Part shown: in pieces, positions 1 through 64,000 of the stretch | Layout of the letters: each line of letters begins with the position of its first letter | How positions within the stretch are numbered: position 1 is the first letter of the stretch | From: Naegleria gruberi | Taxonomy: Eukaryota | Assembly: GCA_000004985.1 (NCBI GenBank) | Contig: GG738855.1 | Length of the DNA stretch: 64,000 nt | Direction: 5' to 3' (one strand) | Translations under genes and position numbers: made by a program | Notes under the pieces: generated by a model | The model's input: only the letters and a program-made list of their open reading frames with translations | Told to the model about the DNA's origin: nothing | Databases searched by the model: none

Positions 1-45
1 GCATATGGTGAAGGGATTGATGGTCCTCAAATCCGAAGAAAGACA

Positions 46-3000
46 GTGATGGGGTCTTTCGTCTCTGTAATTATGAGGTTTATTGTAATAGTATTAATTG
101 CTTGGAAAATGTATAAGGTATTGAGTATGACTAGGTCTGAAGATATTGGCGATATAATATCTATAAATTATAATAGATCTGGATCAATGTATTTTATGGA
201 TATTCCAACATTACAAATGAATGTCTCGAGTAAGATTTTGTTTTTTGAGAGGGCTGAGGACGGTCCTTCGTTACAGAGGATTGACATCATTGATATGTAT
301 GGATTGGAAAAGACATTTTCAACATTGAGTCCAAGTGAGAGTTTTACTCTGCGGAAACCCTTAACGAAATCAATTTTTGGAAATGCTAATATTGGATTGA
401 ATTCTTTTTTTCCTAGAAATAGAGATGCTGAAACAGGATTTGACTCGGTGAATACTTTTTCAACAAAAACGTCTACAGTTTCTTCAATTCTGGATCCTGC
501 TGAGGCATTATATATTCAATCAAATCAGGATAAGGATTTTATTGAGCATACAGTTCATTTATATTTGAGATTTTTGGATAATTTGAGAGGAATCAAACCT
601 TGTCAACTTCAGATTGGAATGATAAACTCTGGTATTCTTGCGCTATTGGAAGATGTTGATGAGTATGGAAATATAATTTTTGAACATCAATTACAGTCAC
701 ACGAGGATGTTTATTTTGCAACTGATTCTTCCACTTGGGCAATGTCAAATATTATCCCTAATGAGACAGAGAGAGCTTCTCCTAAAGTACTGAGTGAAGG
801 CATTTCCAATAGCCAATTTTACCTCACAACAAACTTTACAACATCGAACTTGGTTTCCTTTCTTCAGAAAAAATCAGTCAATGGAAATTTGAGAAATATT
901 GCCCAGATATTTCTCGATAGAGGGATATCTTTGCCTCTCTTTAACGAATGGACCTTTATAATTAATTACATGAACAACTTTGTATATACTAGTAACAAGC
1001 TTATTTGTGACGATTACGAGCAAGATATAGATGAAAGCTCTCAAACCAACCCTAGGTTAATTCTCAATAACTCCTTCATTCGAAAAAAATTATTTCCAAC
1101 AGATGTCAGAATTATTTCCAATAATTTGGGAGAGAATGATACTACTGTATTGGGATTTGTTAAAGGTGATTTATCACAACAGCCACCATTCTACATGATT
1201 ATTGCAGGATTTTCAGGACATTCAGAGGTTGTAACTGTTTCAAGTATGGAAATAACTCAAGGTAATAATAACACAGATGATTATAGAGCTGTGTTATTCA
1301 ATGTTGAAAGATCCACATCAATTCCATTTGCAGATGTTGATATTTATGCACCTGATGATTTTCAAGAGCAGGTAGCAAATTATCAAACACTAACTAATTT
1401 ACCAAAAGCTTTACCAATCAATTGGATACAACAAGGTTTGTGGAAGTGCTCCCCCGAAAAGTATGGAGATGGTTTTTGTGATTGCGACTGTGGCTTTGTC
1501 AACGATACACTCACAGTAAGGGACATTGATTGCAATACTATACTTCCGAACCTTTTCAACTCTGAAAATCCAATCTCTAAATTATCCAAAGTATCATGTA
1601 CCTCTAAGGGATTACTGTGCTCAAATAGTGGCCAGTGCATTTCACCTTCTTTCATCCAAGGTAGTAAACCATGCCTGTATAAGGCATCAACATTTGGACA
1701 AAAGAAGGTAACAGGATTTTTTGGAACAACAAACGATTTTTACAAATCTGGTGGAGGAAAATACTGCTCTGAATGTGAAGGTTACAATATCAATAATGAA
1801 CAATCTACATACAGCAGCCACAACTCGAGATTTATGTGCCAAGTTGCCCCAAAAGGATATGTTTTTGGCATTGATTATTTGAAGAAAATAGAGTCTGATA
1901 CAAGTATTTGTTTTCCAATAAGAACCAAAGTAGGAGAAATGCCATTCCCTACCATTATTTCCCAATTTGAAGAACTTGCGATGGTGTCAATTAATCGGGG
2001 CATGAAAACAAAATTAATGAACGTTTCTGAAACAAGTTCAATTAACAGTGCCAAATATTTAAGCTCAAAGAATGAATTGTTTGGTTCTTCAGCTTTTAAT
2101 ATCCAAACCATTTGCATAGGAAAAGACCATGAGAAGTTAGCATCTTTCGGAAGAGTTGTCTCCTACAACCCCTTCTCTAAATCCCTAATAGTTTCAAAGG
2201 AATTTGGATTGGAATTTTCTCAACGGATAATACCCAGCTCTGTTCAATTTTATGTTGGAAAAACATTTTCAGAAGATGTGGTACTTGACAAGATAAATCA
2301 ACAACCTCTCATGGTTCAAATTGAAAGTCTGGTAGATATGGGAAATTACCAACATTTGACATTGCAGAAGGCTGTTGACATCTCTATGAATTTGTACACC
2401 ATTACTTTTATTAATGGAACTAGAATAACTATTGAAACCATAATGCCCTCAAAACAATCACCAACAGGTGGGCAAAAGTTTGTGGTGAGAAAATCTATCC
2501 ACGACTTCTCCCTAATTCAAGAGTCTACCTTTTCAATTTTAACTATTACTAGTAACACCTCACTAGAAATTATAACCCAAACTGAATTGAAATCCTACTT
2601 TTCGATAGGTTCCATTATTGAGTTTTTCACCGAGGACATCTATGTTGGTTCCAGCTCTATTGATATTGAATATTTTCAGGAAAATTACAAGTTTAACATG
2701 TATGATCCTGGTGATAGATGGAAGTCTGTGAGCTACCAACCTTTGACTTCTTTGCAAATTGAGTATGCTTTATTTGTGGTTCCTATAAGGAAAACATTCA
2801 AAACATCTACTACTAGTGCTACCCCACTCGATTTATGTCCAAGAGAGCACTCTTTTCTTCTCAATTCATCATTTCCTGATTTTAAAATAGATCCTCAGAG
2901 ACAACATTATTTCACATGCTCATTAGAGGCCACCAAGGATTGTACTGAATATCCTGAACAAGATTTTTGCCCATCAATATCATTTCTAGATGCAGAGCCT

Positions 3001-4041
3001 ACATACAAGTTTGAATTTGATCATCTCTTTCAATTGAATAACAAGTGGAAAACTATGGGTAATTCACTAGAAAAAGACATTGCACTAGGTGGTGCAACAG
3101 AAGTTGAGTATAAATACTCATTCTCTCAGGAGTATCATTTTCAACATGATTCCAGTTCCAATGATGTTGATGCTGAATTTACCAAAGGGTTCAATGTGAA
3201 TTCAAATTCTACATCCAATATATTCAATGGAAGATTGAACTTTTTAGGTAGGTCTCTTGATGATGCTGGAATACCTGCCCATTCTCCAATACTTGATTTT
3301 GAAGTGAAGATTGACCTGTCTCCGTTTTGTGGAGAAGATATTGTCAAGTATGGAGATGGCATTTTACAAGATATATTTTCTGGAATTTTGAAAGAAACAG
3401 GATCTTGGAGATATACCTTTCGAGAGAATGCTAAAAATGCAGAAGGAGCTCAACAATATGCTCGAAAGGTCTTCACCTCTCCTCTCACCATCAAGTGGGA
3501 TCTTTCTACATTGGGAGAGTACAATACGAATGACAAACTAATTTTGAGTCCAGGATACGAATTCGATTTTAGAGCTACTCTGAGAGCTACAAGCGTATAT
3601 TCCTCAGGATTTACTGGAAATGCTGACATTAAGGAGGTGAAATTATCAATTGATAGTACTAGTGTTTCCAAGACAGCTTTAGATTTTTCCAACAGAAATA
3701 AGCTTGTCTTGAATTATATTATTCAAATCGATCTTACCCAGAGTAATCAAGTCTTTCTCATTGCTGAATCATCAGTCTTGCTGGATTTAATGACTGATGT
3801 AGGTGGAGCTATGGGAGTGCTTTCACTTGGTGCATTATTCTTAAAATTCTGGCAAATGCTAGTTGGTCAGCCATCTGTCTTTTTGAGAGATGTTATTTTG
3901 GCAGATGAACGTAAGGAAGAACGAAGAAAAGCCTCTCCAACCTTCCTAGATAGAGTATCTTCATTACTATTTGGTAGGAAAAGGAGAAATAGAATTGCAC
4001 ACTTACATCCTCACTCTCAAGCTGCTTATGAATTGAAATAA
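46..4041 (+). CDS. Large (1331 aa) Cys-rich membrane protein with N-terminal signal-anchor-like segment and C-terminal TM plus basic tail; function unknown
   Basis: Uninterrupted ORF. N-terminal hydrophobic segment FVSVIMRFIVIVLIAW. Cys cluster CSPEKYGDGFCDCDCG...DIDCN. C-terminal TM GGAMGVLSLGALFLKFW followed by RKEERRK tail. The frame is open upstream to window position 1, so the 5' end may be truncated. Confidence 0.5.
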   Translation: MMGSFVSVIMRFIVIVLIAWKMYKVLSMTRSEDIGDIISINYNRSGSMYFMDIPTLQMNVSSKILFFERAEDGPSLQRIDIIDMYGLEKTFSTLSPSESFTLRKPLTKSIFGNANIGLNSFFPRNRDAETGFDSVNTFSTKTSTVSSILDPAEALYIQSNQDKDFIEHTVHLYLRFLDNLRGIKPCQLQIGMINSGILALLEDVDEYGNIIFEHQLQSHEDVYFATDSSTWAMSNIIPNETERASPKVLSEGISNSQFYLTTNFTTSNLVSFLQKKSVNGNLRNIAQIFLDRGISLPLFNEWTFIINYMNNFVYTSNKLICDDYEQDIDESSQTNPRLILNNSFIRKKLFPTDVRIISNNLGENDTTVLGFVKGDLSQQPPFYMIIAGFSGHSEVVTVSSMEITQGNNNTDDYRAVLFNVERSTSIPFADVDIYAPDDFQEQVANYQTLTNLPKALPINWIQQGLWKCSPEKYGDGFCDCDCGFVNDTLTVRDIDCNTILPNLFNSENPISKLSKVSCTSKGLLCSNSGQCISPSFIQGSKPCLYKASTFGQKKVTGFFGTTNDFYKSGGGKYCSECEGYNINNEQSTYSSHNSRFMCQVAPKGYVFGIDYLKKIESDTSICFPIRTKVGEMPFPTIISQFEELAMVSINRGMKTKLMNVSETSSINSAKYLSSKNELFGSSAFNIQTICIGKDHEKLASFGRVVSYNPFSKSLIVSKEFGLEFSQRIIPSSVQFYVGKTFSEDVVLDKINQQPLMVQIESLVDMGNYQHLTLQKAVDISMNLYTITFINGTRITIETIMPSKQSPTGGQKFVVRKSIHDFSLIQESTFSILTITSNTSLEIITQTELKSYFSIGSIIEFFTEDIYVGSSSIDIEYFQENYKFNMYDPGDRWKSVSYQPLTSLQIEYALFVVPIRKTFKTSTTSATPLDLCPREHSFLLNSSFPDFKIDPQRQHYFTCSLEATKDCTEYPEQDFCPSISFLDAEPTYKFEFDHLFQLNNKWKTMGNSLEKDIALGGATEVEYKYSFSQEYHFQHDSSSNDVDAEFTKGFNVNSNSTSNIFNGRLNFLGRSLDDAGIPAHSPILDFEVKIDLSPFCGEDIVKYGDGILQDIFSGILKETGSWRYTFRENAKNAEGAQQYARKVFTSPLTIKWDLSTLGEYNTNDKLILSPGYEFDFRATLRATSVYSSGFTGNADIKEVKLSIDSTSVSKTALDFSNRNKLVLNYIIQIDLTQSNQVFLIAESSVLLDLMTDVGGAMGVLSLGALFLKFWQMLVGQPSVFLRDVILADERKEERRKASPTFLDRVSSLLFGRKRRNRIAHLHPHSQAAYELK

Positions 4042-4597
4042 ACATTCCAAGCACCTCTCGCTCTATTAATTAGAAGAATTGATAATTCCTTAATATTATT
4101 ATTTAATATTTTAAAAAACTGTAAAAAATTTCCACACAGATAAGGAACCTTTCAGTCCAGTTATTGCTAGTTTAATGACCACTGCGAAATGGTGTGGGCT
4201 TGAATAATGTATTGGGATGCTTGCTCTAAAACCATTTTTATAGGTTGTGCCCATTATAAGGAAATATTCTCTGGAAAAGGAAGAAATATTCAATATCTGT
4301 TATTATTTGCAATGATGATGGTTTTGTGCCTTATCATGTGCAATAGTGATGATATTACTTCGGATCAATAGATTGGTTAATAGTAGTAGTTGCCACTTCA
4401 TACATTAATAATCGCGAACTAATGCCCTATTGCTTGCCAGGTACGAAATAGTTTTTGGATGCAAAGAAGCCATTCTTGAACTATGAACGGTATTTTGAAA
4501 ATTACAATCCAACGCTTAAAAAATACCTTCTGTTTATTGTGCTGATTAGTGACAGGTCAAAATCCACTGCTAACAACAACTGAACAACAACAAGACC

Positions 4598-6607
4598 ATG
4601 TCGGTTAGGACATCAATAACCGAGCCCAATTTCCATGACAATTTCATTACAACTCTAAATGATTCATCATCATCTTCAAGTCGTCCAGCCACAACAACAA
4701 GTATAGATTTATTCATGAGAGGAGAACCAATTCTTGTAGATTTGCTTTTACATCATGATGAGGATATTTGTCTGCAGGATATTGACGATCATCAGTCGGC
4801 GATGGATAAAGAAATGTCGACAATTACGAATAATCTTCCTCATCAACAACAACATATTATCGGTCAACAACACGAATTATCATCATCACCTGTTGTTGCT
4901 ATTACTTGTACTCCTCCACTACTAACTAATTTAGACATGACATTCAATTATGACAAAACTGATAATCAGCAGCAGCAACAAGAAGTAAATACAACTAATA
5001 GTAATAATATTGTATTTAATAATGATATAGTAATTGTGGAAGATTCTAATAGCAATAATAATAATAATAATAATAATCGAATGAACATGGTGAATATTGT
5101 TGATGGTAGTTCTATTATATTAAATAATACACCTCAACTCTTTATTGAAACAAAACAAGATAATTCTAAAGGGTTAGTTCTACCTTTAAATTTATCTAAT
5201 GATAATTCTCCAGTCAATTCAGAGATTTCATCGGCTGTGAGTGTGACCTCCTATGGGTCAAGTCTTCCATCGACTCCAAATAATTCCCATCAATCTTCAA
5301 GCTTTTTCAATTCATCAACAACAATGGTAACCAATGATGAAACTGATTGGGAAATTATTGTAAAGAATAGAAATGCTCAACAAATAGCACGTATGGCCTC
5401 TGCTACTGGTTTAGTATTTCATAATAATCTATCCTCCTCACCATCAACTACTTCATCTTTATCGTCTTCAAATCTATCAAATCAACATCATCACTGTGTT
5501 ACCACTCCAAAATTGGATACATCTTCTTTAAATGAAACATCATTCAGAAAGAACTTTATCACTCGACATAGTTCTGATCAGAGAATTGCAATCTCTAGTA
5601 ATAATAGTAGTGGTAGTACATGTAATGAAGAGTCCACATTTGGTACTGGGTCAAGCAAGCAGAGAAGCAAGACAAGTTTTTTGTGGGGAAGATCTTTAGA
5701 GAGGAAGAATTCTGCAAACAGCAATACTTGTATGCCTCCAATAGAGGATTCTAAGAATGCTCAACTCGATATTTCGGCCTCTTCAATAGAGAGTAGTGCC
5801 ACCAATGTTGCATCAGATGAGAGCTTTTTAGAGTTTTTACAGAGTGTAGATTGTCGAATGAATGTTATTTCGATAGAGTCAATTGATTCTGCCTCTACAC
5901 AAGACACATCATCCAAAGAGACTTTGAAAAAGTCCAAATTTTGGGATAGACTCAAGATTATCAAAAAGGCAATTAAGAAACAGCTTATGGAAGAAGAAAA
6001 ACCTAACAGCACCCAACAAACACTTCACACTCAACAACCATCTAAACACTCGAGAACCAATAGTATTACAAGTAATCCACATACACTTGATTTGGATTGT
6101 AAAAGTACATCATCTTCCTCTCTGACAAGCGTTAGTGATGAAGACAAGTATACGGTTGTTATTACTAAACCAGCAATAGTCTCTAATAGTGCAATTAGAT
6201 CTGCTGAGGATGAAATGAGACATTGTCTTAATGATCCAATTTGTTTACAATTATTTGATGAATTTTGTTGTCAGGAATGCTCTCAAGAGAATTTACTTCT
6301 TTGGAAGGAGCTCAATAAGGTCAAGACTAATTTCAAGAAACTTTCAGATAAGAGAAGAAGCAAAACCCTTCGAACCATTCACTCGAAATTCTTCTCTGAG
6401 AAGAATGAAAATTTCGATGTAAATGTTAGTGGTCGAACTAAAGTTCAAATAGAGGAACAAGCAAATAGCAAGAGAGTTAGTTTAGCATCTGGCGCACACG
6501 TTTTAAATAGCTTACAACGAGATTGTATCAACAATTTATGTGACAGCTTTTCGAGGTTTATTCTCACTGAGGATTACAAACTATGGAAACAAAACTTTGA
6601 TAGGTAA
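4598..6607 (+). CDS. Asn/Gln/Ser-rich protein with C-terminal RGS (regulator of G-protein signalling) domain
   Basis: 669-aa ORF. Motif LQLFDEFCCQECSQENLLLWKELNKVK fits the RGS core (F..F...E.S.ENL.FW). Long low-complexity N-terminus including an (AAT)n-encoded poly-Asn tract. Confidence 0.6.
   Translation: MSVRTSITEPNFHDNFITTLNDSSSSSSRPATTTSIDLFMRGEPILVDLLLHHDEDICLQDIDDHQSAMDKEMSTITNNLPHQQQHIIGQQHELSSSPVVAITCTPPLLTNLDMTFNYDKTDNQQQQQEVNTTNSNNIVFNNDIVIVEDSNSNNNNNNNNRMNMVNIVDGSSIILNNTPQLFIETKQDNSKGLVLPLNLSNDNSPVNSEISSAVSVTSYGSSLPSTPNNSHQSSSFFNSSTTMVTNDETDWEIIVKNRNAQQIARMASATGLVFHNNLSSSPSTTSSLSSSNLSNQHHHCVTTPKLDTSSLNETSFRKNFITRHSSDQRIAISSNNSSGSTCNEESTFGTGSSKQRSKTSFLWGRSLERKNSANSNTCMPPIEDSKNAQLDISASSIESSATNVASDESFLEFLQSVDCRMNVISIESIDSASTQDTSSKETLKKSKFWDRLKIIKKAIKKQLMEEEKPNSTQQTLHTQQPSKHSRTNSITSNPHTLDLDCKSTSSSSLTSVSDEDKYTVVITKPAIVSNSAIRSAEDEMRHCLNDPICLQLFDEFCCQECSQENLLLWKELNKVKTNFKKLSDKRRSKTLRTIHSKFFSEKNENFDVNVSGRTKVQIEEQANSKRVSLASGAHVLNSLQRDCINNLCDSFSRFILTEDYKLWKQNFDR
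5054..5077. repeat. (AAT)n microsatellite encoding poly-Asn inside a CDS
   Basis: Sequence aataataataataataataataat. Typical coding microsatellite of dictyostelid genomes. A similar tract lies at about 23390-23410. Confidence 0.8.
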
Positions 6608-6785
6608 ATTTTGGAAAATCAATACCCCAAAGTTAAATTTGTGTAAATATTTGAAGAGAGTGAATTCAAAAGGATTCAATTATTTCAATTTTCTTTAATT
6701 AAACTTGTTTTTAATTACAATTAATTTGATTATTATTATGGCGCCATGATGAACTCGAATTAAAATAAAAAATAAATATTAAAAA

Positions 6786-7538
6786 ATGTCTCAAGATCAA
6801 ACGGAAAAGCTTTTGAGAAAAAGATCAACATCAAGTGGTTTGAAGATTATTGGTAATTATCAAATTTTAAATGGCGGAATATGTTTATTATGATGATCAG
6901 TTCCTGAACCTGTTTTTAAAAAGTTGGATTTACAAACTGTTTCTACTCTGATCGGAAAGGAAAATGCTTTGTTTATTGATGTAAGGTATGATTATTATTG
7001 TTGTATTTTATAAATCAACATCATCATGATTGTACGATCGGATCATCATAGAGATGAAGACTATGAAGGAGGTCATATTAAGGGATCTATTCATCAACCA
7101 TTTTCTTCTTTCGATGAGTTGTGTCCATCTCTTGTTACCCTTGTTGAAGAGAAGGCATCCACTTTGGACACTCTTGTTTTCTATTGTATGTTTTCGGAAC
7201 AAAGATCTCCTCAGTGTGCTGCTGCTTTTGCTGAAAAGATTTCTGGAAACAAGGCTTTGGAACATTTAAAGATGTAAGTTATTGGATAATTTAATGTATG
7301 ATTAATTGTGATGATCGGATTAATGAATTGTAATATGCTATTATTATAATAATAATATTATAGAATTATTCTTTCTGGAGGATTTAATTCATTCTTGAAA
7401 AAGTATACACCACCAAATGATCTTATTGAGGAATATAATGCTGAATGTTATAAGGAAGTTGATGGACAATTATTGCACATGATCGATGCTCAGTATTTGG
7501 ATGTCATTACCGATAAGAATGTCAGTGTTAGCGAATAA
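6786..7538 (+). CDS. Cdc25/Acr2-like rhodanese-domain phosphatase (arsenate reductase / dual-specificity phosphatase family), 4 exons
   Basis: Exons inferred by eye: 6786..6852, 6901..6985, 7052..7273, 7364..7538. Donors are gtaatt, gtatga, gtaagt and acceptors are (t)ag. The spliced product reads MSQDQTEKLLRKRSTSSGLKIIVPEPVFKKLDLQTVSTLIGKENALFIDVRDEDYEGGHIKGSIHQPF...YCMFSEQRSPQ...ILSGGFNSF. It has the CX5R active-site loop CMFSEQR and the IDVR rhodanese signature. Confidence 0.55.
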
Positions 7539-7596
7539 AATAGCTAGCTCAGAAATTAAGATCTAGTAGTAAAACTGCAGATGAGGAACCACAATT

Positions 7597-10500
7597 TTAT
7601 TTCTTTTTTCGTTTGAAAAATTGGAAAGCAGATGAGGAACCACTATCTGAAGAGGAGCCTCCCTTCTCAAGGGATTGAGTAAGCATTTCAATAATGTCGT
7701 CACAAGGAACATGAGACGATTTGGCAATATCTAATGGTGTTTTACCTTGCTTATTTTTCAAGTGTAAAACCTTGTACATTAATGTTTGTTTTGGTTCTAC
7801 TCTTGGACTCGATAGATTTGTAGTTGAAGCACTTCTACTATTTTCTCTTGGTGTTGAAAGGAGACCTCCTGAAGTTGGAGTGGTATTTTGATTTGGTGAT
7901 AAATTTGCAACAGAGCTAGCTGCAACACTAGGTCTCTTGTTCATTTGAACACCAACAATATTATACAGTGATAGGAGATATCTTACAGCAAATGTATTGC
8001 TGTCGCTACAAGCATATGCAAGACAAGTTTGATGTTTGTCATTATCTGGTTCCATCAACAACTCATTGAGGACTTCAATATTTTCTTGAGACTCTTCGTC
8101 ATATTTTTGTTTTTCTGCAAGCTTTTGTTCTGGTGTGAGCTCTACATTCTTTGGTGCTAATCTGAGGGCCGATCCTAATGTACTCTTTCTAGGTTGAAGT
8201 AGCTCATTAATAATCAATTGCATGGATTTCAAATCACCCTTAATTACACAATCGTGTAGAATATTTCTTCCATGATAATTTTGACTCTTCAAAACTTTAA
8301 TGAATTGCTCTCTAGAAATGTATGGCAAAATTGCCTCCAAAATTGGTTGTTTTCGTTTCAGTACACTGTTGTTGTTACTTTCTGTTGATGAATTGTTGGT
8401 TTGAGAATTATTCTTGCTTAGTTCAGGATTGAGTTTCTTAGCTCTCTCTGAAGGATCATTGTAAAACAAGTCACGAGCCTCTTGTTCACTCAAGCCATAG
8501 AATTTTTTAGCTGAGAGAATGAGTGTCTTGGTTGACCATCCCATTTGAGGAACAAGCAACTCCATGGCTTTGAACATAATATTCTTCTTCAATTGGAATT
8601 CATCTTGAAGGAAGTGACTAATGTGATTAGGGAATCTAGAACCATTTGTATTGGTTTTGGAATTGGCTGGAGAGGGTGATGAATTATTTTGAATTGGGCT
8701 TGATTTAATCTTGATAGAATCTTCAAGAAGGACACCTTGTTGATTACTGGTATAACCTCCTCCTGCCATTCCATTAATACCTGAAAGAGCAGCCAATGAG
8801 TCTGATCTCATTTTGAGTGCAGCAGGAAGCTTGAGAGGTTCTCTCTTCTTTCTTCTATCGTTTGTTAAGAGTTTGTTCTTATTTTCATAATTGACTTCAC
8901 CAGATTCACCAACAAACATTTCATCCAATTCTTGGAAAATATCAGCAGAAACGTCAGTATCACAACTAGAAACACTAGTTGTTGGTGATGGAGCTCTATT
9001 CGAAATTGGAGTATTATCACTATGTTCTGATGATTGTTTAACTGAGTCAACTCTAGGTGAGTCATATTTAGTTGATTCATTGATGGTATCCTCATCTTTT
9101 TCCTTGGACATTTCATGTTCGAGAAGGAATTCTTCAATCAAAAGTAAATCTTCATCTGGTACTTGAGATGATTCTCTCTTTGATTCTACCGATTTTTCAT
9201 CAGCAGCATTAATTACATCCTTTGTTGAGTTTTGTGAGGAGAGAGTTCTTGGTGAAGGTTGAGTTGGCACTTGTTGTACCTCAACTTCTCTCCCAACAAG
9301 ATTGAAGAGTGGAACACATCCTTTTTGATCCTTCTTTAGTAAAATAGCTCCCTTCTGAATGAGATAAACTATTCTATCCAATGGTAATTCGAAACAAGCA
9401 CGGTGCAACATGGTTTCACCTCCACGAATTGTAGTATCCAATGAAGCACCAAACAAAATGAGCATGTCACACACTGCAAAGCAACCTCTCTTCAATGCTA
9501 CATAAAATACATTGTATCCAAATTCATCATCCACTTGTTGAATAATCTTTTCCAATGCATTGTTATTATATGGAGATGAAGCTCCAGTAGCAGGAGATGA
9601 ACTAGTTGGTGAAGGAACATCTGCCTTATTCTTATTACCGAAAAAGCTCTTTCTTCCAGAGCCTCCTCCACTATTAGAATGTGGATTGGCCACAAGTTCT
9701 GATCCATTTCTAGCTCTTGAAACTCCTGTCTTGATTGTTGAACTCTTAATTTTCGTACACAAGAATGCACAGCTCTCAGTAGCATTAAAGAAGGAAGTAT
9801 AAAAGAGTGGAGTCATTTTCATGGCATCCGAAACAAATAAGAAATCAGGTCCACATTCATCAAATAACCATTCCATAATAACACTCTGATTGTACTTGGA
9901 TGCCAAGTGCATTAGTGTACACTTTTGAATAGAATTAAACTTGGTATTGAGTAAATATTTAGTCCACAATAATTTCAAAGATGGTTCCGTTGCAAATTTA
10001 AATTGTTTCCAAGTGTCGAGAACGTCCTCTTTCATGGAGGTAAATTCCTTCCTTGACATGACTTCAACTTCACGTGTAGGTGATCCAGTACTACTTGATG
10101 GACTGCCAAGAGATTGGAGGTCTGCGAATCTAGTACTGTTCCTGTTTAGTTTTATACTATTTCTATTAACACTGAGACTGTTACTGACAGTAAGAGTTGA
10201 TGATTCGTTACCACTCAATTTCATAGATCCAGTTGTAAAGAAGAAGAATCTAAAGTAGAGTAATTGTTTCAATCGGTAGAGAGAATGAATAGAAATGTGA
10301 TAGAGACCACTCAAGTCCATTAAAGCACTTCCCTTTGAAGATAATACCGAAGTTGTGGTATCTAAAATTATTGATTTGGCACTAGTTTCCGCAACTGTAT
10401 CTTTTTCAATCAATGGCTCAACTTGGCTGGTTTCGTTTGCTTTCGAATGCTTTCTGTTAACTTTCTTCTTCTTGGCAGATAAATGTTGTGATGATGGAAC

Positions 10501-11085
10501 AAAGCAATTCAACACCAACTCCTTCCAAGTATCTTCATCCAACGAAGAAGCATCTAAATTATCAAAGAATTGAGCCACTTTAACAATATCAATATCATTA
10601 TAAATTGTTGTACTATTTGTACTTCCGTGATAACTGTGAGTAGAACTACTTCTACTCAGAAAACCATTTCCACTCAACTCTCCCATATCATCGACCAGTT
10701 TACCAATTTGGTCTAAATTCATTGGAGTTATTGGAGATGAATAATTATTATTAACATTTTCAATGGATTGTCTGTTTGTTTGACTCGGTGTTATTGTTGT
10801 TGTTGATGGTGGCATCATTGGAGTAGTGTGATTATTATTATTTGATGAAGGAGTTGAAAATTGGTTATTATTATTTGGAGGAGAAGTGGTAGTTGAGTAG
10901 TGGTGGTTATCAGTTGTTGTTATTATTGAAGAAGTATTCGTCATTATGGAAGCCTTTCGAGGGGTAGAAGGAGAGTTAGCAGAGTTTAATGTAATGGTTT
11001 CATCGGTGGTGGTAGAAGTATTACTAATGGGCTGTTCAGGTTGAGTTATTCTGGATGATGATGTTGATGATTCTATTGAAGTCAT
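7597..11085 (-). CDS. Ser/Thr/Asn-rich ankyrin-repeat protein (1162 aa)
   Basis: Continuous ORF. Several ankyrin-like repeats: MHLASKYNQSVIMEWL, YNVFYVALKRGCFAVCDMLILFGASLD, GETMLHRACF, GRNILHDCVIKGDLKSMQLI, KQGKTPLDIAK. Extensive low complexity. Confidence 0.6.
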   Translation of the reverse strand: MTSIESSTSSSRITQPEQPISNTSTTTDETITLNSANSPSTPRKASIMTNTSSIITTTDNHHYSTTTSPPNNNNQFSTPSSNNNNHTTPMMPPSTTTITPSQTNRQSIENVNNNYSSPITPMNLDQIGKLVDDMGELSGNGFLSRSSSTHSYHGSTNSTTIYNDIDIVKVAQFFDNLDASSLDEDTWKELVLNCFVPSSQHLSAKKKKVNRKHSKANETSQVEPLIEKDTVAETSAKSIILDTTTSVLSSKGSALMDLSGLYHISIHSLYRLKQLLYFRFFFFTTGSMKLSGNESSTLTVSNSLSVNRNSIKLNRNSTRFADLQSLGSPSSSTGSPTREVEVMSRKEFTSMKEDVLDTWKQFKFATEPSLKLLWTKYLLNTKFNSIQKCTLMHLASKYNQSVIMEWLFDECGPDFLFVSDAMKMTPLFYTSFFNATESCAFLCTKIKSSTIKTGVSRARNGSELVANPHSNSGGGSGRKSFFGNKNKADVPSPTSSSPATGASSPYNNNALEKIIQQVDDEFGYNVFYVALKRGCFAVCDMLILFGASLDTTIRGGETMLHRACFELPLDRIVYLIQKGAILLKKDQKGCVPLFNLVGREVEVQQVPTQPSPRTLSSQNSTKDVINAADEKSVESKRESSQVPDEDLLLIEEFLLEHEMSKEKDEDTINESTKYDSPRVDSVKQSSEHSDNTPISNRAPSPTTSVSSCDTDVSADIFQELDEMFVGESGEVNYENKNKLLTNDRRKKREPLKLPAALKMRSDSLAALSGINGMAGGGYTSNQQGVLLEDSIKIKSSPIQNNSSPSPANSKTNTNGSRFPNHISHFLQDEFQLKKNIMFKAMELLVPQMGWSTKTLILSAKKFYGLSEQEARDLFYNDPSERAKKLNPELSKNNSQTNNSSTESNNNSVLKRKQPILEAILPYISREQFIKVLKSQNYHGRNILHDCVIKGDLKSMQLIINELLQPRKSTLGSALRLAPKNVELTPEQKLAEKQKYDEESQENIEVLNELLMEPDNDKHQTCLAYACSDSNTFAVRYLLSLYNIVGVQMNKRPSVAASSVANLSPNQNTTPTSGGLLSTPRENSRSASTTNLSSPRVEPKQTLMYKVLHLKNKQGKTPLDIAKSSHVPCDDIIEMLTQSLEKGGSSSDSGSSSAFQFFKRKKK

Positions 11086-11550
11086 CTCGTTTGTTTTATT
11101 TGAAATAATAATGTGTGTATATATATTCGAAGAAAGTATTACTCGAGGTGTTTTTGTAGAGCAAAATTTCTTCTTCTTGAAAGATAATATTATATCTTGT
11201 GATTTGGCAAACGGTTTTTGAATTTGATTTTTTTAACCGGAATGTTGGTGATGATTGTTAATTTGCGCCAAGTTTACTTGTGCTATTTTGTGTGGTGGAA
11301 AAATGAGAGTGCTGACACTAAACATGGACAAACCAAATGGGTTGTTTGATGCTAAGAAAGTTATTGAACTCTAACAATTAATTGGCTATTCGTTTCGTTT
11401 AGTTTATTTGATGGGATAACAAAATTTCTGCTTTTAAACAGTTTGAAAATCGATCGACTTAGACAATCATTAGTATTTAATGAGTTTCATGGATTTTCAT
11501 TCAAATATGTGTGGGGGTCATGGCGCAGTCGGTATTATTAATAGATTTTA

Positions 11551-11585
11551 GGGTAGGTAACGCTCTCAATCTACCTCAACGTAAC
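11551..11585 (+). repeat. R-repeat copy 1 (GGTAGG(G)TTGCGCTCTYAAG..CTCAACGTAAC family)
   Basis: Sequence gggtaggtaacgctctcaatctacctcaacgtaac. One of four direct copies inside the tRNA-Met insertion. Contains a ggtag/ctacc stem. Confidence 0.6.
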
Positions 11586-11615
11586 TTTAAATATAAACTT
11601 TATTTATTTTTAGAA

Positions 11616-11647
11616 AGGGTGGTTTGCGCTCTCAAGCAATGTTGCTC
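11616..11647 (+). repeat. R-repeat copy 2 (divergent, lacks CAACGTAAC tail)
   Basis: Sequence agggtggtttgcgctctcaagcaatgttgctc. Confidence 0.5.
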
Positions 11648-11685
11648 TTTAATGTACTGTTGCTATACTTTACATTGAATTGAAT

Positions 11686-12338
11686 TTATTGATTAATTAT
11701 TTCAACTTTTGAAGATTTCTTACTATTTTTCATACTATTAATAATTTTTAATTTTCTTTCTTTTCTTAATTCTTCATCATATTCAATTTCTTCTGTATAA
11801 AAACTAATATCACTATAATTTAAATTTGATTGTTTGGAATAATTTGGAAAATAATTATTTTCTGATTCATTAAATTCTTGAATTGTTTTTGATATTTTTT
11901 CAATTTCATTATCAATAAATTCATAAATTTGTTCATGTTTTTTAAAATTAATTTTCATTGATAAAATTAAATTTAAAAATAATAATCCTTTTCTAAAAAT
12001 AGATAAGGTAGGGTTGCGCTTTCATTAATACTCAACGTAACTTTTAAAATAAAAAACTTACCCAAAAATTTTACATTGAAAATTATCATCTTCAGATTTA
12101 AAATTAATTAAATTAATTTCATCTGATAAATTTGTTTCATCAATATGTTCTCTAAAATTTTCATTTGTTGTAAAAATTAAAAATGAATTTGAATTATGAA
12201 TTATATCTTCTCCTAATTCATCTGAAATTTCACTAATTCTAATTATTTGTAAATTTTTAATTATTGAATATAATCTTCCAAAATTAATACAAATTGGTGA
12301 ATGTTTACAATTTGATTTAATTATAAATGTATCATTAT
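11686..12338 (-). CDS. Spliced gene for a small Lys/Asn/Glu-rich protein nested between the tRNA-Met halves on the opposite strand (function unknown)
   Basis: Minus-strand exons complement(12062..12338) and complement(11686..11992), joined by a canonical intron GTAAGT...TTTTTAG (11993..12061). Splicing gives ...NFQCKIFGGKGLLFLNLILSMKINFKKHEQIYEF... in one frame. A possible mini first exon ATGACAG|GTAATT at complement(12582..12588) would place the tRNA 3' half and R4 inside intron 1 (12339..12581). That first exon is speculative. Confidence 0.45.
12006..12041 (+). repeat. R-repeat copy 3, lying inside an intron of the minus-strand nested gene
   Basis: Sequence aggtagggttgcgctttcattaatactcaacgtaac. 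It sits 13 nt from the GTAAGT donor (minus strand) of intron 11993..12061. Confidence 0.6.
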
Positions 12339-12356
12339 CTTTTAAATAATAAAATT

Positions 12357-12390
12357 AGGTAGGGTTGCGCTCTTAAGTATATCAACGTAG
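12357..12390 (+). repeat. R-repeat copy 4, abutting the tRNA-Met 3' half
   Basis: Sequence aggtagggttgcgctcttaagtatatcaacgtag. Its CAACGTAG tail runs directly into the tRNA D-stem GCGCG. Confidence 0.6.
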
Positions 12391-12443
12391 CGCGTAGGTC
12401 TCATAATCCTAAGGTCGTGAGTTCGATCCTCACTGACCCCAAC

Positions 12444-12449
12444 TTTTTT
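12444..12449 (+). terminator. Pol III oligo-T terminator after tRNA-Met 3' half
   Basis: A tttttt run starts 3 nt after discriminator A. Confidence 0.6.
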
Positions 12450-12988
12450 GCTAGTTGGATCTAACAAATTCTAGAATAGCACCATTTATTGAAACAGCTT
12501 GCCATACAAATTCTCTATCTCTTTTCAAGGCATTAATCAAAATTTTGTGGTTCAAGTTTGATCGATTCCTATGCTAATTACCTGTCATATCTAAATTGCT
12601 CTCGAACAAACCTCAATACTAACCAATCCTTGAAGGAGTTCAATGTCATTTCTCAATCTTTCAAGAAATAAACTGAATGGCTAATCCAGATGATTTCAGT
12701 CTTTCAATCACTTGATGCATATGTAAACAAGAACCAGTTCCGTCTTCTAAAGATTTATATCCATTAAAGCAGGTCTCAAGGCTGAATCACCTTAAAGGTG
12801 AAACAGTCCCTGAGCTTTAATACCCATTAGTATAATTACTTGTTCTCAATCTTGTTTTTATTAATTTGCAAGGTAACATCTTCAATTCATTAGATCCATA
12901 TGAATATGATCTTGGTCTAGAATCTTATTATTCTCTGAGAAGGATTTATGTTTTGCACGATTTTGCCTTAATTGCAACATACACACCA

Positions 12989-13071
12989 GCCCGCGTAGCA
13001 GAGTGGTCAAATGCGTAAGACTTAAGATCTTATCCCGAATGGGTTCGTGGGTTCGAACCCCACCGCTGGCA
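12989..13071 (+). tRNA. tRNA-Leu(UAA), type II with long variable arm
   Basis: Acceptor GCCCGCG/CGCTGGC with one C-T mismatch. D-stem GCA/TGC with loop GAGTGGTCAAA. Anticodon stem TAAGA/TCTTA and loop CTTAAGA (TAA). Variable arm CCCGAATGGG. T-arm GTGGG-TTCGAAC-CCCAC. Discriminator A. T-rich terminator follows. Confidence 0.7.
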
Positions 13072-13091
13072 TTTCCTTTTCTTTTTTGTTT
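13072..13091 (+). terminator. Pol III T-rich terminator after tRNA-Leu
   Basis: Sequence tttccttttcttttttgttt. Confidence 0.55.
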
Positions 13092-13351
13092 TCTGTGCAT
13101 TGGTGATGTCTTTGCAACTTGAATGGAAAGTTTTCTGAATTTGAATTATATTCTTATAGACCAGATGCTTTTCCAATAACTATAATAACTCATAAAAACA
13201 GATTCCTTCCTTGAAAAAGCTTTTAATTATATTAATTTTCCAAGAGAGAATTCAAAGAGCTATTTTCTACATGGCTTGTCCATTATGATTGATTCAAAAC
13301 TCATAAGGTCTTTGCCTTAATTATATTTTCTTTATTTATTACAACAACTGA

Positions 13352-14337
13352 TTAATCTTTACTGATATACCGAATTTCACAATCTTTAAAAAAAAATGAA
13401 ATATAACAAAAAAATCTACACAATCCTTCTAAGGTATCTAGATTTGTGCAATATATATCAACCTCATTAATTAATCTCTCACCCATTAGAATGAAGGCAA
13501 TATAAACTCTCTCGTAATTCATCATAAAAAATAAATTATTACTTGATCTCTTGTCCACACTTTTTTCGAAATGGTATTTCAGCATAGAAAAGAATAAATT
13601 CTTTACCTCAGTTTCATTTTCAAAATCACAATTATCCAAATTACGTTTTGAAAATTTACCATAAATATTATTTCCAATTACAATCATTTCTTCATCCAAT
13701 CAAACATTTTTTTGGTTGATACTTCTTGTTCTTTTCCTTGAGAGGAAGAAACCATTTTGATAATACTATTTCTATAATACTATCCTGAACAATATAACTC
13801 TACTGCTGTAGTATTACCCGTATGATCATATATGGTTTCCCACCACGAAGACGTCTTTTCCTCATCCAATGAACATTTATGCAAAAATTCAACCCATGGA
13901 TGTCAAGGTTCACTCTCTATCATGTCGAGAGGAATTTTATGATTAAATATTCCCAATTTTTCATTGAATTTATACTGAGGGTCTTTCTGATAAAACGTGT
14001 TTTCCTCAATTCCGAAGGTGTAAATTTGTGCATTATTTTTACTTAATTTTACAAAACTAAGGAGTGACTTAGGAATCATCCAACCATTGTGTAGGATTTA
14101 TAAACATGTATTGATGGCTGAACAACATGAGTATTATGTCTAAATGTACACAACCTCAGCCAATAAAAAGTCATCAATTTGTTATAATAGATATATATTA
14201 TGAGTGGTAAAATATTTATTTGCCAACAGTAGATGGTGATAGTTAAAATTGATCAACAATAGTTGCTCCACAAATTGAGGATCATCCACTACTGAAGCGC
14301 TTATGAAGTTTGTCGCACAAAAACGCAATCGATTATC
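13352..14337 (-). pseudogene. Fragmented coding region (possible decayed gene): protein-like segments in a single frame interrupted by in-frame TGA and TAG, plus a frame change
   Basis: Minus-strand translation gives MIVDNRLRFCATNF... (start ~14337), then ...NGWMIPKSLLSFVKLSKNNAQIYTFGIEENTFYQKDPQYKFNEKLGIFNHKIPLDMIESEP-TGA-HPWVEFLHKCSLDEEKTSSWWETIYDHTGNTTAVELYCSG-TAG-...MVSSSQGKEQEVSTKK. The ORF 13352..13699 (LDEEMIVIGNNIYGKF...) is in another frame. No canonical introns explain the breaks. Confidence 0.3.
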
Positions 14338-14365
14338 AACAATCATTACAAAATTCTAAAAAAAA

Positions 14366-15560
14366 ATGCTCTCTTGGTTAAATGGTGATTCAGCAAATGT
14401 TTTTTCCTTTCCGTCTAAACCAGAGGTAACAATTTTGAAGGAACCACAAAGTTCTGACTCTCCTATTATTGTTGATGGTATTAAATTATTTTCATACAAG
14501 GGTTTGTTTTAATTGCATGTCATGATGGATTGACCAGTAGTATAATAACTGTAACTCTCTTTTGTATTGAAAACTTCATCAAATTAATTATCAATCATTT
14601 GATACAAACAAACAAATGGAATTACAATGTTGGTTGGTTAATGAATCATTGAAGATATACTTGCCATTCGTGAGGAAATAGCAAACGAGGAGGATTATGA
14701 AATTCTCTATGAGGAACCTGAAAATTATCGTAAAATGTTCATCAAGAAGAGAGGAGAGGGTTCAACAGGTGAAATTAAACGACACAAATATACTAGAACA
14801 AATTTTCCATCCTCTCCAAAGGAAATGTTTGTTGCTGTTAGGGATTTTGAGAGGAGAAAGAGTTGGGATGACAGACTGGAGGAGAGAAATGTCATGAGAG
14901 TTTTTAAATTTACTGATAAGGAGTAGGTTTCTTTTTGATGATTGGATAATCTTATCCTAAACCTATTTTTGTTATTACGGATCGATGTTATATTGTATCA
15001 CAATACTACTCTACTATATTAATTACTGATGATAATTTAAATTATAACTATGATGTAAATAATTATTTAGAACTGGTAAAGTTGTTATCAATTCAATTGA
15101 GAGAACTGCACATAAGGGTGCTTTTCCTGTTCAAGGAAGAGATTTCATATCTCTTACTGGTGTTGTTATTATGAATGAAAATCACTACTTGACTCGTTCT
15201 CATGCCCTCGAATACAGTTTACTTCCATACGCCACAAATGGAAATAAGAAGGAAAATCCACCTCCTCTTCCACAAGATAAATATGGACCTTCTGAGGGTT
15301 TCAATGGTTACATTAGAGGTTGTAACAAGTTTTTTGCAAATGAATGTTTTGGAAATGAAACAACAACTACTTACACAACAGTTTTAGAGACTGATGTTCG
15401 TGGTTGGGTTCCATCAACAGTTTATAATTGGTTTGTAAAATTTATTCCTGCCAATGGTGAAGTCAATCTAGGAAAAGGATTGGAATGGAGAAGGACAAAC
15501 TCAATTTCAAACGAATTGAATGATTTTTATTATAATATTGATTCACCATTGTTTAAATAG
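14366..15560 (+). CDS. START (StAR-related lipid-transfer) domain protein, 3 exons
   Basis: Exons 14366..14501, 14655..14922, 15071..15560. Donors ggtttg and gtaggt, acceptors ttgaag and tttag. The product reads MLSWLNGDSANVFSFPSKPEVTILKE...DILAIREEIANEEDYEILYEEPENYRKMFIKKRGEGSTGEIKRHKYTRTNFPSSPKEMFVAVRDFERRKSWDDRLEERNVMRVFKFTDKETGKVVINSIERTAHKGAFPVQGRDFISLTGVV...DVRGWVPSTVYNWFVKFIP. This is typical of a START fold. Confidence 0.6.
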
Positions 15561-15668
15561 TGGATTACATCCATGTAATTAATTGTATATATAGAACTAT
15601 ACTTGTAAATATATTCCTTTAAATTATTTGATTTTATAAATCAGTTTGTAATAAATTTCCGTTACAAT

Positions 15669-17363
15669 TTATTTACGATTGATAAATTTTTGAATTGGAA
15701 TTGCACCACTATCACTACCTGTTGCGATACATTTAATAAATTCAGTTGGTTCCAACATTGTAATATCACAAAAGTATTTAAATCTATTTGCAACATATTG
15801 AGCTTCCTTATATCCCATAAATTGAGTGAGATAGTCAACTTGTTGATCGTCCTCTTGGTAGCTTTGTTCCAATTTCTTCAAAAATGACTGGACAAGTAGT
15901 GAATTAATAAAGTGTGCTTCCTCAAAAAGTGTTGGGAACGCCTTAGAAAAGGTATAGCCCTTCTTCCATACTGCATTTCTCTTTTGATTACTCGAGTAAA
16001 TGTCCATATAATATTGATCATAATCCAAAATTAGATATTTCTCACTGTAGTACAAGGTTCTGAATCCTACATTATTGGAAAATACTGGCGAAACTGACAA
16101 TCCAACCATGGCAAAATTATTCTTGGTGTTACCCAAATCATTAACCTTATTGGGTTGTTGGTTTCTGAATAATCTGAATTGATCCTTATGCAAGTGACCG
16201 TACAGAATGGTGGTAATCATTTCACTATATTTTGACACAAGTGCCAAGAATTGAGATTCATACATTGGCTTCCACAATGATTTGTTATCAAATGAATTTT
16301 GACTTGCTGGAATATGGGTTACAATGTAAACAGTTACATCTCTAATTGAGAGTTCACTTCTTGCCTTTAACAATTCCATTTCCATCCAGGCAAGTTGTCC
16401 TGATGGATCACTTGGTGGCTCAGCTCCATTTGTCATATTTGGATATCTATTCGCAGAGTATAAAAGTGAATTTAAAACAAGAATAACCAACTTGGATTCT
16501 CTTCCCTGAGAAGTCTTGACAATTTCATACTTGTAATATCCACCCTTCAAGAAGGTATTTCTTTGATAGTCCTCAGTGAGTCCAAACATTTTTCCCCATC
16601 CAACAGGTCCAGTCCACAAACTTTGATACCAAGTCAAAGCTTCATTTCCATGATCAGGATCTTCAATATATGGCAAATAATAATCAGGATACAAATCATT
16701 ATTTCCAATGCATGGCAATATTGGCAAATCATAAACATTTAACTGTTTTGCCAAGGTAGATTGCAACATTTTCGTCACATCCAATGTATTTTGCAAAACA
16801 AATGATCCATTAGGCAAGTGATGAGCATTGTAATCTCCATTCATGACAATAAAATCTGGTAAAATTCCATTATGCTCCCTAATAACTTGTGCAATTTGTG
16901 AAAATGTGCTTTCCACAAGTGTCTTTGGAGCATCACATCCATATCTTCCGTACATTGCATAATCAGTAAAATTCGTATCAATTCCCTCGAAAGAAGGTGA
17001 ACTAGAATTACGAATCAAAATTTTTCTCTTTTCCTCAATAAACAAAAAATCTTGGATTTTTTGTTTGGTATTTCTCAAATGATGAAACTCTTGTTGAACA
17101 CGTTCTGGCTGATTTTCCGTAACTACTTGTTGTGGTTTTCTACAAAAGTATTGATGATTAGGAATGGTTGGATCATAGAATGGATCATAGTGAATATCAG
17201 TCATCCACAAAAAGTAACCAAATGCCGATTGTTCTCCTCCTCGTGATTTTAATGATGAGAATTTATTAACTTGTTGTGTTGTTGAACATATTGTTGAAGA
17301 AAACAACAAAATGATGAAGAAGGAGAATAAATAATTGGGTGATGATGAAACATGTTGAGACAT
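15669..17363 (-). CDS. Acid-sphingomyelinase-like phosphodiesterase (calcineurin-like metallophosphoesterase), secreted
   Basis: 564-aa ORF. N-terminal signal peptide. Metallophosphatase motifs GDYNAHH, GNNDLYPDYY, GHLHKDQF. Overall similarity to the sphingomyelin phosphodiesterase family. Confidence 0.75.
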   Translation of the reverse strand: MSQHVSSSPNYLFSFFIILLFSSTICSTTQQVNKFSSLKSRGGEQSAFGYFLWMTDIHYDPFYDPTIPNHQYFCRKPQQVVTENQPERVQQEFHHLRNTKQKIQDFLFIEEKRKILIRNSSSPSFEGIDTNFTDYAMYGRYGCDAPKTLVESTFSQIAQVIREHNGILPDFIVMNGDYNAHHLPNGSFVLQNTLDVTKMLQSTLAKQLNVYDLPILPCIGNNDLYPDYYLPYIEDPDHGNEALTWYQSLWTGPVGWGKMFGLTEDYQRNTFLKGGYYKYEIVKTSQGRESKLVILVLNSLLYSANRYPNMTNGAEPPSDPSGQLAWMEMELLKARSELSIRDVTVYIVTHIPASQNSFDNKSLWKPMYESQFLALVSKYSEMITTILYGHLHKDQFRLFRNQQPNKVNDLGNTKNNFAMVGLSVSPVFSNNVGFRTLYYSEKYLILDYDQYYMDIYSSNQKRNAVWKKGYTFSKAFPTLFEEAHFINSLLVQSFLKKLEQSYQEDDQQVDYLTQFMGYKEAQYVANRFKYFCDITMLEPTEFIKCIATGSDSGAIPIQKFINRK

Positions 17364-17792
17364 TTTTTAATAATTTAAAATTTTCAAATAACTATTTTGA
17401 AAATCTACCAATATTTTCACATGGTGCATGTGCTGAGAATGTTAATATTGCTGATATTTGAATAATTTAATTTTATTAAGGAATTTGTAAAATTTTATTA
17501 AAAATAATTAAATATTCGTTTTTAAAAGAAAAGGAGAAAATTAAGAAATAAACCCTTAACTCCTTATCTTACACAACAAAACAATCAAAATAAACACTAT
17601 TAATATTGATAATACTAATAATATATCCAGATGAAAAAGAAGAACTTTTAATATCCATTTTTGAACCTTTCCAATCTTTATGAACAAAAACAGGCTCCAA
17701 AATAAATTTTTAGAAAACTAGTCGCACAAAATGCCGACCTTAAAATATCCAAATAAGCGCAGTAAATTTGTATAAAATAAAATCATAAAAAA

Positions 17793-19166
17793 ATGCAACA
17801 ACTTAATACTAATTTATCATCTGCTACCACTGGTCAAGAGCAACCACATACTCCAAAGACACCAAAAACACCAGGTTCTTTCCCTGTTGTTGCTGCCACT
17901 GGTAAATCAAGTCAAGATGAAGCAGTTCCAATCTTTTGTAGACAATACAAGATTATTTGTAAGAATTCTATCGGAAAGGTTGTTTTGAGAGAATTCGATT
18001 CTATTGAATGTGATGGTACTGTTGTTATTGAAGGTTTGTATTTTAAAATTTGTTAAGCTTAACACAATCTTGTTAGGTTTCCCATCTGAAGAAGGAATGA
18101 CTGCTATCATGACTGCCAATTATATTATTAAACAATTACAGCTTCCATTGGTTGGTGATATTGTTTCTCCATACTTTACTCCTCTTGGTGTTGTCAGAGA
18201 TGGTTTGGTATGTTTAATACAATTAATTGCTAATTATCTAACATTTATTTTAATGATTGGACTTTATTGTGTGTTGTATAACATTTAATTGTTATTGTAT
18301 TAATCATCAATATTAAATTGATGTAAAATTTTACTATCCTACCATTCACCATGTGTTGAACAAAATAATAATCAACATGATGACAAATATTATAACACAA
18401 TGTTCTTGTTAAATTTAATTATTTAAAGCCTTCTCATGGTATTAGAATTTATGGTAACAAGAAGATTGTTGTTTTCGTTTCTGAATATGAAATCAAGGAT
18501 CCAGAAATTCAAAATGATGTCATTGATGCTGTTTATGATTTCTGTCAAAGACACAGATCCAAGTGTTTAATTTCTGTTGATGGTTTGGACATGGACCCAA
18601 CTGTTAAGAAACAACCTTCCGATGATATCAAGATTGGTATTCAAGCTGCTGGAGGTGCTGGTGAAGAAGGTGATGATGAAGAAGGAGAAGATGAAGAAGG
18701 TGATGAAATGATGAGCTTTGAAGATGAAGATGCTCCAAAGACCACAGAAGAACTTCTTAAACTTTTGGAACAAGAAGATTACAAGGAAAAGGTTTGGTAT
18801 GTTACCAACAATGAACATTATGCCAAGAAATTGCAAGAAATGAACGCTACTGTCGCAATTGAAGTTGCTTGTACAGGTATCAGTGGTGGTATTCTTGCTG
18901 AAGCTCCATTTAGAGGTGTTCCAGTTTTGAGCTTGTTCGCTCCACTCAATCGTTTCCTCAAGATTGGTACCAGAGCTAGTATTGCTCTCATTCATGCTCT
19001 TAACAAACTCATCAGTGAAGATCAAACAAGTATTCTCATTGATACTTCTGAATTGGATAAGACTGCTAAGGAATTGGAATCTAAGTTAAAGGATGTTTTG
19101 GGTAAGATGGGTGCTACTGGTGATGAAAAGGTCCCAGGTTCTGCATTCCACTCAATGTATATGTAA
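17793..19166 (+). CDS. Proteasome assembly chaperone 2 (PAC2/PSMG2)-like acidic protein, 3 exons
   Basis: Exons 17793..18033, 18077..18207, 18429..19166. Donors gtttgt and gtatgt. Segments GFPSEEGMTAIMTANYIIKQLQLPLVGDIVSPYFTPLGVV and ACTGISGGILAEAPF resemble PAC2-family motifs. Acidic D/E tract in the middle. The family assignment is tentative. Confidence 0.45.
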
Positions 19167-19457
19167 ATTTAATTGTAAAAATTGTAATTATAATTTTAAG
19201 GGAATTGTTTTTAATTCGATTGATAATCATTCAATTGAGCTCATTTTACTGTTGAATTGTTTCCATCAACATTTGATATTTGCAAATGTGAATATCGTCA
19301 TTGGAAAGGTGTGAAAACAACAATGTGATTCTCAAAATCCCTTATGTCCAAAAGCAGACCTATCCAATTTTGCCAATTGTGATTTCTTTTGACCGAAATA
19401 AGACTCGAGTATCTAGTTTAGTTTAGGTTCTCTTCAACAATTTCAAAAAAAAAAAAT

Positions 19458-20364
19458 ATGACACCACTTACTAGAGAAGACTTTTCAACCTTCACAACCG
19501 ATCAAGTGTGAATTTTTCAAACAACACAAGTGTCCAGACAGAGTGTTGAATTGTAAGTTTTCAATTTATTTGACGACTCTTAATTTCTTTCTTTTTATTA
19601 TTTATTTTGTTAATTTCTATTCGAAAGTATTGCGTGAGAAAGATTATAATGGAGTTAAAGTTCTCTCCTCCACAAAGGACGACTATTTGAAGGAGGGAAT
19701 TTCACAGGCCTCTTGTGTGCTATTGGTGAGGGAATTGGAAAAGGTTCTCAATCCAACTATTAACAATTCAGTTTCTACACAACCTGCATTGGAAACATCG
19801 GCAGAAACTAAAAAGTTATTAGAAAAAGGAATGAAATGTATGGAAAATAATGATCTCCAAGGATGTTTTAATGCCTTCTTTGATGCCTCACAGAATTTGG
19901 ATGATCCAACCATAATTACTGAATATTTTGACAAGCTATATAAGGCAGGATTCACAGATGAAAAATCGTATGCACTCCTCATGGAGTATTTTCTGATTCA
20001 GGCTGAAACTGGGGATGCATTCTCATCTAATATGATTGGACAACTTCATTGTGGATATTGTGGACATGCAAAGGAAAGTAAAAAGGCCTTATTATGGTTT
20101 GAAAAGGCAGCTAAACAAGGAGAAGTTTCTGCTCAATTCAATTTAGCTAAATTATATTTGGATGGAGATGGTGAGCATGTACCAATCGATTATTCAAATG
20201 CTCTGAAATGGTTCAGAAGAGCAGGTTTAGAAAATTCACATCCAGACTCACTTTACTACCTCTGCACAATGTATGAAAAAGGTTTAGGTGTGAGTGCAGA
20301 TTTGAATTTAGCAGAGGAATATTTTGAAAGAGCTAAAGCTTTGGGTTCAATACTTACTCAATAA
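19458..20364 (+). CDS. Sel1-like (TPR-type) repeat protein; 5' exon structure unresolved
   Basis: Main exon 19628..20364 contains Sel1 repeats (AAKQGEVSAQFNLAKLYLDGDG, ALKWFRRAGLENSHPDSLYYLCTMYEKGLGV, LAEEYFERAKALG). Region 19553..19627 is a GTAAGT...GAAAG intron that the ORF track translated through. The ATG at 19458 is not in frame with the main exon without a further unidentified splice. Confidence 0.5.
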
Positions 20365-20518
20365 TTAGAGTAAATCAGTGTAATTTATTTTCAAACATTT
20401 TTGAATACCATTATGAACACAATATTCAACCTGGGGACCAACCCAGCAAAACTCTTCCTTTATGATGATTTCAAATCTAGACATGTTTAGAGAAAATCCA
20501 AAACATCCTACTTATAAT

Positions 20519-22004
20519 TTACATGATAGTACAACAACCCTTTTTACCTCCACCTTCACAGTTGGCAAGCTTCTTTTCTAATTCCTCAATTCTAGCCTTC
20601 AGCTTCTTTTCGTTTTCTAAAAGCTCAGCAATCTTTTCTAACCTTGGATCTCCTCTAGAAACTCTGAGTTTGTTCTTAATTTGCTTGGCTCTATCAGAAA
20701 AGTAGAGAGTGCTCAAGGTCTCTTCACTATTTACATCTGCTGAAGAAACACATGATATCATTACACAAAATGCATTACCTCCAATGGAATCTTTCAATAA
20801 CCGAGTCAGGATTGAATTTCTGTATGGTACAAAGTTTGTTTTCTTCACAAGGGCATTAATGACATTACCCAAGTTGGATAAACTGAGATTGATATTTGCT
20901 CCTTCCTTCAACCGGTCTCCTGTAGCTTCTGTTGATGAGGCTCTTTCACTACCAGCAAGATCGACCAGTGAAATCTTGTTGGATCTCAAACTGAGACCAT
21001 CTTCATCACCTTTATCAACTTGATCCATGTAAATTGTCAGAACAGCGTGAGATCTTGAGGAGAATTGATTCATTTTGGTTTCGCCAACAGTTCTCCTACT
21101 AGCTCCTTCATCCAACAACTCGTTCAATTCCTCTTCACTTCCGATTGGCCTTTCAATGAGATTTGTAACAATAATTCCCTTCACCTTATCTTCTCTAACA
21201 TCATATTTTAACTTTTCAGTTCTATTGTGGAGAAGATCGTGAATATTTTCATTATAAATTTCAATATATGAAGCCTTAATGGTAATATCCGTTTTCTTTT
21301 GTTCCTTTCTCACATATTCAAAGAGCTCTCTCACAAAACGAGTCATTATTCCTTGTTGTTGTTGATCTCCTTTCACACCTTCCATTGTGTAGGTTTTTCC
21401 ACTTGATGTTTGACCGTATGCAAAGATACAAGCCTGAATTCAAATACAACCTTAATGAAAAGATTAGTCTTTAAAAACATACATTATATCCCAATATAAA
21501 TCTCTCCAAACACATTGCTCCTGTAGCTTTATAAATTTCAGTTTGAGCAGAAGTTTCATCAAAAACTCCATCAAAGAAAAATTCCTTATCTTCCTTATCC
21601 TTTCTCACCAGTTTGATTTTTCCTTCCGATTTGCCTATCGATAAGCAAGAACTACTCTTGAGAGATAATTCTCTCTGATTCAATGGTCTTGATCTCACCA
21701 CAACTTTAATATTAGTCTCGTCAACTGCTGACACCATCGTATTGATAGCTTCTAAAGCAACTTGTTGTGACTTTTCTTCCTCCTTCCTAGGCGAAACAAT
21801 AATGGTTGTGGTACCAGCACTCAATTTTGAATTATCCTTCTTTTCATTATTTGTTGATGAAATTGCCGATCCAGGAGCACTTCCTGCCTTCTTCTTCTCT
21901 ACTGCAGTGGTTGTAGCAGTAGCAGTGGAGGGACTCTTTGCTGCTTTAGGATTTTTGTTATTAGTATTAGCAGCAGGCGCATTTGTTCCTTTTGATGCAA
22001 CCAT
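20519..22004 (-). CDS. Kinesin motor protein (479 aa) with C-terminal CaaX-like motif CTIM
   Basis: Exons complement(21483..22004) and complement(20519..21433). Intron 21434..21482 is GTATGT...TTCAG. Motor motifs IKVVVRSRPLNQRE, P-loop GQTSSGKTYTM (spans the splice), switch I NQFSSRSHAVLTIY, switch II LVDLAGSER. Neck coiled coil follows. The protein ends ...GGGKKGCCTIM*. Confidence 0.8.
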
Positions 22005-22437
22005 TTTTTTTAAAGAATTTTTTGAGGTCAGTTAAGGTCGGTTGAGGTGGTTATTGTTTGGCGTAGGTGTTTTTGGAAAAATTTAAAGTTCCTTAAAGAT
22101 ATGTGAAGAATAGGAGAATTGGAAGGAAATTTGAAATACATATATGAATGGGCCAAACCTCTTATAGTTGATTAAGAATAAGTATTCATTGCATGATATC
22201 AAATGTAATGTTGAACATTCAACTCAGATACTCTCAATTAATGTCATTTCTCCAAATCCAAGTATCACTGTGAAACCAGTAGCCCATTTTACAATAAATT
22301 CAATATTGAAATTAATCTTACAACAGTAACATGAAAATCAATGAGCGCGCGATACTACATTTGCGGTGGTTGTTTCAATCAAAACACAGATTTTTTCTTG
22401 AATTTTTAAAAAATACAAAAAAATCAATTTCATCATC

Positions 22438-24483
22438 ATGCACAACAATAAAACATTTGCCTGTTGTTGTGCAACTCTCTTGGTGGTGCTATTGAGCATT
22501 TTGATGATCTCATCGAGGGATGCTCTCGTATTTGGAAAGTTTATCATCAACAACAAAAAAGTAATGCCAACCATTACTTTTGAAGAGTTGAAAAAGTTAT
22601 TGCCAAAGGAAGATTTGAGCAAGTTGAAGGCCGAAGCCTTGATTAATACAGTATCTATTTATTGTTCATCATCAGCATCATCAACAAGTAAATATTATTT
22701 GAAGGAAACATCGACATCATTTACCTATACATTTGGTAATTATGATTTTGATAAAGCCATCGCTGTTGGTATTCTCTATGATGGTTATTCACCAGTTTTG
22801 AATAATCAAACTGATGCTGTTGATGGTTGGATGCGTTTGTGGGTCTCTACCTTCACCAATGTTAATAGAGAATCAAGTGGTGTTGATGCTTGTTATAAAT
22901 CGGAAATTAACAGACAATATGCTGCTGGTATGGTTGAAGGTTTATTGACACAACCACAAATTTACAACTTTTTCCAAAATCAATATAGTAATTGGAAGTT
23001 TGCAAAGAATAATGTGGATTTGAAGGCCAAGTTTGGTGACAATAATGAATGGGTCAAGTCACACGAAAGATTCAGGTCATCTCAACAACAAGGAAGAAAT
23101 AGTTCTAATTATTATTTCCCATCTGCATTGGTTGCCTACATGCAAGACAATTACAATTGGTTGAATCAACAAGTTGCTTCCAATCCAACATCTAATTATT
23201 GGAAACAAGTTGGTGGAACTTTGACTCAATTCAATGGTCTTGTTCAAGGTTATACTATTCGTGCCGAACAAGAAAAGAATGAAGTTTATGGAAGTTTGAA
23301 TTGGTTGGATTTATACTTTTTACAAGCTGCAGGTGATATGGAAACTTTGGAAACAGCTATTAAGGATCCATCAACCACTACCAGATCCAGAAATAATAAT
23401 AATAATAATGGAATTGTTCTCCCAGATGAAGAAACCATGACTGATTGTAGTGCTCTCATTAAGATTACACCAGATTGCCTTAACCTTTTCGCAGGACATA
23501 CAACATGGAGAGGATACAACATTATCAACAAGATGTACAAGGTCTATAGTTTATTGTTGAACAATGTTGCCTCAAAGACTGTATCATTTGCTTCATCTCC
23601 AAGCTTTTTGAGTAGTAAGGATGATTTCTATGTCACTGAAAATGGTCTCGTCACTATGGAAACAACCAATGATGTTTTCAATGAAACCCTCTTCCAATAT
23701 ATTACACCAAAGAGTGTCTTGTGTTGGGTTCGTTCCATTGTTGCCAACAGACTTGCTACAACCTCTAAGGAATGGGTCTACTATTTTGGACTCTACAATT
23801 CTGGTACTTATAACAATCAATGGATGGCTTTGGATTACAAGAACTTTAAACCTGGAGTATGTCATTTGCCAAAGGATTCTTTCTGGATTTTGGAACAAAT
23901 TCCTGGATCCGTCATGACTAGAGATGTTACTGATGTTTTGAATAAGCAATCCTTCTGGAGCTCTTTTAATATTCCTTATTTTGAACATATTTATAACATT
24001 TCAGGATATCAACAAGCCAAGCAAAAGTTTGGTAATGATTATGATTATAATTTGTGTTCTAGAGCTCTCATTTTCAAGAGAGAACAAGCCAAGATTGGAG
24101 CTGATAGATCTAAACCAGTTGATTATAAGGATTTCGGTAGAGTTTTACAATTCAATGAATGGAAGACTGATCCATACAGTTTAGGCGATCCTAGCAAAGC
24201 TGTCTCATCTAGATATGATTTGAGAGATCTAAGATTCGCTGCCTTTGGTGGTATTGATACTAAGGTTACTGACTATGTCAAGAATTTGAAACACACTTCC
24301 ATGTGGGGTATTTGTGGTCCTACCCATCAAGACGAATCTCAAACTCCACCATTCACTTGGACTGATAAATTCAAGGCCACCCATTTGGGCCAACCTCAAA
24401 CTTATAATTTCGATTGGGTTGATTTGGAAGATGTTGACTCCTTCTATTCCTCTCTTTCACAAAAATCTAAAAGAAGAAATTAA
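22438..24483 (+). CDS. Phospholipase B-like (PLBD/LAMA-like Ntn-hydrolase) secreted protein
   Basis: Signal peptide present. Ntn autocleavage/nucleophile motif DCSALIKI. Motif YNNQWMALDYKNFKPG (PLB-like NQWM.DYK). Length 681 aa. Confidence 0.7.
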   Translation: MHNNKTFACCCATLLVVLLSILMISSRDALVFGKFIINNKKVMPTITFEELKKLLPKEDLSKLKAEALINTVSIYCSSSASSTSKYYLKETSTSFTYTFGNYDFDKAIAVGILYDGYSPVLNNQTDAVDGWMRLWVSTFTNVNRESSGVDACYKSEINRQYAAGMVEGLLTQPQIYNFFQNQYSNWKFAKNNVDLKAKFGDNNEWVKSHERFRSSQQQGRNSSNYYFPSALVAYMQDNYNWLNQQVASNPTSNYWKQVGGTLTQFNGLVQGYTIRAEQEKNEVYGSLNWLDLYFLQAAGDMETLETAIKDPSTTTRSRNNNNNNGIVLPDEETMTDCSALIKITPDCLNLFAGHTTWRGYNIINKMYKVYSLLLNNVASKTVSFASSPSFLSSKDDFYVTENGLVTMETTNDVFNETLFQYITPKSVLCWVRSIVANRLATTSKEWVYYFGLYNSGTYNNQWMALDYKNFKPGVCHLPKDSFWILEQIPGSVMTRDVTDVLNKQSFWSSFNIPYFEHIYNISGYQQAKQKFGNDYDYNLCSRALIFKREQAKIGADRSKPVDYKDFGRVLQFNEWKTDPYSLGDPSKAVSSRYDLRDLRFAAFGGIDTKVTDYVKNLKHTSMWGICGPTHQDESQTPPFTWTDKFKATHLGQPQTYNFDWVDLEDVDSFYSSLSQKSKRRN

Positions 24484-24680
24484 ACTGCCAAAAATCAATA
24501 AATATTTATTGAACCTGTACAGATTTTCTCTTGATTTTCACCTTCTCCAACTCATTGAACCAACACTTTCACTTTTTCACACCCACTCAACCAATTCATT
24601 TCAACACACACAATGTTAACTATTTAACTCGACGCTAAAAAGAATCACACATTGAAAAATATCTTTGAAATTAAAAAAAA

Positions 24681-25889
24681 ATGCCAAACACGCGCCACCA
24701 TCACGTAATTTCCAAATATTTATTTACTCACTTTGAACGGAGAGATCTTTCGTTATTGATGAATGGTTATGTAAATTATCAACAAGATGATCAGATAAAT
24801 ACTCTTCCGTATGTAGCATCCATTCCGATTGATATATCGGAAGATGAAGGGTTGATGGGAGGTAAAATTGGTACATTGGTTGGATTATTTATTTTGAGTG
24901 TTGTATTTGGTATATTGCCATATATTGTTCATCATTTATCTCAATTGGAAAGATTGAAAAAGTTAAAGAAGGCACTTCATATTGTTCAACTTATTTTCGG
25001 ATATTGTAATGCTATTGCTGCTGGTGCAATTTTGGGAAGTGGATTGACTCACTTGTTACCTGATAGTATTGAATGTTTTAATAATTATTTTGAATTGTAT
25101 AATCATCAGTTTGATAATTCAACATTGAGTTCAGTAGTTTTTGGTGATTCACCAACTACTAATGGTACATTTACTCCAATTTCGGATACAGTTGTTGATT
25201 ATCCTTGGTCAATGATGATTGCTGGTACTATTAGTTTGTTTTTGGTTGGTTTGGATAGAGTTTTCTCTGAACATTCACATGGATCTTCGAATAGTTATGG
25301 AGGACATTCTCACTCACATAAAGGAGAGGAAGACCATTTAATTGTAAATTCTGAGGAAAGACATGAAATGTACAGTGAATTGGAACATGAAGAAAATAAG
25401 GAACGTCACAAGTATTCCTTCCTTGTCAAATCATTGCTTTTTACATTTGCTATTTGTGTCCATTCAGTTTTTGAAGCATTTGCACTTGGGTTGGAGACAA
25501 ATACTGAATCATTTGTATCCTTGCTAGTTCCTATTGTAGCTCACAAGGGTTTCGAATCATTGACAACAGGATTCATTGTATTGAGATATACATTGTGTAA
25601 ATCATGGTTCCAGGTTCTTATTTTGATACAGGTTGCCATCTATGCATTGAGTACACCTATTGGAATGGGAATTGGTATGGCCATCAGCAGTGGCGATTTG
25701 TCCTTTTCTTACTATATGATTTCAGGTATTATTCAAAGTATTGCTTGTGGGTCTTTCCTTTTCATTGCTTGTTTCGAAATTATTCCAACAAGTTTGGAGG
25801 AAAATTTTGGATTGTGGGATAGAGCTTTGAAAATGTTCTTGATTTGTTTAGGATTTGGAGTCATGTGTATTTTGGCTGCCTTCTCATAA
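24681..25889 (+). CDS. ZIP (SLC39) family zinc/iron transporter
   Basis: Multiple TMs. His-rich loop HGSSNSYGGHSHSHKGEEDH. ZIP signature helices HSVFEAFALG and HKGFESLT. Confidence 0.8.
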   Translation: MPNTRHHHVISKYLFTHFERRDLSLLMNGYVNYQQDDQINTLPYVASIPIDISEDEGLMGGKIGTLVGLFILSVVFGILPYIVHHLSQLERLKKLKKALHIVQLIFGYCNAIAAGAILGSGLTHLLPDSIECFNNYFELYNHQFDNSTLSSVVFGDSPTTNGTFTPISDTVVDYPWSMMIAGTISLFLVGLDRVFSEHSHGSSNSYGGHSHSHKGEEDHLIVNSEERHEMYSELEHEENKERHKYSFLVKSLLFTFAICVHSVFEAFALGLETNTESFVSLLVPIVAHKGFESLTTGFIVLRYTLCKSWFQVLILIQVAIYALSTPIGMGIGMAISSGDLSFSYYMISGIIQSIACGSFLFIACFEIIPTSLEENFGLWDRALKMFLICLGFGVMCILAAFS

Positions 25890-25945
25890 ATCAATTTATT
25901 AGCTTTGAAATCTCGATTACTTGCATCCAAATTTCTAATCAAGCA

Positions 25946-28900
25946 TTATTGTTGTAACTGGTTTCGGATTGTGTTTGCTTCATAAGAAGAGATAATACTT
26001 CTTCCTCTAGTTTTCCTAGTTACTGCTTCCTCTTTTTGTTCGATACTTTGTGCAGAGGTCCTCATAAATTCATTCATTTCTTCATCGGTTGGCATTGGTT
26101 TCGTGTGGTGTTCATCATTCAGCAAGTAACATTTTGTCATTCCCTTTCCTTTCACTTCGATATTCCTCTCCTCAAAAACAAATCCCAAATCATGAACTCT
26201 CTCATAGGTTGATCTGGTTATCTGTATTCTTCCTGAAAGAGATGTTGATTCCATTCGAGAAGCTGTGTTAACTGCATCACCCCACAAATCGTAGGCAAAC
26301 TTTTTGGTTCCAATCACACCAGCCACAACTGACCCAGTATTGATACCAATGAATGTATCACCTCTCTTCAATCGTTGGGCAACTGATTCAGGTAAGATAT
26401 TCTTCAATAGATTTTCAGAGTGTTTCTTCTCGTCTTCCAACAGAGCTGCTGCCTTTTTTTCTGAGGTGATATCCTTTATGGTTAAAATAATTAGAACGCC
26501 CTTTCCTGATACCTTAACTGTGAAAAGATTGAGTTTTGTTGGGAATTTTGTTCCATTTTTTCTTAAACATTCGGATTCTAATGAATCATGACCTCCACTA
26601 TCATTTCCTGAAAACTCATTTACGAGGGCACTCACTGATTTTCTGACAGATTCTTTTGTTTTCCCTTCCTCGAATATGGAATAGAAGGAGGTTCCAAGGA
26701 TTTCCTGTGTTGCAAGACCAAGCATATTAAGGGCTGGTGTGTTGATTAGTTCCACTTCTCCTTCTGTATTGATGATTATTGAACCATCAACACTTGAATT
26801 AATTACAGAGCATACGCCCGAATAAGATCCTTGTCCTTCATCTGATTGCCTTTCTGATTTTAGACTAAACTTATTAGACAATGGATCTGAGAATAGATTG
26901 TAGAGTGCTAAATTCTTCAATCTCTCATTGTTTTCGAGAGTTTCAATAGGAATATAATTCAATAGCATCTTTGTGTAGTAATATTGATTAGAATTCGACC
27001 CCATAATTGAGAGAATCAATTTACAAAAAATTAAAGAAATACAAGTACCCAAAATAGTAAATAACAATACAGAAACATAACTGGATTTCTGAAGAAACTC
27101 TTGCAAATTCTTGCATAAATGATGCTAGTTTTAGAGAGAGAGGATATGACCTAGCTTGATTAGTGTAATGTTCAAAAAACAAGGTACTAATTTCTTGCAT
27201 TGTAAAGTTGGTTGACTGGTATTTGTAGAATTTCTTAGTTAACTCAGACACTTTGGATGAAGTTGAAACAAATTCAGACATCATATATTCGACACCAATA
27301 CAATAACTATAGTAATTTTGCACATTAAATGTAAAATTATTTGCTTGCAAATATTCAGTACAATTATCTGAAACTCCAAATTTCAATGTCTTGTCCATCG
27401 ATGGATAGATACCAACAAGAGGTGTATCGTATGCTAAATATTATGGAAATTATCAGTAATTAAATTGAGGTTGAAACTTACGAATATTAATATTACCAAA
27501 TATCAGATCCGTATAATTAGACGAAAGTCCATCAATTTGATCCAAAAGAATGTGGCTCAGCTCGTCAAATGTAGAACTAGTTCTTAAAAACGGATGGGCA
27601 ATGTTAGTAGCCCCAAAGTTGTTGGTATTTCCTAAACCATAAACGGATAAAAGTTCTGATAAGTAGTATCCACAAATTTGTACAAAATAAATTACTCTAG
27701 CTCCAGCTTGAATATTATAATAAGTTTTGAGTGCGCTTACTGCATTTCCATTAATTTCATTATAAAACATTCCCAAACAAAATGGGTTGACTAAAACCAA
27801 AACCATGACTGAAACTATGAGGGTGTACTTGGCTTTGGTAATTTTCGAAATCAAACTGGAATCAAGTGAAGAGTCAATAGATGATTGCTTGGAAAGTGAC
27901 TGATATATTCTAGCTATCTTGTCTCTTGGAGTCTCCTTCTTGATTGTTTTTACCAATCTTTTAAGGTAGTACTGTCTGTAAAGAACAGTAATAATGAAGC
28001 ACATAGCGATTGGCAACAATGCTAAACTACCAGCTACGAGATAGATTTGAAAATACGATAATAATGAAGTTGTGGATAATTGGCTAGAATCTACATAATT
28101 CGAACAAAATGCAGACAGAACATCAAATGCATTATCTCTGTTACTCCAATAATACATGAAACTATAGTCCTGTATAGAATTCATGAAAGTACCATTAATA
28201 ACAGACCTAACGAGCTGATCTCTTGTTGATTGAGAAATTGTTGTGGAGTTGGACAATAACAATAAATCATTGAGAGGAAAACTTTCTTGGATTCTTTCTA
28301 AGAAGCTTTTCAGATTATTGGTAAATTCATTGACTGATATTCTTCTTATTTGCACTGTACCTGAATAGTATCCATTGTCTCTAATCGTAGGAATTAATGC
28401 TGTGTGTTCTCCTGCACCGTAACTATTTATGAAATTAGCAAAAGAGCTCAATAAACTTACGCTGTATAGATAGGAGCATCAAAAACACCTTTTTGTGCAA
28501 GTAATATCAAATCGTGTAGAACATTCTTGTCATTTTCCATTCTATGAAGATAGTTTTGGATATATTCCTTTAGTAAGAGTTAGAGAATGTTATATTGGAG
28601 GGATACTACTTACCTGAAAGGTTTCTGTTGGGAGACTATCATATTCTGTCTTCCAATCACTTCCATAATTAATATAATAATTAATTGCACTTTGCATACT
28701 TCTGACATTTCTTATTACAGACATTCCAACTTCCTCAGTCAAACAAGCAGAATTCAAGTTTACAACACCAACTCTAATCGAAGATCCAATGTAAATAGCA
28801 AAAGAAGCGCCTCCTAAACCAACACTGAAAATGATCACAAAAATTAAAATAAACAGACTGTTTCTCAAACTTTCGTTTGGTTTGTTCCTAATTCCATTCC

Positions 28901-30833
28901 TGAACAATAGGTCCTTGTGCATTTCATGTTCTTCTTCTTCGTCTACCTCACTTACTGGTGCTTCAGAGAATAAATCAGATTCGGTAGGATCGAATGAAGT
29001 TGGTACTACTTGTGACTCTTTTCTAGGCCTTTTAGCACTCATGTACAAACCTCTTGCATCCTTTTCCAATCGATTGGCTTCTTCATAGAGGGTTTCAGAT
29101 TTCACCTTGTCAAACTGAAAAAGCTCAACGTACGTGGCATACAACCTGAGAATCTGTTTACTTCTCTTACTTCCCATTAATTCCTCAAACATTTGATTAC
29201 ATTCCACTGTAATCTCTGCAATCTTATTTGCAATCTTTTCAATGGTCGAGTATTGTGGTGATTCTTCAATAAGTTCCTTCCAAAAGTCTCTGTGGAGAGA
29301 CAGAAGCATATCCTGATTGTATTTCAATTCTTTGATGGTTCCATCGTCACCCAAATCAGAACTATTAATTGATGAGATATTTAGCCTATGCTCTTGCAAT
29401 TCTAATGATTTGTATAGGGAAATAGTTCTCATAAAAATATTCTTTGAATGTCTAACAATATGGTAGAGTATATCAATGGATTTGTCCAAATTGATGCTCT
29501 CATCTTCTTCTGCATGAGCTAACAGCATGGAAATGTAAAATAAACATTTAGGATCTCTGATATTCTTATTTATGAGCGTCTTGGCAGTAAGTAAATATAA
29601 TTCCCTTTCTGTCACATCTCCAGCAACAATTGCATGCTTTATTCTATGGTATTGACTAAAATAGAAGCTTAATTTAGAGAAATATCCTCTTCCATGATTC
29701 TCTTGCATAATATTTGTACAATTTACATCAACGCATGCAAGAATTGACTTTCTGTCAGATGATTTCAGATCAATCCCACTGAGTAGGGTTTTTCTGACTG
29801 AGTTGATTATCAAGCGCTGGTACAATTCCATCAAGATTATGAAAATAACAAAGAAAATGATTGCCAAGCCAAATGTCAAAGGCAGGCCAATTATTTGTAA
29901 ATAGAAATTATTTCCCTTCAGTATAGTAGAAACCAGTGAACCAATAGAAACGCCTGTTCTAGCACCTGCAACAGCAAATAATATTGAATTATCAACAGTA
30001 TTAAAACATGTCTTGAAATAGAATGTAACTGAAGCAAATATCAAGCTCATTACAATATTCAATGAATCTGAGATGATCTTGTATTCCAATGGAATTGAAA
30101 ATATGAGTAATACACCCATAAAGTTTACAATGTCAAGCGTCATAATATGAATGGGATAAGATGAGCAAAAAGGAACCCTATCATAAGTATTCATGTCACT
30201 AACAATCAATCTATTCAGGATTATTAATGCAAAGAGTATTGCCAAACATCCAATAGCTAATACAATTACTACCATGTTTCCAGAATCAATACAAGATACT
30301 TGATTGTACCTGTACAATAGTCGCTCCAATGTAGTTTCATTAATGAGATTCGAACAATTATAAAATCCCACCAGTATGTTTACGAAAAGAGGAGAAAGTA
30401 CAAGAAGTAAATTACCAAATATCCATAATCCTATTCTTACATATCTAATATTATCGAGTGCTTTCGTAACTACCCACACAGAGGCAATGCAAAGAACCAA
30501 ATTCATCATGACAAACATCATAACACCCAAACCTATTCCAATACTTGCATAATATCCCCACATGTCCACCAGCAATGTAATGGGGAAATTGATTATTGAA
30601 TATATTATATTCGAGTATAACTCTCCTACCTCTCCATTTCTAATCGAAGGAATAAACACAGAAATATACAGAAATAAGGAATGAAACAATAGAGTTGATA
30701 GATACCATTTCCATCCACGCTTTGAACCCTGTATCTTTACGGAAAGGAATGTGGAGAGAGTATTTTGGAGAGTCTTATTATTGAGGTTGGCTCTAATCAA
30801 ATTCTGACTAATCGAACTGCCAATATCAGTCAT
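25946..30833 (-). CDS. Large polytopic membrane protein with PAS domain and a truncated class III nucleotidyl-cyclase homology domain (multi-exon; one unresolved frame break)
   Basis: Minus-strand exons: complement(28614..30833) (~8 TM block plus cytoplasmic region plus TM), complement(28461..28567), complement(27482..28422), and complement(~27107..27433) which continues in another frame as ORF complement(25946..27106). Introns are GTAAGT...AG at 28568..28613, 28423..28460 and 27434..27481. The C-terminal part has TM, PAS (GSIIINTEGEVELINTPALNMLGLATQEILGTSFYSIFEEG...ILTIKDITSEKK) and cyclase motifs LLKNILPESVAQRLKRGDT|FIGINTGSVVAGVIGTKKFAYDLWGDAVNTASRMES. The ~90-aa segment with the FSDIVGFT/IGDAYM metal-binding aspartates is absent. 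The frame discontinuity at 27021..27106 has no plausible intron. Confidence 0.5.
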
Positions 30834-31328
30834 CCTTTTTTTTAATTTCCTACTCTGATGAATTGTAGATGATGAGAATATTAGAAAAATTCATTATATA
30901 ATTGGAGAGATTATAATTATTATGGATGATTATTGAATCTCTAGAAATATATATATTATGAAATAGAGATGGAGATGGAATAATTATAATTTAATAATAT
31001 TAGCTGTTACGTATGATGGTTAGTGCTGTTTTCCTAATTTTGATCGGATCGTAGCAGTAAAGTGCTCACTAGCCATCAAACATTTTTACATTTTTTTAAT
31101 TGTTATGTTTAACGAGAGAAGTGAATTGGTGGTGATATTATTTCCACGTTCCTGTTCAATTACAACAAGCAATGTTACATCATTCTAATCTAGAATTATA
31201 GTGATGATACTCGACTTCCACTATTGAAAACAAGTGAAAATTAAAAACTTTTTATAAATTTGTAAGTTTCTCTTAAATTTGTTCGATTTGACAAATTGTA
31301 AATGGAAATTAAAAGTTACAATTATATC

Positions 31329-34300
31329 TTATGCAACATTCTTTGCCTTCTTCATTCTGGCTCGTATGAAAAGTGCAATCACAACAGCAAGAAGAACACC
31401 AGCAACGCACACGACAACTACTCCACCAACTGATGAGGCTACTACAGCAATTAACACTGTGTTGTCGTTCACTAGGATTGGTTCTGAGTTTTCTGGTTCT
31501 CTTCCCTTTGTGTTTGCCTTTTTATAGTTTTGGTCAATTACTGCAAAGGAAGTCAAGTGACTAGTTCTGCAACTCATTGAAAAAGTAACAATATTTGAGG
31601 AGGGAGAAAATTTCAAATCATTAATTGTCGTTTCTATGCCGTCTGTCTTCCACTCCTTGTCTGAATTATCAAAAAACATGCAGGTGAAATTTAATAACGC
31701 ATTTGTATCTTTGGCAGTTGACAAATTGGAGAAGTACAATTCGATAGGTTCTTCCAGGTCAACTATTGGAATTTTCTCATCATTGATATTGAACATGGAA
31801 ATTGTTACCACTGAACTAATTGCATAAGCTTCCTCACTTGAAGGACCACTTGAAGAAGAAACTGAGCTAATCACCTTTACCACCTCAGTTGAATTAAATC
31901 CTCTTTCATTGATAAGATAATCTTTCACTGCTGTAGGAAAATTGACTGTTACTGAACTTCCAAACTTTGTGAACGTGATATTCTGGTTATTAACCTCTTT
32001 TAACGAATAAATCAATTCTTTCGTCTCAATATTTCCATTTTGTCCACCACATTTGAAGGTGTTATTGACCAATTCTAAAGTTCCAATACAGTAAGGAGTG
32101 GTACAATTTCTACCAATCCATCCTTCCTTACAAATGCAATTATCAGGTCCAATACATGTTCCTTGATTACAAACTCTTTGATCAATCGAAGGAATTCCAA
32201 AACAAATTGGAACAGAACAGTCCGAACCAGTATAATTGGCATTTCAGAGACAAGTATTTAATCCAACACACGAACCATGTGAAGAACAAACTGCCTCATT
32301 ATTTTCTGGTATTTCATTACATGAAACCATTTGACATTCCGAGCCAAAATACCCAACCTCACATTTACAAATGTTGAATGATTGGCATGAGCCCTTTCCT
32401 CTGCAAACTGATGAAGAATTACTTGATTTTCCATAGCAAGATGTGAAATTACATTGAGGACCTGAATAACCTTCCTTACAAAGACACGAATCCTTATTGA
32501 AACAAGTTCCGTGTGAAGAGCAAGCAGTCAACTCATTCTTTCCAATACCAAAACAATAGAACTGATCACATTGGTTACCATAATAACCTAATTTACAAGT
32601 GCAGGAATTAGGCGAAGAGCAAATTCCATTTGATGAACAAGTAGAAACGTTTCTATTAGAAAGTCCAAAACAAATTGGAATGTCACATGCAACACCAGTG
32701 AAATTTGCATTACATTCACAAGTATTGACATTGACACATGAGCCATTTCTAAAATTACAAACTGAAGAGTCAGTGGATGGGATTGAAAAACAAAGAGGAA
32801 GTTGACATGAATTTCCTGTAAAATTTGGATCACATTTGCAAGTGTTCAATTCTGTACAATTTCCATTTCCAGAACAAACTGAACTATTCGAATTCTTCAA
32901 ACCAAAACAATAGAAATTTTCACAATTATTACCAAAATAACCTGAATTGCAGTCACAAGTATTGAACCCGCTGCATTTTCCTCTTCCTGAGCAAACATTA
33001 GTTTCATTATTTCGAATTCCATAACAGGAAGTCAACTCACAATTAGATCCTTCATAGAACTCATTACAAATACACTTATTAGGTGAAACACACGTTCCTT
33101 TCCCACTACAAACTTTAGAATTGATGGCAACAATACCATTACACATTTGAATATCACATTCTGGTCCTCCATATCTATTCGAAAGTGAACAGTTACATGT
33201 ATTATATCCTACACATGTTCCATTTCTATTACAAACGTTTGGATCATTAGAAAGTTTCCCAAAACATACTGGAAAGCAAGGAGAAGGTGTTCCATCATCA
33301 TTACAAACTAATCTATGAAATTTCTTAATGGAAGTTCCATCAATGAATAGAAATTGATTATTATCTATCATTGTAATACCCATTATGCTTTTTAGAGTTG
33401 GAATAGTTCCATCTGGAAGAATAGCTTTTCCTCCAATACCAACAAGTGTTGAGATTATTCCATTGTCAGGAGAAACCATACGAATCCTTGAATTGTCTGT
33501 ATCTGCCACATATAAAGTGCCATCTGGAGCCAAAACTGCCGAATGTGCTCTATTTATCGATGCACTATATAATTGTTAAAAGAAACATGTATTCGATTTA
33601 GACTAAAGTGATGTTAACTTACCTTTTAGCTGGACCGCCATCTCCACTAAATGAAAATGATCCACTCCCATCTCCAACCAATGTTGAGATAATATCTGTC
33701 GCTTTGCTAACAACTCGTATAGCTCCACTGAAAGTGTCAGCAATCACCAAATCATCTTTTTCACTCAATGAAATTCCATAACTGAAATCGATTTGAGTTT
33801 GAGAGCCAACTACTTGACCATCCCCAGAATAACCTCTTGTTCCACCAATATAGGTATATATAAAACCTGTTGTTGGTTTGATATTTCTAATTCTGGCATT
33901 ATTGGTATCAAGAATGTAGACTAAACCAGAGGTATTACTGTAAGCAACAGAGTAAGGGGTGTCAAGTTTAGCTGCAATGGCTAGCTCTCCATCTCCAGTA
34001 AATCCTGCTGATCCAGTTCCTGCAATAGTTGAAATAAACCCATTAGAAACCTTTCGAATTCTATTGTTATAAGAATCTGCAATATAAACATCACCTTTGA
34101 ATGGATCTACAGAAACACCTCTTGGGAAATACAACTTTGCATTGATTGCCAGCACTCCATCTCCAGAAAACCCTCCACTTCCAGTTCCGGCTATGGTTGT
34201 AATCGTACCATTCAATTAATCTTTCGAATTTTGTGAGCATTTGCATCTGCAATATATAATCTCACCATTAGCATAGGCAATAGCATGTGGAAATAAAAAT

Positions 34301-34455
34301 TTAGCCAAGAGAGCTTGACCACCATCTCCAGAATCACCACTTGAAGATGATTGTCCAGCAATTGAAGTGACAAGTGTCAGATCATAAACTGCATTGACAT
34401 GCATAATAGTAATACAAAGAAGAACAATGATCAACAAGAGCACCTCTTTTGCCAT
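31329..34455 (-). CDS. Single-pass adhesion-like protein: signal peptide - NHL-repeat beta-propeller - ~13 tenascin-type EGF repeats - GPS/GAIN-like motif - TM - short basic tail (contains frame errors and one in-frame TGA)
   Basis: Signal peptide MAKEVLLLIIVLLCITIMHVNA. NHL repeats (VYIADSYNNRIRKV, VYILDTNNARIRNI, LYVADTDNSRIRMV). Intron 33565..33622 is GTAAGT...ATATAG. EGF repeats of the form C.G.G.C...N.C.C..G(Y/F).G..C. Juxtamembrane CMFFDNSDKEWKTDGIETT...VTFSMSCRTSHLTSFAVI resembles a GPS autoproteolysis motif. TM VLIAVVASSVGGVVVVCVAGVLLAVVIALF. Two compensating frameshifts at about 34205-34260 and a TGA at complement(32244..32246). Confidence 0.55.
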
Positions 34456-34606
34456 TTTGTTTCTAAGATAATATTGTCAAGTAGTAAGAAATCTACATTT
34501 CATTTCGGCTAGTTTCGGGATGTTGAATCTCATTCGAAATAATCTTCCTTTACACCTGAAAAGCGACTCGTCATCAATGATCAATCTCATCAAAATGACA
34601 GTTTAT

Positions 34607-35746
34607 TTAAATTACAACAAGATTTTTCAATACATAATTACATTTGCCATCAAATACTGTTCCTGAAGGTGATTTGAATCCATTGGTTGTAATAAACAAG
34701 ACAATTGTGTCAACCAATGAATAAGATTCACTTTCCAATTCGTATTGAACGAATCCATCAGTAAGTTTCTTTTGAGTAATGCTAAAACTTGGATTGTCTA
34801 ATGTGTTCATGTACCAAGTTGAGTAACTTGAGCCACTGTTAACAACATTAGTTGGTTTTGAATTTCTGACGAAATAACGTTTGATACTCAAGTTGATTGT
34901 ATCAGTATATGGACAGGATCCACCATTCGCAATTTCAAAACGAATCTTCTTAATAGTTGCTGATCTTGGTAGTTCAATAGTTAAAGGAGTTTGTGTGAAA
35001 GTTCCAATTGAATATTGACTACTACTAGAAGTTAAAGAATGATAGTAATAATCACATCTATAACTATCAGAAGCACAATATGTAAATTGATTACCAATCA
35101 AGAAAACTTTTCCTGCTTTCAAAATGGTAGCATCATGATAAATTCCAGTAAATGAGCTAGTCTTTCCTTCAATGAATTCAATAAGAGCATTGTCATTGGA
35201 AGTGATTTGTCTATTCTTTGCAATCTTGTTAGAAGATCCAGGCTCTAAAAACCATAATCTTTCTTTCAATTCTGCAATATCCTTATTCATCACGTCAAAC
35301 ATCAAATCAATTTTTTCTTGTTGAGATATTTCAATCTTCTCCAACTTGAAATTGTACATTAAAAGTGAATCTGATGGATCTGGCAATACAATATTAATGA
35401 CATTTCCATTAATGGAATAGGAAGGTTTGACAACACTCATTGAAACACAACTTTTGTAATATCTAAATTCTGCCAAATTAGAATTACCATCTTGATAGAT
35501 GTATTTGTTGTATTGAAGGGAAGTTTCCATTGTGAGGAGAGTTGCGTTTAGTTTCATTGTTACTTGAATTGTATTCGAATCTTGTTTCTTTTCAATGGTA
35601 AAGACGAATTGACCAAAACCTGGACCATCTAGACCTGGTTGACCACGAAGGTGTAGTTGTTTTGCAAGTGGTGGTTGATATTGCGCACTTGCACAACTGA
35701 ATAGAACAACGAAAACTAAAGAGATTAGGATAATGTTTAGTTTCAT
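34607..35746 (-). CDS. Secreted protein of unknown function (family shared with the ORF at 51944..52897)
   Basis: 379-aa ORF with signal peptide MKLNIILISLVFVVLFSCASA. Shares blocks with the 51944 ORF: EFRYYKSC / HFKYYKTC, and KIDLMFDVMNKDIAELKERLWF / KLNTMLEVMMKDIAQLKGMLWF. Confidence 0.5.
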   Translation of the reverse strand: MKLNIILISLVFVVLFSCASAQYQPPLAKQLHLRGQPGLDGPGFGQFVFTIEKKQDSNTIQVTMKLNATLLTMETSLQYNKYIYQDGNSNLAEFRYYKSCVSMSVVKPSYSINGNVINIVLPDPSDSLLMYNFKLEKIEISQQEKIDLMFDVMNKDIAELKERLWFLEPGSSNKIAKNRQITSNDNALIEFIEGKTSSFTGIYHDATILKAGKVFLIGNQFTYCASDSYRCDYYYHSLTSSSSQYSIGTFTQTPLTIELPRSATIKKIRFEIANGGSCPYTDTINLSIKRYFVRNSKPTNVVNSGSSYSTWYMNTLDNPSFSITQKKLTDGFVQYELESESYSLVDTIVLFITTNGFKSPSGTVFDGKCNYVLKNLVVI

Positions 35747-36141
35747 TTTTTTGTTTGTTTATTCGTTGTAGTACAAGTGCTGACAGATTCTTAATTGGAA
35801 ACTAATTAGGATTTTGTAAAGATCTTCAAATTCCAATATGTTTTTAATTGTATTCATTGAAGACATTTGACGTATTGAACTGTTGGGAATTCTCATTTTG
35901 TATTCTGCAATTAATTTTCAAATCTCTCTTCACTTTATTAATTACAAATTAACTATTTCAATTCTATTTTGTAGATTGAATTTTAATTGAATTTAATTCG
36001 AACAGAATGTTTCTGAAGAACTCTTTCGAACAATTTCGTGTCAAGTTCACAACCCGCCCAAGCTATCAAAATCACAGCTCCACTCAAAAACATCTCGCCA
36101 CACTGTTGGTTGTTGAACCACATCAAAAAAATATTCGAAAC

Positions 36142-39043
36142 ATGAATCGCACCAACACGCTTTCGTTTCTTCTTCTTCTGACATTATCCATTCTTCTTTT
36201 AACACTTTCGCGTATCCATGCAGCCATCAAAACTTCATCAATTCTTGCCTTTGGCTATAATCATAGATGGTAAATTCGGTCAGACACCAAATTTTGGTCA
36301 AAAATTACCTGTCAGACATTTGACTCTCGAACAGATATTGTTCAACTCTACTGAATCCATCAAAAAAGCAAAGATATCATCTAGTAACTTACCAGATAGT
36401 CTTCTTCCAGTGTTATCGCATGTGAGTGGAAGTAAACAAGGAGGAAATTTTGTGTTTCATGTCAAGTATATGAATAATGGTCAATTTGTGAATCAGACAG
36501 TGTTTTCATGTGGGAAAATGGGAAAGTTAACACCTCTAGTACCTATTTCGTCAACGCCGATGCCATCTTATGGATTTGTGAGTGAAGGAGTTTCGAATTA
36601 TGGAGACGAAAGATTGGTCAATCAAGAAATTATTAGTTTAAATTGCAAATATTCTTGTATTGCTGTAACTAATCAAGGATTATTATTCATCAAGTGGCAC
36701 AATGAAACTAGTTGGAAATTAGTAGAGTTGCCATCAACCTTCACAAATCCATCAAATTATGAAAATGTCAATTTGAGAATTTCACAAGCAGTCATTGGAG
36801 TTTCCTTAACTGAAGGATCTAACATTGAAGAAACCTTCCTATTACTGACTGATTCTGGATTTGTTTTGAGTTTTGGATATTGTAATAGTGGTTTGAGAGG
36901 TGATTCAACAAGTGCAACAGATTCTCTTTCGTCTAATTCATTCTATACCTTTACTACACTTTCAAATATTAGCTCCATTGGAGTTGGACCAGGTATTGGC
37001 TATGCCATCAATAGCACTGGTCAATTACACGTGTGGGGAAACAATCAAAATGGAATTCTAGGCGATCCTGACCCAAATCTCATTCTTTCAACTCCAAAAC
37101 ATTTGGAATTTAATTGTTTCATGAAGAAATTGTCATTTGGTGAGAGTTTTTGTTTATATTTGTGTCAGGATGGAAGAGTTTTTGGTAATGGACAAGATGC
37201 TGAAGGTGAAATATCAGCAGCACCTGGATCAATTATTTACACTCCTGTGGAAATTACTAGCTCGTTATCTGCTACATTTAATAGTGATATGATTATTGAC
37301 ATTTCGACTAGTGAAAAAACCAGTTTGGCTCTCACATCAACTGGTAAGATAGCAACATGGGGAGATGATAGTCAGCTCGCATTTGGAAGAGAAGGAAATG
37401 GTGGATACACAATTCCAGCAACATTTAGTTCTCTAAATATTGTAAAGGCATTTTTTGTTTACAATATTGGAATTGCAATTACAAATACCAATGAAACTTA
37501 TTATTGGGGATCTAATAGTGCTGGAGAAGCATGTTTGGGTGATTTGTGGTTTGCTGCCAAGCCAACTGTCATTCCAACATTGTCAGATGTTTCACAAACA
37601 CATGTCAATGAAATTTATTTAAGAGCTGCTTGTGGAATGATGCTATCCACAGATGGTATCACCAGTTCTAATATCACATACTGGGGGAAATGTAGTTCTG
37701 GATTGGATGGTCAATATGTTGATCCAACAGTCGCAGTTTCTGCCACAACCTTTGACAACTCACTTTTTAATAATGAAATTCTCAAAAAGTTTGCTCTGTT
37801 TAGAGGAACAGCTGTTGTTAACTCTATTTCTGGGAACAGTTATGGATGGGGAGAAGGTAGAGATTATCAATTGGGAGATGATTCAAGTCATCCTGTTCCA
37901 TTAGCACTATCAGTGAATGTTACTGATATTTTTAGCTCTAATCAATTTACAATTTTGGTTAAAAACGATGGTGGTGTTTATGGATTGGGGACTGTATCTA
38001 GCTCTGGAGCATTTGGTTCGTCCGTGCAAATGTTAACCACACTCACAAAATTGGACACTGATTACGTGACAAGTGATGGAAGCTCTGTAATTCAAGTTAA
38101 AGCTCTAGAAGGTATATCATATCTATTGACATCAAGTGGAAAGGTCTATGGTGCTGGATCCAATGCAAATCAACTCATTATTAACAATTCCACAACCAAA
38201 TTCGAAAACTTTGTAAGAATTAGTGGAGATGATTTACCAGATAATCACAGAATTCGAAAGATTATTGTCTTTCCAAATTCTCCACTAATATTTATTACCT
38301 ATGAAGGAGATGCTTATTATGTCTATCAAGGTATTCACAAGTTTCAGCTCCCAAATTCAAACGATTCATTTGTAATTCATGCATCTTCAAATTATTTGAA
38401 TTTCTATGTTATTACAAAGAAAGGAAATGTTTACGCTATGGGAACAACTAATGAATTTATGGAAATTTCTCAAAATCCAATGGTTTCAAGTTTGAATAAC
38501 ATGACATTGTATGCAACAAAGGAATCTCTTGGTGGTGTGCCTTACTTTATTTCCCCTGAAACCAATTTAGCCATTTTGGCCATCTCTAATGGATGGACAT
38601 GTAATGGAACAGCCTCTACCAGTGATTCTGTTTGTAATGGACATGGAGCATGTGTCGATCAGGATGTATGTGCCTGTAAAGAAAATTATGATGGATCCTA
38701 TTGTGAAAAGTTCACTTGTGGCGGAATTTCCAATGAGGATACAACCACTGTTTGTTCTGGAACAGGAAGTTGCACATCATTTGACACATGTGTTTGTAAA
38801 CAAGGATATAGTGGAGCAAATTGTGAAATTCCTTCTTGCTTTGGAGTAGCAAGTAGCAACACTGGAATTGTATGTAGTGGAAGAGGTCAATGTATGGGAT
38901 TAGATAAATGCAGTTGCATGACTGGATATTTTGGATCCAAGTGCGAATACAAGGCATGTTATTTTGAAAGTATAAGCGCCGGTACAGGAGCTATTCTATC
39001 AATCAAGAACAAGCTTTGTAGAGATATCAATAAATATCTTTAA
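36142..39043 (+). CDS. Secreted RCC1-repeat (beta-propeller) protein with C-terminal tenascin-type EGF repeats; N-terminal exon junction unresolved
   Basis: Signal peptide MNRTNTLSFLLLLTLSILLLTLS sits in ORF 36007..36273. The body is in ORF 36218..39043, so the frame switch near 36200-36265 implies a small intron or indel. RCC1-like repeats: GQLHVWGNNQNGILGD, GRVFGNGQDAEGEI, GKIATWGDDSQLAFG, YYWGSNSAGEACLGD, YGWGEGRDYQLGDD. C-terminal EGF modules CNGHGACVDQDVCACKENYDGSYCE and others. Confidence 0.55.
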
Positions 39044-39649
39044 TTTTGGAATGTTGTTGGTGCATGTTCTTTTTTCTGTTGTTTACAAACCATGTTTCTA
39101 ATTGGTCATGGATACTCTTTCCAGTCGTTCGTCCTTTTCATATTCATTTCTATTAACTGCATTGGATTCGAATTGAGGAGACTTCCTTCAATTGTTGACT
39201 TTTCTAGAATTGGATAATTTATCGTAAATTTATTAAATTATGGTGATGTAAATCTGATGGTGCCATAATTATTTGAGCTCCCGCTTCAATCAATTAAGAA
39301 ATCTTTGGCCAAGTTATAAAATAGGAAGAATAGCAATTATTGGCGCTAAAAAAAGGAAGTTATCTACGGTTATTTGAATTGAACACCATTTCTAATTCAA
39401 AGTAATTGTAACGTGTTGTGAGGAGATTCTTTTGTTTTCCTGTTATCACAATGTGTTGTTTGGAAACTTTAGCCCATTTACAGTAATTTGTCCTACGCTA
39501 GTCGTTTGTTTACCAATTCGGATTGTCATCATTAGAAACTGTACGAAACTTAATTAAAAAAAACACACAACAGTTCCTTCTCCATTTCCATCTCATTACT
39601 ATTCTCACAACTAGGCCTTCTATCAACAACATCAACACCAAAATACTGT

Positions 39650-41252
39650 TTGACAACAACTCCTTTTGAAATGACACAAGACCCACAACCAACATCTCAG
39701 CCAACTACTATCTCTACAAGTAATGACAAGCTCCATCCACCATCAACATCAACAACACAACTCCATCATCCAACAGAGAGCCATACTAAAAAAGATGCAG
39801 ATAACGAATCCAATAAATCATCTACTAAGAGCAGTTTCAGAAGAAAGCAAAAACAACGAGGCTGCTTATGTTTCCGAGGAGGGAAAGCAATTAAAGTGAA
39901 CACTTGTTGTGGTGTTTTGGAATTGTCTTGGATCAAAGTATTGGCCATTGTTGGTATGGCTCTTAATTCCTTCACATTTCTTGTATTATTGGCCTTGTTA
40001 ATTTTCAGTCAAAACTCAAATGCAGCCACTAATATTGATCTCTTAGCAATAAGAAGTGATTTATATCTGTATACAGCTTGGGTGGATGCTTATACACTTG
40101 TTGCTGCCTATTCCCAAAATAAGACCTATTTGAACTATTACTACAATTACCGTGATACCCTTAACACCTTGAAAGATGAACTTGTTTCAAAATTACCCTC
40201 CACTCTAGTGTCTCAACTCAATTCAACAGAAAGTTATCAATATTCTACATATTTAGAAGCTGCTGATACCCTGGCTGTGAATATGATGGAGAATGGAAAC
40301 TATTCGGGTGCTGTTTCTGTACTCACATCTGGATTCTACTATGCTACAAAGTTAAAATATAGAAATTTGCTGGATATTATTCTCAAATATATTCTGGATT
40401 CGCAAACAGAGGCAGAAAATTTATCGGATGCAGCTGTCATTTCTTCACTGGTCATTATAATGTGTAGCTGTTGCAGTGACAGTCCCTGCCATTCTGTTCA
40501 TCTTTGCATTCGCTATCAATAGAGAAGCATTAATGGCACAAAGATATAAAAAGGCAAGAGCTGTTGAATTGATGGATACAATGAGTAATGAAAAATTGAG
40601 AGCTCTCTTCCAAAAACACTGTATTAAGGAATTGAATAATGAAAACTTTGAATTTTTGGAAAAAGTTAATGAATATAAGAGATTGGTAGAACATCAAATT
40701 GAGTTGGTTCAATTATTGAGTGATGGAGATTCAATCCATTCCAATGAATTAACTCAATCTAGTTCCAATGTCTCAAGTAGTCAAATAAGTGCTGCCGAAG
40801 AACCCACTACAGCCAATACAAACACCAACAATTCATCAGATTCTAAAAAGAAGAAGCATACAATGACATCAGTCAAGTCCATTTCTGATTTGGAAAATGA
40901 GTTGGAAGAAATTGAAGGAAAAAAGTTTGCACTTGCCACTGAAATTTACAATAACTTCCTCGATTTGAAAGGACCAAAGACTGTCAACACCACCAAATCC
41001 CATGCTGATAAGGTAAAGATTGAATTGGAGTATTTCAAGAGCAAGCAAATTCATTCCTTGTCCGATGATTTGTTCACATCTTTGGAGAGTGAAATTTCCA
41101 TAGTCCTTCTCGATTCACATTATAGATTTAAAGAATCGATGGAATTTTTGAAGGAAATGAGAGTGAAGAGAATTAAAGATATCAATGAAAAGAAGAAGAT
41201 TAAATCCAATCAACACCACGATCAACACCATCATCACAATAATGGACATTAA
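39650..41252 (+). CDS. Two-TM membrane protein with cytoplasmic RGS domain (apparent +1 frameshift near 40468)
   Basis: ORFs 39650..40522 and 40476..41252 overlap in different frames. Reading through the overlap gives a continuous TM helix (SSLVIIM)CVAVAVTVPAILFIFAFAINREALMAQRYKK. It is followed by an RGS core LRALFQKHCIKELNNENFEFLEKVNEYKRL. A first TM VLAIVGMALNSFTFLVLLALLIF follows an S/T-rich N-terminus. Confidence 0.5.
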
Positions 41253-41470
41253 ATTATACTATTAATTATGTTGAAAAATTTGATTAGATTTGTGGTGTTC
41301 CATTTAAAATATTGGAAAGAGACAATCCATAAAATTAATGCCGATAATAATATTCAAGTGATGAAGGAAATTTCTCTGATTTTGGATGATGATTTGGAAA
41401 TATTCCCATTCTATTTGATAAAACCTTTTATGGGCTTTATTGATAATTTTTTTTAATAAAAAAAGATTTA

Positions 41471-42229
41471 ATGTTATCATCACACAACAATCATTATCAA
41501 CCAACTCTGAGGGTGAGAAACATCTCATCCGATGATTTTGAACATGAGCAACATCCACCACATCATCACGATGAAGAAGAATTGGAAATGAGAACAACAG
41601 GAGAGCCTCCACACTTTTTAAAAGATAATTTCGATTATGCACACTTTGAAAAATTGGCTCTTAGTAATGTGGGATTAAAACACGATGAGCATGATGATCA
41701 CTCGGAGGGACACTACTTGGAGAGATCTTATGTGAGCAAGGGTGGTCTGGTGGTGAATATTCCACAACAACAAGAGGATGGAAATAATAACGGAAATGGA
41801 GAAACACTGGTAGCCTTTCAAGAACATTCTGACGATGAACAACAACAGCAATTCTCAAGTAAATTACCAAAGGTACCACTTCTTAAGGAGATGAATAATA
41901 CATCAACTGCTGCTGGAAATCATGATAATATTACGAACAAGCCAGGAAGACACTACTTTGCACCAGTGGAAGCAACACGAGAGGAAAAGTTAGCGTACGT
42001 GAAGAAGGTAGCAAGAACCTTGTTCATGATCTTTCTTGTTATTCTCATGAGTGCTATGGTAGTCATTGATTACATCTCCAATCCAAAGAATACCTGGGTG
42101 ATTAGGTTGAGTATTTTCGTGTCGATGGTCATCTTGTGGAGGTTTCTGTATGAATACCTCTTTGAAATTATATTTGAGTGGATATTGGAGTATCTTGTTT
42201 ACAAGGAGAAGAAGCAAACCTCTGTCTAA
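41471..42229 (+). CDS. Hypothetical His/Asp-rich protein with C-terminal transmembrane segments
   Basis: 252-aa ORF. C-terminal hydrophobic helices TLFMIFLVILMSAMVVIDYI and IRLSIFVSMVILWRFLYEYLF. No recognisable domain. Confidence 0.4.
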   Translation: MLSSHNNHYQPTLRVRNISSDDFEHEQHPPHHHDEEELEMRTTGEPPHFLKDNFDYAHFEKLALSNVGLKHDEHDDHSEGHYLERSYVSKGGLVVNIPQQQEDGNNNGNGETLVAFQEHSDDEQQQQFSSKLPKVPLLKEMNNTSTAAGNHDNITNKPGRHYFAPVEATREEKLAYVKKVARTLFMIFLVILMSAMVVIDYISNPKNTWVIRLSIFVSMVILWRFLYEYLFEIIFEWILEYLVYKEKKQTSV

Positions 42230-42404
42230 TGCTTTTACCTTCTACTAACAACATGTGGTTCCATACAACTTCCGACTTGCGACTTTTGAGACAATGAGTG
42301 GTTTTATTTTTTTTGAAAAGGTAAAAATTTAACGGCTAGTTGGGGCGCACCTTGAAAATATACGAAGTTCTTTCCATCACAAAACAATTTTCCACATCAA
42401 CAAA

Positions 42405-45400
42405 ATGCCGTCATTCCTCTCCAAGGGCAACAAACAACAACAGAGGGCCAGATCTTCTTCATCATCCAGTTACTACAACAGCCGAAATAAACATGATGGT
42501 GAATTACGTTTTCATGATGATGACGATGATATTGACAATTTCTTGGAACCTTCACATGACGTTCAACAACATCACGAAGCGGAATCAAAGAGAAAAAGTA
42601 TTACTCTTGCAGCACAATCAGTACCTGCCATAGTTTCAAATTCTGTTATTGGATGGCTTTCTGCTGTATCACTCGTTGTTCACTTGATAGTTTTAATAGC
42701 TTTTATTGCACTACCTCTCTTTTTAATATTTATTCATTTTGATTTTTGTTTCAAATGTGGAGGAGCAGAGTTTTTAATAATATTTCTGATGAGTTTGTTT
42801 GGAGTGGGATTACTCTTGTTTGGAATGCTGTATCCTCTCCGACAATATATTATTGAAAGGAGGAAACAATCAAAGTTAACACAAGAAGATATCATACAAC
42901 AACAATTGGAAGCACCTCTAGAAGATATGGAAGATGGTGAACATGGTATTGATTTTGATGAATATCATCATGATAATCAATTTGATGATGCACCAGCGGA
43001 TCGTGGTTTGACAAGTGGAAAAATTTCAATCTCCCTCGCTAGAGCAAATAGTAATTCTGGTTGGTTTAAGAGATTTTTCGATATTTCAGAGTTTTTAAAA
43101 ACAAGTAAGAAGGAAAAGGCTGCATGTTGTGTTTTCTCTACTTGTAGTATTGCTTCCTTCATTTGGTTGGCAGTCACAATCATTGTATTTTTAACATTTA
43201 TTTTCTTTGTGAGGTCAACTAGAGTTAACAAATCTGGACACATTTATTCATCAGTTATTTCTGGTAAAAAGGTTAGGATTGAGAGAGAACCTACAGGTAT
43301 GGTTCACGTTGCTGCTGAAAATATTAATGACCTTGCTTTTGGTCAAGGTGTTGCTGCTGCTCAAGACAGACTCTTCCAAATGGAACTCTACAAGATTATT
43401 GGTAAAGGCTCATTGGCAGAGATTGTTGGTTCGGATGCTCTCATTTTGGACAAGCTTTCACACGTTCTAGGTTTAAGAAAGTATGCTGAGGAGAATTTAG
43501 CAAATATTCCAAAGGATATAGTTTCTATTATTCAATCCTATGTTGACGGTATTAATGCATATATTGAATCAGGTCCTGCTCTGAGTGCAGAATTTTCTCT
43601 TGTTGGTTTCAAACCAACTAAATGGGAAGTTATTGACGTTTTGACATTTGAGAAATTATTTGCCTTACAAATGACTTACAACTACATTTTTGAATTGGCA
43701 AGATTAGTTGTTTTGGAGAGAGGTGCTACATTGGAGAGAGTAACAGAGCTTTCATCACCAATGTATGCTAATTATTTCACAGTTTTCAATAGGGAAGAAT
43801 TAAAGATGAATATCACTGATGAGGAGGCTGAAGAAATTGAGAAAAAGTTGTGGGATCAATCAGGTGCTTATATTCCATCTTCCACAAATTCTGGTGACGA
43901 ACATGTTCATAATTTTGGAGAAATGCTGTATGAGAAGCTATCAAATGACAAGTACCTCAAATTACTTTTACCAACCAAGAAGGGAAGTAGCAGAGGTTCA
44001 AATAATTGGGTTGTCGGCAAGAGTATTTCCGATTCCTCAAGTGGTTACAATGTTAACGATCCTCATTTGGATATTATGGCTCCCGTTATTGTTCAACAAA
44101 TTCACTTAAAGATTGTTAAGGATATTACTGCTGTTAATGATATTACATCAGTCAAGATGGAAGAGAATACATTTGAATTGATTGGAGCAAGTTTCCCTGG
44201 ATTACCAAGTGTTGGTATTGGTAGATCAGCTTTTATTTCTTGGAGTATTACCTTGTCTTTTAGTGATGTTCAGGATTTGTATGTATTGACTCCATGTCCT
44301 GATCAACCAGACACTCACTACATGGTAGATGGTAAACCAGAAGAATACAAGATTAGAAAGGTTAATATCAAGGTTGCTGGTGAAGAGAATGTGGAATTGG
44401 TAGTTAAAGAAAGTAGATTCGGTCCTGTTATTAATGACCCATTGATTACCATTGCTCATGCAGATGTAAAGACTCAAAAGCCAATGGCTCTCAAATGGAC
44501 TGCTCACTTACCAAATGATACTTCTATTATGGGTCTGCAACAAATGACTAATGCAAAGACTATGGATGAGTTCGCCAAGGCTACAAGGTTACTCACAGCT
44601 TTACCTTTTAGCATTGTTTTCACTGATAGAAATGGTAATATTGGTTATTCGTTGACAGGTACAACACCAATTAGACAACAAGGACATACTGGCATGTTTG
44701 CAATGCCTGGTGATATTTCCAAATATGAATACAAGGGATACGCCACTGGTGATCAAATAACAGTTATTAATCCACCAAAGGGTTATATTATTACAGCCAA
44801 CAACAGAATCACACCTGGTGGATTCCCTTATATTGTTAGCAACGATAACGAATTTGATTATAGAGCTAAAAGAATTGATGAAATGATTAGAAATGTTTTA
44901 GATGTAGAAAATAGAAAGATCACACAAAAAGACATGATAGAGGCACAAAATGATGTAAAGAGTTTGATCTATGAAGAGCTCAAGTTTGTACTCAGAAATA
45001 TTTCTCAATCACTCAAGGAAGATCCATATGCCAAATATGTTAATGGTTTGCTCAATGATTGGGACGGAAAGATTCTTAGAGAATCTACTCATGCCACTTT
45101 ATTTGAATTTTTCCTTACAAATCTTATCAAATTACCTGAGCATGAAGTCGGAAAGAAGTACTGGAATGATTTCTTCTATCTAAGAAGAGCTTTATCCAGT
45201 AATGGCGATATTGCTTGCACAGTCCACAGAAAGCAAACTTGTCAAGAGTTTGCAGTGGCCACTTTTAAGGAAACTGTTGACATTTTATTGAAACACTTTG
45301 GACAAATTCCTCCTTGGAAAGTTGTTCACTATATTGATGCATCCCATCCATTATTGGGATTGACACCACTTTCTTGTTTATCTGACAGAAAGATTCACTC

Positions 45401-45707
45401 CAATGGTGGCACATACACTGTGAATATCAACAATTTTGTCTATGATAAGGTTACTGAAACAACTATTCCAACTGTAAATGCAGCAGTTTATAGACAAATT
45501 ATTGGTGGAGGTGAATTCTCTAATTCTAAAATTGAAGGACAAGATGATTTATGGATCTCACCACTTGGACAAGATGGAAATATGTTTTCAGAACACTATG
45601 ACAACTTTATTGAAAAGTATATTGAGGGATCCTATCTCCCACTCACCACTGAGGCCAAGTACTTGTCTGACGTTTTTGAAATTCTTCCAACAGAAAAGTC
45701 GGATTAA
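42405..45707 (+). CDS. Penicillin amidase / acylase family (Ntn hydrolase) protein with ~290-aa N-terminal polytopic membrane extension
   Basis: 1100-aa ORF. Penicillin-amidase signature GMVHVAAENINDLAFGQGVAAAQDRLFQMELYK. Nucleophile context GSSRGSNNWVVGKS (SNxW). N-terminal TM helices LSAVSLVVHLIVLIAFIALPLFLIFIHF and FLMSLFGVGLLLFGMLYPL. Confidence 0.7.
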   Translation: MPSFLSKGNKQQQRARSSSSSSYYNSRNKHDGELRFHDDDDDIDNFLEPSHDVQQHHEAESKRKSITLAAQSVPAIVSNSVIGWLSAVSLVVHLIVLIAFIALPLFLIFIHFDFCFKCGGAEFLIIFLMSLFGVGLLLFGMLYPLRQYIIERRKQSKLTQEDIIQQQLEAPLEDMEDGEHGIDFDEYHHDNQFDDAPADRGLTSGKISISLARANSNSGWFKRFFDISEFLKTSKKEKAACCVFSTCSIASFIWLAVTIIVFLTFIFFVRSTRVNKSGHIYSSVISGKKVRIEREPTGMVHVAAENINDLAFGQGVAAAQDRLFQMELYKIIGKGSLAEIVGSDALILDKLSHVLGLRKYAEENLANIPKDIVSIIQSYVDGINAYIESGPALSAEFSLVGFKPTKWEVIDVLTFEKLFALQMTYNYIFELARLVVLERGATLERVTELSSPMYANYFTVFNREELKMNITDEEAEEIEKKLWDQSGAYIPSSTNSGDEHVHNFGEMLYEKLSNDKYLKLLLPTKKGSSRGSNNWVVGKSISDSSSGYNVNDPHLDIMAPVIVQQIHLKIVKDITAVNDITSVKMEENTFELIGASFPGLPSVGIGRSAFISWSITLSFSDVQDLYVLTPCPDQPDTHYMVDGKPEEYKIRKVNIKVAGEENVELVVKESRFGPVINDPLITIAHADVKTQKPMALKWTAHLPNDTSIMGLQQMTNAKTMDEFAKATRLLTALPFSIVFTDRNGNIGYSLTGTTPIRQQGHTGMFAMPGDISKYEYKGYATGDQITVINPPKGYIITANNRITPGGFPYIVSNDNEFDYRAKRIDEMIRNVLDVENRKITQKDMIEAQNDVKSLIYEELKFVLRNISQSLKEDPYAKYVNGLLNDWDGKILRESTHATLFEFFLTNLIKLPEHEVGKKYWNDFFYLRRALSSNGDIACTVHRKQTCQEFAVATFKETVDILLKHFGQIPPWKVVHYIDASHPLLGLTPLSCLSDRKIHSNGGTYTVNINNFVYDKVTETTIPTVNAAVYRQIIGGGEFSNSKIEGQDDLWISPLGQDGNMFSEHYDNFIEKYIEGSYLPLTTEAKYLSDVFEILPTEKSD

Positions 45708-46515
45708 GATTCGCACATCTTTAGCCAAACAGGTAAAGGATTTGTTTATTTTGAGCAATCAAAGTTTAACGGTGAATACCTCAACTGCAAGATGGGTTAT
45801 TTTACTTGATGCATTCATTAGAAGAGATTAATTTAATTCAAACAATCATGCATCTTTGGGTCATAAACATAAAGCTGATTTACCATATTTACTGATTAAC
45901 ATCGTTCTAAAGTTACTGTTCGACTATCTCTGTATTACCCATAAATGGACATTATTAATCTCTCACTTTTGAATTACCCTTTTCGAATAACATTGTTTAA
46001 ATTCTTCGAATAATTTATTATTATTGGTGAGGCAATGGCAAAGAAATTGAGTGTTTCTATTGTGGCTACTGAAGAAACAAATAGGGAGGTTTCGTCCAAA
46101 TACTTGGTAAGGTCGTTACTGGTCTTGTCCCACTTGTTAGAAACAAGAAGAAGGAAAAGACGAAAGTATACGAAATGGGAGATTCCACTAATGTTGTATG
46201 GACGAATGGATGTATGAATTTTGAAATGTATCTGAAAGGAAACTATTCTGATAGTTTGGCTTTACATAGAGAATTTTCTGAAAAACATCCAGAAGATAAA
46301 CCAACTCTACAGCTCATCAAAAAAAATCTTAAAGAAACTTCCAAAAATGTTAATGAAACACGGGATGACCTGAACTGGTCAAAGCTAGTCAACTTCTGCT
46401 TGTCACTGATATTTCCTTCCCAAGTCATTGAACTGAAGTGAGATAAACTTGCCGAAACTCATCACGGATCGCTTCAAAACAATACGAAAAATTGCCTCAT
46501 CATTGAACATGCATT

Positions 46516-48732
46516 CATTATCGGCAATATTCATCCTACTTTTTTACACTATTCTATTCGCAAGGAATTTACAGTTCTTTTACTTGTTTTCACATTTCAT
46601 CAACCGATGCAAAAGTTTGCTCTTCTCGAGGGTCATGCCTTTCTACCAACAATTGCACATGTTCTACAGGTTTCTACGGAAGTAATTGTCAGTGGAGTGA
46701 TGATCCAATACTAAACGAACCTACTTTGGATTTATTTGGTTTAGGAATTGGAATTGTTAGACGAAATGTTTCGAATCCAACCTATGATTTGATGATTTCT
46801 GCAACTAAATTAACTTTTCTTGATTCTAAATTGAGAGAATTGATGGGATGTTCATTGGAAAGTGAAAATTGTTATTCTGTAATTGAATTTAAATGGTCAA
46901 TTAGTATGAATGCAATTAGTTTGGATTCTTCTAATGGATTTGTGATGGCAAATTTATCCCAAGTTGATGTATTGACATTTTCTCCAGTCATTCAATTTCA
47001 AAGTAGCAAAGGTTTGATTTCTGGCAGTCAGTTGATTACTTCTATTGAACTAAAGACGAAATATTCTAACGTTAACATGAGTACTAAAGGATGTACTCTA
47101 ANAAGGAACATCACATTGGAAATTGAAAATACAGTAACTTGTCTCTGTTCACACACAACCATGTTCTCTACCTTTATTGAACATAACAGTACATTTGCTG
47201 TCAAAGTCAAACAACAGCTGTCAACGCTATATTATGCTCAAATAGCTTTTGGTGTATTCTATTTTATCATTTCCTTAATAATATTAATTCTATTATTTGC
47301 TTTTAGAAAGGAACAACCAATTTCAAGTAGATTAGCAACTCCATTTATGGGAATGATAGCCCTATTGGTAGAAAGTTGTTTAATTTACATTACTCAGAGA
47401 GGAATTTTAGTGAATCAACTGAAATCTAGTAATAATCAAATGTGGGAGAGTGGAGATAATGATTCCAATATTATTGCAAATATTGTTACAATTTTTGTAA
47501 ACTCTTTAAATTTAACAGCAATATTTTGCTATGTTATTCAAGTGGTTAGATTTGAATTGATGAAATTCATGTACAAATTAATTCACAAGACGAAAGGAAA
47601 TGAGTCTAAAAGTGATATAGTATTGAAATCTATTAGAATATCAACATCAACAAGTTTATTCTTACTCTTGACAACTTTATTTATGAGTTTTAATCTGGTT
47701 TATTGGACAATTTGGGTTGTTTTGAGACGAATTAATGTAATTGAGCCTTCAACTTACACTTACATTGTTTCCATTTCGTATACTGTCATAATATTCTTCT
47801 TGAGTTTAGTAATTGCAACTGTATTAGTATTCGATTTTATTATAACAATTAAAGAAAAGAAAGAAGAGAAGAAGAATGAGCCCACAGATTCAACAGTGAA
47901 AGAAAATCTGGTAAAGAAATCAATCAAGATGAAGAATTCACTCTCAAAGGTTTATGATTTTTTCATTAGTTTAGATGAGCCACTCTATTTCAGAGTCGAA
48001 ATGATTCTCTACCTAATATGTTTCGTATTTCTAATAGTGAATCAAGTGATTGGACTCATTGGATTACCATATCGATTCATAGACGAGGAAAATTACAAGA
48101 CAGCTCTCCAATATGATGTAATTTCATTTATATTTGAAGTTTTATACGTTTTCACCTATATTCTAGTATTTGGTGGATATGCTTTGTTGATCCTACTCAT
48201 TTACAAAGTAAAGATTTGGAGAAAATTTTCAAAGAATGGAAAATCAAAGCAGGATGATGGAATGTTGAAGAATAAGGAACTTTTACTTGTGATTAGGAAT
48301 GAGGAATCGTACGAATCATTTGAAAAGTTTTGTGAAAAGGAATTTTCCTTAGAGAATCTTTATTTACATTCAATATTGGAAAAACATTCAAAAATAGTGA
48401 ATGGAGAGACATTTGAAGGGTTATCAACTCTACTTAATCAAATATTTGAAGGATTCATCCAATCAGGAGCAACAAATGAAGTGAATATTCCAAACAGTTG
48501 TAGAACAAAGATTGTCAACCTCCACAAAAAATATGGTTTTGAAAAGAAGGATTCAGATTTAAAGAATGTTGATTTAGAAGAAGTGAGACAGGCATTCTTT
48601 TCATTAGTTCAACAAGTATTTGTCAATCTTGGTGACACCTTCTCTCGATATTCTCTAACAACTGAATGGAAAGTTTTCAAAAAGGCAATTGAATTGAAAG
48701 AACACATTACGGAGAAAGCAAACTTGTATTAG
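46516..48732 (+). CDS. EGF - GPS-like - 7TM receptor with C-terminal cytoplasmic RGS domain (adhesion-GPCR-like 7TM-RGS)
   Basis: Main ORF 46726..48732 (668 aa; ambiguous base n at 47102). Seven hydrophobic helices: YAQIAFGVFYFIISLIILILLFAF; FMGMIALLVESCLIYIT; IIANIVTIFVNSLNLTAIFCYVIQVV; STSLFLLLTTLFMSFNLVYWTIWVVL; YIVSISYTVIIFFLSLVIATVLVF; MILYLICFVFLIVNQVIGLIGL; VISFIFEVLYVFTYILVFGGYALLILLIY. GPS-like TCLCSHTTMFSTF lies ~25 aa before TM1. C-terminal RGS core ESYESFEKFCEKEFSLENLYLHSILE. The same frame is open upstream to ~46516 and encodes an EGF module VCSSRGSCLSTNNCTCSTGFYGSNCQ. A signal-peptide-like MHSLSAIFILLFYTILFA lies in a neighbouring frame (46509...), so the 5' end is unresolved. 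Confidence 0.6.
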   Translation, partial: HYRQYSSYFFTLFYSQGIYSSFTCFHISSTDAKVCSSRGSCLSTNNCTCSTGFYGSNCQWSDDPILNEPTLDLFGLGIGIVRRNVSNPTYDLMISATKLTFLDSKLRELMGCSLESENCYSVIEFKWSISMNAISLDSSNGFVMANLSQVDVLTFSPVIQFQSSKGLISGSQLITSIELKTKYSNVNMSTKGCTLXRNITLEIENTVTCLCSHTTMFSTFIEHNSTFAVKVKQQLSTLYYAQIAFGVFYFIISLIILILLFAFRKEQPISSRLATPFMGMIALLVESCLIYITQRGILVNQLKSSNNQMWESGDNDSNIIANIVTIFVNSLNLTAIFCYVIQVVRFELMKFMYKLIHKTKGNESKSDIVLKSIRISTSTSLFLLLTTLFMSFNLVYWTIWVVLRRINVIEPSTYTYIVSISYTVIIFFLSLVIATVLVFDFIITIKEKKEEKKNEPTDSTVKENLVKKSIKMKNSLSKVYDFFISLDEPLYFRVEMILYLICFVFLIVNQVIGLIGLPYRFIDEENYKTALQYDVISFIFEVLYVFTYILVFGGYALLILLIYKVKIWRKFSKNGKSKQDDGMLKNKELLLVIRNEESYESFEKFCEKEFSLENLYLHSILEKHSKIVNGETFEGLSTLLNQIFEGFIQSGATNEVNIPNSCRTKIVNLHKKYGFEKKDSDLKNVDLEEVRQAFFSLVQQVFVNLGDTFSRYSLTTEWKVFKKAIELKEHITEKANLY

Positions 48733-49191
48733 ATTGAAATACTACATTAGATGATAACCTTCAAGAATTCAAACGGTGGAACGGAATTAATAGAAAATGA
48801 CATAGAATATTGTTTTTTACTTTTCACCAAATGAGTTGACAATTGGTCCAAACTGCAGCAGAATTAGCCACCAATAAAGTAGGCTTTTTGTATTGATAAT
48901 TTAGTAATCACGTTTTGTCTAATGCAGTTGTACAACATAGCTTAGTGCAAATCACGTTTCGAATAATCACGTTTGTTTCGAATATATTGTTGCTGGTGAA
49001 TAGTTTAATTTATTTCATTTCTCTTGCTTTATTTTCATGCTACAAATGACACTTATAGAACTAAATGGCAACTTTTCAAACTTATTCTCATCAATGAGAA
49101 AGCTACAACATTGTTCAAAGCCAAAATATTTTACTCATTCCAGTTCATCTTTTGCAAAATTTTTTGTTTTGAATAATGTTCTAGGCGATTT

Positions 49192-49216
49192 ATTTCGCCT
49201 AAATTTTAGGCGAAAT
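49192..49216. repeat. Near-perfect 25-bp palindrome atttcgcctaaa-t-tttaggcgaaat within a cluster of TAGGCGAAA motifs
   Basis: Direct reading. TAGGCGA(AA) motif copies at about 49183, 49207, 50275 and 51742. An inverted pair ttcagtaacacc/gttcccaac (49224-49254) versus ttcagtaacacc...gttgggaac (50231-50260). Confidence 0.6.
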
Positions 49217-50421
49217 TTCTGGCGTTCCCAACTCATCGTCCATTCAGTAACACCTTTTTAGTTTTACCATTATGGCAACTACTGGTTATTTTTGTTACTG
49301 AATGTTTTTGTTGGATTTTTAGCAAAAGGTGTATCACCTTGTGCCCAGCATGTGTGAAGAGACTTCACAACTGCTTCATCAATGTACTTATTATTCAGAC
49401 GGGTAGTAGAACAGATTCTTTCTATTGCTTGCATTTGTTATGGTTCTGTCAATAAAATAAATTTTTTTTTACGGAAAGCCAGCTGTCTGATCTGACTTTT
49501 CGACTTTAAAATTTTTTCCAATTTTTTGCTAGAAAAATTTTCAAGTCGAAATTCCATAGTTTTTTCCCTAATTGATTTCTAAGGCTATTCTCTTTATGAA
49601 TATTTAATATTTGAAGGAGAAAATTGGTAAATATATTATATATTAATAATATCATAATTTGGTTTTCAAACTTCGAATGAAATTGAGAACACACCTGTAG
49701 AACATGCTATCTATCACTAACTTTATGTTTGCAGCCTTGGTGGTGATGGAGAAAATATTATTTCTGTAGTTTTGGTATTTATTTTATAGAGAATTATTTT
49801 TATCATACTGAACTTTCTCAGATTATACTCTTGTATGTCTAAAATCATATATATCAGTTTTACATATCCATAATATGTACATCATAAGTTATTAATTTAT
49901 TCTCTAAAATTGGGGATTTTCAAAAATAAAAAATAAAAAATAAAAAAAATTAATAACTCCTTTATTATTCGATAATTAATGGAAACCATTGATTTTACAT
50001 TCTGATATGAAACAATATCTTCGGAATTATGTCCCTGATTATGAAATTGCAATAAAAACATCATCTATTTATCAAAAACTAATTCTGTATATATTGTTGG
50101 AAAGAGGGTGCTGATACCAAATATCAAAACTTTTTCTTAATAATGGTGATTGTCTATTCAGATAGATGTAGATTATGTTTTAGTTGAATGCTGTTGTTGA
50201 TTACCAGTTTGGACAACAATCTAAATGCGGTTCAGTAACACCATATTAGAAGTTGGGAACACCAGGAAATTTATCTAGGCGAAAAAAATCTGCCTGAAAT
50301 GGTTATGCCAAATTTATCTTTACGGTCATAACTACCATTTAAAGCACTGTACACCAGCAAGAATAAAAAACACCATCAAGAAATTTATTAAAAAAATGGT
50401 TTAGTTGGTTGTTCCTTAATC

Positions 50422-51608
50422 TTACTTCTTTCTGAAAGGTGGAGAGATTCTATTGGAGGGTCTCTTACTTCTTCTGCCCCTTACTGGTGTGATGATAACT
50501 TCCTCTGATTCGAGTGTGGAAGAAATAGAAGCAACCTTAATGACATCATCCCCATCGGAAGAAGTAGTCTTTTTGCTTGATATTGGGACGGATTCTGATG
50601 GTAAAACATCATTGTTTGCCGAGTCTGTTTCTTGTGACATTTCATCAGAAGGAGACAATTCTTCTTCAGCTGGTAATGAATTGCTTGTATTTTGGAATGA
50701 TTCTGATGGTAAAACATCATTTGTTTCTTGAGAGATTTCTTCAAAAACCTCATCATCAAAATTGGCAGCATCTTTATCACATCCTAAAACACGAGAGGAT
50801 AGATATTTAGGATCAATAGGATACTTGCATTGAGTGAATGGAGTTTCTGTAGATAGAAATCCACCAGTTGCTTGCCATTCAACAACAATTTTGTTACCTT
50901 GTGTTAAAGAAAGTACTTTAGCCTTTCTCTTTCTGATCTCTCCGTCATTAATCTTAATTGCCTTTGCATATGGAGGCTTGTCAACCATTACCAGTTGATT
51001 GATTTTGAAGGTAGATTCTACATTTGCTTTGTGTTTGTTGACTCTTTCGGCTTGCTTTTTAAATCTTTTTTGGACCGTTTCAACAATTAAAGCAGTGTCA
51101 ATAATGATTGAGCACTTCTCACGTTCATCACAAAAATCAGATATTCTACTTGGTGCCACCTTATCAAACAAGTCTTGAGGAGTGAACTTTGTAACACTAT
51201 GTACCGTGTTATTATGTTTTAAGACAACTTCCTTCAAATGGTCAACCCAAGTTCCAGCGTCGTTTTCATCAACAATGGATCGAATTTTGACCTCTATGCC
51301 ATCTTTGGTAGTTCTGTTGCACCTTTCAGCCAATCCGTTTTCTGAGGGACTGTAAGGGTTGGTAGCTGAATCCTTACAGTCCCTCAGAAAATCCTTACAA
51401 TAATTTGCTCAACTGGCTGAATTGGTGAAACAAAGGGAGTTTGTACTTGTTGACTAATGCTGTTTGGAGTTTCACTATTTGGAGTACTGTTGGAAATTAC
51501 AATTCTGTGAGGTTGATTTTGAGTAGCAATATAATTTTGGAATCTACTGAGGAAACTTGGGTCACTGGCTAGTTGATTAATAAGAGAAACAATCAGTCCT
51601 TGGTCCAT
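50422..51608 (-). mobile_element. Ty3/gypsy (Skipper-like) retrotransposon fragment: integrase C-terminal region plus chromodomain-like segment plus repetitive acidic tail
   Basis: ORF complement(50422..51333) reads LAERCNRTTKDGIEVKIRSIVDENDAGTWVDHLKEVVLKHNNTVHSVTKFTPQDLF, the post-DDE integrase region. A chromo-like segment is KIVVEWQATGG...TETPFTQCKYP. The tail has a ~120-bp tandem duplication (NDVLPSES x2) at about 50560-50760. An upstream fragment ORF complement(51384..51608) is present. No LTRs identified. Confidence 0.5.
51342..51386. repeat. Perfect 16-bp inverted repeat (ctgagggactgtaagg / ccttacagtccctcag) with 13-14-nt spacer forming a hairpin
   Basis: Direct reading. Located between the two retroelement ORF fragments. 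A further partial copy (atccttaca) follows at 51388-51397. Confidence 0.7.
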
Positions 51609-51943
51609 ATTGAATATTTTTTAAGATTTTAACATATTTTACAACAACAGTTAAATTTTTCAATTTATAGTGGTCAAGGATTATAACTAAGGATTCTTGA
51701 TTAATTGCAACCGTTCCAATAAAAGTACTTTTTATTTGTTATAGGCGAAAAAAATCTGCATAATGATTCATGCAATCCTTAGTTATAAATGAAACCTTGT
51801 ATCTATTCCTTATTGATGTGGTTACAACTCGTAATGGTTCCCTTGGTTGGACTGATAAACAAGGAATGCAGAAAAAGAAAACATACACCAAACATTAACT
51901 GTCAGGGAAGTTGTCATAGACACATCAAAACAAATCAAAAAAA

Positions 51944-52897
51944 ATGGTCAATTCTCATAGTTATCCATTTCGGTGCGAAGATGGAGAAGGTAAATTCATA
52001 GAATTACATTTATCATTCTCCGAACCCGAACATCTAATTACTCTGTCTTGTACCTACAATTATCACAAGTATTTGTTTACTGAAGAAACATCATCTGTAA
52101 TTCATTTTAAATACTACAAAACATGTTTGATGAACAATGCCATTGATTGCAAGGTTTCTGAGGACAACATTACCTTGGTTGTGAAGGAGTGTTCTGATAT
52201 TGGGTCCAGTGTCAAATTTATTCTTAACAAACAAGAAAGGGATGCTGATGAAAAATTGAATACCATGTTAGAAGTCATGATGAAAGATATCGCACAATTG
52301 AAGGGAATGCTTTGGTTTACTGATAGAGATTTGAATAAGTTCTCCGAGAAATACATTACCAATTGGAATAGTGTATTTATTAGAGTCAATGGTTCACCTA
52401 TTCTAGGCAAAATATTCACAAATACTTACTCAAAGAAAGAATTTTATGTTAATACCACTGGTTGTAAAATCAAAAAGGATTCAATCAATTCTCCATTATT
52501 TAAATCTTATCGTGAATCAGATCTGGAACCTATTATCATTTACTTTAAACAAAAAGTGGATTTCTCAAGAATTGAAATTTCTGTTAGTGTTCATCAATCA
52601 AACAATCAAGACTTGGTCAAGGTTTATGTTTTTGGAGTAATGAAACCTCAGGGAGTGATTAGAAAATTTGACATTGAATTAATTAATGAAAATCTAAGCT
52701 CTCATTACCAAGAGCCAAAGGAAGATTGGTTTATTATGCCTAAATTGGAGAAGATTTCAGAACAAGAGTGTAAGCTAAATGGATTAGTTTCAATTCATTT
52801 CGATTCGAATAACGCATATGATGGAATTGGAATTGCAGTAAGAAACCAACGAAACGATATGTTCAACTACACCATTCCTCTTTTAAGAATATATTAA
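51944..52897 (+). CDS. Paralog (probably 5'-truncated) of the secreted protein at 34607..35746
   Basis: Shares conserved blocks with the 34607 ORF but lacks a signal peptide at its N-terminus. It lies immediately downstream of the retroelement fragment. Confidence 0.4.
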   Translation: MVNSHSYPFRCEDGEGKFIELHLSFSEPEHLITLSCTYNYHKYLFTEETSSVIHFKYYKTCLMNNAIDCKVSEDNITLVVKECSDIGSSVKFILNKQERDADEKLNTMLEVMMKDIAQLKGMLWFTDRDLNKFSEKYITNWNSVFIRVNGSPILGKIFTNTYSKKEFYVNTTGCKIKKDSINSPLFKSYRESDLEPIIIYFKQKVDFSRIEISVSVHQSNNQDLVKVYVFGVMKPQGVIRKFDIELINENLSSHYQEPKEDWFIMPKLEKISEQECKLNGLVSIHFDSNNAYDGIGIAVRNQRNDMFNYTIPLLRIY

Positions 52898-53357
52898 CAA
52901 TTTTAAAATTATTGATTGTCATATATAAAAGTTTGGTACCTATAACCTCGGATACCTCTTACTCCAATCTCTTATTGATTTAAGATTTTGAAATTGTTTA
53001 TTATTGAATTTTTATAAAGAGTATTGACACGAATCAGAAGCTTCTTATTGTGACAACACTTGATAGAAGAATGGGAAAGTGGCTGCATTAATTCAACATA
53101 TTGAAAGTGAACAAGGTTCTCAAGATTTGGAACTCTTCTTCATGAAGAGGAGGTTATTGGGTGGTGACTAGAGAGAAACATTTCCTTGTAGCTTTTCTAC
53201 TAGTAAATGATTAATTGACCAAGATGTTGACCTGTAATATGGAAACACAATAAAATTCAATAATACTGATAAATACAGTAGTGAATATGAATGGTAATCA
53301 TAAATCACTGAAAAAATCATGATTGGATCCTTTTTGAGACTTTTGGAAGTCAACTTG

Positions 53358-53407
53358 NNNNNNNNNNNNNNNNNNNNNNNNNNNNNNNNNNNNNNNNNNN
53401 NNNNNNN
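53358..53407. other. Scaffold gap (50 N); identical-length gaps at 61557-61606 and 63221-63270
   Basis: Runs of n in the sequence. Confidence 0.95.
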
Positions 53408-56400
53408 TAGTGTCATCACAGACTAAACCTTTAGATAATAATCAAAGTGGTTCTGGAAATGACCNCAGTTTCATCACAAACTAAACCCTTGGATAACAAC
53501 CAAGGTGGTTCTGAAAAGAACCTAGATGCTATTCTTCACGCCATCACTTCATTGGGTGAGAGAATTAAACATCTTGAAGCAGTTCCACCCATCCTTCAAG
53601 AAGCTGATCAACTTGATGACAACTCTGATGAGGATTCTGCTGAAGATTCCACTGGTAAACATTGGGGTATGTCAACAATCAAGGAGATTAGAAGACACTA
53701 CGAAGTTGGCGACAGATTAGCCGATGGAGATGTCTTAAGTTTTGTTTCAGCCAAAACTCTTCGTCGTTATCAAACCAATGATGCTCTTTTGAATAGAGTT
53801 CAATCATTAATGGCTAGATTTGAATCCGTTATTCATAATCATCGTACTCATCCCCGTTTGCAAGAAATCCAATCAAAGGGCTTGCAAAAGATGATGGAAA
53901 TGTTGCATTTGAAATCTAGACTACTCCATTTCGCTTTAAGTCACCCAATGAACGTTGCTAACATCATTGAAATCACAGAATTAGTTTATCTTCTCTGTGA
54001 GGTCGAGAAAATCTTCTTGGAAGAAGGTTTGTTTGATAGTAATTTTGAGGTTGCCACCAATTTCATTCAACCATTCGTACAGAGCAATACGTTCGCTGAC
54101 ATAACCGAAAAAGCACGTAGTAAGAAGAGAGAGAAAGCTGTTATCAAGACTGCTTTTGTTGGAAAGATTCAAAAACCCAACAAAATGAAAGAGAAGTTGA
54201 ACAAACCCTACACTTCTCAACACAACAGCTACTCTAAGTCTTACAAGAGTAACTCCAATTTTCAAAAATCAGGAGACTCAAAACCAAAGTACAACAACAA
54301 CAACGGTGGAGGATCCTTCAGCAAGGACCTCTGACTTGGTGGGTTGTCGTCTTGGCAAGTTTGTAACTCAGTGGGAGAGTTACAACTTCAACCCATTCAT
54401 AGTGGATTGGATTCGGAATGGAGTTCCAATCTACTCAAATCCCACCCTTTGGAAAGAATTCAAGCAAAGGAAGAATTTCTCTCCAAAGGAGACCTCTTGG
54501 ATGGATCAAGAAATCCAAGAGATGTTGAGTTCCAATGTCATCGAACTTGGAAACAAATCTACGGTACTCAATCCAATAAACATTGTCCCCAAGAAGGGCT
54601 CAGATCAGTTTCGTTTTATTCTGGATCTCAGGAAAGTAAACTTGGGGATCAAGGATACTTCGTTCAAGATGGACAACATTCAAAAATGTTTGAAGTTTGT
54701 TCAGAAAGGAATGTGGGCAACAAAGATAGACCTGAAGAAAGGCTATTTTCATGTTCCCATCAGAGAGAGTCATCGACACCTTCTGGGATTCAAGTACAAG
54801 AGCCTTGTATACCAATTCAAATGCCTTCCATTTGGTCTAAGTCAAGCTCCCAGAAACTTCACCAAGATAATGAAGGAACTAATGACCAAGTGGAGAAAGC
54901 AGGGCATCTTGGTATTCATTTACATCGACGATATATTGATTCTAAGCAACCACAAGGAAACTACCCAACAACACACAGAGATAATCTTGAAAGACCTAGA
55001 AACATTAGGATGGATTATACAGAAGGAGAAAAGTGTGTTGACACCTTGTCAATGCATAGAATTTCTGGGTCTGGAATTGGATTTAATATCAGGTTTGGTA
55101 AAAATTCCACTCAACAAACAAGCCACTGCGATAAAACTGATCCAAGACTTCTTGTCAGCGAACCAACTGAACAGATATGTAGCTTGCAAGAAAGTGGCTC
55201 AGTTTCTTGGGAAGATGGAATTTCTAACCCTATCAAACCATTATTTTGCACCATTTCTGGCTCGTCTTCGAAAGGATATGGTGAAAGTAGTAAACGACAA
55301 ATCCTGGCACGCATCGATGAGAATATTCAGAGGTGCAACCAAAGACCTCAAGATATTGAAAACTCTGATTCAGGAAAACAGTGGAGTTCCATTCGAACTG
55401 AACTCAATGAACCCGATTCGAGTGAATTCAGATGCTTGCCCAACAGGTTATGGAATCGCAGAATCAACCATTACAATTGGAAGATTCAATTCCTCAGAGC
55501 ACATCAATGTCAAAGAGTTAAAAACACTCCTCATTTTCTTCACACAAGCAGATCAATTAAACCTTTATGGTCCTGGTCAAGCATTCGAGATAAGAGGCGA
55601 CAATGTAACAGCAATATCTTATATAAGGAGAGGTTACGGAGTCATCGAAGAACTCTCACAAATAGCCAGAGATCTCTACAAAATTCTAATGAGAAGAAAA
55701 TGGTGGATTTCCAAAGTGATTTATATTCCCTCAAAGGAAAACATTTTGGCGGACAGACTGAGTCGTCTAACAGAATGGAAATCCTCTCAAGAACTATTGA
55801 ATCTAGTTCAGACAGAATTTGGAAAACACCACGTGGACAGATTCTCAACATTGGAATCAACCACAACAATTCAATTCAATTCATGGATAGAGAACGACAC
55901 ATTTCTGAACCCATGGGAACAAAATCTGATGAGCTATTGTGCTCCTCCTCTGGGTCTGATATCTCAAGCTCTAGTTCACTGCATCAAGTCAGGAGCCAAA
56001 GCGACATTTGTGGTTCCAGATTGGCCCTCTTCGATATGGTTTCCAGTCTTGCTAAAGATATCAGAAAGAATGATAACTGTTTCGAGAAAGATGCTTATAA
56101 TAACGCCCTTATCAGAGTTGCAAGACAAGTTCGAGAATTCGAATTTCCTGGTTGTTCAAGTGCATGGCAAGTTATTCAAACAATGAGAGAAATCAGTATT
56201 CTCTCTTCAATAGGTGAAAAAACCTTCAGAACCTACAACAGGATTTATGGTGGTTTTCTTTGGTTTATCAATGTGTTCGATCTTACCATTGATAATCCTT
56301 TAGCTATTGAATATTACATCTCTTACCTTCTGGTTAATGTTCAAGGTTACAAAGCAAATACTGTGCAAGCAGCTATTCAATTCTTTGCTAACCTTGATGG

Positions 56401-57091
56401 CAGAACAATTAATATTTCCGTCTCTTACCCTAAAGTTAAAAAAGGTGTCCTTAAGCTTTATTCACTTTCGGATAAAGTTTCTCTTCAAAGAGATCCGATA
56501 ACAATCAAACATTTGACTGATTATTTGAAGTGCAAAGACAAAGTGGATAATTTCACTTTCCGTCTTACATCTGCTATTCTAGTAATTGGTTTTAGACTAT
56601 TTGCAAGACCTGGTGAGGTTGCGCGACTAAAATGGTCATATATCAAGATGCTTAAAAAAGGAAGAATCAAGATTGATCTCAGTGGTCATAAAACTGACTT
56701 CTTCCTTATTGAAAAACCAATTACTATCGAAAGGAATACTAAAGATCCTAATCTTTGCCCAATTTCAATACTAAAATCATACATGGATTTGGTTAGGAAT
56801 TTCAAAGATGCTGAGTCCCCATTATTTTCCTTCGAAAACGACAAATTCTTTGATTCAGATGGTATTTCAAAAATACTAAAGAATGCAGTGGGTATAGTAG
56901 ATCAAGGCGTAACAGTCTCAGGTCACAGCCTTAGAATAGGTGCTATCACAGAAGGACTCAGAAAGGGTATGTCTACAACTGATCTAATGGTCGGTGCAAG
57001 ACATAAAAAGGAAAAAAATTTATTTCCTTACCTTAGATCTGAAGGCCTAGCTGGCAAGAATTTCACTAACACTCTATTTTCTCTGGACTAA

Positions 57092-57139
57092 CCCATTGGT
57101 TTATCAACGAAATTCTTTATTGTTTTATTTGGAGAAATA
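57092..57139 (+). repeat. 48-bp direct repeat copy 1 (cccattggtttatcaacgaaattctttattgttttatttggagaaata), immediately after the recombinase ORF stop
   Basis: Identical copy at 57767..57814. The two copies are separated by ~627 bp. Confidence 0.8.
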
Positions 57140-57766
57140 TGGCTAGTTGCGAGGAACGATGCAACGTTAGTATTTCGACAAATTGTAAACAATAAAATTG
57201 AGTTGATAAATAATTTTTATGCTCAAAAAAATTAAGAAACATGGTAAACACACCAAGCAAAATCATTGCTGACCCACCCACCCATTCCCTTAATTTCATC
57301 AAGAATTCCTTGAATTCTTTCAAATAGTCCTTCACTCCTTGAGTGTTTTTTCCTATTTGTCTTTTAGTTTGATCTTGGTAAGTGATCCTTCTAAGGATGC
57401 AGGATTAGTATTACCTTGTGATACAATAATTTTTATTTCTAACTAACATCATTTGAATAATTCGAAATATGCTCGTAAAGTTAGCCAGATTTATTTTTTC
57501 AAAAAATATTTCTGATAGAAATTACCAGGCATTTTTTTACAAGCAATTCACTAGTTAAAATAGAGAACTTTAATGGATTGGAGTTTTTACTGATTTTTTC
57601 CTGCAATGCAGGTTTTTTATAGGGGAGTTGTTCTATTTCAATCTCGATTTTGTAAACAACTTTATTAACTCGGGACAATGCTGAATAAAGTCAATGACCT
57701 AAAAGGCAGCATTTCCGAGCAACATACCTCATCCTTTGGATGAAGAATATGTTGAGTGAGCTTCTA

Positions 57767-57814
57767 CCCATTGGTTTATCAACGAAATTCTTTATTGTTT
57801 TATTTGGAGAAATA
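57767..57814 (+). repeat. 48-bp direct repeat copy 2
   Basis: Identical to 57092..57139. Confidence 0.8.
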
Positions 57815-57929
57815 ATAAAAATCTATATGAATTTTCTGAAACAAATGGAATGAAAAATAAATAAAAGGTGTAAGTTTATTAATGTCTCTTGTATCAATAA
57901 CGACCTGAGAGACCACACTTTTTCGGCAT

Positions 57930-58960
57930 TTAAGGACTCTGTGCAACATTTGAATGATTTGGGTTAAGATTGAGTGCCGTTGAGTGAGTGTGCCTAAAGT
58001 AGGCTGATTGGAATTTTGAGTTTTTGATAAAAGGTTGTCGGGAGGGACGGTTGTACCACATAGTGTTTTTGTAACAATTTTCTAAATAAATGGCGAATGC
58101 CTTGTAAATTTCTAGAGCTACAGCCTTAGGAAGTCTTTTGTTCTTTGACCATAAGAGCCTATCGCTGCGAGAGCAGCTTCCGTTAAAATCAATAATAAGG
58201 CAGTTCCTCACTTTGTCTGAAGGGAGACGAATCGGATCGAGGTTAAATTTGGAGGAAATATTGTCCCAAGTAGCATACAGTTCCTGTTTTTCATGGTTGC
58301 TTTTAGAGCACGATGAGAAAACGTGTGTCCAGTCTTCGGCAGTTTGACATGAATCACAGGTTGTATTGTTATCTAGAATAATAGCGTGGTGAAGGTTTAG
58401 GAAAAGGAGTCTTTGTTGATAGTAGGAGAGATGGAAATTTCTCCAAAAGGAAACAGTTGAAAGGTGCCAATTAAGATTTGAATCTAACTGGCCCAACTCT
58501 GAGATGGTTTTTTTGGATCTTTTGAGTTCAAGAATATCGTTTCGTAAGTTGGTGATGGGTTTGTGTGACGATCTGTCACAAAGAACCCATCCACTCTCTG
58601 TTGGATTGAAGTATGCATTGAGTTTGTTGATATTTAAGGCTGCATTTGTCCAGAGAGAGTCTGTAGATTTGCCTCGGAGAGCTTTTTGAATCGAGGCCCT
58701 TGCAATGTTGCGGGTGATTGTGGATGAGGAGTTCACAAATCTACAGACCGATGCTGTGCATTCAATGTCTAACACATCTACAGGAGACGTGAGACCGAGA
58801 CCACCATGTCGCTTATCACCATAGATGACAGCTTTGGAAAGTTTGAAATTACACCCTAATTTCTTCTTAATAGAACCACTAATATTTGATTCAAGTTTGG
58901 TTAACGTGGATAGGGGGACGGCATCAACACTTGATAAGTATCTAGGGATAGAGAGTACTT
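57930..58960 (-). mobile_element. 5'-truncated non-LTR (LINE/TRE-like) retrotransposon fragment: ORF2 C-terminal region with CCHC zinc-knuckle
   Basis: ORF complement(57930..58775) and the upstream open frame read ...KRHGGLGLTSPVDVLDIECTAS...CDSCQTAEDWTHVFSSC..., the typical thumb/C-terminal tail of L1-type ORF2. No clear poly-A at the 3' side. Confidence 0.45.
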
Positions 58961-58989
58961 GGTTTGGGTTTGGTTAGGATTCAGAGTTG

Positions 58990-61490
58990 ATTTATTTGGG
59001 TTATTTAAGAGATTACTTAGTGAAGATTCAAATCAATGATTATAATTCTTATCATCTATTAATGATGTAAATTTGATGTTTTCATTTCTTATATTGATAG
59101 ATATTTAAAGGTCAGGTCAGAACTAACTTTTGAATTATGGACTTTGAGAAGTCAAATGTTTGGGACGTGAATCTACTCATTAGATTGAATAGGTATTGCT
59201 AATAAAGGAACATTTCATTGATTTATTGATTATAACGGTCAAATTGAGTTGAATGGAAGTGAATCACATGTTGATTCATCGTGGATGGGTAGTTTCGCCA
59301 CGTAGTGGTGCAACTACCAACCTTTGTAGATTGAATCAGGTTGATTTGCATGCAATATGAATAAGTAACATTATCAAGAGTGATTATTCCCCAATTCAAC
59401 GATCAATATTCAATAATCGGTTTGATTTCAATCAATAGCATGATCATCAAGCTTTGAATTAATATTCCAGTAATCAACGGCAGTCTATTTTTAAATTTAA
59501 TCAAAGACCATATATAGTATCTTGACTTTTGTGATCTGGAAACTATCTAGATGTTCTATATTGAATAATCTATTTGAAAATGAGAAGAATTAACTTCTAT
59601 TGAGTTTTATTGGTATTGCAAGGTATTACGATTTATAATAATCTTCACAGAAATCACTCTCGAAATATAAACTGTACTACAATGTATGAGAAACATAATG
59701 GTGGTGGAATTAATCAATAAATCGTTGAAATGACTGAGATGAAATGTAAACTATGGTCTATTTGTTATGTAATGGTGACTAGACAGTGTCAATTTCATCA
59801 AATTATTTCAAACTGGTAAGATTCAATAAAAAACGACTCTATACACCAAACATGCAATACGGAATGAGTTTCAATATTTAATATCGTGAACTGACTCTGT
59901 TGGATACCATCTCTATAAATATAACAATATGAAAAGTGTCAACATTCAATTTCACATGCGTTACTATGTAGAGTCATCATTATATCATCTAAATAGGTTG
60001 TATTTCATGTTTCAGTCACATTGACAGTCTTGATATTGAGATGTGTATACTAAGGTTGATGAAATGGTACCTTCACTGATTACTGACATGAATATAACAA
60101 TTGAATTTATAATTCTTGTATAATTAATTCATTATTCAACGATTTTGATATGATGGTAAAATTTAATTTTGAAATTAAGGTTCTTCCTAATTGATTACCT
60201 TAGATGTTCCTTAGTTGAGTTGAAGATGTTGAGCCATGAATATGAAACTTTCTCAGATTGTTCTCCTCATCAAGAGGAGTGTATTCATATTTGATACTTG
60301 TATGATATTTTGTAAAATGAATGAGATGGAGTATATTTTATATGTTGAAATGTGACAATTTGACAGATTGTTATTATTATCATACTGAATTCAACTCTAA
60401 TAGACTTAAATTGATACCATATGTATAACAGTGTGATTAAATGTATCTGGTAAAGTTACATGATGGTTGGATGTACTTTCATTGAGATAGAGTGTACACT
60501 TGGATAAAATCAATATTGATATTGAACATTAACTGACTTACTAATTGAAAGTAATACGAATTGGTTCCAAACTATATACAATGTATTTAGTTGATGTATA
60601 CTATATGTGGTATCAATTCTAGATTGATTGTATGTATAATGAGCGAGTTGGAGCATAAGCTTTGATTTCATGTCAAAGTTCTATAGTATAGTTGACATTT
60701 CGACATCTACTGAACCAATATTTATGAAATTGATACCATATGTTAATTAGAGTGTCTATATATCATGATATCAATTTCAGTGAAAATGGAGTTGTTTCTG
60801 TACCTTCAGATTTCCATCCATTCTTGAAATATCCCCCATGTACTATCTACTGGATGCATTTATTGAAATGAAAACATATAATTTGATGAAAGTCCACTTT
60901 ATTTGAGATGTAGAACTCGATATTATCATTTATTTTGAGATTGGTAACATTCCCTATAGTATCCTTAATTGTCTTAATTGACTAAAAAAGGTCAAGGAGA
61001 GATTTCAAAACATAAAATAAATGATATTTTCGAGATTTACTATCGATTTCCAATCGATTGATATGTATTTTGTAGATTGAGGATGTAGTTCTCTATTTGA
61101 AGATTTCCTCCTGATCTTCTAAGTCACCCTTGATAAATCACTCTTTACCTGAAAGATGGAATGTTCACCAAAACGTCTAAAAACTGAATTATATACATTA
61201 TTTGAGATGTGGAACATGATGGTAATGTTTCATAAAGTGATCATTTTCCAGATTTTCATCCATGTACACAGTTGACTAGTTGGTATGATAGAGTTGAAAT
61301 CATGAACATGAAAGTGAAAATAAACTTTATATTCTATCTCCACTCATCGAATGGAGCATTTTCATGCATATATTGTTGATTGAAGTGATGTATTTGACAG
61401 ACTTGGTCTGACTTGTCTTTTCTTAAAGTCATCTATAATATATCAACATTTACCTTTCCATGGTACCATTTCTGATTTATATGATATGAA
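58990..61490. repeat. 2.5-kb AT-rich non-coding region with degenerate interspersed short repeats (for example attgataccatatgt / atgtggtatcaat)
   Basis: No ORF of 60 aa or more in any frame. Recurrent motifs occur in both orientations at about 60410, 60606 and 60724. Confidence 0.4.
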
Positions 61491-61553
61491 ATTGAATTCT
61501 AGGGTTGGGAAAGCGTGTTGTTTTGATTTGTTTCTTCTGTGGCTCCATGGTCT

Positions 61554-62492
61554 TTANNNNNNNNNNNNNNNNNNNNNNNNNNNNNNNNNNNNNNNNNNNN
61601 NNNNNNATGGTAAAAGATTGGAGGAAGAACTACTCTTTGTATAAGTTGGATCATCTTCCTTATTGTTTGGCAATGAGTAACCAAAGTTATTCTCGAGCAT
61701 ATTTTGGTGTGATTCTATAATATTCAAAAGTGTACTCTCAATATTAATGAGTTTGGTAATTTGGTCACAGATTTGAATTCTTTGTGCTCTCAAATTCACC
61801 TTATTTGAACTCGTTTGGCTATTGGACATGGAGAAGGCAGGAGTTGTTTCCTCACCATCTTCTTCAAAATCCATAAGGAAGAGAGAACCAGGTTGCTCTT
61901 CATCCATCTCGGTTAAAATTTCCCACAAGTTTGACAACTCCTTGATTCCATTTTCCATTGCGTTTTTCAATGTACCCAACTTGTTAATAGAATCTAAACT
62001 AACTCTTTTAAGCTCAGTGTATTGTTCGAAACTCTCAGCACCATATAAAGAAGAACCAAAGCTTGTCTCACTGTCTTGGTGTTTGAGGACTGCAGCCTTT
62101 GCCAAAGTAGTTTTCATTTTGGAAGGAGAATCTTTCTTGTATGGGGATCGACATCTAGAACCATGATTATTTGTTGGTCTTTTGGTTCTTCCAGTTGTTG
62201 GTGAAACTGGCATCATGTCATTGTTAGTAGAGGAGAAATTAGTATTATTGGTGGAGGGAATTGTTGTATTATTGGAGGTACTTGTGTTAGTAGTTGGTTC
62301 AACAATAATTGTGGAGGTTGTAGTGGTTGGAGTCTTGCTGTCATTCTCGGATCCAGCAAGTAAAACTTTAAGAGTGGAGACTTGTTTACGGAAGTGAATT
62401 TGTTGGTGGTGAAATTCTCTGATGAGTTCCATCTTGTTGAAAGGAACAGTTGTAGTAAATTGCATCATGGAAAGGTTCTTAAATATGTACAA
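61554..62492 (-). CDS. Hypothetical Ser/Thr/Asn-rich protein; ORF spans a 50-N scaffold gap (61557-61606)
   Basis: 312-aa ORF with low-complexity N-terminal half. The C-terminus is interrupted by the gap. Confidence 0.35.
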   Translation of the reverse strand: MYIFKNLSMMQFTTTVPFNKMELIREFHHQQIHFRKQVSTLKVLLAGSENDSKTPTTTTSTIIVEPTTNTSTSNNTTIPSTNNTNFSSTNNDMMPVSPTTGRTKRPTNNHGSRCRSPYKKDSPSKMKTTLAKAAVLKHQDSETSFGSSLYGAESFEQYTELKRVSLDSINKLGTLKNAMENGIKELSNLWEILTEMDEEQPGSLFLMDFEEDGEETTPAFSMSNSQTSSNKVNLRAQRIQICDQITKLINIESTLLNIIESHQNMLENNFGYSLPNNKEDDPTYTKSSSSSNLLPXXXXXXXXXXXXXXXXX

Positions 62493-63201
62493 GTTTGTCT
62501 ATTTACTAGTTATGATCACAAGTATAAAGATTGATGAAATCAAGAGATTATGTTGTTCGTATTGAATACGTTCGTTGTTGTGTGCTCTAAACTAAAAAAA
62601 GCTACTCCACTTGAACTTGCTTTGATGTGCACGCTAATTGCCTCTCACGCTTGGTTGGTCACTCAAATATATCAAGCCAAAATGGAGACTTTTTTTAGAG
62701 AGAAGAAAAAAAACAATAAGTAAACCAGGGTAATATTTATTACAAAAATGTCTCCCGCTCTCAAACAACATCGCTAATTTTATTGAATACCTGCGTTATG
62801 GTGCTGAGAGTGTTGGTGTTTTATCAAGCTTGAGGATCTCTTTCAAAAGTGCAGTGTGTGCAACTTTGAAACCATGGCCAATGCTTAACAACACAAAATA
62901 AATATTACAGAAGATAATTTTCTATCAATATCATTGTAAGAGGTTGACTGAGGAGAGATAACACAATATTATGATAAGAATAGATTATTGCCATTTTTAG
63001 ATTTGGATTCGATTATTTTGATATCTGGCAGTTTAAGACTATGGTCTATAGTCATTTTGGATATGAGGCATTGGGCTGGATTTTATTCGTTCCATTTTAG
63101 TTTTAAATTGTTATCCTTTTCAATTTTGTCTTTTTTGTAAAGTGTTTGGTTTAGTAAAAAAGAAATTAGCTATTAAGGAATAAGTATTAAAGAGAAACAT
63201 A

Positions 63202-63987
63202 TCATATTGTCAATGATCTCNNNNNNNNNNNNNNNNNNNNNNNNNNNNNNNNNNNNNNNNNNNNNNNNNNATTGGCATTATTGGATGATTCCTTTGATTC
63301 TTCTTGTTGTGGAGCATTTTCTTGAGTTTGTTGTTGTTGGGCTGCTCCTGGGAAGAGATTATTCAACAATGATGACAAATCGAATGGATTGGCTCCTTGT
63401 TGTTGTTGACCATTATTAGGATTATTGAACAAGGATCCAACAACATTTTCAATGAGTGGAGCAAATTGTTCAAAACCAGCTCCCATACCACCTCTTCTTC
63501 TACAACCACCACGTGACCATGGACAACCAGATTGAGGACGAGCATCACCAAATGGACAATGTCCTTGACCTCTTCTACCACCATGCAAATTGAAATTCTT
63601 GAAAATTTCACTAAATGGATCCTTTGGACTATCATTGTTATCAGTTTCACTCTTTGGAACAATATTTTGGCAGACAATCTTGATAACAGTTTCAGAAGCG
63701 AGAATTGAGTTCAAAATCTTCCAATCTTCTTCATCTGACAAGGATACCCAATCATTTTGATCGTCAAGATAGAAGAGTTTGAAACTGGTATCTGTGACAA
63801 TGGATTTGGTTTTCAATTTTTGAACGAATTCCTCAAAGGTAATGCCACTTTGATCCAAAATGAGTCTGTGGACACTCTTTGGTTTTTCCTCCTTCAAGGT
63901 TGTTTCAGAGAGTGGTTGAATTGAGGAGTTTTCATAAAGGAAAACTTTGAAATGTTTACTAGCAGTTACTTGTTTTGCGCTGAACAT
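63202..63987 (-). CDS. PB1-domain protein with Gly/Cys/Pro-rich zinc-binding-like segment (sequestosome/p62-like), C-terminally truncated by gap 63221-63270
   Basis: N-terminus KVFLYENSSIQPLSE...SFKLFYLDDQNDWVSLSDEEDWKILNSI resembles a PB1 fold. HCPFGDARPQSGCPWSRGGCRRRGG is a Cys/Gly-rich segment. Gln-rich tail. Family assignment is tentative. Confidence 0.35.
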   Translation of the reverse strand: MFSAKQVTASKHFKVFLYENSSIQPLSETTLKEEKPKSVHRLILDQSGITFEEFVQKLKTKSIVTDTSFKLFYLDDQNDWVSLSDEEDWKILNSILASETVIKIVCQNIVPKSETDNNDSPKDPFSEIFKNFNLHGGRRGQGHCPFGDARPQSGCPWSRGGCRRRGGMGAGFEQFAPLIENVVGSLFNNPNNGQQQQGANPFDLSSLLNNLFPGAAQQQQTQENAPQQEESKESSNNANXXXXXXXXXXXXXXXXXRSLTI

Positions 63988-64000
63988 GTTGTTGTGCAGT

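What the first reader, a model, noticed from the sequence alone, without database searches (positions are those of the whole stretch)
11514..12441. tRNA-Met(CAU) gene split in its D-loop by an 855-bp insertion
The sequences at 11514-11534 (GGGGTCA TG GCGC AGTCGGTA) and 12389-12441 (GCGC G TAGGT CTCATAA TCCTA AGGTC GTGAG TTCGATC CTCAC TGACCCC A) join into a textbook 73-nt elongator tRNA-Met. Acceptor, D, anticodon and T stems all pair, and a T6 pol III terminator follows. They are 855 bp apart and the break is in the D-loop, not at the canonical 37/38 intron site. The insert is not a simple AT-rich spacer. It carries four ~35-bp direct repeats and a spliced protein-coding gene on the opposite strand. 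Candidate explanations are a tRNA pseudogene disrupted by an unusual insertion, a split tRNA gene, or a tRNA-body-targeting element. TRE-type retrotransposons are known to target near tRNA genes, but insertion within the body and this content are not what is described for them.
Basis: seen in the sequence. Interest (0 to 1): 0.85.

Follow-up and report, generated by a model that had tools for sequence, protein, structure and literature searches.

The report
Naegleria tRNA-Met gene broken by insert
One of the many tRNA-Met gene copies in the amoeba Naegleria gruberi has been cut in two by an 852-855 bp piece of very AT-rich, foreign-looking gene DNA, which most likely just killed that copy rather than creating a new kind of split or intron-containing tRNA.

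Summary
11514-11534 and 12390-12441 join into a clean 73-nt elongator tRNA-Met(CAU), followed by a T6 terminator. The intact window shows no tRNA there. The genome is Naegleria gruberi, not a dictyostelid: two flanking ORFs are 100% identical to N. gruberi proteins.

The insert is compositionally alien, at 20% GC overall and GC3 of 0.01-0.07 against 0.31±0.05 for host ORFs. Its minus strand carries a 5'-truncated orphan coding sequence with no start codon in exon 1 and no credible homologue anywhere. It also carries four copies of a ~51-76-nt repeat; one is a GTAAGT...TAG intron and two abut after the stop codon.

I found no ribozyme, bulge-helix-bulge motif, complementary leader/trailer, terminal inverted repeats or poly(A). 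There are 18 T-runs of at least 4 on the tRNA strand, the first 12 nt into the insert, and the A and B boxes are about 0.9 kb apart.

The GTA at both junctions is also native to the repeat unit at that register, so it reads as junction microhomology. Best reading (0.58): an insertional tRNA pseudogene made by end-joining capture of a gene fragment. Rivals: an undescribed tRNA-body-targeting element (0.17), a foreign organelle/plasmid/virus fragment (0.12), an artefact (0.04), a functional split tRNA (0.03). Copy number could not be checked. Interest is modest.

The parts
11514..11534 (+). tRNA-Met(CAU) 5' part: acceptor 5' strand, D-stem 5' strand and D-loop, tRNA positions 1-21. It contains the whole A-box region, TGGCGCAGTCGG.
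   Evidence: Sequence read. ARAGORN cloverleaf of the join.
11532..11534 (+). GTA, left copy of the trinucleotide found at both junctions (tRNA positions G19 T20 A21).
   Evidence: All four alternative joins give the same 73-mer.
11535..12389 (.). The insert: 855 bp counted with one GTA copy, 20.2% GC.
   Evidence: GC 0.202 against flanks of 0.31-0.35. (most AT-rich island in the window, minimum 0.153, against window mean 0.339 and sd 0.041).
11535..11597 (-). Repeat unit R1' (63 nt). Its 3' end coincides with the insert/tRNA junction. It abuts R2' in tandem.
   Evidence: alignment A1.
11598..11673 (-). Repeat unit R2' (76 nt, GTAAAG...AAAG), starting 12 nt after the stop codon. It is the most diverged copy.
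11686..11992 (-). Exon 2 of the antisense orphan coding sequence, with stop TAA at 11686-11688. An internal ATG at 11958 would give a 90-aa ORF.
   Evidence: period-3 composition; GC3 0.07.
11993..12061 (-). Repeat unit R3', a 69-nt spliceosomal-type intron (G|GTAAGT...CTTATC...TTTTTAG|). Removing it keeps the reading frame. The in-frame stop is the TAA inside GTAAGT.
   Evidence: One search shows the same signals as host-style introns in the window.
12062..12338 (-). Exon 1 of the antisense coding sequence. The frame is open back to 12354 and holds no ATG, so the gene is truncated at its 5' end.
   Evidence: and (GC3 0.01).
12339..12389 (-). Repeat unit R4' (51 nt), ending in ...TTTAAAAG| directly before exon 1. 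Its 5' ~20 nt are missing, cut off at the tRNA junction at the TAC of the conserved GTTAC|GTTGA.
12387..12389 (+). GTA, right copy. The same TAC (minus strand) sits at the same register in R1' and R3', so it is native to the inserted sequence as well as to the tRNA. That makes it junction microhomology.
   Evidence: Alignment A1. Junction sequences.
12390..12441 (+). tRNA-Met(CAU) 3' part: D-stem 3' strand through A73, including the anticodon CAT and the B-box region.
   Evidence: (Rfam tRNA, 25.6 bits, for 12386-12435).
12444..12449 (+). T6 run, the Pol III terminator of the original tRNA gene.

Best explanation
This is one copy of the nuclear elongator tRNA-Met(CAU) gene of Naegleria gruberi that an insertion has inactivated.

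Inferred mechanism: the gene suffered a double-strand break in the D-loop-coding segment, between tRNA positions 18 and 22. The break was sealed by non-homologous or microhomology-mediated end joining, which captured an ~852-bp piece of extraneous DNA.

The captured piece is a random internal fragment of a protein-coding gene from a very AT-biased source. It starts in the middle of an intron-like repeat unit. It then runs through two exons separated by a 69-nt GT-AG intron, a stop codon, and two more tandem copies of the repeat.

The four repeat copies are a short dispersed element of the source gene. One copy serves as an intron, which is introner-like behaviour. They are not related to the tRNA.

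The result is a dead tRNA gene. The A and B boxes are about 0.9 kb apart, and Pol III would stop at a T4 run 12 nt into the insert. Nothing in the sequence would let the insert be removed from an RNA.

Shown: the two halves, the junctions, the composition, the coding signal, and the absence of splicing or transposon signatures. Inferred: the repair mechanism, the foreign or ectopic origin, and the lack of function.
For: Identity of the tRNA:
- The join gives a perfect tRNA-Met with its own T6 terminator.
- No intact tRNA overlaps either half.

Host:
- The host is N. gruberi.
- It is reported to hold 924 tDNAs (PMC2888827), so losing one copy should cost little.

The insert looks foreign:
- It is 20% GC against flanks of 31-35% and is the most AT-rich island in the window.
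- Exon GC3 is 0.01 and 0.07, against 0.306±0.05 (minimum 0.196) for host ORFs.
- It nevertheless shows strong period-3 coding structure and ORFs not reproduced by shuffling.

The insert looks like a fragment:
- Exon 1 has no ATG.
- R4' lacks its 5' ~20 nt exactly at the junction.
- The TAC/GTA at that junction also occurs at the same register in R1' and R3'. That is 3-bp microhomology between source and target, with no target loss. The abstract of PMC2567098 reports microhomology-based repair at numt junctions and no detected deletion in 54% of numt integration events.

No means of excision or transposition was found:
- Rfam finds no intron or ribozyme.
- There is no bulge-helix-bulge motif. 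Pairing between the insert ends has z about -0.9. The best inverted match at the termini is 13/30, equal to the shuffled mean.
- No tract resembling a poly(A) tail is present at either end.
- The tRNA strand carries 18 T-runs of at least 4, the first at 11546.

Not a cloning artefact from bacteria: no match in E. coli genomes, plasmids or phages.

The intron uses the same signals as host-style introns in the window.
Against: - No source locus was found. The protein has no credible homologue in 5.8 billion clustered proteins or 1.84 billion cluster representatives, nor in IMG/VR or GTDB genomes. 'Captured from elsewhere' is therefore inferred, not shown.
- I could not search the rest of the N. 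gruberi genome. Copy number and site specificity of the insert are unknown.
- Both tRNA halves are undamaged and the ORFs are intact. This fits a recent event, but it would equally fit selection.
- A 3-bp direct duplication with no target loss is also what some transposases produce.
- All four repeat copies point the same way.
Confidence: 0.58

Rival explanations
1. The insert is a non-autonomous copy of an undescribed mobile element that integrates at a fixed position inside tRNA genes. This would be a functional analogue of Dada transposons. The repeat units would act as its cis elements and GTA would be a 3-bp target-site duplication.
For: - The insertion is precise, with a 3-bp duplication and no target loss.
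- The coding sequence lies antisense to the RNA gene and there are no TIRs. Dada elements also lack TIRs, and Dada-U6_DR encodes its transposase antisense to its U6 target. Dada elements also occur in tRNA genes of a protist, Perkinsus (PMC3706591).
- The four repeat copies are found only inside the insert and all point the same way.
- N. gruberi has many tDNAs. The Dada authors argue that a high copy number of the target gene lets such elements persist.
Against: - No second copy exists in 64 kb.
- The encoded protein has no transposase, integrase or RT signature, no start codon and no homologues.
- One end is truncated inside a repeat unit rather than being a defined terminus.
- The only terminal or sub-terminal inverted match is a 6-mer.
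- The duplication is 3 bp, not 6-7 bp, and is explained by sequence native to the repeat.
- The repeat core is not significantly similar to the tRNA target (P = 0.06-0.64).
Confidence: 0.17
2. The insert is a piece of organellar, plasmid or viral DNA (a NUMT-like capture). It would hold two consecutive small ORFs separated and flanked by intergenic repeats, and the 'intron' would be a coincidence.
For: - The insert is 79.8% AT. N. gruberi mtDNA is 77.8% AT overall and 79.3% AT in protein genes (PMC4202320).
- The ORF-R-ORF-R-R layout, and two repeat units lying after the stop codon, fit intergenic repeats better than introns.
- The second ORF has its own ATG.
- Mechanistically this is the same end-joining capture as in the best explanation.
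Against: - No match to any protein in the collection, which draws on NCBI and UniRef and so presumably holds the N. gruberi mitochondrial proteins.
- No viral or prokaryotic relative.
- The stop of ORF A lies inside a perfect G|GTAAGT. The two ORFs share a frame after removing exactly 69 nt. The frame stays open 21 codons upstream of the ATG. By my rough estimate the chance of all three together is well under 1%.
- The first ORF has no ATG.
- The repeat units show no hairpin or terminator-like structure.
Confidence: 0.12
3. The locus is a functional disrupted tRNA gene. The 855 nt would be removed as an unusual D-loop intron, or the two halves would be transcribed separately and joined.
For: Both halves are undamaged and together make a perfect cloverleaf with an intact terminator. 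Ectopic tRNA introns, including one in the D-stem, exist in the Cyanidioschyzon merolae nucleus, and ectopic introns also occur in the Guillardia theta nucleomorph (PMC3728597).
Against: - No bulge-helix-bulge motif at any of the four possible junction registers: at most 3 of 4 pairs in the central helix, and only with AU/GU pairs.
- Pairing between the insert ends is no better than in shuffles.
- No group I or group II signature.
- There are 18 T-runs of at least 4 on the sense strand, beginning 12 nt into the insert.
- The A and B boxes are about 0.9 kb apart. From general knowledge of Pol III type 2 promoters, that is far beyond working distances.
- The 3' half has no upstream promoter-like tRNA element of its own.
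- The C. merolae intron whose length is given in the passages read is 22 nt, and from general knowledge such introns are tens of nucleotides long. From general knowledge, they carry no antisense genes.
Confidence: 0.03
4. The insertion is an assembly or cloning artefact.
For: From memory, the public N. gruberi assembly is an older Sanger shotgun assembly. I could not inspect reads.
Against: - Both junctions restore the same tRNA to the nucleotide. A chimera would not do that.
- The insert matches no E. coli, plasmid or phage DNA.
- Its intron signals are eukaryotic.
Confidence: 0.04

Closest known systems
Filler-DNA or NUMT-type capture at double-strand breaks (non-homologous end joining)
   Same: A single foreign fragment is inserted with 0-3 bp microhomology at a junction and no loss of target nucleotides. 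The fragment ends are random with respect to the gene structure of the source. The composition is foreign. The abstract of PMC2567098 reports microhomology-based repair and no detected deletion in 54% of numt integration events.
   Different: The source is not identified and is not the known N. gruberi mitochondrial proteome. The fragment appears to carry a spliceosomal intron, so it looks nuclear or eukaryotic rather than organellar.
Dada DNA transposons (PMC3706591)
   Same: They sit at a defined site inside tRNA or snRNA genes. They have no terminal inverted repeats. Their coding sequence can be antisense to the RNA gene (Dada-U6_DR). They occur in protists with many tRNA genes.
   Different: Dada elements make 6-7 bp TSDs, encode a DDE transposase, have sub-terminal inverted repeats that mimic the target, and occur in many copies. 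Here the duplication is 3 bp, there is no transposase, no such repeats were found, and only one copy was seen.
Ectopic (non-37/38) nuclear tRNA introns of Cyanidioschyzon merolae and nucleomorphs, and archaeal non-canonical introns (PMC3728597, PMC4090602)
   Same: The tRNA coding sequence is interrupted outside position 37/38. An intron in the D-stem is documented in C. merolae.
   Different: In C. merolae and Archaea those introns are defined by bulge-helix-bulge motifs cut by the tRNA-splicing endonuclease; PMC3728597 notes that most Guillardia theta nucleomorph ectopic introns cannot form one. From general knowledge they are short (tens of nucleotides). Here the insert is 855 nt with no BHB, is full of Pol III terminators, and carries an antisense coding sequence.
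Introners (intron-generating transposable elements, as discussed in PMC12768974)
   Same: Near-identical short intron-sized units recur within one gene. Their similarity stops at the exon borders, since the exons are unrelated. One copy has working-looking GT...AG signals.
   Different: Only four copies are seen, all within 855 bp of a captured fragment. Two copies sit in tandem after the stop codon. No family was detected in the surrounding 64 kb of host genome, and no TSDs were defined.
tRNA-gene-associated retrotransposons
   Same: Association with a tRNA gene.
   Different: PMC3706591 says TRE5-A inserts close to its targets rather than at specific positions inside them. From my own knowledge, TRE elements are kilobases long, encode RT and are dictyostelid elements. 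The host here is Naegleria.

Membership tests
Eukaryotic nuclear elongator tRNA-Met gene (original state of the locus) | Cloverleaf with anticodon CAU, A and B box regions, and a downstream oligo-T terminator | tested here: met
   ARAGORN calls a 73-nt tRNA-Met(cat) on the in-silico join. T6 lies at 12444-12449. Rfam scores the 3' part alone at 25.6 bits. A covariance-model score of the whole join could not be run.
Canonical eukaryotic tRNA intron | Intron located between positions 37 and 38, short, in a Pol III-transcribable precursor | tested here: not met
   The break lies between positions 18 and 22. The insert is 855 nt. There are 18 T-runs of at least 4 on the sense strand.
BHB-dependent non-canonical tRNA intron (Archaea, C. 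merolae) | Bulge-helix-bulge motif, or a relaxed hBH/HBh' form, at the exon-intron junctions | tested here: not met
   A scan of all junction registers gives at most 3 of 4 weak pairs in the central helix. The mini-precursor fold shows no BHB.
Split tRNA genes (Nanoarchaeum/Caldivirga type) | Complementary sequences after the 5' half and before the 3' half that pair to bring the halves together | tested here: not met
   The duplex energy of the first 60 nt against the last 60 nt of the insert is -16.6 kcal/mol. Shuffles give -13.4±3.4.
Group I / group II self-splicing introns | Conserved catalytic core detectable by covariance models | tested here: not met
   Rfam at gathering threshold on the whole window and at E<=10 on 11400-12600 found no intron family.
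Dada transposons | 6-7 bp target-site duplication | tested here: not met
   Only GTA (3 bp) is duplicated.
Dada transposons | DDE transposase, or termini shared with an autonomous copy | tested here: not met
   No Pfam hit and no homologues for the encoded protein. Whether the termini are shared with an autonomous copy is not testable without the genome.
Dada transposons | Sub-terminal inverted repeats that also occur in the target gene | tested here: not met
   The inverted-repeat list and the TIR test show nothing beyond a 6-mer. Similarity of R to the tRNA is not significant.
Dada transposons / any site-specific element | Multiple copies at the same position of the same target gene family | not testable with these tools
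   Only this 64-kb window of the N. gruberi genome is available. It holds no second copy.
NHEJ filler-DNA / NUMT-like capture | Junctions with 0 to a few bp of microhomology, no transposon termini, and fragment ends arbitrary with respect to source features | tested here: met
   The TAC/GTA is native to both the repeat unit and the tRNA. R4' and exon 1 are truncated. There are no TIRs and no tract resembling a poly(A) tail at either end.
NHEJ filler-DNA / NUMT-like capture | An identifiable donor sequence elsewhere | tested here: inconclusive
   No donor was found among proteins, viral contigs, prokaryotic genomes, metagenomes, phages or plasmids. The N. gruberi genome, its mtDNA and other eukaryotic genomes could not be searched at the DNA level.
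Introners | Groups of introns with high mutual similarity that does not extend into the exons | tested here: inconclusive
   The four units align at 63% mean column identity and the exons are unrelated. Only one unit is a clear intron, two are tandem copies after the stop codon, and no genome-wide family could be examined.

The most novel reading that the evidence does not exclude
The insert is a member of a so far undescribed family of small mobile elements in Heterolobosea. These would integrate at a fixed site in the D-loop-coding part of tRNA genes, making a 3-bp duplication. Their ~65-nt repeat modules would double as spliceosomal introns, that is, an introner-like module riding on a tRNA-targeting element.
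Probability: 0.1. Interest if true: 0.7.

Novelty: new member of a known kind. Interest (0 to 1): 0.3.

Why it matters
As it stands, this is a clean natural example of a tRNA gene killed by capture of foreign-looking DNA. The host has hundreds of redundant tDNAs. The locus is useful as an annotation note and as a marker of recent DNA acquisition in Naegleria, but it is not a new tRNA biology.

Two things keep it from being wholly ordinary. First, the captured piece is an orphan coding sequence with 98-99% A/T at third codon positions, far outside host usage. It may therefore record a transfer from an unknown AT-rich eukaryote, organelle, plasmid or virus. Second, it carries an intron-sized repeat in four copies, which hints at introner-like elements in that unknown source.

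If a genome-wide search showed the same insert in other tRNA genes, the finding would become a new site-specific element and would deserve much more attention.

Tried and rejected
- **Dictyostelid origin and the TRE comparison.** Rejected. Flanking ORFs are 100% identical to N. gruberi proteins.
- **Fetching the public record or orthologous loci.** N. gruberi genes are not in the contig index. The N. fowleri orthologue (44% identity) sits in a neighbourhood without any tRNA, so no empty-site control was possible.
- **Homology of the antisense protein.** Nothing was found in Pfam, PHROGs, PDB, the 5.8-billion-cluster word search, IMG/VR or GTDB genomes.
- **The exhaustive HMMER hit.** It returned one protein, P0002 (E = 2.6e-12), which proved to be a BRCA2-repeat protein. 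The score sums 13 near-identical repeats. A comparison against a two-repeat stretch of P0002 scores only 27 bits, and the Pfam BRCA2-repeat model does not match the window protein. I rejected the hit as spurious.
- **AlphaFold on exon 1.** It gave pLDDT 44, so no fold search was run.
- **Searching for the repeat unit elsewhere.** There were no matches in IMG/VR. Two metagenome matches are chance hits inside an unrelated coding sequence with no tRNA nearby.
- **Repeat core derived from the tRNA ('GGTAG..GCGC..TCTCAA').** Not significant against shuffles.
- **Repeat units as structured RNAs or terminators.** There is no consensus structure, and z-scores run from -1.4 to +0.6.
- **Repeats as a by-product of exon-plus-intron tandem duplication.** Rejected, because the exons are unrelated.
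- **Spliceosomal removal on the tRNA strand (GT at 11532 to AG at 12390).** Considered by eye. It would leave a 4-nt D-loop without G18/G19, so I rejected it.
- **Other orphan tRNA halves in the window.** None. A-box and B-box pattern matches are at chance level, and the one good A-box match, at 31806, is ordinary coding sequence.
- **Bacterial IS or vector artefact.** No match.
Full report
**1. What is there**

The sequence shows GGGGTCATGGCGCAGTCGGTA at 11514-11534. It shows GCGCGTAGGTCTCATAATCCTAAGGTCGTGAGTTCGATCCTCACTGACCCCA at 12390-12441, followed by T6 at 12444-12449.

Joined in silico, ARAGORN calls a 73-nt tRNA-Met(CAT). The acceptor stem pairs 7/7, the D stem 4/4 and the T stem 5/5. 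The anticodon stem has four pairs plus U31.U39. From memory, that mismatch is a normal feature of eukaryotic elongator tRNA-Met.

On the intact window, ARAGORN and Rfam find only tRNA-Leu(TAA) at 12989-13071. A permissive Rfam scan recognises the 3' part alone at 25.6 bits.

GTA is present at both junctions. The break therefore falls somewhere between tRNA positions 18/19 and 21/22, and the insert is 852 bp plus one GTA. No other copy of either half, of the insert or of its protein exists in the window.

**2. Whose genome**

The adjacent 1162-aa ORF and a 564-aa ORF 3 kb away are each 100% identical to 'predicted protein [Naegleria gruberi]' on a 613,270-bp contig. Other ORFs are eukaryotic: phospholipase B, RGS, RCC1/EGF and TmcB.

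This is the N. gruberi nuclear genome, not a dictyostelid. N. gruberi is reported to have 924 tDNAs (PMC2888827).

**3. Anatomy of the insert**

*Composition.* The insert is 20.2% GC, against 31-35% in the flanks. It is the most AT-rich island in 64 kb, reaching 15% in 300-bp windows where the window mean is 33.9% with sd 4.1%.

*Coding sequence.* The minus strand carries a coding sequence in two parts:
- Part one runs 12338-12062, with the frame open back to 12354.
- Part two runs 11992-11686, ending in TAA.
- They are separated by 69 nt that begin G|GTAAGT and end TTTTTAG|. Removing these 69 nt keeps the frame.

*Evidence that it codes.* The stop-free runs are 111 and 98 codons. The longer one was reached in 0.5% of 2000 dinucleotide shuffles and the second in none. 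Third codon positions are 98% A/T, while first positions carry 19.5% G.

*Codon usage.* GC3 of the two stop-free runs is 0.01 and 0.07. The 27 host ORFs of at least 250 codons have 0.306±0.05 with a minimum of 0.196. The coding sequence did not evolve under host codon usage.

*Truncation.* Exon 1 has no ATG, so the gene is truncated at its 5' end.

*Homology.* The protein has no family and no credible homologue. The single exhaustive-HMMER hit is a BRCA2-repeat protein. Its score is the sum of 13 near-identical repeats, and a two-repeat stretch is worth only 27 bits. I regard it as spurious.

**4. The repeats**

On the minus strand the four 'direct repeats' are whole units of ~51-76 nt (alignment A1):
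- R4' (12389-12339) ends in ...TTTAAAAG| directly before exon 1. It lacks its first ~20 nt.
- R3' (12061-11993) is the 69-nt intron.
- R2' (11673-11598) starts 12 nt after the stop codon.
- R1' (11597-11535) abuts R2' and ends at the other tRNA junction.

The core occurs nowhere else in the window. It was not found in IMG/VR and gave only chance matches in metagenomes.

They are not significantly similar to the tRNA. They are not a by-product of duplicating exon-plus-intron modules, because the exons are unrelated.

R2' and R1' are tandem with no exon between them, so they cannot both be introns. The simplest description is a short dispersed repeat of the donor gene, one copy of which functions as an intron. 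That is introner-like behaviour.

Host-style introns found heuristically in the window are 48-58 nt, GTAAGT or GTATGT...YAG, ~24% GC, and have no such core. The captured intron uses the same signals.

**5. Can the insert be removed or transcribed through?**

I found nothing that would allow it.
- No group I or II intron, or any other Rfam family, was found.
- No bulge-helix-bulge motif appears at any of the four junction registers.
- The two ends of the insert pair no better than shuffles: -16.6 against -13.4±3.4 kcal/mol.
- The + strand of the insert holds 18 runs of at least 4 T, the first only 12 nt in, at 11546. Pol III would terminate almost at once.
- The A-box region is in the 5' half and the B-box region in the 3' half, now about 0.9 kb apart.

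The gene is almost certainly dead.

**6. How did it get there?**

Transposon hallmarks are missing. The best ungapped inverted match at the termini is 13/30, equal to the shuffled mean. No tract resembling a poly(A) tail is present at either end. There is no LTR and no transposase, integrase or RT.

One end of the insert falls in the middle of a repeat unit, and the coding sequence is cut off. The fragment ends therefore look arbitrary.

The TAC (minus strand; GTA on the plus strand) at the R4' junction is also present at the same register in R1' and R3' (GTTAC|GTTGA). It belongs to the donor as well as to the tRNA. That is a 3-bp microhomology junction rather than a target-site duplication. 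The other junction is then a blunt join, and no target nucleotide is lost.

The abstract of PMC2567098 reports microhomology-based repair at numt junctions and no detected deletion in 54% of numt integration events. From general knowledge, tRNA genes are break-prone because they are heavily transcribed replication-fork barriers.

I therefore favour end-joining capture of a gene fragment (confidence 0.58).

**7. Rivals**

(a) *A site-specific element.* Dada transposons show that DNA elements can target fixed sites inside tRNA genes, lack TIRs, can encode their gene antisense to the target, and live in protists (PMC3706591). However, Dada elements make 6-7 bp TSDs, encode a DDE transposase and carry target-mimicking sub-terminal repeats. 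None of these is seen here. Copy number cannot be tested with one window. Confidence 0.17.

(b) *An organelle, plasmid or virus fragment with two small ORFs and intergenic repeats.* The AT content matches N. gruberi mtDNA, at 77.8% overall and 79.3% in protein genes (PMC4202320). The two post-stop repeat units also fit this layout. Against it, there is no protein match. In addition, three things would all have to be coincidence: the stop inside a perfect GTAAGT, the shared frame, and the 21 open codons upstream of the ATG. Confidence 0.12.

(c) *A functional intron or split tRNA.* Confidence 0.03, for the reasons in section 5. Known ectopic nuclear tRNA introns in C. merolae are BHB-dependent and, from general knowledge, short (PMC3728597).

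(d) *An artefact.* Confidence 0.04. Both junctions restore one tRNA exactly, and the insert matches no E. coli, plasmid or phage DNA.

**8. Limits**

I could not search the rest of the N. gruberi genome, its mtDNA or rDNA plasmid, or other eukaryotic genomes at the DNA level. The contig index does not hold N. gruberi genes. The nearest available relative, N. fowleri, has no tRNA at the syntenic place. The donor, the copy number and the age of the event therefore remain unknown.

**9. Verdict**

This is a real and neatly resolved feature. It is most likely an insertional tRNA-Met pseudogene, a known kind of event. The inserted fragment is unusual: an orphan, extremely AT-biased, intron-bearing coding sequence with an intron-sized repeat in four copies.

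Interest is 0.3. It would rise sharply only if the same insert turns up in other tRNA genes.

Noticed in passing
window 54306-57091 (+): A 626-aa ORF has a reverse-transcriptase domain (RVT_1, E = 4e-26) and a Dam-like N6-adenine methyltransferase domain (E = 6.7e-5). It is overlapped in another frame by a 915-aa ORF with no Pfam hit. The region is locally GC-richer (0.40) with strong AT skew (+0.165). RT plus methyltransferase with overlapping ORFs looks like a DIRS-type retroelement. It is unrelated to the tRNA insert.
   Followed up: partly
window 12989-13071 (+): An intact 83-nt tRNA-Leu(TAA) (Rfam 57.8 bits) lies 548 bp downstream of the split tRNA-Met on the same strand. The two form a small tRNA gene pair in the intergenic region between two minus-strand host genes.
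   Followed up: partly
window 4598-6607 (+) and 46726-48732 (+); L003 12350-14641: Two RGS-domain ORFs lie in the window. In N. fowleri the metallophosphoesterase orthologue (44% identity) lies directly next to an RGS gene with no tRNAs between them. In N. gruberi the ankyrin-repeat gene and the tRNA pair sit between the two. Synteny is only partial.
   Followed up: partly
window 12064-12354 (-) against P0002: The exhaustive HMMER search reported E = 2.6e-12 to a 1318-aa BRCA2-repeat protein, purely because 13 near-identical repeats each gave a weak match. This is a reminder that summed scores against internally repetitive proteins overstate significance.
   Followed up: yes
window 11833-11865 (+): A weak sub-threshold Rfam match to the C/D-box snoRNA family SNORD58 (22.2 bits against a gathering score of 42, E = 0.07) lies inside exon 2 of the insert. 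It is AT-rich sequence and probably a chance match.
   Followed up: no

What the first reader, a model, noticed from the sequence alone, without database searches (positions are those of the whole stretch)
11551..12390. Family of four ~35-bp direct repeats (GGTAGGGTTGCGCTCTYAAG...CTCAACGTAAC) confined to the tRNA-Met insert
Copies lie at 11551-11585, 11616-11647, 12006-12041 and 12357-12390, all in the same orientation. They are GC-rich islands in AT-rich DNA. Copy 1 contains a ggtag/ctacc stem. Copy 4 runs without break into the tRNA D-stem (CAACGTAG|CGCG) and all copies begin with GGTAG, like the tRNA D-loop end GGTAGCGCG. This hints that they may derive from or mimic that tRNA segment. On the opposite strand one copy sits 13 nt inside a spliced intron and another probably in a second intron. 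They could be binding sites, small-RNA genes, or terminal or internal repeats of a mobile element.
Basis: seen in the sequence. Interest (0 to 1): 0.6.

Follow-up and report, generated by a model that had tools for sequence, protein, structure and literature searches.

The report
Repeated intron-like units inside tRNA insert
Four copies of a short GC-rich sequence lie in a very AT-rich, foreign-looking 855-bp piece of DNA that splits one methionine tRNA gene of the amoeba Naegleria gruberi. They mark the non-coding parts, one of them a canonical intron, of a gene fragment on the other strand, they do not derive from the tRNA, and their function is unproven.

Summary
The repeats are real. Four same-orientation copies lie at the stated coordinates, with none elsewhere in the 64 kb and none expected by chance. 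They are 42-53% GC in an insert whose remainder is 15% GC.

The window is Naegleria gruberi nuclear DNA. An 855-bp insert (11535-12389) splits an otherwise perfect tRNA-Met(CAT) gene in the D-loop, with GTA at both junctions.

On the opposite strand the insert carries two real coding segments. Their GC3 is 0-4%, against 20-43% for host ORFs. A canonical 69-nt GTAAGT...TAG intron joins them in frame.

Each repeat has two boxes and is the core of a roughly 50-76-nt non-coding unit of that gene fragment:
- the intact intron;
- a truncated upstream intron;
- two tandem units behind the stop codon.

Resemblance to the tRNA is at chance level, and there is no conserved RNA fold or Rfam hit. The encoded protein has no homologues. 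No further copies were found in viral or metagenome collections, and the N. gruberi genome itself could not be searched.

Best reading (about 0.4): an intron-resident, introner-like repeat carried passively in a foreign gene fragment that disrupted one redundant tRNA gene. Rivals are recombinase or transposase binding sites, and organelle- or virus-type intergenic motifs. This is a moderate curiosity.

The parts
11514..11534 (+). 5' part of tRNA-Met(CAT): acceptor 5' strand, D-stem 5' strand and D-loop up to GGTA
   Evidence: Joined to 12390-12441 it gives a perfect 73-nt cloverleaf tRNA-Met(cat) in ARAGORN. ARAGORN and Rfam do not call it in the uninterrupted window.
11535..12389 (.). 855-bp insert, about 20% GC; its boundaries are ambiguous by the 3 nt GTA present at both junctions (11532-11534 and 12387-12389)
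   Evidence: Sequence. GC is 15% outside the repeats, against 32-33% in the flanks. No similarity to the rest of the window. 18 runs of four or more T on the tRNA strand, the first at 11546.
11551..11585 (+). Repeat copy 1 (box A GGTAGGTAACGCTCTCAAT, box B CTCAACGTAAC)
11616..11658 (+). Repeat copy 2 (box A GGGTGGTTTGCGCTCTCAAG; degenerate box B CTTTAATGTAC after a 7-nt insertion)
12006..12041 (+). Repeat copy 3 (box A GGTAGGGTTGCGCTTTCATT, box B CTCAACGTAAC)
12357..12389 (+). Repeat copy 4 (box A GGTAGGGTTGCGCTCTTAAG, box B TCAACGTA), cut off by the junction with the tRNA 3' part
12339..12389 (-). Unit u4: copy 4 plus an A/T tract ending in AG (12340-12339); read as the 3' part of an intron whose 5' part was lost at the insertion boundary
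   Evidence: Alignment with the intact intron u3. The open frame of exon A starts right after it.
12062..12338 (-). Exon A (open frame 12354-12064, 97 codons, no in-frame ATG/GTG/TTG start)
   Evidence: Third codon positions are 0% G+C, first positions 25%. It has the lowest GC3 of all open frames of 60 codons or more in the window. The ORF listing finds no start.
11993..12061 (-). Unit u3: 69-nt intron GTAAGT...TTTTTAG holding copy 3; phase 2, joins exon A to exon B in frame
   Evidence: It is the only GTAAGT on this strand of the insert. The in-frame translation runs through. 0 of 20000 shuffles give such a split gene. Its signals and length resemble host introns.
11686..11992 (-). Exon B with stop codon TAA (11688-11686); 101 codons
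   Evidence: GC3 is 4%.
11598..11673 (-). Unit u2: copy 2 between GTAAAG and AAAG, starting 13 nt (12 intervening bases) behind the stop codon
   Evidence: and the sequence.
11535..11603 (-). Unit u1: copy 1, 69 nt, degenerate 5' end ATAAAG; its 3' end coincides with the left junction of the insert
   Evidence: and the sequence.
12390..12441 (+). 3' part of tRNA-Met(CAT): D-stem 3' strand, anticodon arm, T arm, acceptor 3' strand
   Evidence: Rfam gives a partial tRNA hit at 12386-12435, 25.6 bits, below the gathering score.

Best explanation
Shown:
- One copy of the N. gruberi tRNA-Met(CAT) gene was split between D-loop nucleotides 21 and 22 by a single 855-bp piece of DNA. The composition of that DNA is foreign to this genome.
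- On the strand opposite to the tRNA, the piece carries the 3' part of a protein-coding gene. It has two exons with the codon-position signature of real coding sequence. A canonical 69-nt GT-AG intron joins them in frame.
- The four repeats are the conserved GC-rich cores of the non-coding units of that gene fragment. Each core has two boxes, GGTAGGGTTGCGCTCTYAAG and CTCAACGTAAC on the tRNA strand.
- The units are the intact intron (u3), a truncated unit just upstream of the first retained exon (u4), and two tandem units behind the stop codon (u2, u1).

Inferred:
- The units are copies of one short intron-forming or intron-resident sequence, introner-like, that multiplied within the source gene or source genome. 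They came into the tRNA gene passively with the fragment.
- Their GC-rich core survived in a background of about 15% GC because it is young, or because it is needed for the unit's own propagation or recognition.
- The fragment entered at a break in the tRNA gene by end joining or recombination across the 3-nt GTA homology.
- The tRNA copy is dead. RNA polymerase III would stop at the T runs that begin 12 nt into the insert.
For: - Organism: a window ORF is 100% identical to an N. gruberi protein.
- tRNA: the two halves join into a perfect tRNA-Met.
- Composition: the insert is about 20% GC, or 15% outside the repeats, against 32-33% in the flanks.
- Coding signature: GC3 is 0% in exon A and 4% in exon B, while GC1 is 25%. 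These are the two lowest GC3 values of all open frames in the window. Host ORFs of 250 codons or more have GC3 0.20-0.43, giving binomial p from 1e-6 to 1e-16.
- Intron: the only GTAAGT on that strand sits exactly at the end of exon A. Splicing to TTTTTAG keeps the frame. No shuffle out of 20000 gives such a split gene. Host introns in the window look alike: 48-58 nt, GTAAGT or GTATGT, AT-rich.
- Exon A has no start codon. This fits an internal exon preceded by a truncated intron.
- Unit alignment on the minus strand runs from GTAAGT, GTAAAG or ATAAAG through both boxes to an A/T tract ending in AG.
- The repeats are not tRNA-like and not structured.
Against: - There are only four copies, all in one 855-bp locus. 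None is in the other 63 kb of host DNA, including its introns. None was found in Naegleria fowleri or N. lovaniensis loci, in viral contigs or in metagenomes. Dispersal, the defining property of introners, is therefore unshown.
- Units u2 and u1 lie behind the stop codon and in tandem, so they are not introns of the coding region.
- No TSD or TIR surrounds the units.
- A GC3 near zero is more typical of organelles, endosymbionts or some viruses than of nuclear genes with spliceosomal introns.
- The core shares 12 nt with a conserved SSU rRNA segment, which the introner reading does not explain.
- Splicing has not been observed.
Confidence: 0.4

Rival explanations
1. The repeats are cis-acting protein-binding sites (recombinase arm sites, iteron-like sites or subterminal transposase sites) of a small non-autonomous integrative element that targets the tRNA D-loop. 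A circular form would recombine with the tRNA across the shared GTA. In the circle, copies 4, 1 and 2 would form a cluster of three direct sites next to the crossover.
For: - GTA lies at both junctions.
- The insert begins 16 nt before copy 1 and ends exactly at box B of copy 4, so both ends lie in repeat units.
- The two-box, same-orientation architecture has a variable spacer.
- The GC-rich cores are kept in a background of 15% GC.
- Box B of the internal copies reads GTTAC|GTTGAG on the minus strand, and the break in copy 4 lies at the same TAC.
- tRNA genes are classical integration targets (established knowledge).
Against: - There is no recombinase or transposase: no Pfam, PHROG, PDB or database homologue of the ORFs.
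- There are no TIRs under any of the four possible boundary placements (reading).
- Three nucleotides of homology is what end joining gives by chance.
- Copy 3 sits inside an intron in the middle of the gene, not at an end.
- Only one insertion is available, so site specificity is untested.
Confidence: 0.2
2. The insert is a captured piece of an organelle-like, endosymbiont or virus-type compact AT-rich genome, analogous to a NUMT. In that genome the repeats are intergenic punctuation, processing or promoter-terminator motifs, or mobile GC clusters, that flank two separate small ORFs. The GT-AG 'intron' is then a coincidence.
For: - GC3 of 0-4% and 15% GC outside the repeats are typical of organelles and endosymbionts.
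- Every ORF is flanked by a repeat, in the order copy 4 - ORF A - copy 3 - ORF B - copies 2 and 1.
- ORF B has its own ATG, 48 nt after copy 3.
- The minus-strand core GAGCGCAACCCT is identical to the conserved bacterial and organellar SSU rRNA segment, E. coli 16S 1103-1115, in sense orientation. Units u4 and u3 align to 16S better than shuffles do (p about 0.01-0.02).
- The 3-nt microhomology is typical of end-joining capture.
Against: - ORF A has no ATG, GTG or TTG start.
- GTAAGT lies exactly on the stop of ORF A, and an in-phase AG opens into the frame of ORF B. My analytic estimate puts that at under 1% by chance (for the counts).
- The ORFs match no protein, including the Naegleria mitochondrial proteins that the searched databases should hold.
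- There is no Rfam SSU rRNA hit at E up to 5.
- The rRNA match was found after the fact and is marginal.
- Four copies of one rRNA-like segment are not expected in an rRNA gene.
Confidence: 0.2
3. The repeats are functionless leftovers of local duplications inside the inserted segment.
For: All copies lie within 855 bp, and none was found anywhere else.
Against: - The segments between the copies are not similar to each other, at either the DNA or the protein level.
- The cores stay at 42-53% GC and are well conserved, while the surrounding sequence is 15% GC. Under the strong AT pressure shown by GC3 of about 0, this calls for constraint or very recent origin.
Confidence: 0.1
4. The repeats derive from or mimic the tRNA D-arm, or are small-RNA genes on the tRNA strand.
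For: - Three copies start with GGTAG, as does the D-loop end GGTAGCGCG.
- Copy 4 abuts the D-stem.
- The plus strand can form a weak stem between GTTGCG and CGTAAC using G-U pairs.
Against: - Alignment to tRNA-Met and tRNA-Leu is at chance level.
- There is no Rfam match.
- Each copy folds differently, and none clearly beats shuffles.
- The consensus stem is -1.9 kcal/mol with no compensatory change, and the minus strand has no consensus structure.
- No bulge-helix-bulge forms at the junctions.
Confidence: 0.04

Closest known systems
Introners / introner-like elements (intron-generating repeats of Micromonas, Aureococcus, fungi, dinoflagellates; candidate introners in mirusviruses, PMC12768974)
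   Same: - A short sequence is shared by different introns of the same genome or gene.
- The unit spans an entire short GT-AG intron (u3).
- A second copy lies in the neighbouring, truncated intron.
   Different: - Only four copies are known, all in one locus, and two are behind the stop codon in tandem.
- No TSD or TIR was found.
- No dispersed family has been shown.
- The unit has an unusually GC-rich core in very AT-rich DNA.
Transposons that insert inside small-RNA genes (Dada DNA transposons, PMC8869645; site-specific non-LTR retrotransposons of tRNA, snRNA and rRNA genes)
   Same: The insertion lies inside a multicopy tRNA gene, where losing one copy is harmless.
   Different: - There is no DDE transposase, no TIR and no 6-7-bp TSD, so it is not Dada.
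- There is no reverse transcriptase or endonuclease and no poly(A) tail.
- An intron is retained.
- Only one insertion has been seen.
Integrative elements and Cryptons that recombine with a target across a short common core (tyrosine recombinase type; tRNA-gene attB sites in prokaryotes)
   Same: - A short identical sequence (GTA) lies at both junctions.
- Direct repeats lie close to both ends.
- The target is a tRNA gene.
   Different: - No recombinase gene is present.
- The tRNA is not restored.
- The core is only 3 nt.
- The host is a eukaryote, and the cargo is a gene fragment containing an intron.
NUMT-type captured DNA, and mobile GC clusters or double-hairpin elements of AT-rich mitochondrial genomes
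   Same: - An extremely AT-rich segment carries short GC-rich repeated islands between ORFs.
- The junction shows microhomology.
   Different: - The two ORFs are joined in frame by a canonical spliceosomal-type intron.
- There is no match to known mitochondrial proteins.
- The copies are not palindromic hairpins.
Non-canonical tRNA introns (bulge-helix-bulge introns in D-loops of archaea and Cyanidioschyzon)
   Same: The interruption lies in the D-loop of an otherwise perfect tRNA.
   Different: - It is 855 nt long.
- It has 18 T runs that would terminate Pol III.
- No BHB motif forms at the junctions.
- It carries an antisense protein-coding fragment.

Membership tests
Introners / introner-like elements | The repeat coincides with a complete spliceosomal intron (own or co-opted splice sites) | tested here: inconclusive
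   - Met for u3: GTAAGT...TAG, in frame.
- Plausible for the truncated u4.
- Not met for u2 and u1, which lie behind the stop codon.
- Splicing itself has not been observed.
Introners / introner-like elements | Many similar copies in introns of unrelated genes across the genome | tested here: not met
   - No copy exists outside the insert in the 64-kb window.
- None was found in 66 kb of N. fowleri and N. lovaniensis DNA, in viral contigs or in metagenomes.
- The full N. gruberi genome and the unknown source genome could not be searched.
Introners / introner-like elements | TSD and/or TIR of the transposon type (in DNA-transposon introners) | tested here: not met
   No inverted termini or duplicated flanks appear around the units in alignments A1 and A2.
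Dada and other cut-and-paste transposons / MITEs | Terminal inverted repeats and a TSD of fixed length (Dada 6-7 bp) | tested here: not met
   - Only GTA (3 nt) is shared by the junctions.
- The ends TTATTAAT... and ...ATCAACGTA are not inverted repeats under any of the 4 boundary placements (the inverted-repeat list).
Dada and other cut-and-paste transposons / MITEs | Transposase (autonomous) or dispersed copies (MITE) | tested here: not met
   There are no Pfam or homologue hits and no other copies.
Non-LTR retrotransposon / SINE insertion | RT/EN coding capacity or a tRNA-derived Pol III head; A-rich or simple-repeat 3' tail; no introns | tested here: not met
   - There is no RT or EN domain.
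- The minus-strand 3' end is ...TTAATAA, with no tail.
- An intron is retained.
- The repeats are not tRNA-like.
Site-specific integrative element (tyrosine/serine recombinase, Crypton-like) | Recombinase gene | tested here: not met
   Searches find no such domain. A non-autonomous element cannot be excluded.
Site-specific integrative element (tyrosine/serine recombinase, Crypton-like) | Identical core at both junctions, and repeated use of the same target site | tested here: inconclusive
   A GTA core is present, but it is only 3 nt. A single insertion is available, so site reuse is not testable here.
tRNA intron (canonical or BHB) | Position 37/38, or a bulge-helix-bulge at the junctions; transcribable by Pol III | tested here: not met
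   - The position is 21/22, in the D-loop.
- The predicted folds show no BHB.
- There are 18 T runs of 4 or more on the tRNA strand, the first 12 nt into the insert.
Known structured RNA families (Rfam 15) | Covariance-model match | tested here: not met
   - At gathering threshold, only tRNA-Leu is found in the window.
- In the E-value mode, only the tRNA-Met 3' part and noise appear.
NUMT / organelle-derived insert | Sequence identity to the organelle genome | not testable with these tools
   - N. gruberi mtDNA is not available to the DNA tools.
- Indirectly, the ORFs hit no protein in databases that should include Naegleria mitochondrial proteins.
- The 12-nt identity to a conserved SSU rRNA segment is marginal.

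The most novel reading that the evidence does not exclude
The insert is a fragment or miniature derivative of a still undescribed, extremely AT-rich nuclear episome or virus of Naegleria. That episome integrates into tRNA gene D-loops, and its genes are colonised by a roughly 69-nt introner with a GC-rich two-box core. This would be a direct example of a foreign mobile genome ferrying intron-generating elements into a host nucleus.
Probability: 0.08. Interest if true: 0.7.

Novelty: new member of a known kind. Interest (0 to 1): 0.35.

Why it matters
If the units prove to be a dispersed intron family, this locus would give Naegleria, and Heterolobosea generally, an introner-like element. It would also show one arriving inside compositionally foreign DNA, which bears on the idea that viruses or episomes spread introners between microbial eukaryotes.

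If the repeats instead prove to be recombination sites, the locus would reveal a mobile element in a free-living excavate that targets the interior of tRNA genes.

As it stands, the secure result is modest. One redundant tRNA-Met gene copy was inactivated, probably recently, by a foreign gene fragment, and the conspicuous repeats belong to that fragment's non-coding parts rather than to the tRNA.

Tried and rejected
1. tRNA mimicry. Smith-Waterman alignment of each copy against tRNA-Met and tRNA-Leu on both strands, compared with 500 shuffles, gives no signal.
2. Structured or small RNA. Single folds, consensus folds on both strands and Rfam in both modes give nothing.
3. BHB-type tRNA intron or split tRNA. 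There is no BHB. The two flanking repeats are direct, not complementary. T runs are abundant.
4. Internal duplication of the coding parts. Exon A against exon B gives E 8.3. The DNA segments between the copies are not alike.
5. Protein identity.
   - Pfam, PHROGs and PDB give nothing credible.
   - The 5.8-billion-protein search gives nothing.
   - A full HMMER scan with exon A gives one hit, P0122, a protein with 13 BRCA2 repeats. Its E-value is inflated by 13 repeated weak matches. A single HSP scores 31 bits, which is not significant for that database. I rejected it.
   - AlphaFold on exon A alone gives pLDDT 44, which is unusable.
6. Other copies.
   - Matches to the 14-mer in viral contigs do not extend and are chance.
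   - The two-box pattern gives 0 hits in viral contigs and 0 in metagenomes.
   - A relaxed pattern gives 17 metagenome hits, all without the upstream GGTAGG and not AT-rich, so they are chance.
   - tblastn-type scans of viral contigs with both exons give nothing.
7. Getting the N. gruberi genome, other alleles or orthologous loci.
   - Exact-protein look-ups fail for all N. gruberi proteins tried.
   - The phospholipase B neighbourhoods of N. fowleri and N. lovaniensis are not syntenic with this window.
8. Other AT-rich islands in the window, 17251-17650 and 49751-50050, are ordinary intergenic DNA.
9. Literature. No paper in the library describes interrupted tRNA genes, introners or tRNA-targeting elements in Naegleria.
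10. Other element types. From reading the ends, I considered and rejected LTR/TRIM (no TG..CA, no PBS), Helitron (no TC..CTRR, no A|T target), Tc1/mariner and PIF/CACTA (no TIR).
Full report
**Observation**

Reading 10800-13200 and running the repeat finder (family D1) confirm four copies in one orientation at about 11551-11585, 11616-11647, 12006-12041 and 12357-12389.
- The 20-nt consensus with up to three mismatches occurs only there in the 64-kb window: 3 hits against 0.00 expected in shuffles.
- A two-box pattern, GGTAGG..CGCTYTYAWK..TCAACGTA, hits copies 1, 3 and 4 and nothing else.
- The copies are 42-53% GC. The rest of the insert is 15.3% GC, and the host flanks are 32-33%.
- The alignment shows two conserved boxes: box A, GGTAGGGTTGCGCTCTYAAG, and box B, CTCAACGTAAC. 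Copy 2 starts GGGTGG and has a degenerate box B behind a 7-nt insertion.

**Context**

A window ORF (22438-24483) is 100% identical to a Naegleria gruberi protein, and its next relatives are N. lovaniensis and N. fowleri at 65-66%. The window is N. gruberi nuclear DNA.

ARAGORN and Rfam see only tRNA-Leu(TAA) at 12989-13071. Joining 11514-11534 to 12390-12441, however, gives a perfect 73-nt tRNA-Met(CAT).

The gene is interrupted in the D-loop, after GGTA, by 855 nt (11535-12389). GTA is present at both junctions, so the boundary is ambiguous by 3 nt.

On the tRNA strand the insert has 18 runs of four or more T, the first only 12 nt in. The junctions form no bulge-helix-bulge. This gene copy is therefore almost certainly not expressed as a tRNA. 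That conclusion is an inference from the known behaviour of RNA polymerase III.

**What the insert carries**

On the minus strand there are two long open frames, 12354-12064 and 11991-11689.

Evidence that they are coding, and foreign to this genome:
- G+C is 25% at first codon positions, 17-22% at second positions, and 0% and 4% at third positions.
- These are the two lowest GC3 values of all open frames of 60 codons or more in the window, and the next lowest is 16.5%.
- Host ORFs of 250 codons or more have GC3 0.20-0.43, mean 0.31.
- The binomial probabilities of the observed GC3 are 1e-6 to 1e-16.

Evidence for the intron:
- The only GTAAGT on this strand of the insert sits exactly at the end of the first frame.
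- Splicing from it to the TTTTTAG at 11993 removes 69 nt and joins the frames in phase...KIFG|KGLLF....
- None of 20000 shuffles of the insert gives two frames of 90 codons or more linked in this way.
- Likely host introns in the window are of the same kind: 48-58 nt, GTAAGT or GTATGT, about 24% GC.

The first exon has no ATG, GTG or TTG start. It is preceded by copy 4 and an AG, so it looks like an internal exon whose upstream partner was lost. The insert is then the 3' part of a gene.

The 199-aa product has no credible match:
- Pfam, PHROG and PDB searches give nothing credible.
- The large protein database holds no homologue.
- The single hit of the exhaustive HMMER scan is a 13-fold BRCA2-repeat protein. 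Its score is the sum of 13 weak matches, so it is not credible.

**What the repeats are within that anatomy**

Aligned on the minus strand, the similarity runs from GTAAGT (u3), GTAAAG (u2) or ATAAAG (u1), through box B (GTTACGTTGAG) and box A (TGAGAGCGCAACCCTACC), to an A/T tract that ends in AG.
- u3 (12061-11993) is the intact intron.
- u4 (12389-12339) is cut at box B by the right junction and ends in the AG in front of exon A.
- u2 (11673-11598) and u1 (11603-11535) lie in tandem, beginning 13 nt (12 intervening bases) behind the stop codon.
- u1 ends at the left junction.

The repeats are therefore the cores of the non-coding units of the inserted gene fragment.

- Similarity to tRNA-Met or tRNA-Leu is at chance level.
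- Single-copy folds differ from copy to copy and do not clearly beat shuffles.
- The consensus structure is a 6-bp stem of -1.9 kcal/mol without compensatory changes on the plus strand, and there is none on the minus strand.
- Rfam has nothing.
- The segments between the copies are unrelated to each other at both DNA and protein level. The insert is therefore not a tandem array of a larger unit.

**Search for relatives**
- Viral contigs and metagenomes hold no extended or two-box matches. The few pattern hits are chance.
- Both exons find nothing in viral contigs.
- The three Naegleria loci I could fetch lack the motif. They are also not syntenic with this window.
- The N. gruberi assembly could not be reached through any tool.

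**Mechanism**

I take three things as shown:
- the split tRNA;
- the foreign composition of the insert;
- the coding nature of the two frames and the canonical intron between them.

I take two things as inferred.
- The four units are copies of one short intron-forming or intron-resident sequence that multiplied in the source gene or genome. They were carried into the tRNA gene passively (confidence about 0.4).
- The fragment entered by end joining or recombination across GTA.

Rival readings:
1. The cores are binding or recombination sites of a small integrative element that targets the tRNA D-loop. Both ends of the insert lie in repeat units, and a circular form would place copies 4, 1 and 2 in a cluster at the crossover. 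No recombinase, TIR or second insertion is known (about 0.2).
2. The insert is a captured piece of an organelle-, symbiont- or virus-type genome, and the repeats are its intergenic motifs.
   - For: GC3 is near zero, and every ORF is flanked by a repeat. An after-the-fact finding is that the minus-strand core GAGCGCAACCCT equals the conserved SSU rRNA segment, E. coli 16S 1103-1115. Units u4 and u3 align to 16S with p about 0.01-0.02.
   - Against: the exactly placed GTAAGT with an in-phase acceptor (under 1% by my analytic estimate), the missing start codon of ORF A, and the absence of any protein or Rfam match (about 0.2).
3. The repeats are neutral local duplicates (about 0.1).
4. The repeats are tRNA mimics or small RNAs (about 0.04).

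**Comparison with known systems**

The closest analogues are listed here.
- Introner-like elements share the same idea, but dispersal is unshown and there are no TSDs or TIRs.
- Transposons that insert inside small-RNA genes, such as Dada (PMC8869645), share the kind of target, but none of their defining features is met.
- Crypton-like or prokaryote-type integrative elements share the short core at both junctions, but there is no recombinase.
- NUMT-type capture with mitochondrial GC clusters shares the composition, but the insert has a spliceosomal-type intron.
- BHB tRNA introns share only the D-loop position.

No paper in the searchable library reports interrupted tRNA genes, introners or tRNA-targeting elements in Naegleria.

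**Verdict**

This is a real and statistically solid repeat family, and its tRNA-related interpretation is wrong. The family belongs to a foreign, intron-containing gene fragment that knocked out one tRNA-Met gene copy.

Its function, whether introner-like unit, protein-binding site or intergenic motif, cannot be settled without the rest of the genome and RNA data. Interest is moderate to low (0.35). The most novel reading still open, a foreign episome or virus carrying introners into tRNA genes, has a probability of about 0.08.

Noticed in passing
window 12006-12026, 12357-12377 and 11616-11636 (minus-strand core GAGCGCAACCCT): The core of the repeat is identical over 12 nt to the universally conserved bacterial and organellar SSU rRNA segment, E. 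coli 16S 1103-1115 (the 1100R/1114F primer site). Units u4 and u3 align to E. coli 16S in sense orientation better than shuffles do (p about 0.01-0.02). The end of exon A, AAATTTTTGGGTAAGT, also resembles the 16S sequence AAATGTTGGGTTAAGT just upstream. I found this after the fact through a literature string search. It is marginal.
   Followed up: partly
window 12989-13071: An intact tRNA-Leu(TAA) gene lies 548 bp downstream of the split tRNA-Met, on the same strand. The two form a small tRNA gene pair, of which only one member is interrupted.
   Followed up: partly
window 12064-12354 (minus) versus protein P0122: Exon A residues 33-91 align at 32-35% identity to each of 13 tandem BRCA2 (BRC) repeats of a 1318-aa metagenomic protein. 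The database E-value of 2.6e-12 comes from summing 13 weak matches. A single match scores about 31 bits, and the FxxA motif reads FTTN in the query. I judged the hit spurious.
   Followed up: yes
window 21434-21482, 27434-27481, 33565-33622 (all minus strand): These are likely host introns. They are very short (48-58 nt) and about 24% GC. They begin GTAAGT or GTATGT, end YAG, and carry a CTAAT/CTGAT/TTAAC-like branch site. None contains the repeat core.
   Followed up: partly
window 22438-24483 versus loci L121-L123: The phospholipase B gene has different neighbours in N. gruberi than in N. lovaniensis and N. fowleri: a ZIP transporter downstream in N. gruberi, against a thioredoxin/OST3 protein and a CLC channel in the other two. 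There is no local synteny between these species.
   Followed up: no
window 17251-17650 and 49751-50050: These are the only other stretches below 22% GC in 300-bp windows. They are ordinary AT-rich intergenic DNA with no ORF signature and no repeat copies.
   Followed up: yes
window 7597-11085 and 22438-24483 (tool behaviour): The N. gruberi proteins P0121 and P0001 are listed by the homology search as seen on a 613-kb contig. The exact-sequence contig look-up nevertheless reports them as not on record.
   Followed up: yes

What the first reader, a model, noticed from the sequence alone, without database searches (positions are those of the whole stretch)
11686..12588. Spliced protein-coding gene nested antisense inside the split tRNA gene, with repeat copies and possibly the tRNA 3' half inside its introns
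On the minus strand the exons complement(12062..12338) and complement(11686..11992) are joined by a canonical GTAAGT...TTTTTAG intron (11993..12061). The join is perfectly in frame (...QCKIFG|G|KGLLFLNLILSMKINFKKHEQ...). The existing 6-frame ORF MKINFKKHEQ... is therefore only the last exon of a ~190-aa K/N/E-rich protein. A candidate mini first exon ATGACAG|GTAATT at complement(12582..12588) would make intron 1 (12339..12581) contain both R4 and the entire tRNA-Met 3' half. A pol II gene interleaved with pol III tRNA halves on the other strand is an unusual arrangement.
Basis: partly seen in the sequence, partly recalled or inferred. Interest (0 to 1): 0.55.

Follow-up and report, generated by a model that had tools for sequence, protein, structure and literature searches.

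The report
Alien gene cassette splits tRNA gene
An 855-base, extremely A+T-rich piece of foreign-looking DNA carrying a two-exon gene of unknown function sits in the middle of one of Naegleria gruberi's roughly 900 tRNA genes and has broken it, so this is an insertion that killed a spare tRNA gene, not a gene built around a working split tRNA.

Summary
The window is Naegleria gruberi nuclear DNA. On the minus strand, two open stretches in the same frame (12338..12062 and 11992..11686) are separated by a 69-nt GTAAGT...TTTTTAG segment, and removing it gives a 193-residue product (...QCKIFGKGLLF...; the extra 'G' is an error). The stretch is real coding sequence: G+C by codon position is 48/39/4 over 192 codons. 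It is foreign to the host, because only two degenerate codons end in G/C where host usage predicts about 52.

The ORF lies inside an 855-bp, 20% GC block that cuts an otherwise perfect elongator tRNA-Met(CAT) gene in its D-loop. That leaves boxes A and B 899 bp apart, with 18 T-runs between them, so the tRNA gene is almost certainly dead. Four diverged, intron-like direct repeats (R1-R4) punctuate the block, and both ends of the block fall inside R units.

Exon A has no Met and starts in phase 1. R4 lacks the part that carries the splice donor in R3. The gene therefore looks 5'-truncated. The proposed 7-nt first exon is one of nine equally possible options.

No homolog, domain or related locus was found. 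This is a moderately interesting curiosity, and its donor is unknown.

The parts
11514..11533 (+). tRNA-Met(CAT) 5' half: acceptor 5' strand, D-stem 5' strand and D-loop up to GGT; contains box A
   Evidence: Joined to 12389-12441 it gives a perfect 73-nt cloverleaf (ARAGORN). ARAGORN and Rfam find no tRNA in the native sequence.
11534..12388 (.). 855-bp inserted cassette, 20.2% G+C. The junction is ambiguous by the trinucleotide GTA (cgGTA|tt ... aacGTA|gc). No terminal inverted repeats and no longer target duplication.
   Evidence: Its ORF parts are the most A+T-rich 300-bp stretches of the 64 kb (15-17% GC, against flanks of 27-33%). No other copy in the window.
11536..11612 (.). R1 repeat unit (core 11550-11570), full length, abutting the tRNA 5' half
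   Evidence: the repeat finder family D1 and pair D6; alignment A1.
11613..11685 (.). R2 repeat unit (core 11616-11636), the most diverged copy. On the minus strand it runs GTAAAGT...AAATAAAG and lies after the stop codon.
   Evidence: plus reading of the sequence.
11686..11992 (-). Exon B (last exon): 101 codons plus TAA stop at 11688..11686. Contains the only Met codons; the 90-aa six-frame ORF starts at 11958.
   Evidence: GC3 is 4%.
11993..12061 (-). R3 repeat unit, which is the 69-nt candidate spliceosomal intron (GTAAGTTT...TTTTTAG; 27.5% GC; three in-frame stops)
   Evidence: Its donor octamer GTAAGTTT is identical to that of the inferred, unvalidated host intron at 27481. No RNA structure beyond shuffles.
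12062..12338 (-). Exon A: 92 codons, starts in phase 1, contains no Met, GC3 = 0 of 97 codons
   Evidence: the ORF listing finds no ATG/GTG/TTG-initiated ORF of 40 aa or more here.
12339..12388 (.). R4 repeat unit (core 12357-12377), cut at ...CAACGTA by the tRNA 3' half. On the minus strand it supplies the ...TTTAAAAG acceptor in front of exon A, but it lacks the segment that carries GTAAGT in R3.
   Evidence: direct repeat D5 (11988-12020 and 12339-12371).
12389..12441 (+). tRNA-Met(CAT) 3' half: D-stem 3' strand, anticodon arm, T arm with box B, acceptor 3' strand and discriminator A. A T6 terminator follows at 12444-12449.
   Evidence: Partial Rfam tRNA match at 12386-12435, 25.6 bits. Sequence read.
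12582..12588 (-). Listed for completeness only; it is not supported.
   Evidence: It is one of nine in-phase ATG...GT[AG] options between 12339 and 13400.

Best explanation
An 855-bp block of compositionally foreign DNA was inserted into the D-loop (after G-G-T, before A21) of one copy of the Naegleria gruberi elongator tRNA-Met(CAT) gene.

Shown:
- The two tRNA pieces fit without loss or gain apart from a shared GTA.
- The block is 20% GC and has no terminal inverted repeats.
- Its minus strand carries a true coding sequence with almost one codon per amino acid, all A/T-ending.
- That coding sequence is interrupted by a 69-nt unit (R3) with host-type GT...AG intron ends.
- Three further diverged copies of the unit (R1, R2, R4) lie in the block, and both block ends fall inside R units.

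Inferred:
1. The insertion inactivated the tRNA gene. Pol III box A and box B are now 899 bp apart and 18 T-runs lie between them. The loss is harmless because the genome holds about 900 tRNA genes.
2. The block arrived recently from an unidentified, ultra-A+T-rich donor whose genes use spliceosomal introns of one family (R). Its synonymous sites (2% GC) are far from the host's neutral level (23-33% GC), and the tRNA halves carry no visible damage.
3. The block is a fragment of a larger gene, broken inside an R-type intron. Exon A starts in phase 1 behind an acceptor, has no Met, and R4 lacks the donor-bearing part. At this locus the ORF is therefore most likely a 5'-truncated passenger. If transcribed by read-through, R3 would be spliced and yield the 193-residue C-terminal product, or the 90-aa Met-initiated part of exon B.
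4. The junctions (3-nt microhomology, no TIR, no transposase) fit end-joining capture or recombination of a DNA fragment or circle at a break in the tRNA gene better than they fit a classical transposase.
For: Organism: the neighbouring 1162-aa ORF is 100% identical to an NCBI Naegleria gruberi protein on a 613-kb contig.

tRNA:
- The joined halves give a perfect tRNA-Met(CAT).
- Boxes A and B are 899 bp apart, with 18 runs of T>=4 in the insert, the first only 13 nt in.
- N. gruberi has 924 tDNAs (PMC2888827).

Coding signal:
- GC by codon position is 48/39/4 (P = 6.5e-10).
- The open-stretch lengths exceed shuffles.

Foreignness:
- GC3 is 1-7%, against 16-62% for the other open stretches of 80 codons or more in the window (20-43% for the long ones taken as genes).
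- 4 codons end in G/C where about 52 are expected (P = 3.7e-21). All Leu are TTA, all Glu GAA, all Asn AAT, all Phe TTT.
- The ORF blocks are the lowest-GC 300-bp stretches in 64 kb.

Intron:
- GTAAGTTT...TTTTTAG, 69 nt.
- Host introns validated by domain continuity are 49 and 58 nt with GTATGT/GTAAGT...YAG.
- The only GTAAGT in the block sits at the ORF break.

R family: four copies here and none elsewhere in the window.

Truncation: no Met in exon A, and R4 is cut at the junction.
Against: - No donor or second copy was found, so 'foreign', 'recent' and 'fragment' rest on composition and anatomy alone.
- A spliceosomal-type intron argues against the obvious A+T-rich donor, the mitochondrion, and no mitochondrial or other protein matches.
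- The R copies differ by 20-35%. If they duplicated in place the insertion would be old, and the intact tRNA halves would then need another explanation, such as gene conversion or function.
- All four R cores lie at 3n spacing in the ORF frame, which this model leaves as coincidence (about 1 in 27).
- An intact 193-codon frame with a clean intron is also what a functional gene would look like.
- No transcript data could be consulted.
Confidence: 0.55

Rival explanations
1. One reading: a functional host pol II gene of three or more exons, whose first exon lies upstream of the tRNA 3' half. The tRNA piece and R4 would then be intronic. The gene makes a ~190-aa K/N/E/I-rich protein of unknown role.
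For: - The frame is intact across 193 codons with strong codon periodicity.
- R3 has host-type splice signals.
- R4 offers a homologous acceptor in front of exon A.
- In-phase ATG...GT combinations do exist upstream.
Against: - Nine alternative start exons fit equally well. The proposed donor GTAATT is weak, and only one strong donor (GTATGT at 12982) lies within 1 kb upstream.
- Codon usage is unlike any host gene in the window.
- No protein in the 5.8-billion-sequence collection, which does hold N. gruberi proteins such as P0001, shares any part of it.
- No paralog or ortholog exists anywhere.
Confidence: 0.2
2. An active, previously undescribed mobile element that targets tRNA genes. The R units are its terminal and internal recognition or intron-like repeats, and the ORF is its (accessory) protein. 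It may be mobilised through a circular intermediate, possibly in trans by a recombinase such as that of the DIRS-like retroelement in the same window.
For: - The tRNA gene is cut precisely, with a 3-nt repeat (GTA) at both junctions.
- Both ends lie in R units in direct orientation.
- The GC-rich R core is conserved in an ultra-A+T background.
- A DIRS-like element with reverse transcriptase and Dam-like methyltransferase domains lies at 54.2-56.2 kb.
Against: - The R copies are only 65-85% alike, unlike the termini of a recently active element.
- There is no second copy of the R units or the ORF in 64 kb, and the neighbouring tRNA-Leu is untouched.
- The ORF has no recombinase, transposase or nuclease signature.
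- The ORF lacks a start codon in its first exon.
Confidence: 0.12
3. A functional disrupted tRNA gene: either a giant D-loop intron or two separately expressed halves joined at the RNA level, as in Cyanidioschyzon or archaeal split tRNAs. The antisense ORF would play the part of an intron-borne homing-type gene.
For: - The halves are undamaged and together form a canonical tRNA followed by a T6 terminator.
- Non-canonical D-loop introns exist in other lineages (abstract of PMC3728597).
Against: - 18 pol III terminator-like T-runs lie in the insert, and boxes A and B are 899 bp apart.
- No bulge-helix-bulge forms at the junctions. The flanks are direct repeats, not complementary, and duplex energy is no better than shuffles (P = 0.24).
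- Rfam finds no group I or other ribozyme, even at E <= 10.
- There are no homing-endonuclease motifs.
Confidence: 0.03
4. There is no gene at all: the open frames and splice-like ends are chance features of low-complexity A+T-rich DNA.
For: - Shuffled versions of the block give open stretches of about 56-61 codons on average, so long ORFs are less rare here than intuition suggests.
- There are no homologs.
Against: - Two adjacent same-frame stretches of 95 codons or more occur in at most 0.025% of shuffles.
- G+C is confined to codon positions 1 and 2 (P = 6.5e-10).
- The sequence contains no tandem or trinucleotide arrays of note.
Confidence: 0.02

Closest known systems
Capture of organellar or other foreign DNA at chromosomal breaks (NUMT-type insertions; established knowledge, not read here)
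   Same: The insertion is precise, with only a few bases of microhomology. It has no inverted repeats and no transposase. Its base composition differs sharply from the host's and has not drifted towards it. The passenger ORF may be truncated.
   Different: No donor could be identified. The ORF matches no mitochondrial or other protein. It also contains a spliceosomal-type intron, which an organellar donor would not have.
Disrupted tRNA genes: ectopic or multiple introns and permuted genes in Cyanidioschyzon merolae (PMC3728597, PMC3978253; abstracts), and archaeal split tRNAs (own knowledge)
   Same: A tRNA coding sequence is interrupted at a non-canonical position (the D-loop), and the pieces fit exactly.
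   Different: Those interruptions are short and are removed through a bulge-helix-bulge motif. Here the interruption is 855 nt, full of pol III terminators, without that motif or complementary flanks.
Protein genes nested in intervening sequences of RNA genes: homing-endonuclease genes in nuclear rDNA group I introns of Naegleria and Didymium, some antisense and some with a spliceosomal intron (own knowledge; PMC5805870 mentions Naegleria homing endonucleases)
   Same: An ORF, possibly with a spliceosomal intron, lies inside an intervening sequence that interrupts a structural RNA gene, in the genus best known for such elements.
   Different: There is no ribozyme and no His-Cys box, LAGLIDADG, GIY-YIG or HNH signature. 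The host gene is a tRNA gene, not rDNA.
tRNA-gene-targeting mobile elements: Dictyostelium TRE and DGLT-A and yeast Ty3 (PMC6101501 abstract), and Dada DNA transposons (own knowledge)
   Same: A tRNA gene is the landing site.
   Different: The retrotransposons insert beside the tRNA gene, not inside it, and Dada elements have inverted repeats, 6-7-bp duplications and a DDE transposase. None of these features is present here.
Introner-like elements: families of similar, self-propagating spliceosomal introns (own knowledge)
   Same: The R units are a family of about 70-nt sequences. They have GTAAGT-like 5' ends in 2 of the 3 copies that keep that end, and AG 3' ends in 3 of the 4 copies (R1 ends ...TAAT at the cassette junction). 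One of them interrupts a coding frame cleanly.
   Different: The copies are all within 855 bp and 15-35% diverged, with none elsewhere in 64 kb. Genome-wide spread could not be tested.

Membership tests
U2-type spliceosomal intron in a protein-coding gene (R3, 12061..11993) | GT...AG termini with the host's extended donor consensus | tested here: met
   The segment runs GTAAGTTT...TTTTTAG. Validated host introns have GTATGTTT...TTCAG and GTAAGTTA...TATAG, and a further inferred one starts GTAAGTTT.
U2-type spliceosomal intron in a protein-coding gene (R3, 12061..11993) | Removal restores one continuous reading frame with coding properties on both sides | tested here: met
   The spliced frame is open for 193 codons. 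The same GC3-depleted codon pattern is seen in both exons.
U2-type spliceosomal intron in a protein-coding gene (R3, 12061..11993) | Length within the host range and a recognisable branch site | tested here: inconclusive
   The segment is 69 nt, against 49 and 58 nt for the two validated host introns. Only TTAAT-like candidates are present, and no host branch consensus was available.
U2-type spliceosomal intron in a protein-coding gene (R3, 12061..11993) | Spliced transcripts exist | not testable with these tools
   No RNA-seq or EST data are accessible. The look-up of encoding contigs has none of the four proteins of this scaffold that were tried on record.
Complete, expressible protein-coding gene | An initiation codon at the head of the reading frame | tested here: not met
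   The 98-codon open stretch of exon A has no Met, and no ATG/GTG/TTG ORF is listed there. The proposed mini-exon is one of nine chance-level options.
Intron-containing or split tRNA gene processed by the tRNA splicing endonuclease | The exons join into a canonical cloverleaf | tested here: met
   ARAGORN finds a 73-nt tRNA-Met(CAT) in the joined halves.
Intron-containing or split tRNA gene processed by the tRNA splicing endonuclease | A bulge-helix-bulge motif at the junctions, or complementary flanks that bring the halves together | tested here: not met
   Folds of mini-precursors place the junctions in or next to a helix, not in 3-nt bulges. Duplex energy of the flanks is no better than shuffles (P = 0.24). 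The flanks are direct repeats.
Intron-containing or split tRNA gene processed by the tRNA splicing endonuclease | A precursor that RNA polymerase III can transcribe | tested here: not met
   There are 18 runs of T>=4 (7 of T>=5) on the tRNA strand inside the insert, the first 13 nt in. Boxes A and B are 899 bp apart.
Group I intron carrying a homing-endonuclease gene | A ribozyme core detectable by covariance models | tested here: not met
   Rfam 15 at gathering score on the window, and at E <= 10 on 11400-12700, reports only the tRNA 3' half and noise.
Group I intron carrying a homing-endonuclease gene | An endonuclease motif (His-Cys box, LAGLIDADG, GIY-YIG or HNH) | tested here: not met
   No such Pfam family appears at E <= 10. 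No PDB relative appears at E <= 10 apart from a 12-bit TPR match. The 'CKHSPICIN' resemblance to a His-Cys box seen by eye lacks the conserved His and Cys set.
DNA transposon or LTR element that targets tRNA genes | Terminal inverted or long terminal repeats, a target-site duplication of fixed length, and a transposase, integrase or reverse transcriptase | tested here: not met
   No inverted repeat lies at the ends. Only GTA is shared at the junctions. No enzyme domain is found.
NUMT or captured foreign DNA | Junction microhomology, no element termini, and donor-type composition | tested here: met
   The junctions share GTA. The block is 20% GC with GC3 of 2%, against host values of 33% and 20-43%.
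NUMT or captured foreign DNA | An identifiable donor sequence | tested here: not met
   No protein relative in 5.8 billion sequences by word-seeded search, or in 1.84 billion by exhaustive search of exon A. None in IMG/VR, phages, plasmids or prokaryote genomes. The rDNA plasmid is excluded by composition, its non-rDNA part being 36.7% GC (PMC5805870). The mitochondrial genome DNA itself could not be searched.
Introner-like element family (R units) | Many similar copies dispersed as introns through the genome | not testable with these tools
   Only this 64-kb window of the genome is available. There are four copies in the block and none elsewhere in the window. Seven metagenome hits to the core are chance matches in unrelated GC-rich contigs.

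The most novel reading that the evidence does not exclude
The block is one copy of an undescribed kind of Naegleria mobile element. It would insert inside tRNA genes, carry its own family of intron-like repeats (R) so that its gene can be expressed from the host's splicing machinery, and come from, or be maintained in, an ultra-A+T-rich compartment. Under this reading the R units are both the recombination ends and the introns of the element.
Probability: 0.1. Interest if true: 0.65.

Novelty: new member of a known kind. Interest (0 to 1): 0.35.

Why it matters
If the main reading is right, this is a clean natural example of a tRNA gene acting as a landing site for foreign DNA in a free-living excavate. 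It is caught early enough that the passenger still shows its donor's extreme codon usage and its own introns. That makes it a marker for tracing an unknown A+T-rich donor (a virus, plasmid, symbiont or unusual genomic compartment) in Naegleria.

It is also a warning for annotation in three ways:
- tRNA finders miss the broken gene.
- Gene finders missed the ORF.
- A 'split tRNA' reading would be wrong.

If the less likely mobile-element reading is right, it would add a new class of tRNA-targeting element with self-carried introns. Nothing here bears on a long-standing open question.

Tried and rejected
1. Homology. A word-seeded search of the spliced 193-aa product found nothing. The exhaustive HMMER search of exon A returned one hit, P0002, at E = 2.3e-12. 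P0002 is a BRCA2 protein with 15 BRC repeats, and the score is the sum of 13 weak matches to one repeated unit. A single unit gives 27.7 bits, and exon A does not match the Pfam BRC model. I rejected it as an artefact.

2. Pfam, PHROGs, NCBIfam and PDB gave nothing above thresholds.
   - A weak DUF7583 match (E = 0.0074) survived a 9-shuffle control, but it is below the family cutoff and the family has no known function or literature. It remains an open lead.
   - The TSP_NTD match of exon B is probably a helical, compositional match. It was not controlled.

3. Structure. AlphaFold on exon A alone gave pLDDT 44, which is unusable, so no fold search was run.

4. His-Cys box endonuclease idea (from 'CKHSPICIN'): no support.

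5. Group I intron or other RNA family: none.

6. R units as structured RNA: z-scores were -0.2 to -0.9.

7. R units as tRNA-derived sequence: local alignments were no better than shuffles (P = 0.07-0.97).

8. R relatives elsewhere: none in IMG/VR, and seven chance hits in metagenomes.

9. Donor candidates:
   - The rDNA plasmid was rejected on composition.
   - Bacterial plasmids, phages and prokaryote genomes gave no match.
   - Mitochondrial proteins gave no match.

10. Exons A and B as duplicates of each other: no similarity (E = 0.12).

11. Synteny and annotation look-ups failed, because none of the four proteins tried from this scaffold is on record in the contig index.

12. Translational bypass of R3 (take-off GGG, landing GGA 72 nt on) was considered. 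I set it aside as far less parsimonious than splicing in a nuclear gene.
Full report
ORGANISM AND SETTING. The 1162-aa ORF next to the finding (7597-11085, minus) is 100% identical over its full length to an NCBI 'predicted protein [Naegleria gruberi]' from a 613-kb contig. The window is therefore N. gruberi nuclear DNA, 30-40% G+C throughout. ARAGORN and Rfam find a single intact tRNA gene, tRNA-Leu(TAA), at 12989-13071.

THE OBSERVATION. On the minus strand, the frame that contains the six-frame ORF MKINFKKHEQ... is also open from 12354 to 12061. The two open stretches (98 and 111 codons) are in the same frame. They are separated by 69 nt (12061..11993) that begin GTAAGT, end TTTTTAG and hold three stops. 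Joining 12062 to 11992 gives ...NFQCKIFGKGLLFLNLILSMKINF..., 193 codons to the TAA at 11688..11686. Everything else is as described.

IS IT MORE THAN CHANCE? Open frames in this A+T-rich DNA are less rare than one might think. Shuffles of the block give a longest open stretch of 56-61 codons on average. Even so, a stretch of 111 codons appears in only 0.2-0.7% of shuffles, and a second stretch of 95 or more in at most 0.025%.

The stronger test is codon periodicity. Over the 192 codons, G+C falls 48/39/4 on positions 1/2/3 (chi-square P = 6.5e-10). Exon A has no G or C at any of its 97 third positions. No tandem or trinucleotide arrays explain this. The hexamer GTAAGT occurs 25 times on both strands of the window, and the only copy in the block lies exactly where the upstream frame closes. 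The sequence is a genuine coding sequence interrupted by an intron-like segment.

THE INTRON AGAINST HOST INTRONS. I inferred short host introns as GT...AG segments needed to link long open frames, then checked two by domain continuity:
- Removing 21434-21482 (49 nt, GTATGTTT...TTCAG) gives an uninterrupted kinesin motor domain across the junction.
- Removing 33565-33622 (58 nt, GTAAGTTA...TATAG) gives NHL-repeat matches at and across the junction.

A third inferred intron (27434-27481, 48 nt) starts GTAAGTTT, the same octamer as R3. R3 therefore has the termini and roughly the size of N. gruberi introns. A branch site could not be judged, and no transcript data are available.

THE ORF IS FOREIGN TO THE HOST.
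- Open stretches of 80 codons or more elsewhere in the window have GC3 of 16-62% (20-43% for the long ones taken as genes). The two halves here have 1% and 7%.
- Only four of 192 codons end in G or C, and two of those are ATG. All 14 Leu are TTA, all 22 Glu GAA, all 24 Asn AAT, all 14 Phe TTT, and 18 of 19 Lys are AAA. Host synonymous usage applied to the same protein predicts about 52 G/C-ending codons (P = 3.7e-21).
- The exons (15-17% GC) are the most A+T-rich 300-bp stretches in the 64 kb. Adjacent intergenic DNA is 27-33% GC and host introns are 23-25%.

Synonymous sites far below the host's neutral composition argue that the sequence has not been in this genome for long, or is held there by an unknown force.

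WHAT THE ORF SITS IN. Joining 11514-11533 to 12389-12441 gives a perfect 73-nt elongator-type tRNA-Met(CAT), followed by a T6 terminator. The 855 bp between the halves (11534-12388, 20.2% GC) interrupt the D-loop. The junctions share only GTA (cgGTA|tt...aacGTA|gc). There are no inverted terminal repeats.

On the tRNA strand the insert contains 18 runs of four or more T, the first 13 nt in, and it separates box A from box B by 899 bp. A pol III precursor spanning it is not credible. Folds of mini-precursors give no bulge-helix-bulge, and the flanks pair no better than shuffled sequence (P = 0.24). Rfam finds no ribozyme even at E <= 10. With 924 tDNAs reported for N. gruberi (PMC2888827), loss of one copy should cost nothing. 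The simplest reading is a tRNA gene killed by an insertion, not a working split tRNA.

THE R REPEATS. There are four direct copies, with cores at 11550, 11616, 12006 and 12357. The consensus is roughly AGGTAGGGTTGCGCTCTyAA-N6-8-TCAACGTAAC with A+T-rich tails. They occur only in the block.

Read on the minus strand they look like introns:
- R3 is GTAAGT...TTTTTAG.
- R2 is GTAAAGT...AATAAAG.
- R4 ends ...TTTAAAAG directly in front of exon A, at the position homologous to the R3 acceptor.
- R1 has ATAAAGT at the donor position.

R1 abuts the tRNA 5' half. R4 is cut by the tRNA 3' half at ...CAACGTA and so lacks the 25 nt that carry the donor in R3.

The R units are not structured RNAs, and they are not detectably derived from either tRNA. 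Their GC-rich core is conserved in a background that has lost nearly all unconstrained G and C, which suggests the core matters to something. I cannot say what. All three spacings between cores (66, 390, 351) are multiples of three, and each core reads stop-(E/K)-R-x-P in the ORF frame. I leave this unexplained (about 1 in 27 by chance).

THE 5' END OF THE GENE. Exon A has no Met codon, and no ATG/GTG/TTG-initiated ORF is listed there. It begins in phase 1 behind the R4 acceptor. Its donor is weak, and the only strong donor upstream is GTATGT at 12982. The A+T-rich, GC3-depleted signature stops at R4, and the DNA beyond it is host-like (33% GC). I therefore think the block is a fragment of a larger gene broken inside an R-type intron, and that the ORF here is a 5'-truncated passenger. 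A functional gene with a recruited upstream exon is the main rival.

WHAT THE PROTEIN IS. Unknown.
- There is no relative in 5.8 billion proteins.
- The one hit of the exhaustive search is a repeat-inflated artefact on a BRCA2 protein.
- No Pfam, PHROG, NCBIfam or PDB match reaches threshold.
- A sub-threshold DUF7583 match (E = 0.0074) is not reproduced by nine shuffles, but it leads nowhere.
- The AlphaFold model is unusable.
- The collection searched holds N. gruberi proteins (P0001), and none shares any part of this ORF, so it appears not to be annotated as a gene.

WHERE IT CAME FROM. Unknown.
- No relative was found in IMG/VR, phage, plasmid or prokaryote collections.
- The abundant rDNA plasmid is too GC-rich: its non-rDNA part is 36.7% GC (PMC5805870).
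- Mitochondrial DNA would fit the composition, but no mitochondrial protein matches, and an organellar gene would not carry a spliceosomal-type intron.
- The DIRS-like retroelement elsewhere in the window is 40% GC, so this block does not resemble that host transposon either.

VERDICT. The locus is a moderately interesting curiosity because of its extreme codon usage and its private family of intron-like repeats. It is a single, unannotated, homolog-free locus whose expression and origin cannot be tested with the tools at hand.

Noticed in passing
window 53400-57100 (+): A DIRS-like retroelement. ORF 54201-56183 has a reverse-transcriptase domain (E = 4.7e-26) followed by a Dam-like methyltransferase domain that is below Pfam's cutoff (E = 2.7e-5, 24.4 bits against 28.1). 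A second, 918-codon open frame (54335-57088) overlaps it in another frame, as in DIRS elements. The region is 40% GC with a strong A-over-T skew.
   Followed up: partly
window 11550, 11616, 12006, 12357 (R cores): All spacings between the four R cores (66, 390, 351 nt) are multiples of three. In the ORF frame each core reads stop-(E/K)-R-x-P. No explanation; about 1 in 27 by chance.
   Followed up: partly
window 12061-12354 (-): Exon A gives a sub-threshold Pfam match to DUF7583 (E = 0.0074, 16.8 bits against a cutoff of 27). None of nine shuffled versions reproduces it. The family has no known function and does not appear in the paper library.
   Followed up: partly
P0002 (hit): The only hit of the exhaustive protein search is a 1318-aa BRCA2-like protein with 15 near-identical BRC repeats. 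Its E-value of 2.3e-12 comes from summing 13 weak matches to one repeated unit, which shows how tandem repeats inflate whole-sequence scores.
   Followed up: yes
window 21434-21482 and 33565-33622 (-): Two short host introns (49 and 58 nt, GTATGT/GTAAGT...YAG) were validated by uninterrupted kinesin-motor and NHL-repeat domains across the junctions. They are useful as a local standard for N. gruberi splice signals.
   Followed up: yes
window 12989-13071 (+): An intact tRNA-Leu(TAA) gene lies 547 bp downstream of the broken tRNA-Met, on the same strand. The insertion hit one member of a small tRNA gene pair and left the other untouched.
   Followed up: no
window 13352-13699 (-): A 115-codon A+T-rich ORF (25% GC, no codon periodicity, no Pfam match) lies just beyond tRNA-Leu, on the same strand as the cassette ORF. 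It is unclear whether it is a gene.
   Followed up: partly

What the first reader, a model, noticed from the sequence alone, without database searches (positions are those of the whole stretch)
25946..30833. Polytopic membrane protein with PAS domain and a cyclase-homology domain missing its metal-binding half
The C-terminal region aligns to class III adenylyl/guanylyl cyclase catalytic domains at both edges. LLKNILPESVAQRLKRGDT matches the domain start, and FIGINTGSVVAGVIG...FAYDLWGDAVNTASRMES is the transition-state Asn/Arg region. However, the DNA runs directly from GDT to FIG with no intron signal. The ~90 residues carrying the FSDIVGFT and IGDAYM aspartates are therefore absent. Upstream are a PAS domain, a TM helix, a two-TM-bracketed extracellular domain and an N-terminal ~8-TM block, spliced through three GTAAGT..AG introns. 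This would be a pseudo-cyclase (regulatory or dimerisation partner) or a decaying gene. There is also a frame discontinuity at 27021-27106 with no plausible intron.
Basis: partly seen in the sequence, partly recalled or inferred. Interest (0 to 1): 0.6.

Follow-up and report, generated by a model that had tools for sequence, protein, structure and literature searches.

The report
Broken Naegleria membrane PAS-cyclase gene
This is a recently damaged copy of an ordinary Naegleria gruberi membrane sensor-cyclase gene: a roughly 0.4 kb deletion removed the metal-binding half of its cyclase domain and a one-base insertion breaks the reading frame, so it is most likely a dying gene rather than a new kind of pseudo-enzyme.

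Summary
The minus-strand gene at 30833..25946 encodes a polytopic membrane protein with a PAS domain. Its class III cyclase domain matches only positions 104-182 of 183 in Pfam PF00211.

The window is the Naegleria gruberi NEG-M reference. The spliced model equals XP_002680149.1 (NAEGRDRAFT_64855, 1226 aa) residue for residue, including its frameshifted tail.

A metagenome contig from a sister strain (L001, 98.3% identical) has a continuous reading frame where the window carries one extra C (27083/27084). Past window 26347 it continues into ...FFSDMVGFT...IGDAYFAVG plus a fourth intron, none of which is in the window.

About 25 relatives from Naegleria and Willaertia carry a full cyclase domain, and none shares this gap.

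The retained half scores as well as any intact relative, and dN/dS against the sister strain is 0.24. The lesions are therefore very recent.

Best reading: a newly inactivated allele or pseudogene of a known family, the "membrane bound adenylate/guanylate cyclase with PAS domain". It is not a conserved pseudo-cyclase. Interest is low.

The parts
25946..30833 (-). Whole former gene: Naegleria gruberi NAEGRDRAFT_64855 plus its unannotated out-of-frame 3' continuation (last TM helix, PAS, signalling helix, half cyclase domain, C-terminal tail).
   Evidence: P0191 (XP_002680149.1) is identical to the spliced model up to the frameshift-induced stop. L001 is collinear across the frameshift.
28614..30833 (-). 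Exon 1 (740 codons): N-terminal block of about 7 TM segments (about 29829-30707), cytosolic helical region with TPR_TmcB (about 29055-29315), a TM segment at residues 660-678, and the start of ectodomain 1.
   Evidence: PF25474, E 1.1e-12; hydropathy.
28568..28613 (-). Intron 1 (46 nt, GTAAGT...AAAG).
   Evidence: The position is conserved in the N. fowleri-type homologue L002.
28461..28567 (-). Exon 2 (107 nt).
28423..28460 (-). Intron 2 (38 nt, GTAAGT...ATAG). It is not the 14-nt gap that a naive reading suggests.
   Evidence: It carries two substitutions relative to L001.
27482..28422 (-). Exon 3: rest of ectodomain 1, TM segment (about 27984-28040), short cytosolic loop, TM segment (about 27765-27821), and the start of ectodomain 2.
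27434..27481 (-). Intron 3 (48 nt, GTAAGT...TTAG).
   Evidence: The position is conserved in L002.
27083..27084 (-). Frameshift site. The window has CC where the sister strain has a single C (ATCCAG against ATCAG). This +1 insertion lies just before the last TM helix.
   Evidence: alignment. P0003, P0004 and P0006 read ...EF(A/V)(R/K).S.(E/D)... continuously into the TM helix.
27021..27023 (-). Premature stop codon reached in the shifted frame. It is the end of the annotated 1226-aa product.
26456..26809 (-). PAS domain (PAS_9), intact but out of frame with the upstream exons.
   Evidence: E 6e-15. AlphaFold2 pLDDT is above 90.
26348..26452 (-). Signalling helix and the first residues of the cyclase domain (EKKAAALLEDEKKHSENLLKNILPESVAQRLKRGDTFI).
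   Evidence: HNOBA C-terminus, weak; CHD HMM positions 2-25; aligns to AC8 residues 942-966.
26346..26347 (-). Deletion junction (TTCATTG|GTATCAAT). About 0.4 kb is missing, comprising CHD HMM positions 26-126 and a 52-nt intron.
   Evidence: L001 positions 2369-2636 have no counterpart in the window.
26117..26350 (-). Remnant C-terminal half of the class III cyclase domain (IGINTG...YDLWGDAVNTASRMES...KGKG). It keeps the substrate Asp and the transition-state Asn and Arg.
   Evidence: (PF00211 positions 104-182), and (121 bits, the top score in the family).
25946..26116 (-). C-terminal tail and the TAA stop of the former full-length ORF.

Best explanation
The locus is a recently inactivated copy (a null allele or young pseudogene) of a Naegleria-type membrane sensor adenylyl/guanylyl cyclase, in the N. 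gruberi NEG-M reference genome.

**The intact protein, as seen in relatives, has this layout:**
- a block of about 7 TM segments
- a cytosolic TPR_TmcB region
- two TM-bracketed helical ectodomains
- a cytosolic PAS domain
- a signalling helix
- a homodimerising class III cyclase domain with the Lys/Asp (ATP-type) specificity pair

**Two lesions are shown here.**
1. A genomic deletion of about 0.4 kb, from just after ...GDTFI to just before (I)GINTG. It removed the two metal-binding Asp motifs (FFSDMVGFT and IGDAYF), the specificity Lys and an intron. I infer it removed strands beta1-beta3 and helices alpha1-alpha3 of the fold.
2. A +1 C insertion 736 nt upstream. It shifts the frame before the last TM helix and ends translation at codon 1226.

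**Inferred.** The gene no longer makes cAMP or cGMP. At most it yields a 1226-residue output-less membrane protein. The events are very recent, possibly confined to NEG-M or its near lineage, and possibly heterozygous.
For: - **Identity of the window.** It is the public N. gruberi sequence. P0191 (XP_002680149.1, 1226 aa) matches the spliced model exactly, including the shifted tail ...SSEIQLCFCIVIYYFGYLYFFNFL.
- **Sister strain.** Contig L001 (run ERR1078381) is 98.3% identical over window 28715..26347. It has only three 1-nt indels: two in introns, and the third is the coding C. It then continues for 268 nt that are absent from the window, encoding AEALADVSVFFSDMVGFT...IGDAYFAVG plus a GTAAGT...GATAG intron.
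- **No second copy.** The missing half is not elsewhere in the window.
- **Relatives.** About 25 relatives from N. gruberi, N. fowleri, N. lovaniensis and Willaertia have CHD HMM coverage 1(2)-203. None has the 26-126 gap. Pfam shows TPR_TmcB + PAS_9 + Guanylate_cyc 3-182/183 in P0195 and P0205.
- **Recency.** dN/dS is 0.24 against L001 (18 synonymous, 16 nonsynonymous differences), and about the same before and after the frameshift. There are no nonsynonymous changes among the 3 differences in the first 250 codons against L004. The remnant half-domain scores 121 bits, the highest in the family.
- **Sequencing method.** The reference was Sanger-sequenced, and Naegleria is described as a heterozygous diploid (PMC9928731).
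- **Structure model.** AlphaFold2 models the PAS domain at pLDDT above 90, but leaves residues 218-240 (IGINTGSVVAGVIGTKKFAYDLW, normally the beta4-beta5 hairpin) unstructured at pLDDT 33-42.
Against: - No reads were available, so neither lesion is verified at read level.
- A single-base insertion could be a sequencing error.
- dN/dS shows no relaxation of constraint, and the remnant is perfectly conserved. That fits a very recent loss, but equally fits a gene that is intact in reality, or a tail that is still selected.
- The deletion keeps the reading frame. That has a chance of about 1 in 3, but it is also what a functional variant would need.
- L001 ends inside exon 5, so the 3' breakpoint and the intactness of the sister allele downstream were not seen.
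Confidence: 0.72

Rival explanations
1. Assembly or sequencing artefact: in the living NEG-M strain the gene is an intact PAS-cyclase. On this reading the extra C, the 0.4 kb gap or both are errors of the reference assembly, or represent only a collapsed minor haplotype.
For: - Purifying-selection signature on both sides of the frameshift.
- The remnant half-domain is the best-scoring in the family.
- The sister strain is intact at both sites.
- The insertion is a single base.
Against: - The reference is a Sanger assembly.
- Other long ORFs in the window (up to 1331 codons) are unbroken, so indel errors are rare here.
- A clean, in-frame 0.4 kb loss with no detectable flanking repeat is not a typical collapse.
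- Two independent lesions in one gene are more easily explained by real decay.
Confidence: 0.13
2. Functional derivative. Two versions are possible:
- The 1226-residue membrane/ectodomain part persists as an output-less receptor or scaffold, like TmcB-type proteins that lack a cyclase.
- If the frameshift is an error, the full protein acts as a catalytically dead pseudo-cyclase that pairs with or titrates an intact paralogue.
For: - The N-terminal part is under purifying selection.
- The deletion is in frame and keeps the substrate Asp and the transition-state Asn and Arg, which are the residues a C2-like partner contributes.
- Some family members appear to lack a cyclase domain in their public models.
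Against: - The gap is unique among about 25 relatives with a full CHD, and the sister strain lacks it. There is therefore no evidence that it has been retained over time.
- Half of the beta-alpha-beta-beta-alpha-beta core is gone, not just the catalytic residues. AlphaFold2 leaves the junction hairpin disordered.
- Known C2-like or pseudo-cyclase domains keep the complete fold (established knowledge of mammalian AC C1/C2 and sGC).
- Most cyclase-less family models are fragments or split gene models, for example C9374_012435/012436.
- Selection measured over dS of about 0.04 mostly predates the lesions.
Confidence: 0.1
3. Hidden exon or alternative splicing supplies the missing half, or the frame is restored by an unrecognised intron at 27021-27106.
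For: The family does have introns inside the cyclase domain: after GDAYFAVG in L001, and after FFSDM in L002.
Against: - tblastn with intact relatives finds no copy of the missing half anywhere in the 64 kb window.
- GDTFI and GINTG are adjacent with no intervening DNA.
- Enumerating GT..AG pairs at the frameshift gives no GTAAGT-type donor. It gives only a 10-nt candidate, or candidates that would delete conserved coding sequence.
- The public model found no such intron.
Confidence: 0.02

Closest known systems
Naegleria 'membrane bound adenylate/guanylate cyclase with PAS domain', e.g. N. gruberi EFC42187.1/XP_002674931.1. The closest N. fowleri homologue is FDP41_009091 (XP_044557556.1, 1605 aa).
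   Same: Same overall architecture:
- N-terminal polytopic block
- TPR_TmcB
- TM-bracketed ectodomains
- PAS_9
- signalling helix
- class III cyclase domain

Introns 1 and 3 sit at the same positions.
   Different: The window copy lacks CHD positions 26-126 and carries a frameshift. The relatives have a complete CHD (Pfam 3-182/183). Sequence identity is only about 33% in the N-terminal part and about 45% in the PAS region.
Dictyostelium TmcB/TmcC (tiny macrocysts proteins), via Pfam PF25474 TPR_TmcB.
   Same: The cytosolic helical repeat region matches PF25474 above the curated threshold (48 bits against 27). A Tetrahymena 'PAS domain S-box protein' is reached through the same region.
   Different: Only this roughly 90-residue region is shared. 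No dictyostelid protein was identified among the hits I looked up. The function of TmcB was not examined here.
C2-type catalytic-domain halves of heterodimeric class III cyclases (mammalian AC C2, sGC subunits), the usual meaning of a 'pseudo-symmetric' or degenerate cyclase partner.
   Same: The remnant retains the residues that a C2-like subunit contributes: Asp of YDLWG, and Asn and Arg of NTASR. It aligns to AC8 C2 residues 1088-1160 and AC2 C2 residues 129-209.
   Different: C2-type domains keep the whole fold of about 190 residues. Here the first half of the fold, about 100-120 residues, is physically absent.
Cyanobacterial PAS/GAF-linked class III adenylyl cyclases (Oscillatoria, Microcoleus and Spirulina hits).
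   Same: PAS + signalling helix + CHD module, with 60-70% identity over the retained CHD half.
   Different: They are soluble or differently anchored bacterial proteins, with a complete CHD and no TmcB-like membrane module.

Membership tests
Class III nucleotidyl cyclase catalytic domain (PF00211), catalytically competent | Complete domain of about 180-200 residues | tested here: not met
   Only Pfam positions 104-182 of 183 match. The own CHD HMM hits positions 2-25 and 127-203 only.
Class III nucleotidyl cyclase catalytic domain (PF00211), catalytically competent | Two metal-binding aspartates (F-x-D-I/M-x-G-F-T and I-G-D-x-Y motifs) | tested here: not met
   Both motifs are absent from the window. 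They are present in L001 (FFSDMVGFT, IGDAYF), L002 and P0005.
Class III nucleotidyl cyclase catalytic domain (PF00211), catalytically competent | Substrate-specifying pair (Lys...Asp for ATP) | tested here: not met
   The Asp of YDLWG is present. The Lys of EKIKTIGD lies in the deleted part. The residue assignment rests on established AC C2 numbering (K938/D1018) and was not re-derived here.
Class III nucleotidyl cyclase catalytic domain (PF00211), catalytically competent | Transition-state Asn and Arg (N-x-A-S-R) | tested here: met
   AVNTASRMES is retained and aligns to solved adenylyl cyclases.
Naegleria/Willaertia TmcB-like membrane PAS-cyclases | N-terminal polytopic block plus TPR_TmcB region homologous to the family | tested here: met
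   Exon 1 finds 68 homologues in 1.84 billion representatives. All that carry names are Naegleria or Willaertia, apart from one Tetrahymena protein. PF25474 E 1.1e-12.
Naegleria/Willaertia TmcB-like membrane PAS-cyclases | TM-bracketed ectodomains followed by cytosolic PAS and a signalling helix | tested here: met
   Hydropathy, PAS_9, and collinearity with P0004, P0005 and P0006. This holds only after removing the extra C.
Naegleria/Willaertia TmcB-like membrane PAS-cyclases | Single continuous ORF ending in a full cyclase domain | tested here: not met
   Frameshift at 27083/84 with a stop at 27021-27023. The annotated product ends at residue 1226. The CHD is half deleted.
Pseudogene / null allele | Disabling lesions relative to a close intact homologue | tested here: met
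   A +1 insertion and a deletion of about 0.4 kb relative to the 98.3%-identical L001.
Pseudogene / null allele | Relaxed selective constraint (dN/dS near 1) | tested here: not met
   dN/dS is 0.24, and the remnant is fully conserved. This is compatible only with a very recent loss. Only 34 substitutions were available, so power is low.
Pseudogene / null allele | Lesions real in the organism, with no functional transcript or protein | not testable with these tools
   No reads or RNA-seq were accessible. JGI metagenome scans for both junction flanks found nothing.
Conserved pseudo-cyclase subfamily | The same degenerate domain retained in orthologues or paralogues | tested here: not met
   No relative shows the 26-126 gap, and the sister strain has the intact first half.

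The most novel reading that the evidence does not exclude
The truncation could be adaptive rather than decay. After the cyclase core was lost, the 1226-residue polytopic/ectodomain module of NAEGRDRAFT_64855 might be kept as an output-less receptor or decoy. Alternatively, with the frameshift bypassed or erroneous, it might be kept as a half-domain dominant-negative that modulates paralogous PAS-cyclases. That would be an example of a sensor cyclase being converted into a non-enzymatic regulator within a strain-level timescale.
Probability: 0.07. Interest if true: 0.4.

Novelty: new member of a known kind. Interest (0 to 1): 0.13.

Why it matters
The main value is for annotation.
- The public N. 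gruberi protein XP_002680149.1 is the stump of a PAS-cyclase. About 1.1 kb of unannotated PAS and half-cyclase coding sequence lies downstream of it.
- Counts of Naegleria cyclases and comparative analyses should treat this locus as a disabled family member.
- It is a dated example of turnover in a large, lineage-specific sensor-cyclase family, with dS of about 0.04 to an intact sister allele.
- It does not reveal a new mechanism.

Tried and rejected
1. **10-nt tandem duplication as the cause of the frameshift.** I first attributed it to the near-duplication GCAAGAATTT/GCAAGAGTTT and built a model on that basis. I rejected it because L001 keeps both copies and differs only by one C further downstream, and P0004 and P0006 support that frame.
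2. **14-nt intron 2.** Rejected in favour of the 38-nt GTAAGT..ATAG intron, which matches the public model.
3. **Full-length protein query.** It gave almost nothing, because the word index was swamped.
4. **Query with the missing-half peptide.** It returned only 3 hits and no extension of L001.
5. **Exact-protein look-ups.** Look-ups of neighbouring ORFs, of P0191 and of the ATG-started PAS ORF found nothing on record.
6. **JGI metagenome scans.** Two scans with 24-25-mers flanking the deletion junction found nothing. No second natural copy of either allele was obtained, and the 3' breakpoint could not be read.
7. **Literature searches.** Searches for PRJEB11402 and for TmcB were uninformative.
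8. **AlphaFold2 model of the PAS + remnant ORF.** It is suggestive only, and I did not run a fold search on it.
Full report
**What is there.**

The finding lies on the minus strand of an AT-rich (about 34% GC), intron-bearing eukaryotic sequence. Four ORF blocks are joined by three short GTAAGT...AG introns at 28613-28568, 28460-28423 and 27481-27434.

Pfam finds three things:
- TPR_TmcB (PF25474) in exon 1.
- PAS_9 in the last ORF.
- A Guanylate_cyc match restricted to profile positions 104-182 of 183. It is preceded by a weak HNOBA C-terminal match, which marks the signalling helix.

The domain start (LLKNILPESVAQRLKRGDTFI) abuts the second half (GINTGSVVAGVIG...YDLWGDAVNTASRMES) with no DNA in between.

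Hydropathy gives about 7 TM segments in residues 43-335, then TM segments at about 660, 904, 977 and 1211. That makes two TM-bracketed ectodomains of about 215 residues each, followed by the cytosolic PAS and cyclase module.

**Whose gene it is.**

An exhaustive HMMER search with exon 1 found only 68 homologues among 1.84 billion representatives. Cluster look-ups show the named ones are from Naegleria gruberi, N. fowleri, N. lovaniensis and Willaertia magna. A Tetrahymena PAS protein is reached only through the TPR_TmcB part.

One cluster member is P0191: N. gruberi XP_002680149.1 / EFC47405.1 / NAEGRDRAFT_64855, 1226 aa. It is identical to my spliced model over its full length, including the tail ...SSEIQLCFCIVIYYFGYLYFFNFL. 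This has three consequences:
- The window is the N. gruberi NEG-M reference. That genome was Sanger-sequenced, is 40.9 Mb at 35% GC, and Naegleria is described as a heterozygous diploid (PMC9928731).
- The public model confirms the three introns.
- The public model stops at the frame discontinuity. The last TM helix, the PAS domain and the cyclase remnant (27004..25946) are left unannotated.

**The two lesions.**

The best hit of the C-terminal ORF was P0003, which sits on ENA metagenome contig L001 (run ERR1078381).

L001 aligns to window 28715..26347 at 98.3% identity with three 1-nt indels. Two are in introns. The third is in coding sequence: the window reads ATCCAG where L001 reads ATCAG, at 27083/84. 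In L001 the ORF runs straight through (...FMQEFARVSSEISYVSVLLFTILG...), as it does in the more distant P0004 and P0006. The window therefore carries a +1 insertion, and the shifted frame stops at 27023-27021. No credible intron can repair this.

At window 26347 the similarity ends. L001 continues for 268 nt encoding AEALADVSVFFSDMVGFTKISSGLPPVDLVRMLNTVINGFDDLTEKFQLEKIKTIGDAYFAVG, then a 52-nt GTAAGT...GATAG intron, then GVGNTQSDH.... None of this occurs anywhere in the 64 kb window.

Aligned with the N. fowleri-type homologue (L002) and a N. gruberi paralogue (P0005), the window lacks about 110-128 residues, from just after TFI to just before (I/V)GINTG. The genomic loss is thus about 0.4 kb and includes an intron. 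The junction TTCATTG|GTATCAAT is compatible with ATTG microhomology. That is an inference, because the 3' side of the intact allele was not recovered.

**Is the half-domain a conserved feature?**

No. I built a 203-position CHD HMM from 74 complete domains. It hits the window at positions 2-25 and 127-203 only.
- About 25 family members cover positions 1(2)-203.
- A handful stop early at the end of their gene model, which looks like unmodelled introns.
- None shares the 26-126 gap.

Pfam confirms TPR_TmcB + PAS_9 + Guanylate_cyc 3-182/183 in N. fowleri FDP41_009091 and N. gruberi NAEGRDRAFT_72081.

Against solved structures, the signalling helix aligns to AC8 residues 942-966 and the remnant to 1088-1160. 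It also aligns to AC2-C2 residues 129-209 and to 105-182 of a 204-residue bacterial CHD. The first half of the fold is therefore missing. By established knowledge of class III cyclases, that half contains strands beta1-beta3, helices alpha1-alpha3, both metal-binding Asp residues and the specificity Lys. The remnant keeps the specificity Asp and the transition-state Asn and Arg.

An AlphaFold2 model of the PAS + remnant ORF gives pLDDT above 90 for the PAS domain. It leaves residues 218-240 (the would-be beta4-beta5 hairpin at the junction) unstructured at pLDDT 33-42. This is suggestive, not decisive.

**How old are the lesions?**

- Window against L001: 18 synonymous and 16 nonsynonymous differences, dS 0.039, dN/dS 0.24. 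The ratio is similar before and after the frameshift.
- L004 is a contig from the same run and covers the 5' end. It is 99.2% identical, with three synonymous changes and no nonsynonymous ones.
- The retained C-terminal half of the CHD scores 121 bits against a 78-position sub-HMM, the highest of all family members.

There is thus no detectable decay. The lesions are very recent on the scale of the 1.7% divergence from the sister strain. Alternatively, one or both are not real in the organism.

**Interpretation.**

The most economical reading is a newly disabled allele or young pseudogene of a known Naegleria family. That family is already annotated in N. gruberi as "membrane bound adenylate/guanylate cyclase with PAS domain", and cyclases are known to be greatly expanded in the genus, with at least 81 (PMC9928731).

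As the sequence stands, translation ends at residue 1226 and the PAS/half-CHD tail is not made. Even with the frame repaired, the protein could not bind metal-ATP and has lost half of the catalytic fold.

The rivals are:
- A reference-assembly artefact. This cannot be excluded without reads, but it is unlikely for a Sanger assembly whose other long ORFs in the window are intact.
- A retained non-enzymatic function. There is no conservation evidence for this.
- A hidden exon. This is excluded within the window.

**Verdict.**

The "decaying gene" alternative is supported and the "pseudo-cyclase partner" alternative is not. This is an ordinary, if neatly documented, case of gene loss in an expanded sensor family, and an annotation correction for XP_002680149.1.

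Noticed in passing
window 54306-57091 (+): Two long ORFs overlap in different frames on the same strand. One (54306-56186) carries RVT_1 reverse transcriptase (E 4e-26) plus a weak Dam-like N6-adenine methyltransferase match. The other (54344-57091, 915 aa) has no Pfam hit. Local GC rises to 0.40. The layout recalls DIRS-like retroelements (from memory, not tested).
   Followed up: partly
window 4598-6607 (+), 39650-41252 (+), 46726-48732 (+): Three RGS-domain genes lie in one 64 kb window. The middle one is split into two overlapping ORFs (39650-40522 and 40476-41252), so it contains either an intron or another frameshift.
   Followed up: no
L001 2556-2607 versus L002 11038-11147: Intron positions inside the cyclase domain differ between lineages. 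The N. gruberi-type allele has one after GDAYFAVG. The N. fowleri-type homologue has one after FFSDM, and it also lacks the window's intron 2. This indicates intron turnover within the family.
   Followed up: partly
P0024 (N. gruberi, 459 aa), P0165 (N. gruberi EFC42187.1): Other N. gruberi models also show odd cyclase domains. P0024 jumps from the start of a PAS-like segment straight to ...NIRIGLHTGSVVAGV (second half only). P0165 lacks CHD HMM positions 41-60. These could be gene-model errors at introns or further damaged copies.
   Followed up: no
P0130/P0014 (N. lovaniensis C9374_012435/012436); P0218/P0217 (N. fowleri FDP41_007428/007427): Adjacent locus tags carry the membrane+PAS part and the cyclase part separately. 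This suggests that public annotations split single PAS-cyclase genes at an intron inside the cyclase domain.
   Followed up: no
window 31329-34215 (-) and 36218-39043 (+): The gene upstream of the focal gene's 5' end encodes GPS, teneurin-type EGF and NHL repeats. Another nearby gene combines an RCC1-like domain with teneurin-type EGF repeats. The convergent neighbour at the 3' end (24681-25889, +) is a ZIP zinc transporter, with only 57 nt between the two stop codons.
   Followed up: partly
window 20519-22004 (-): A kinesin motor domain is split over two ORFs (21471-22004 and 20519-21385), presumably by an intron.
   Followed up: no
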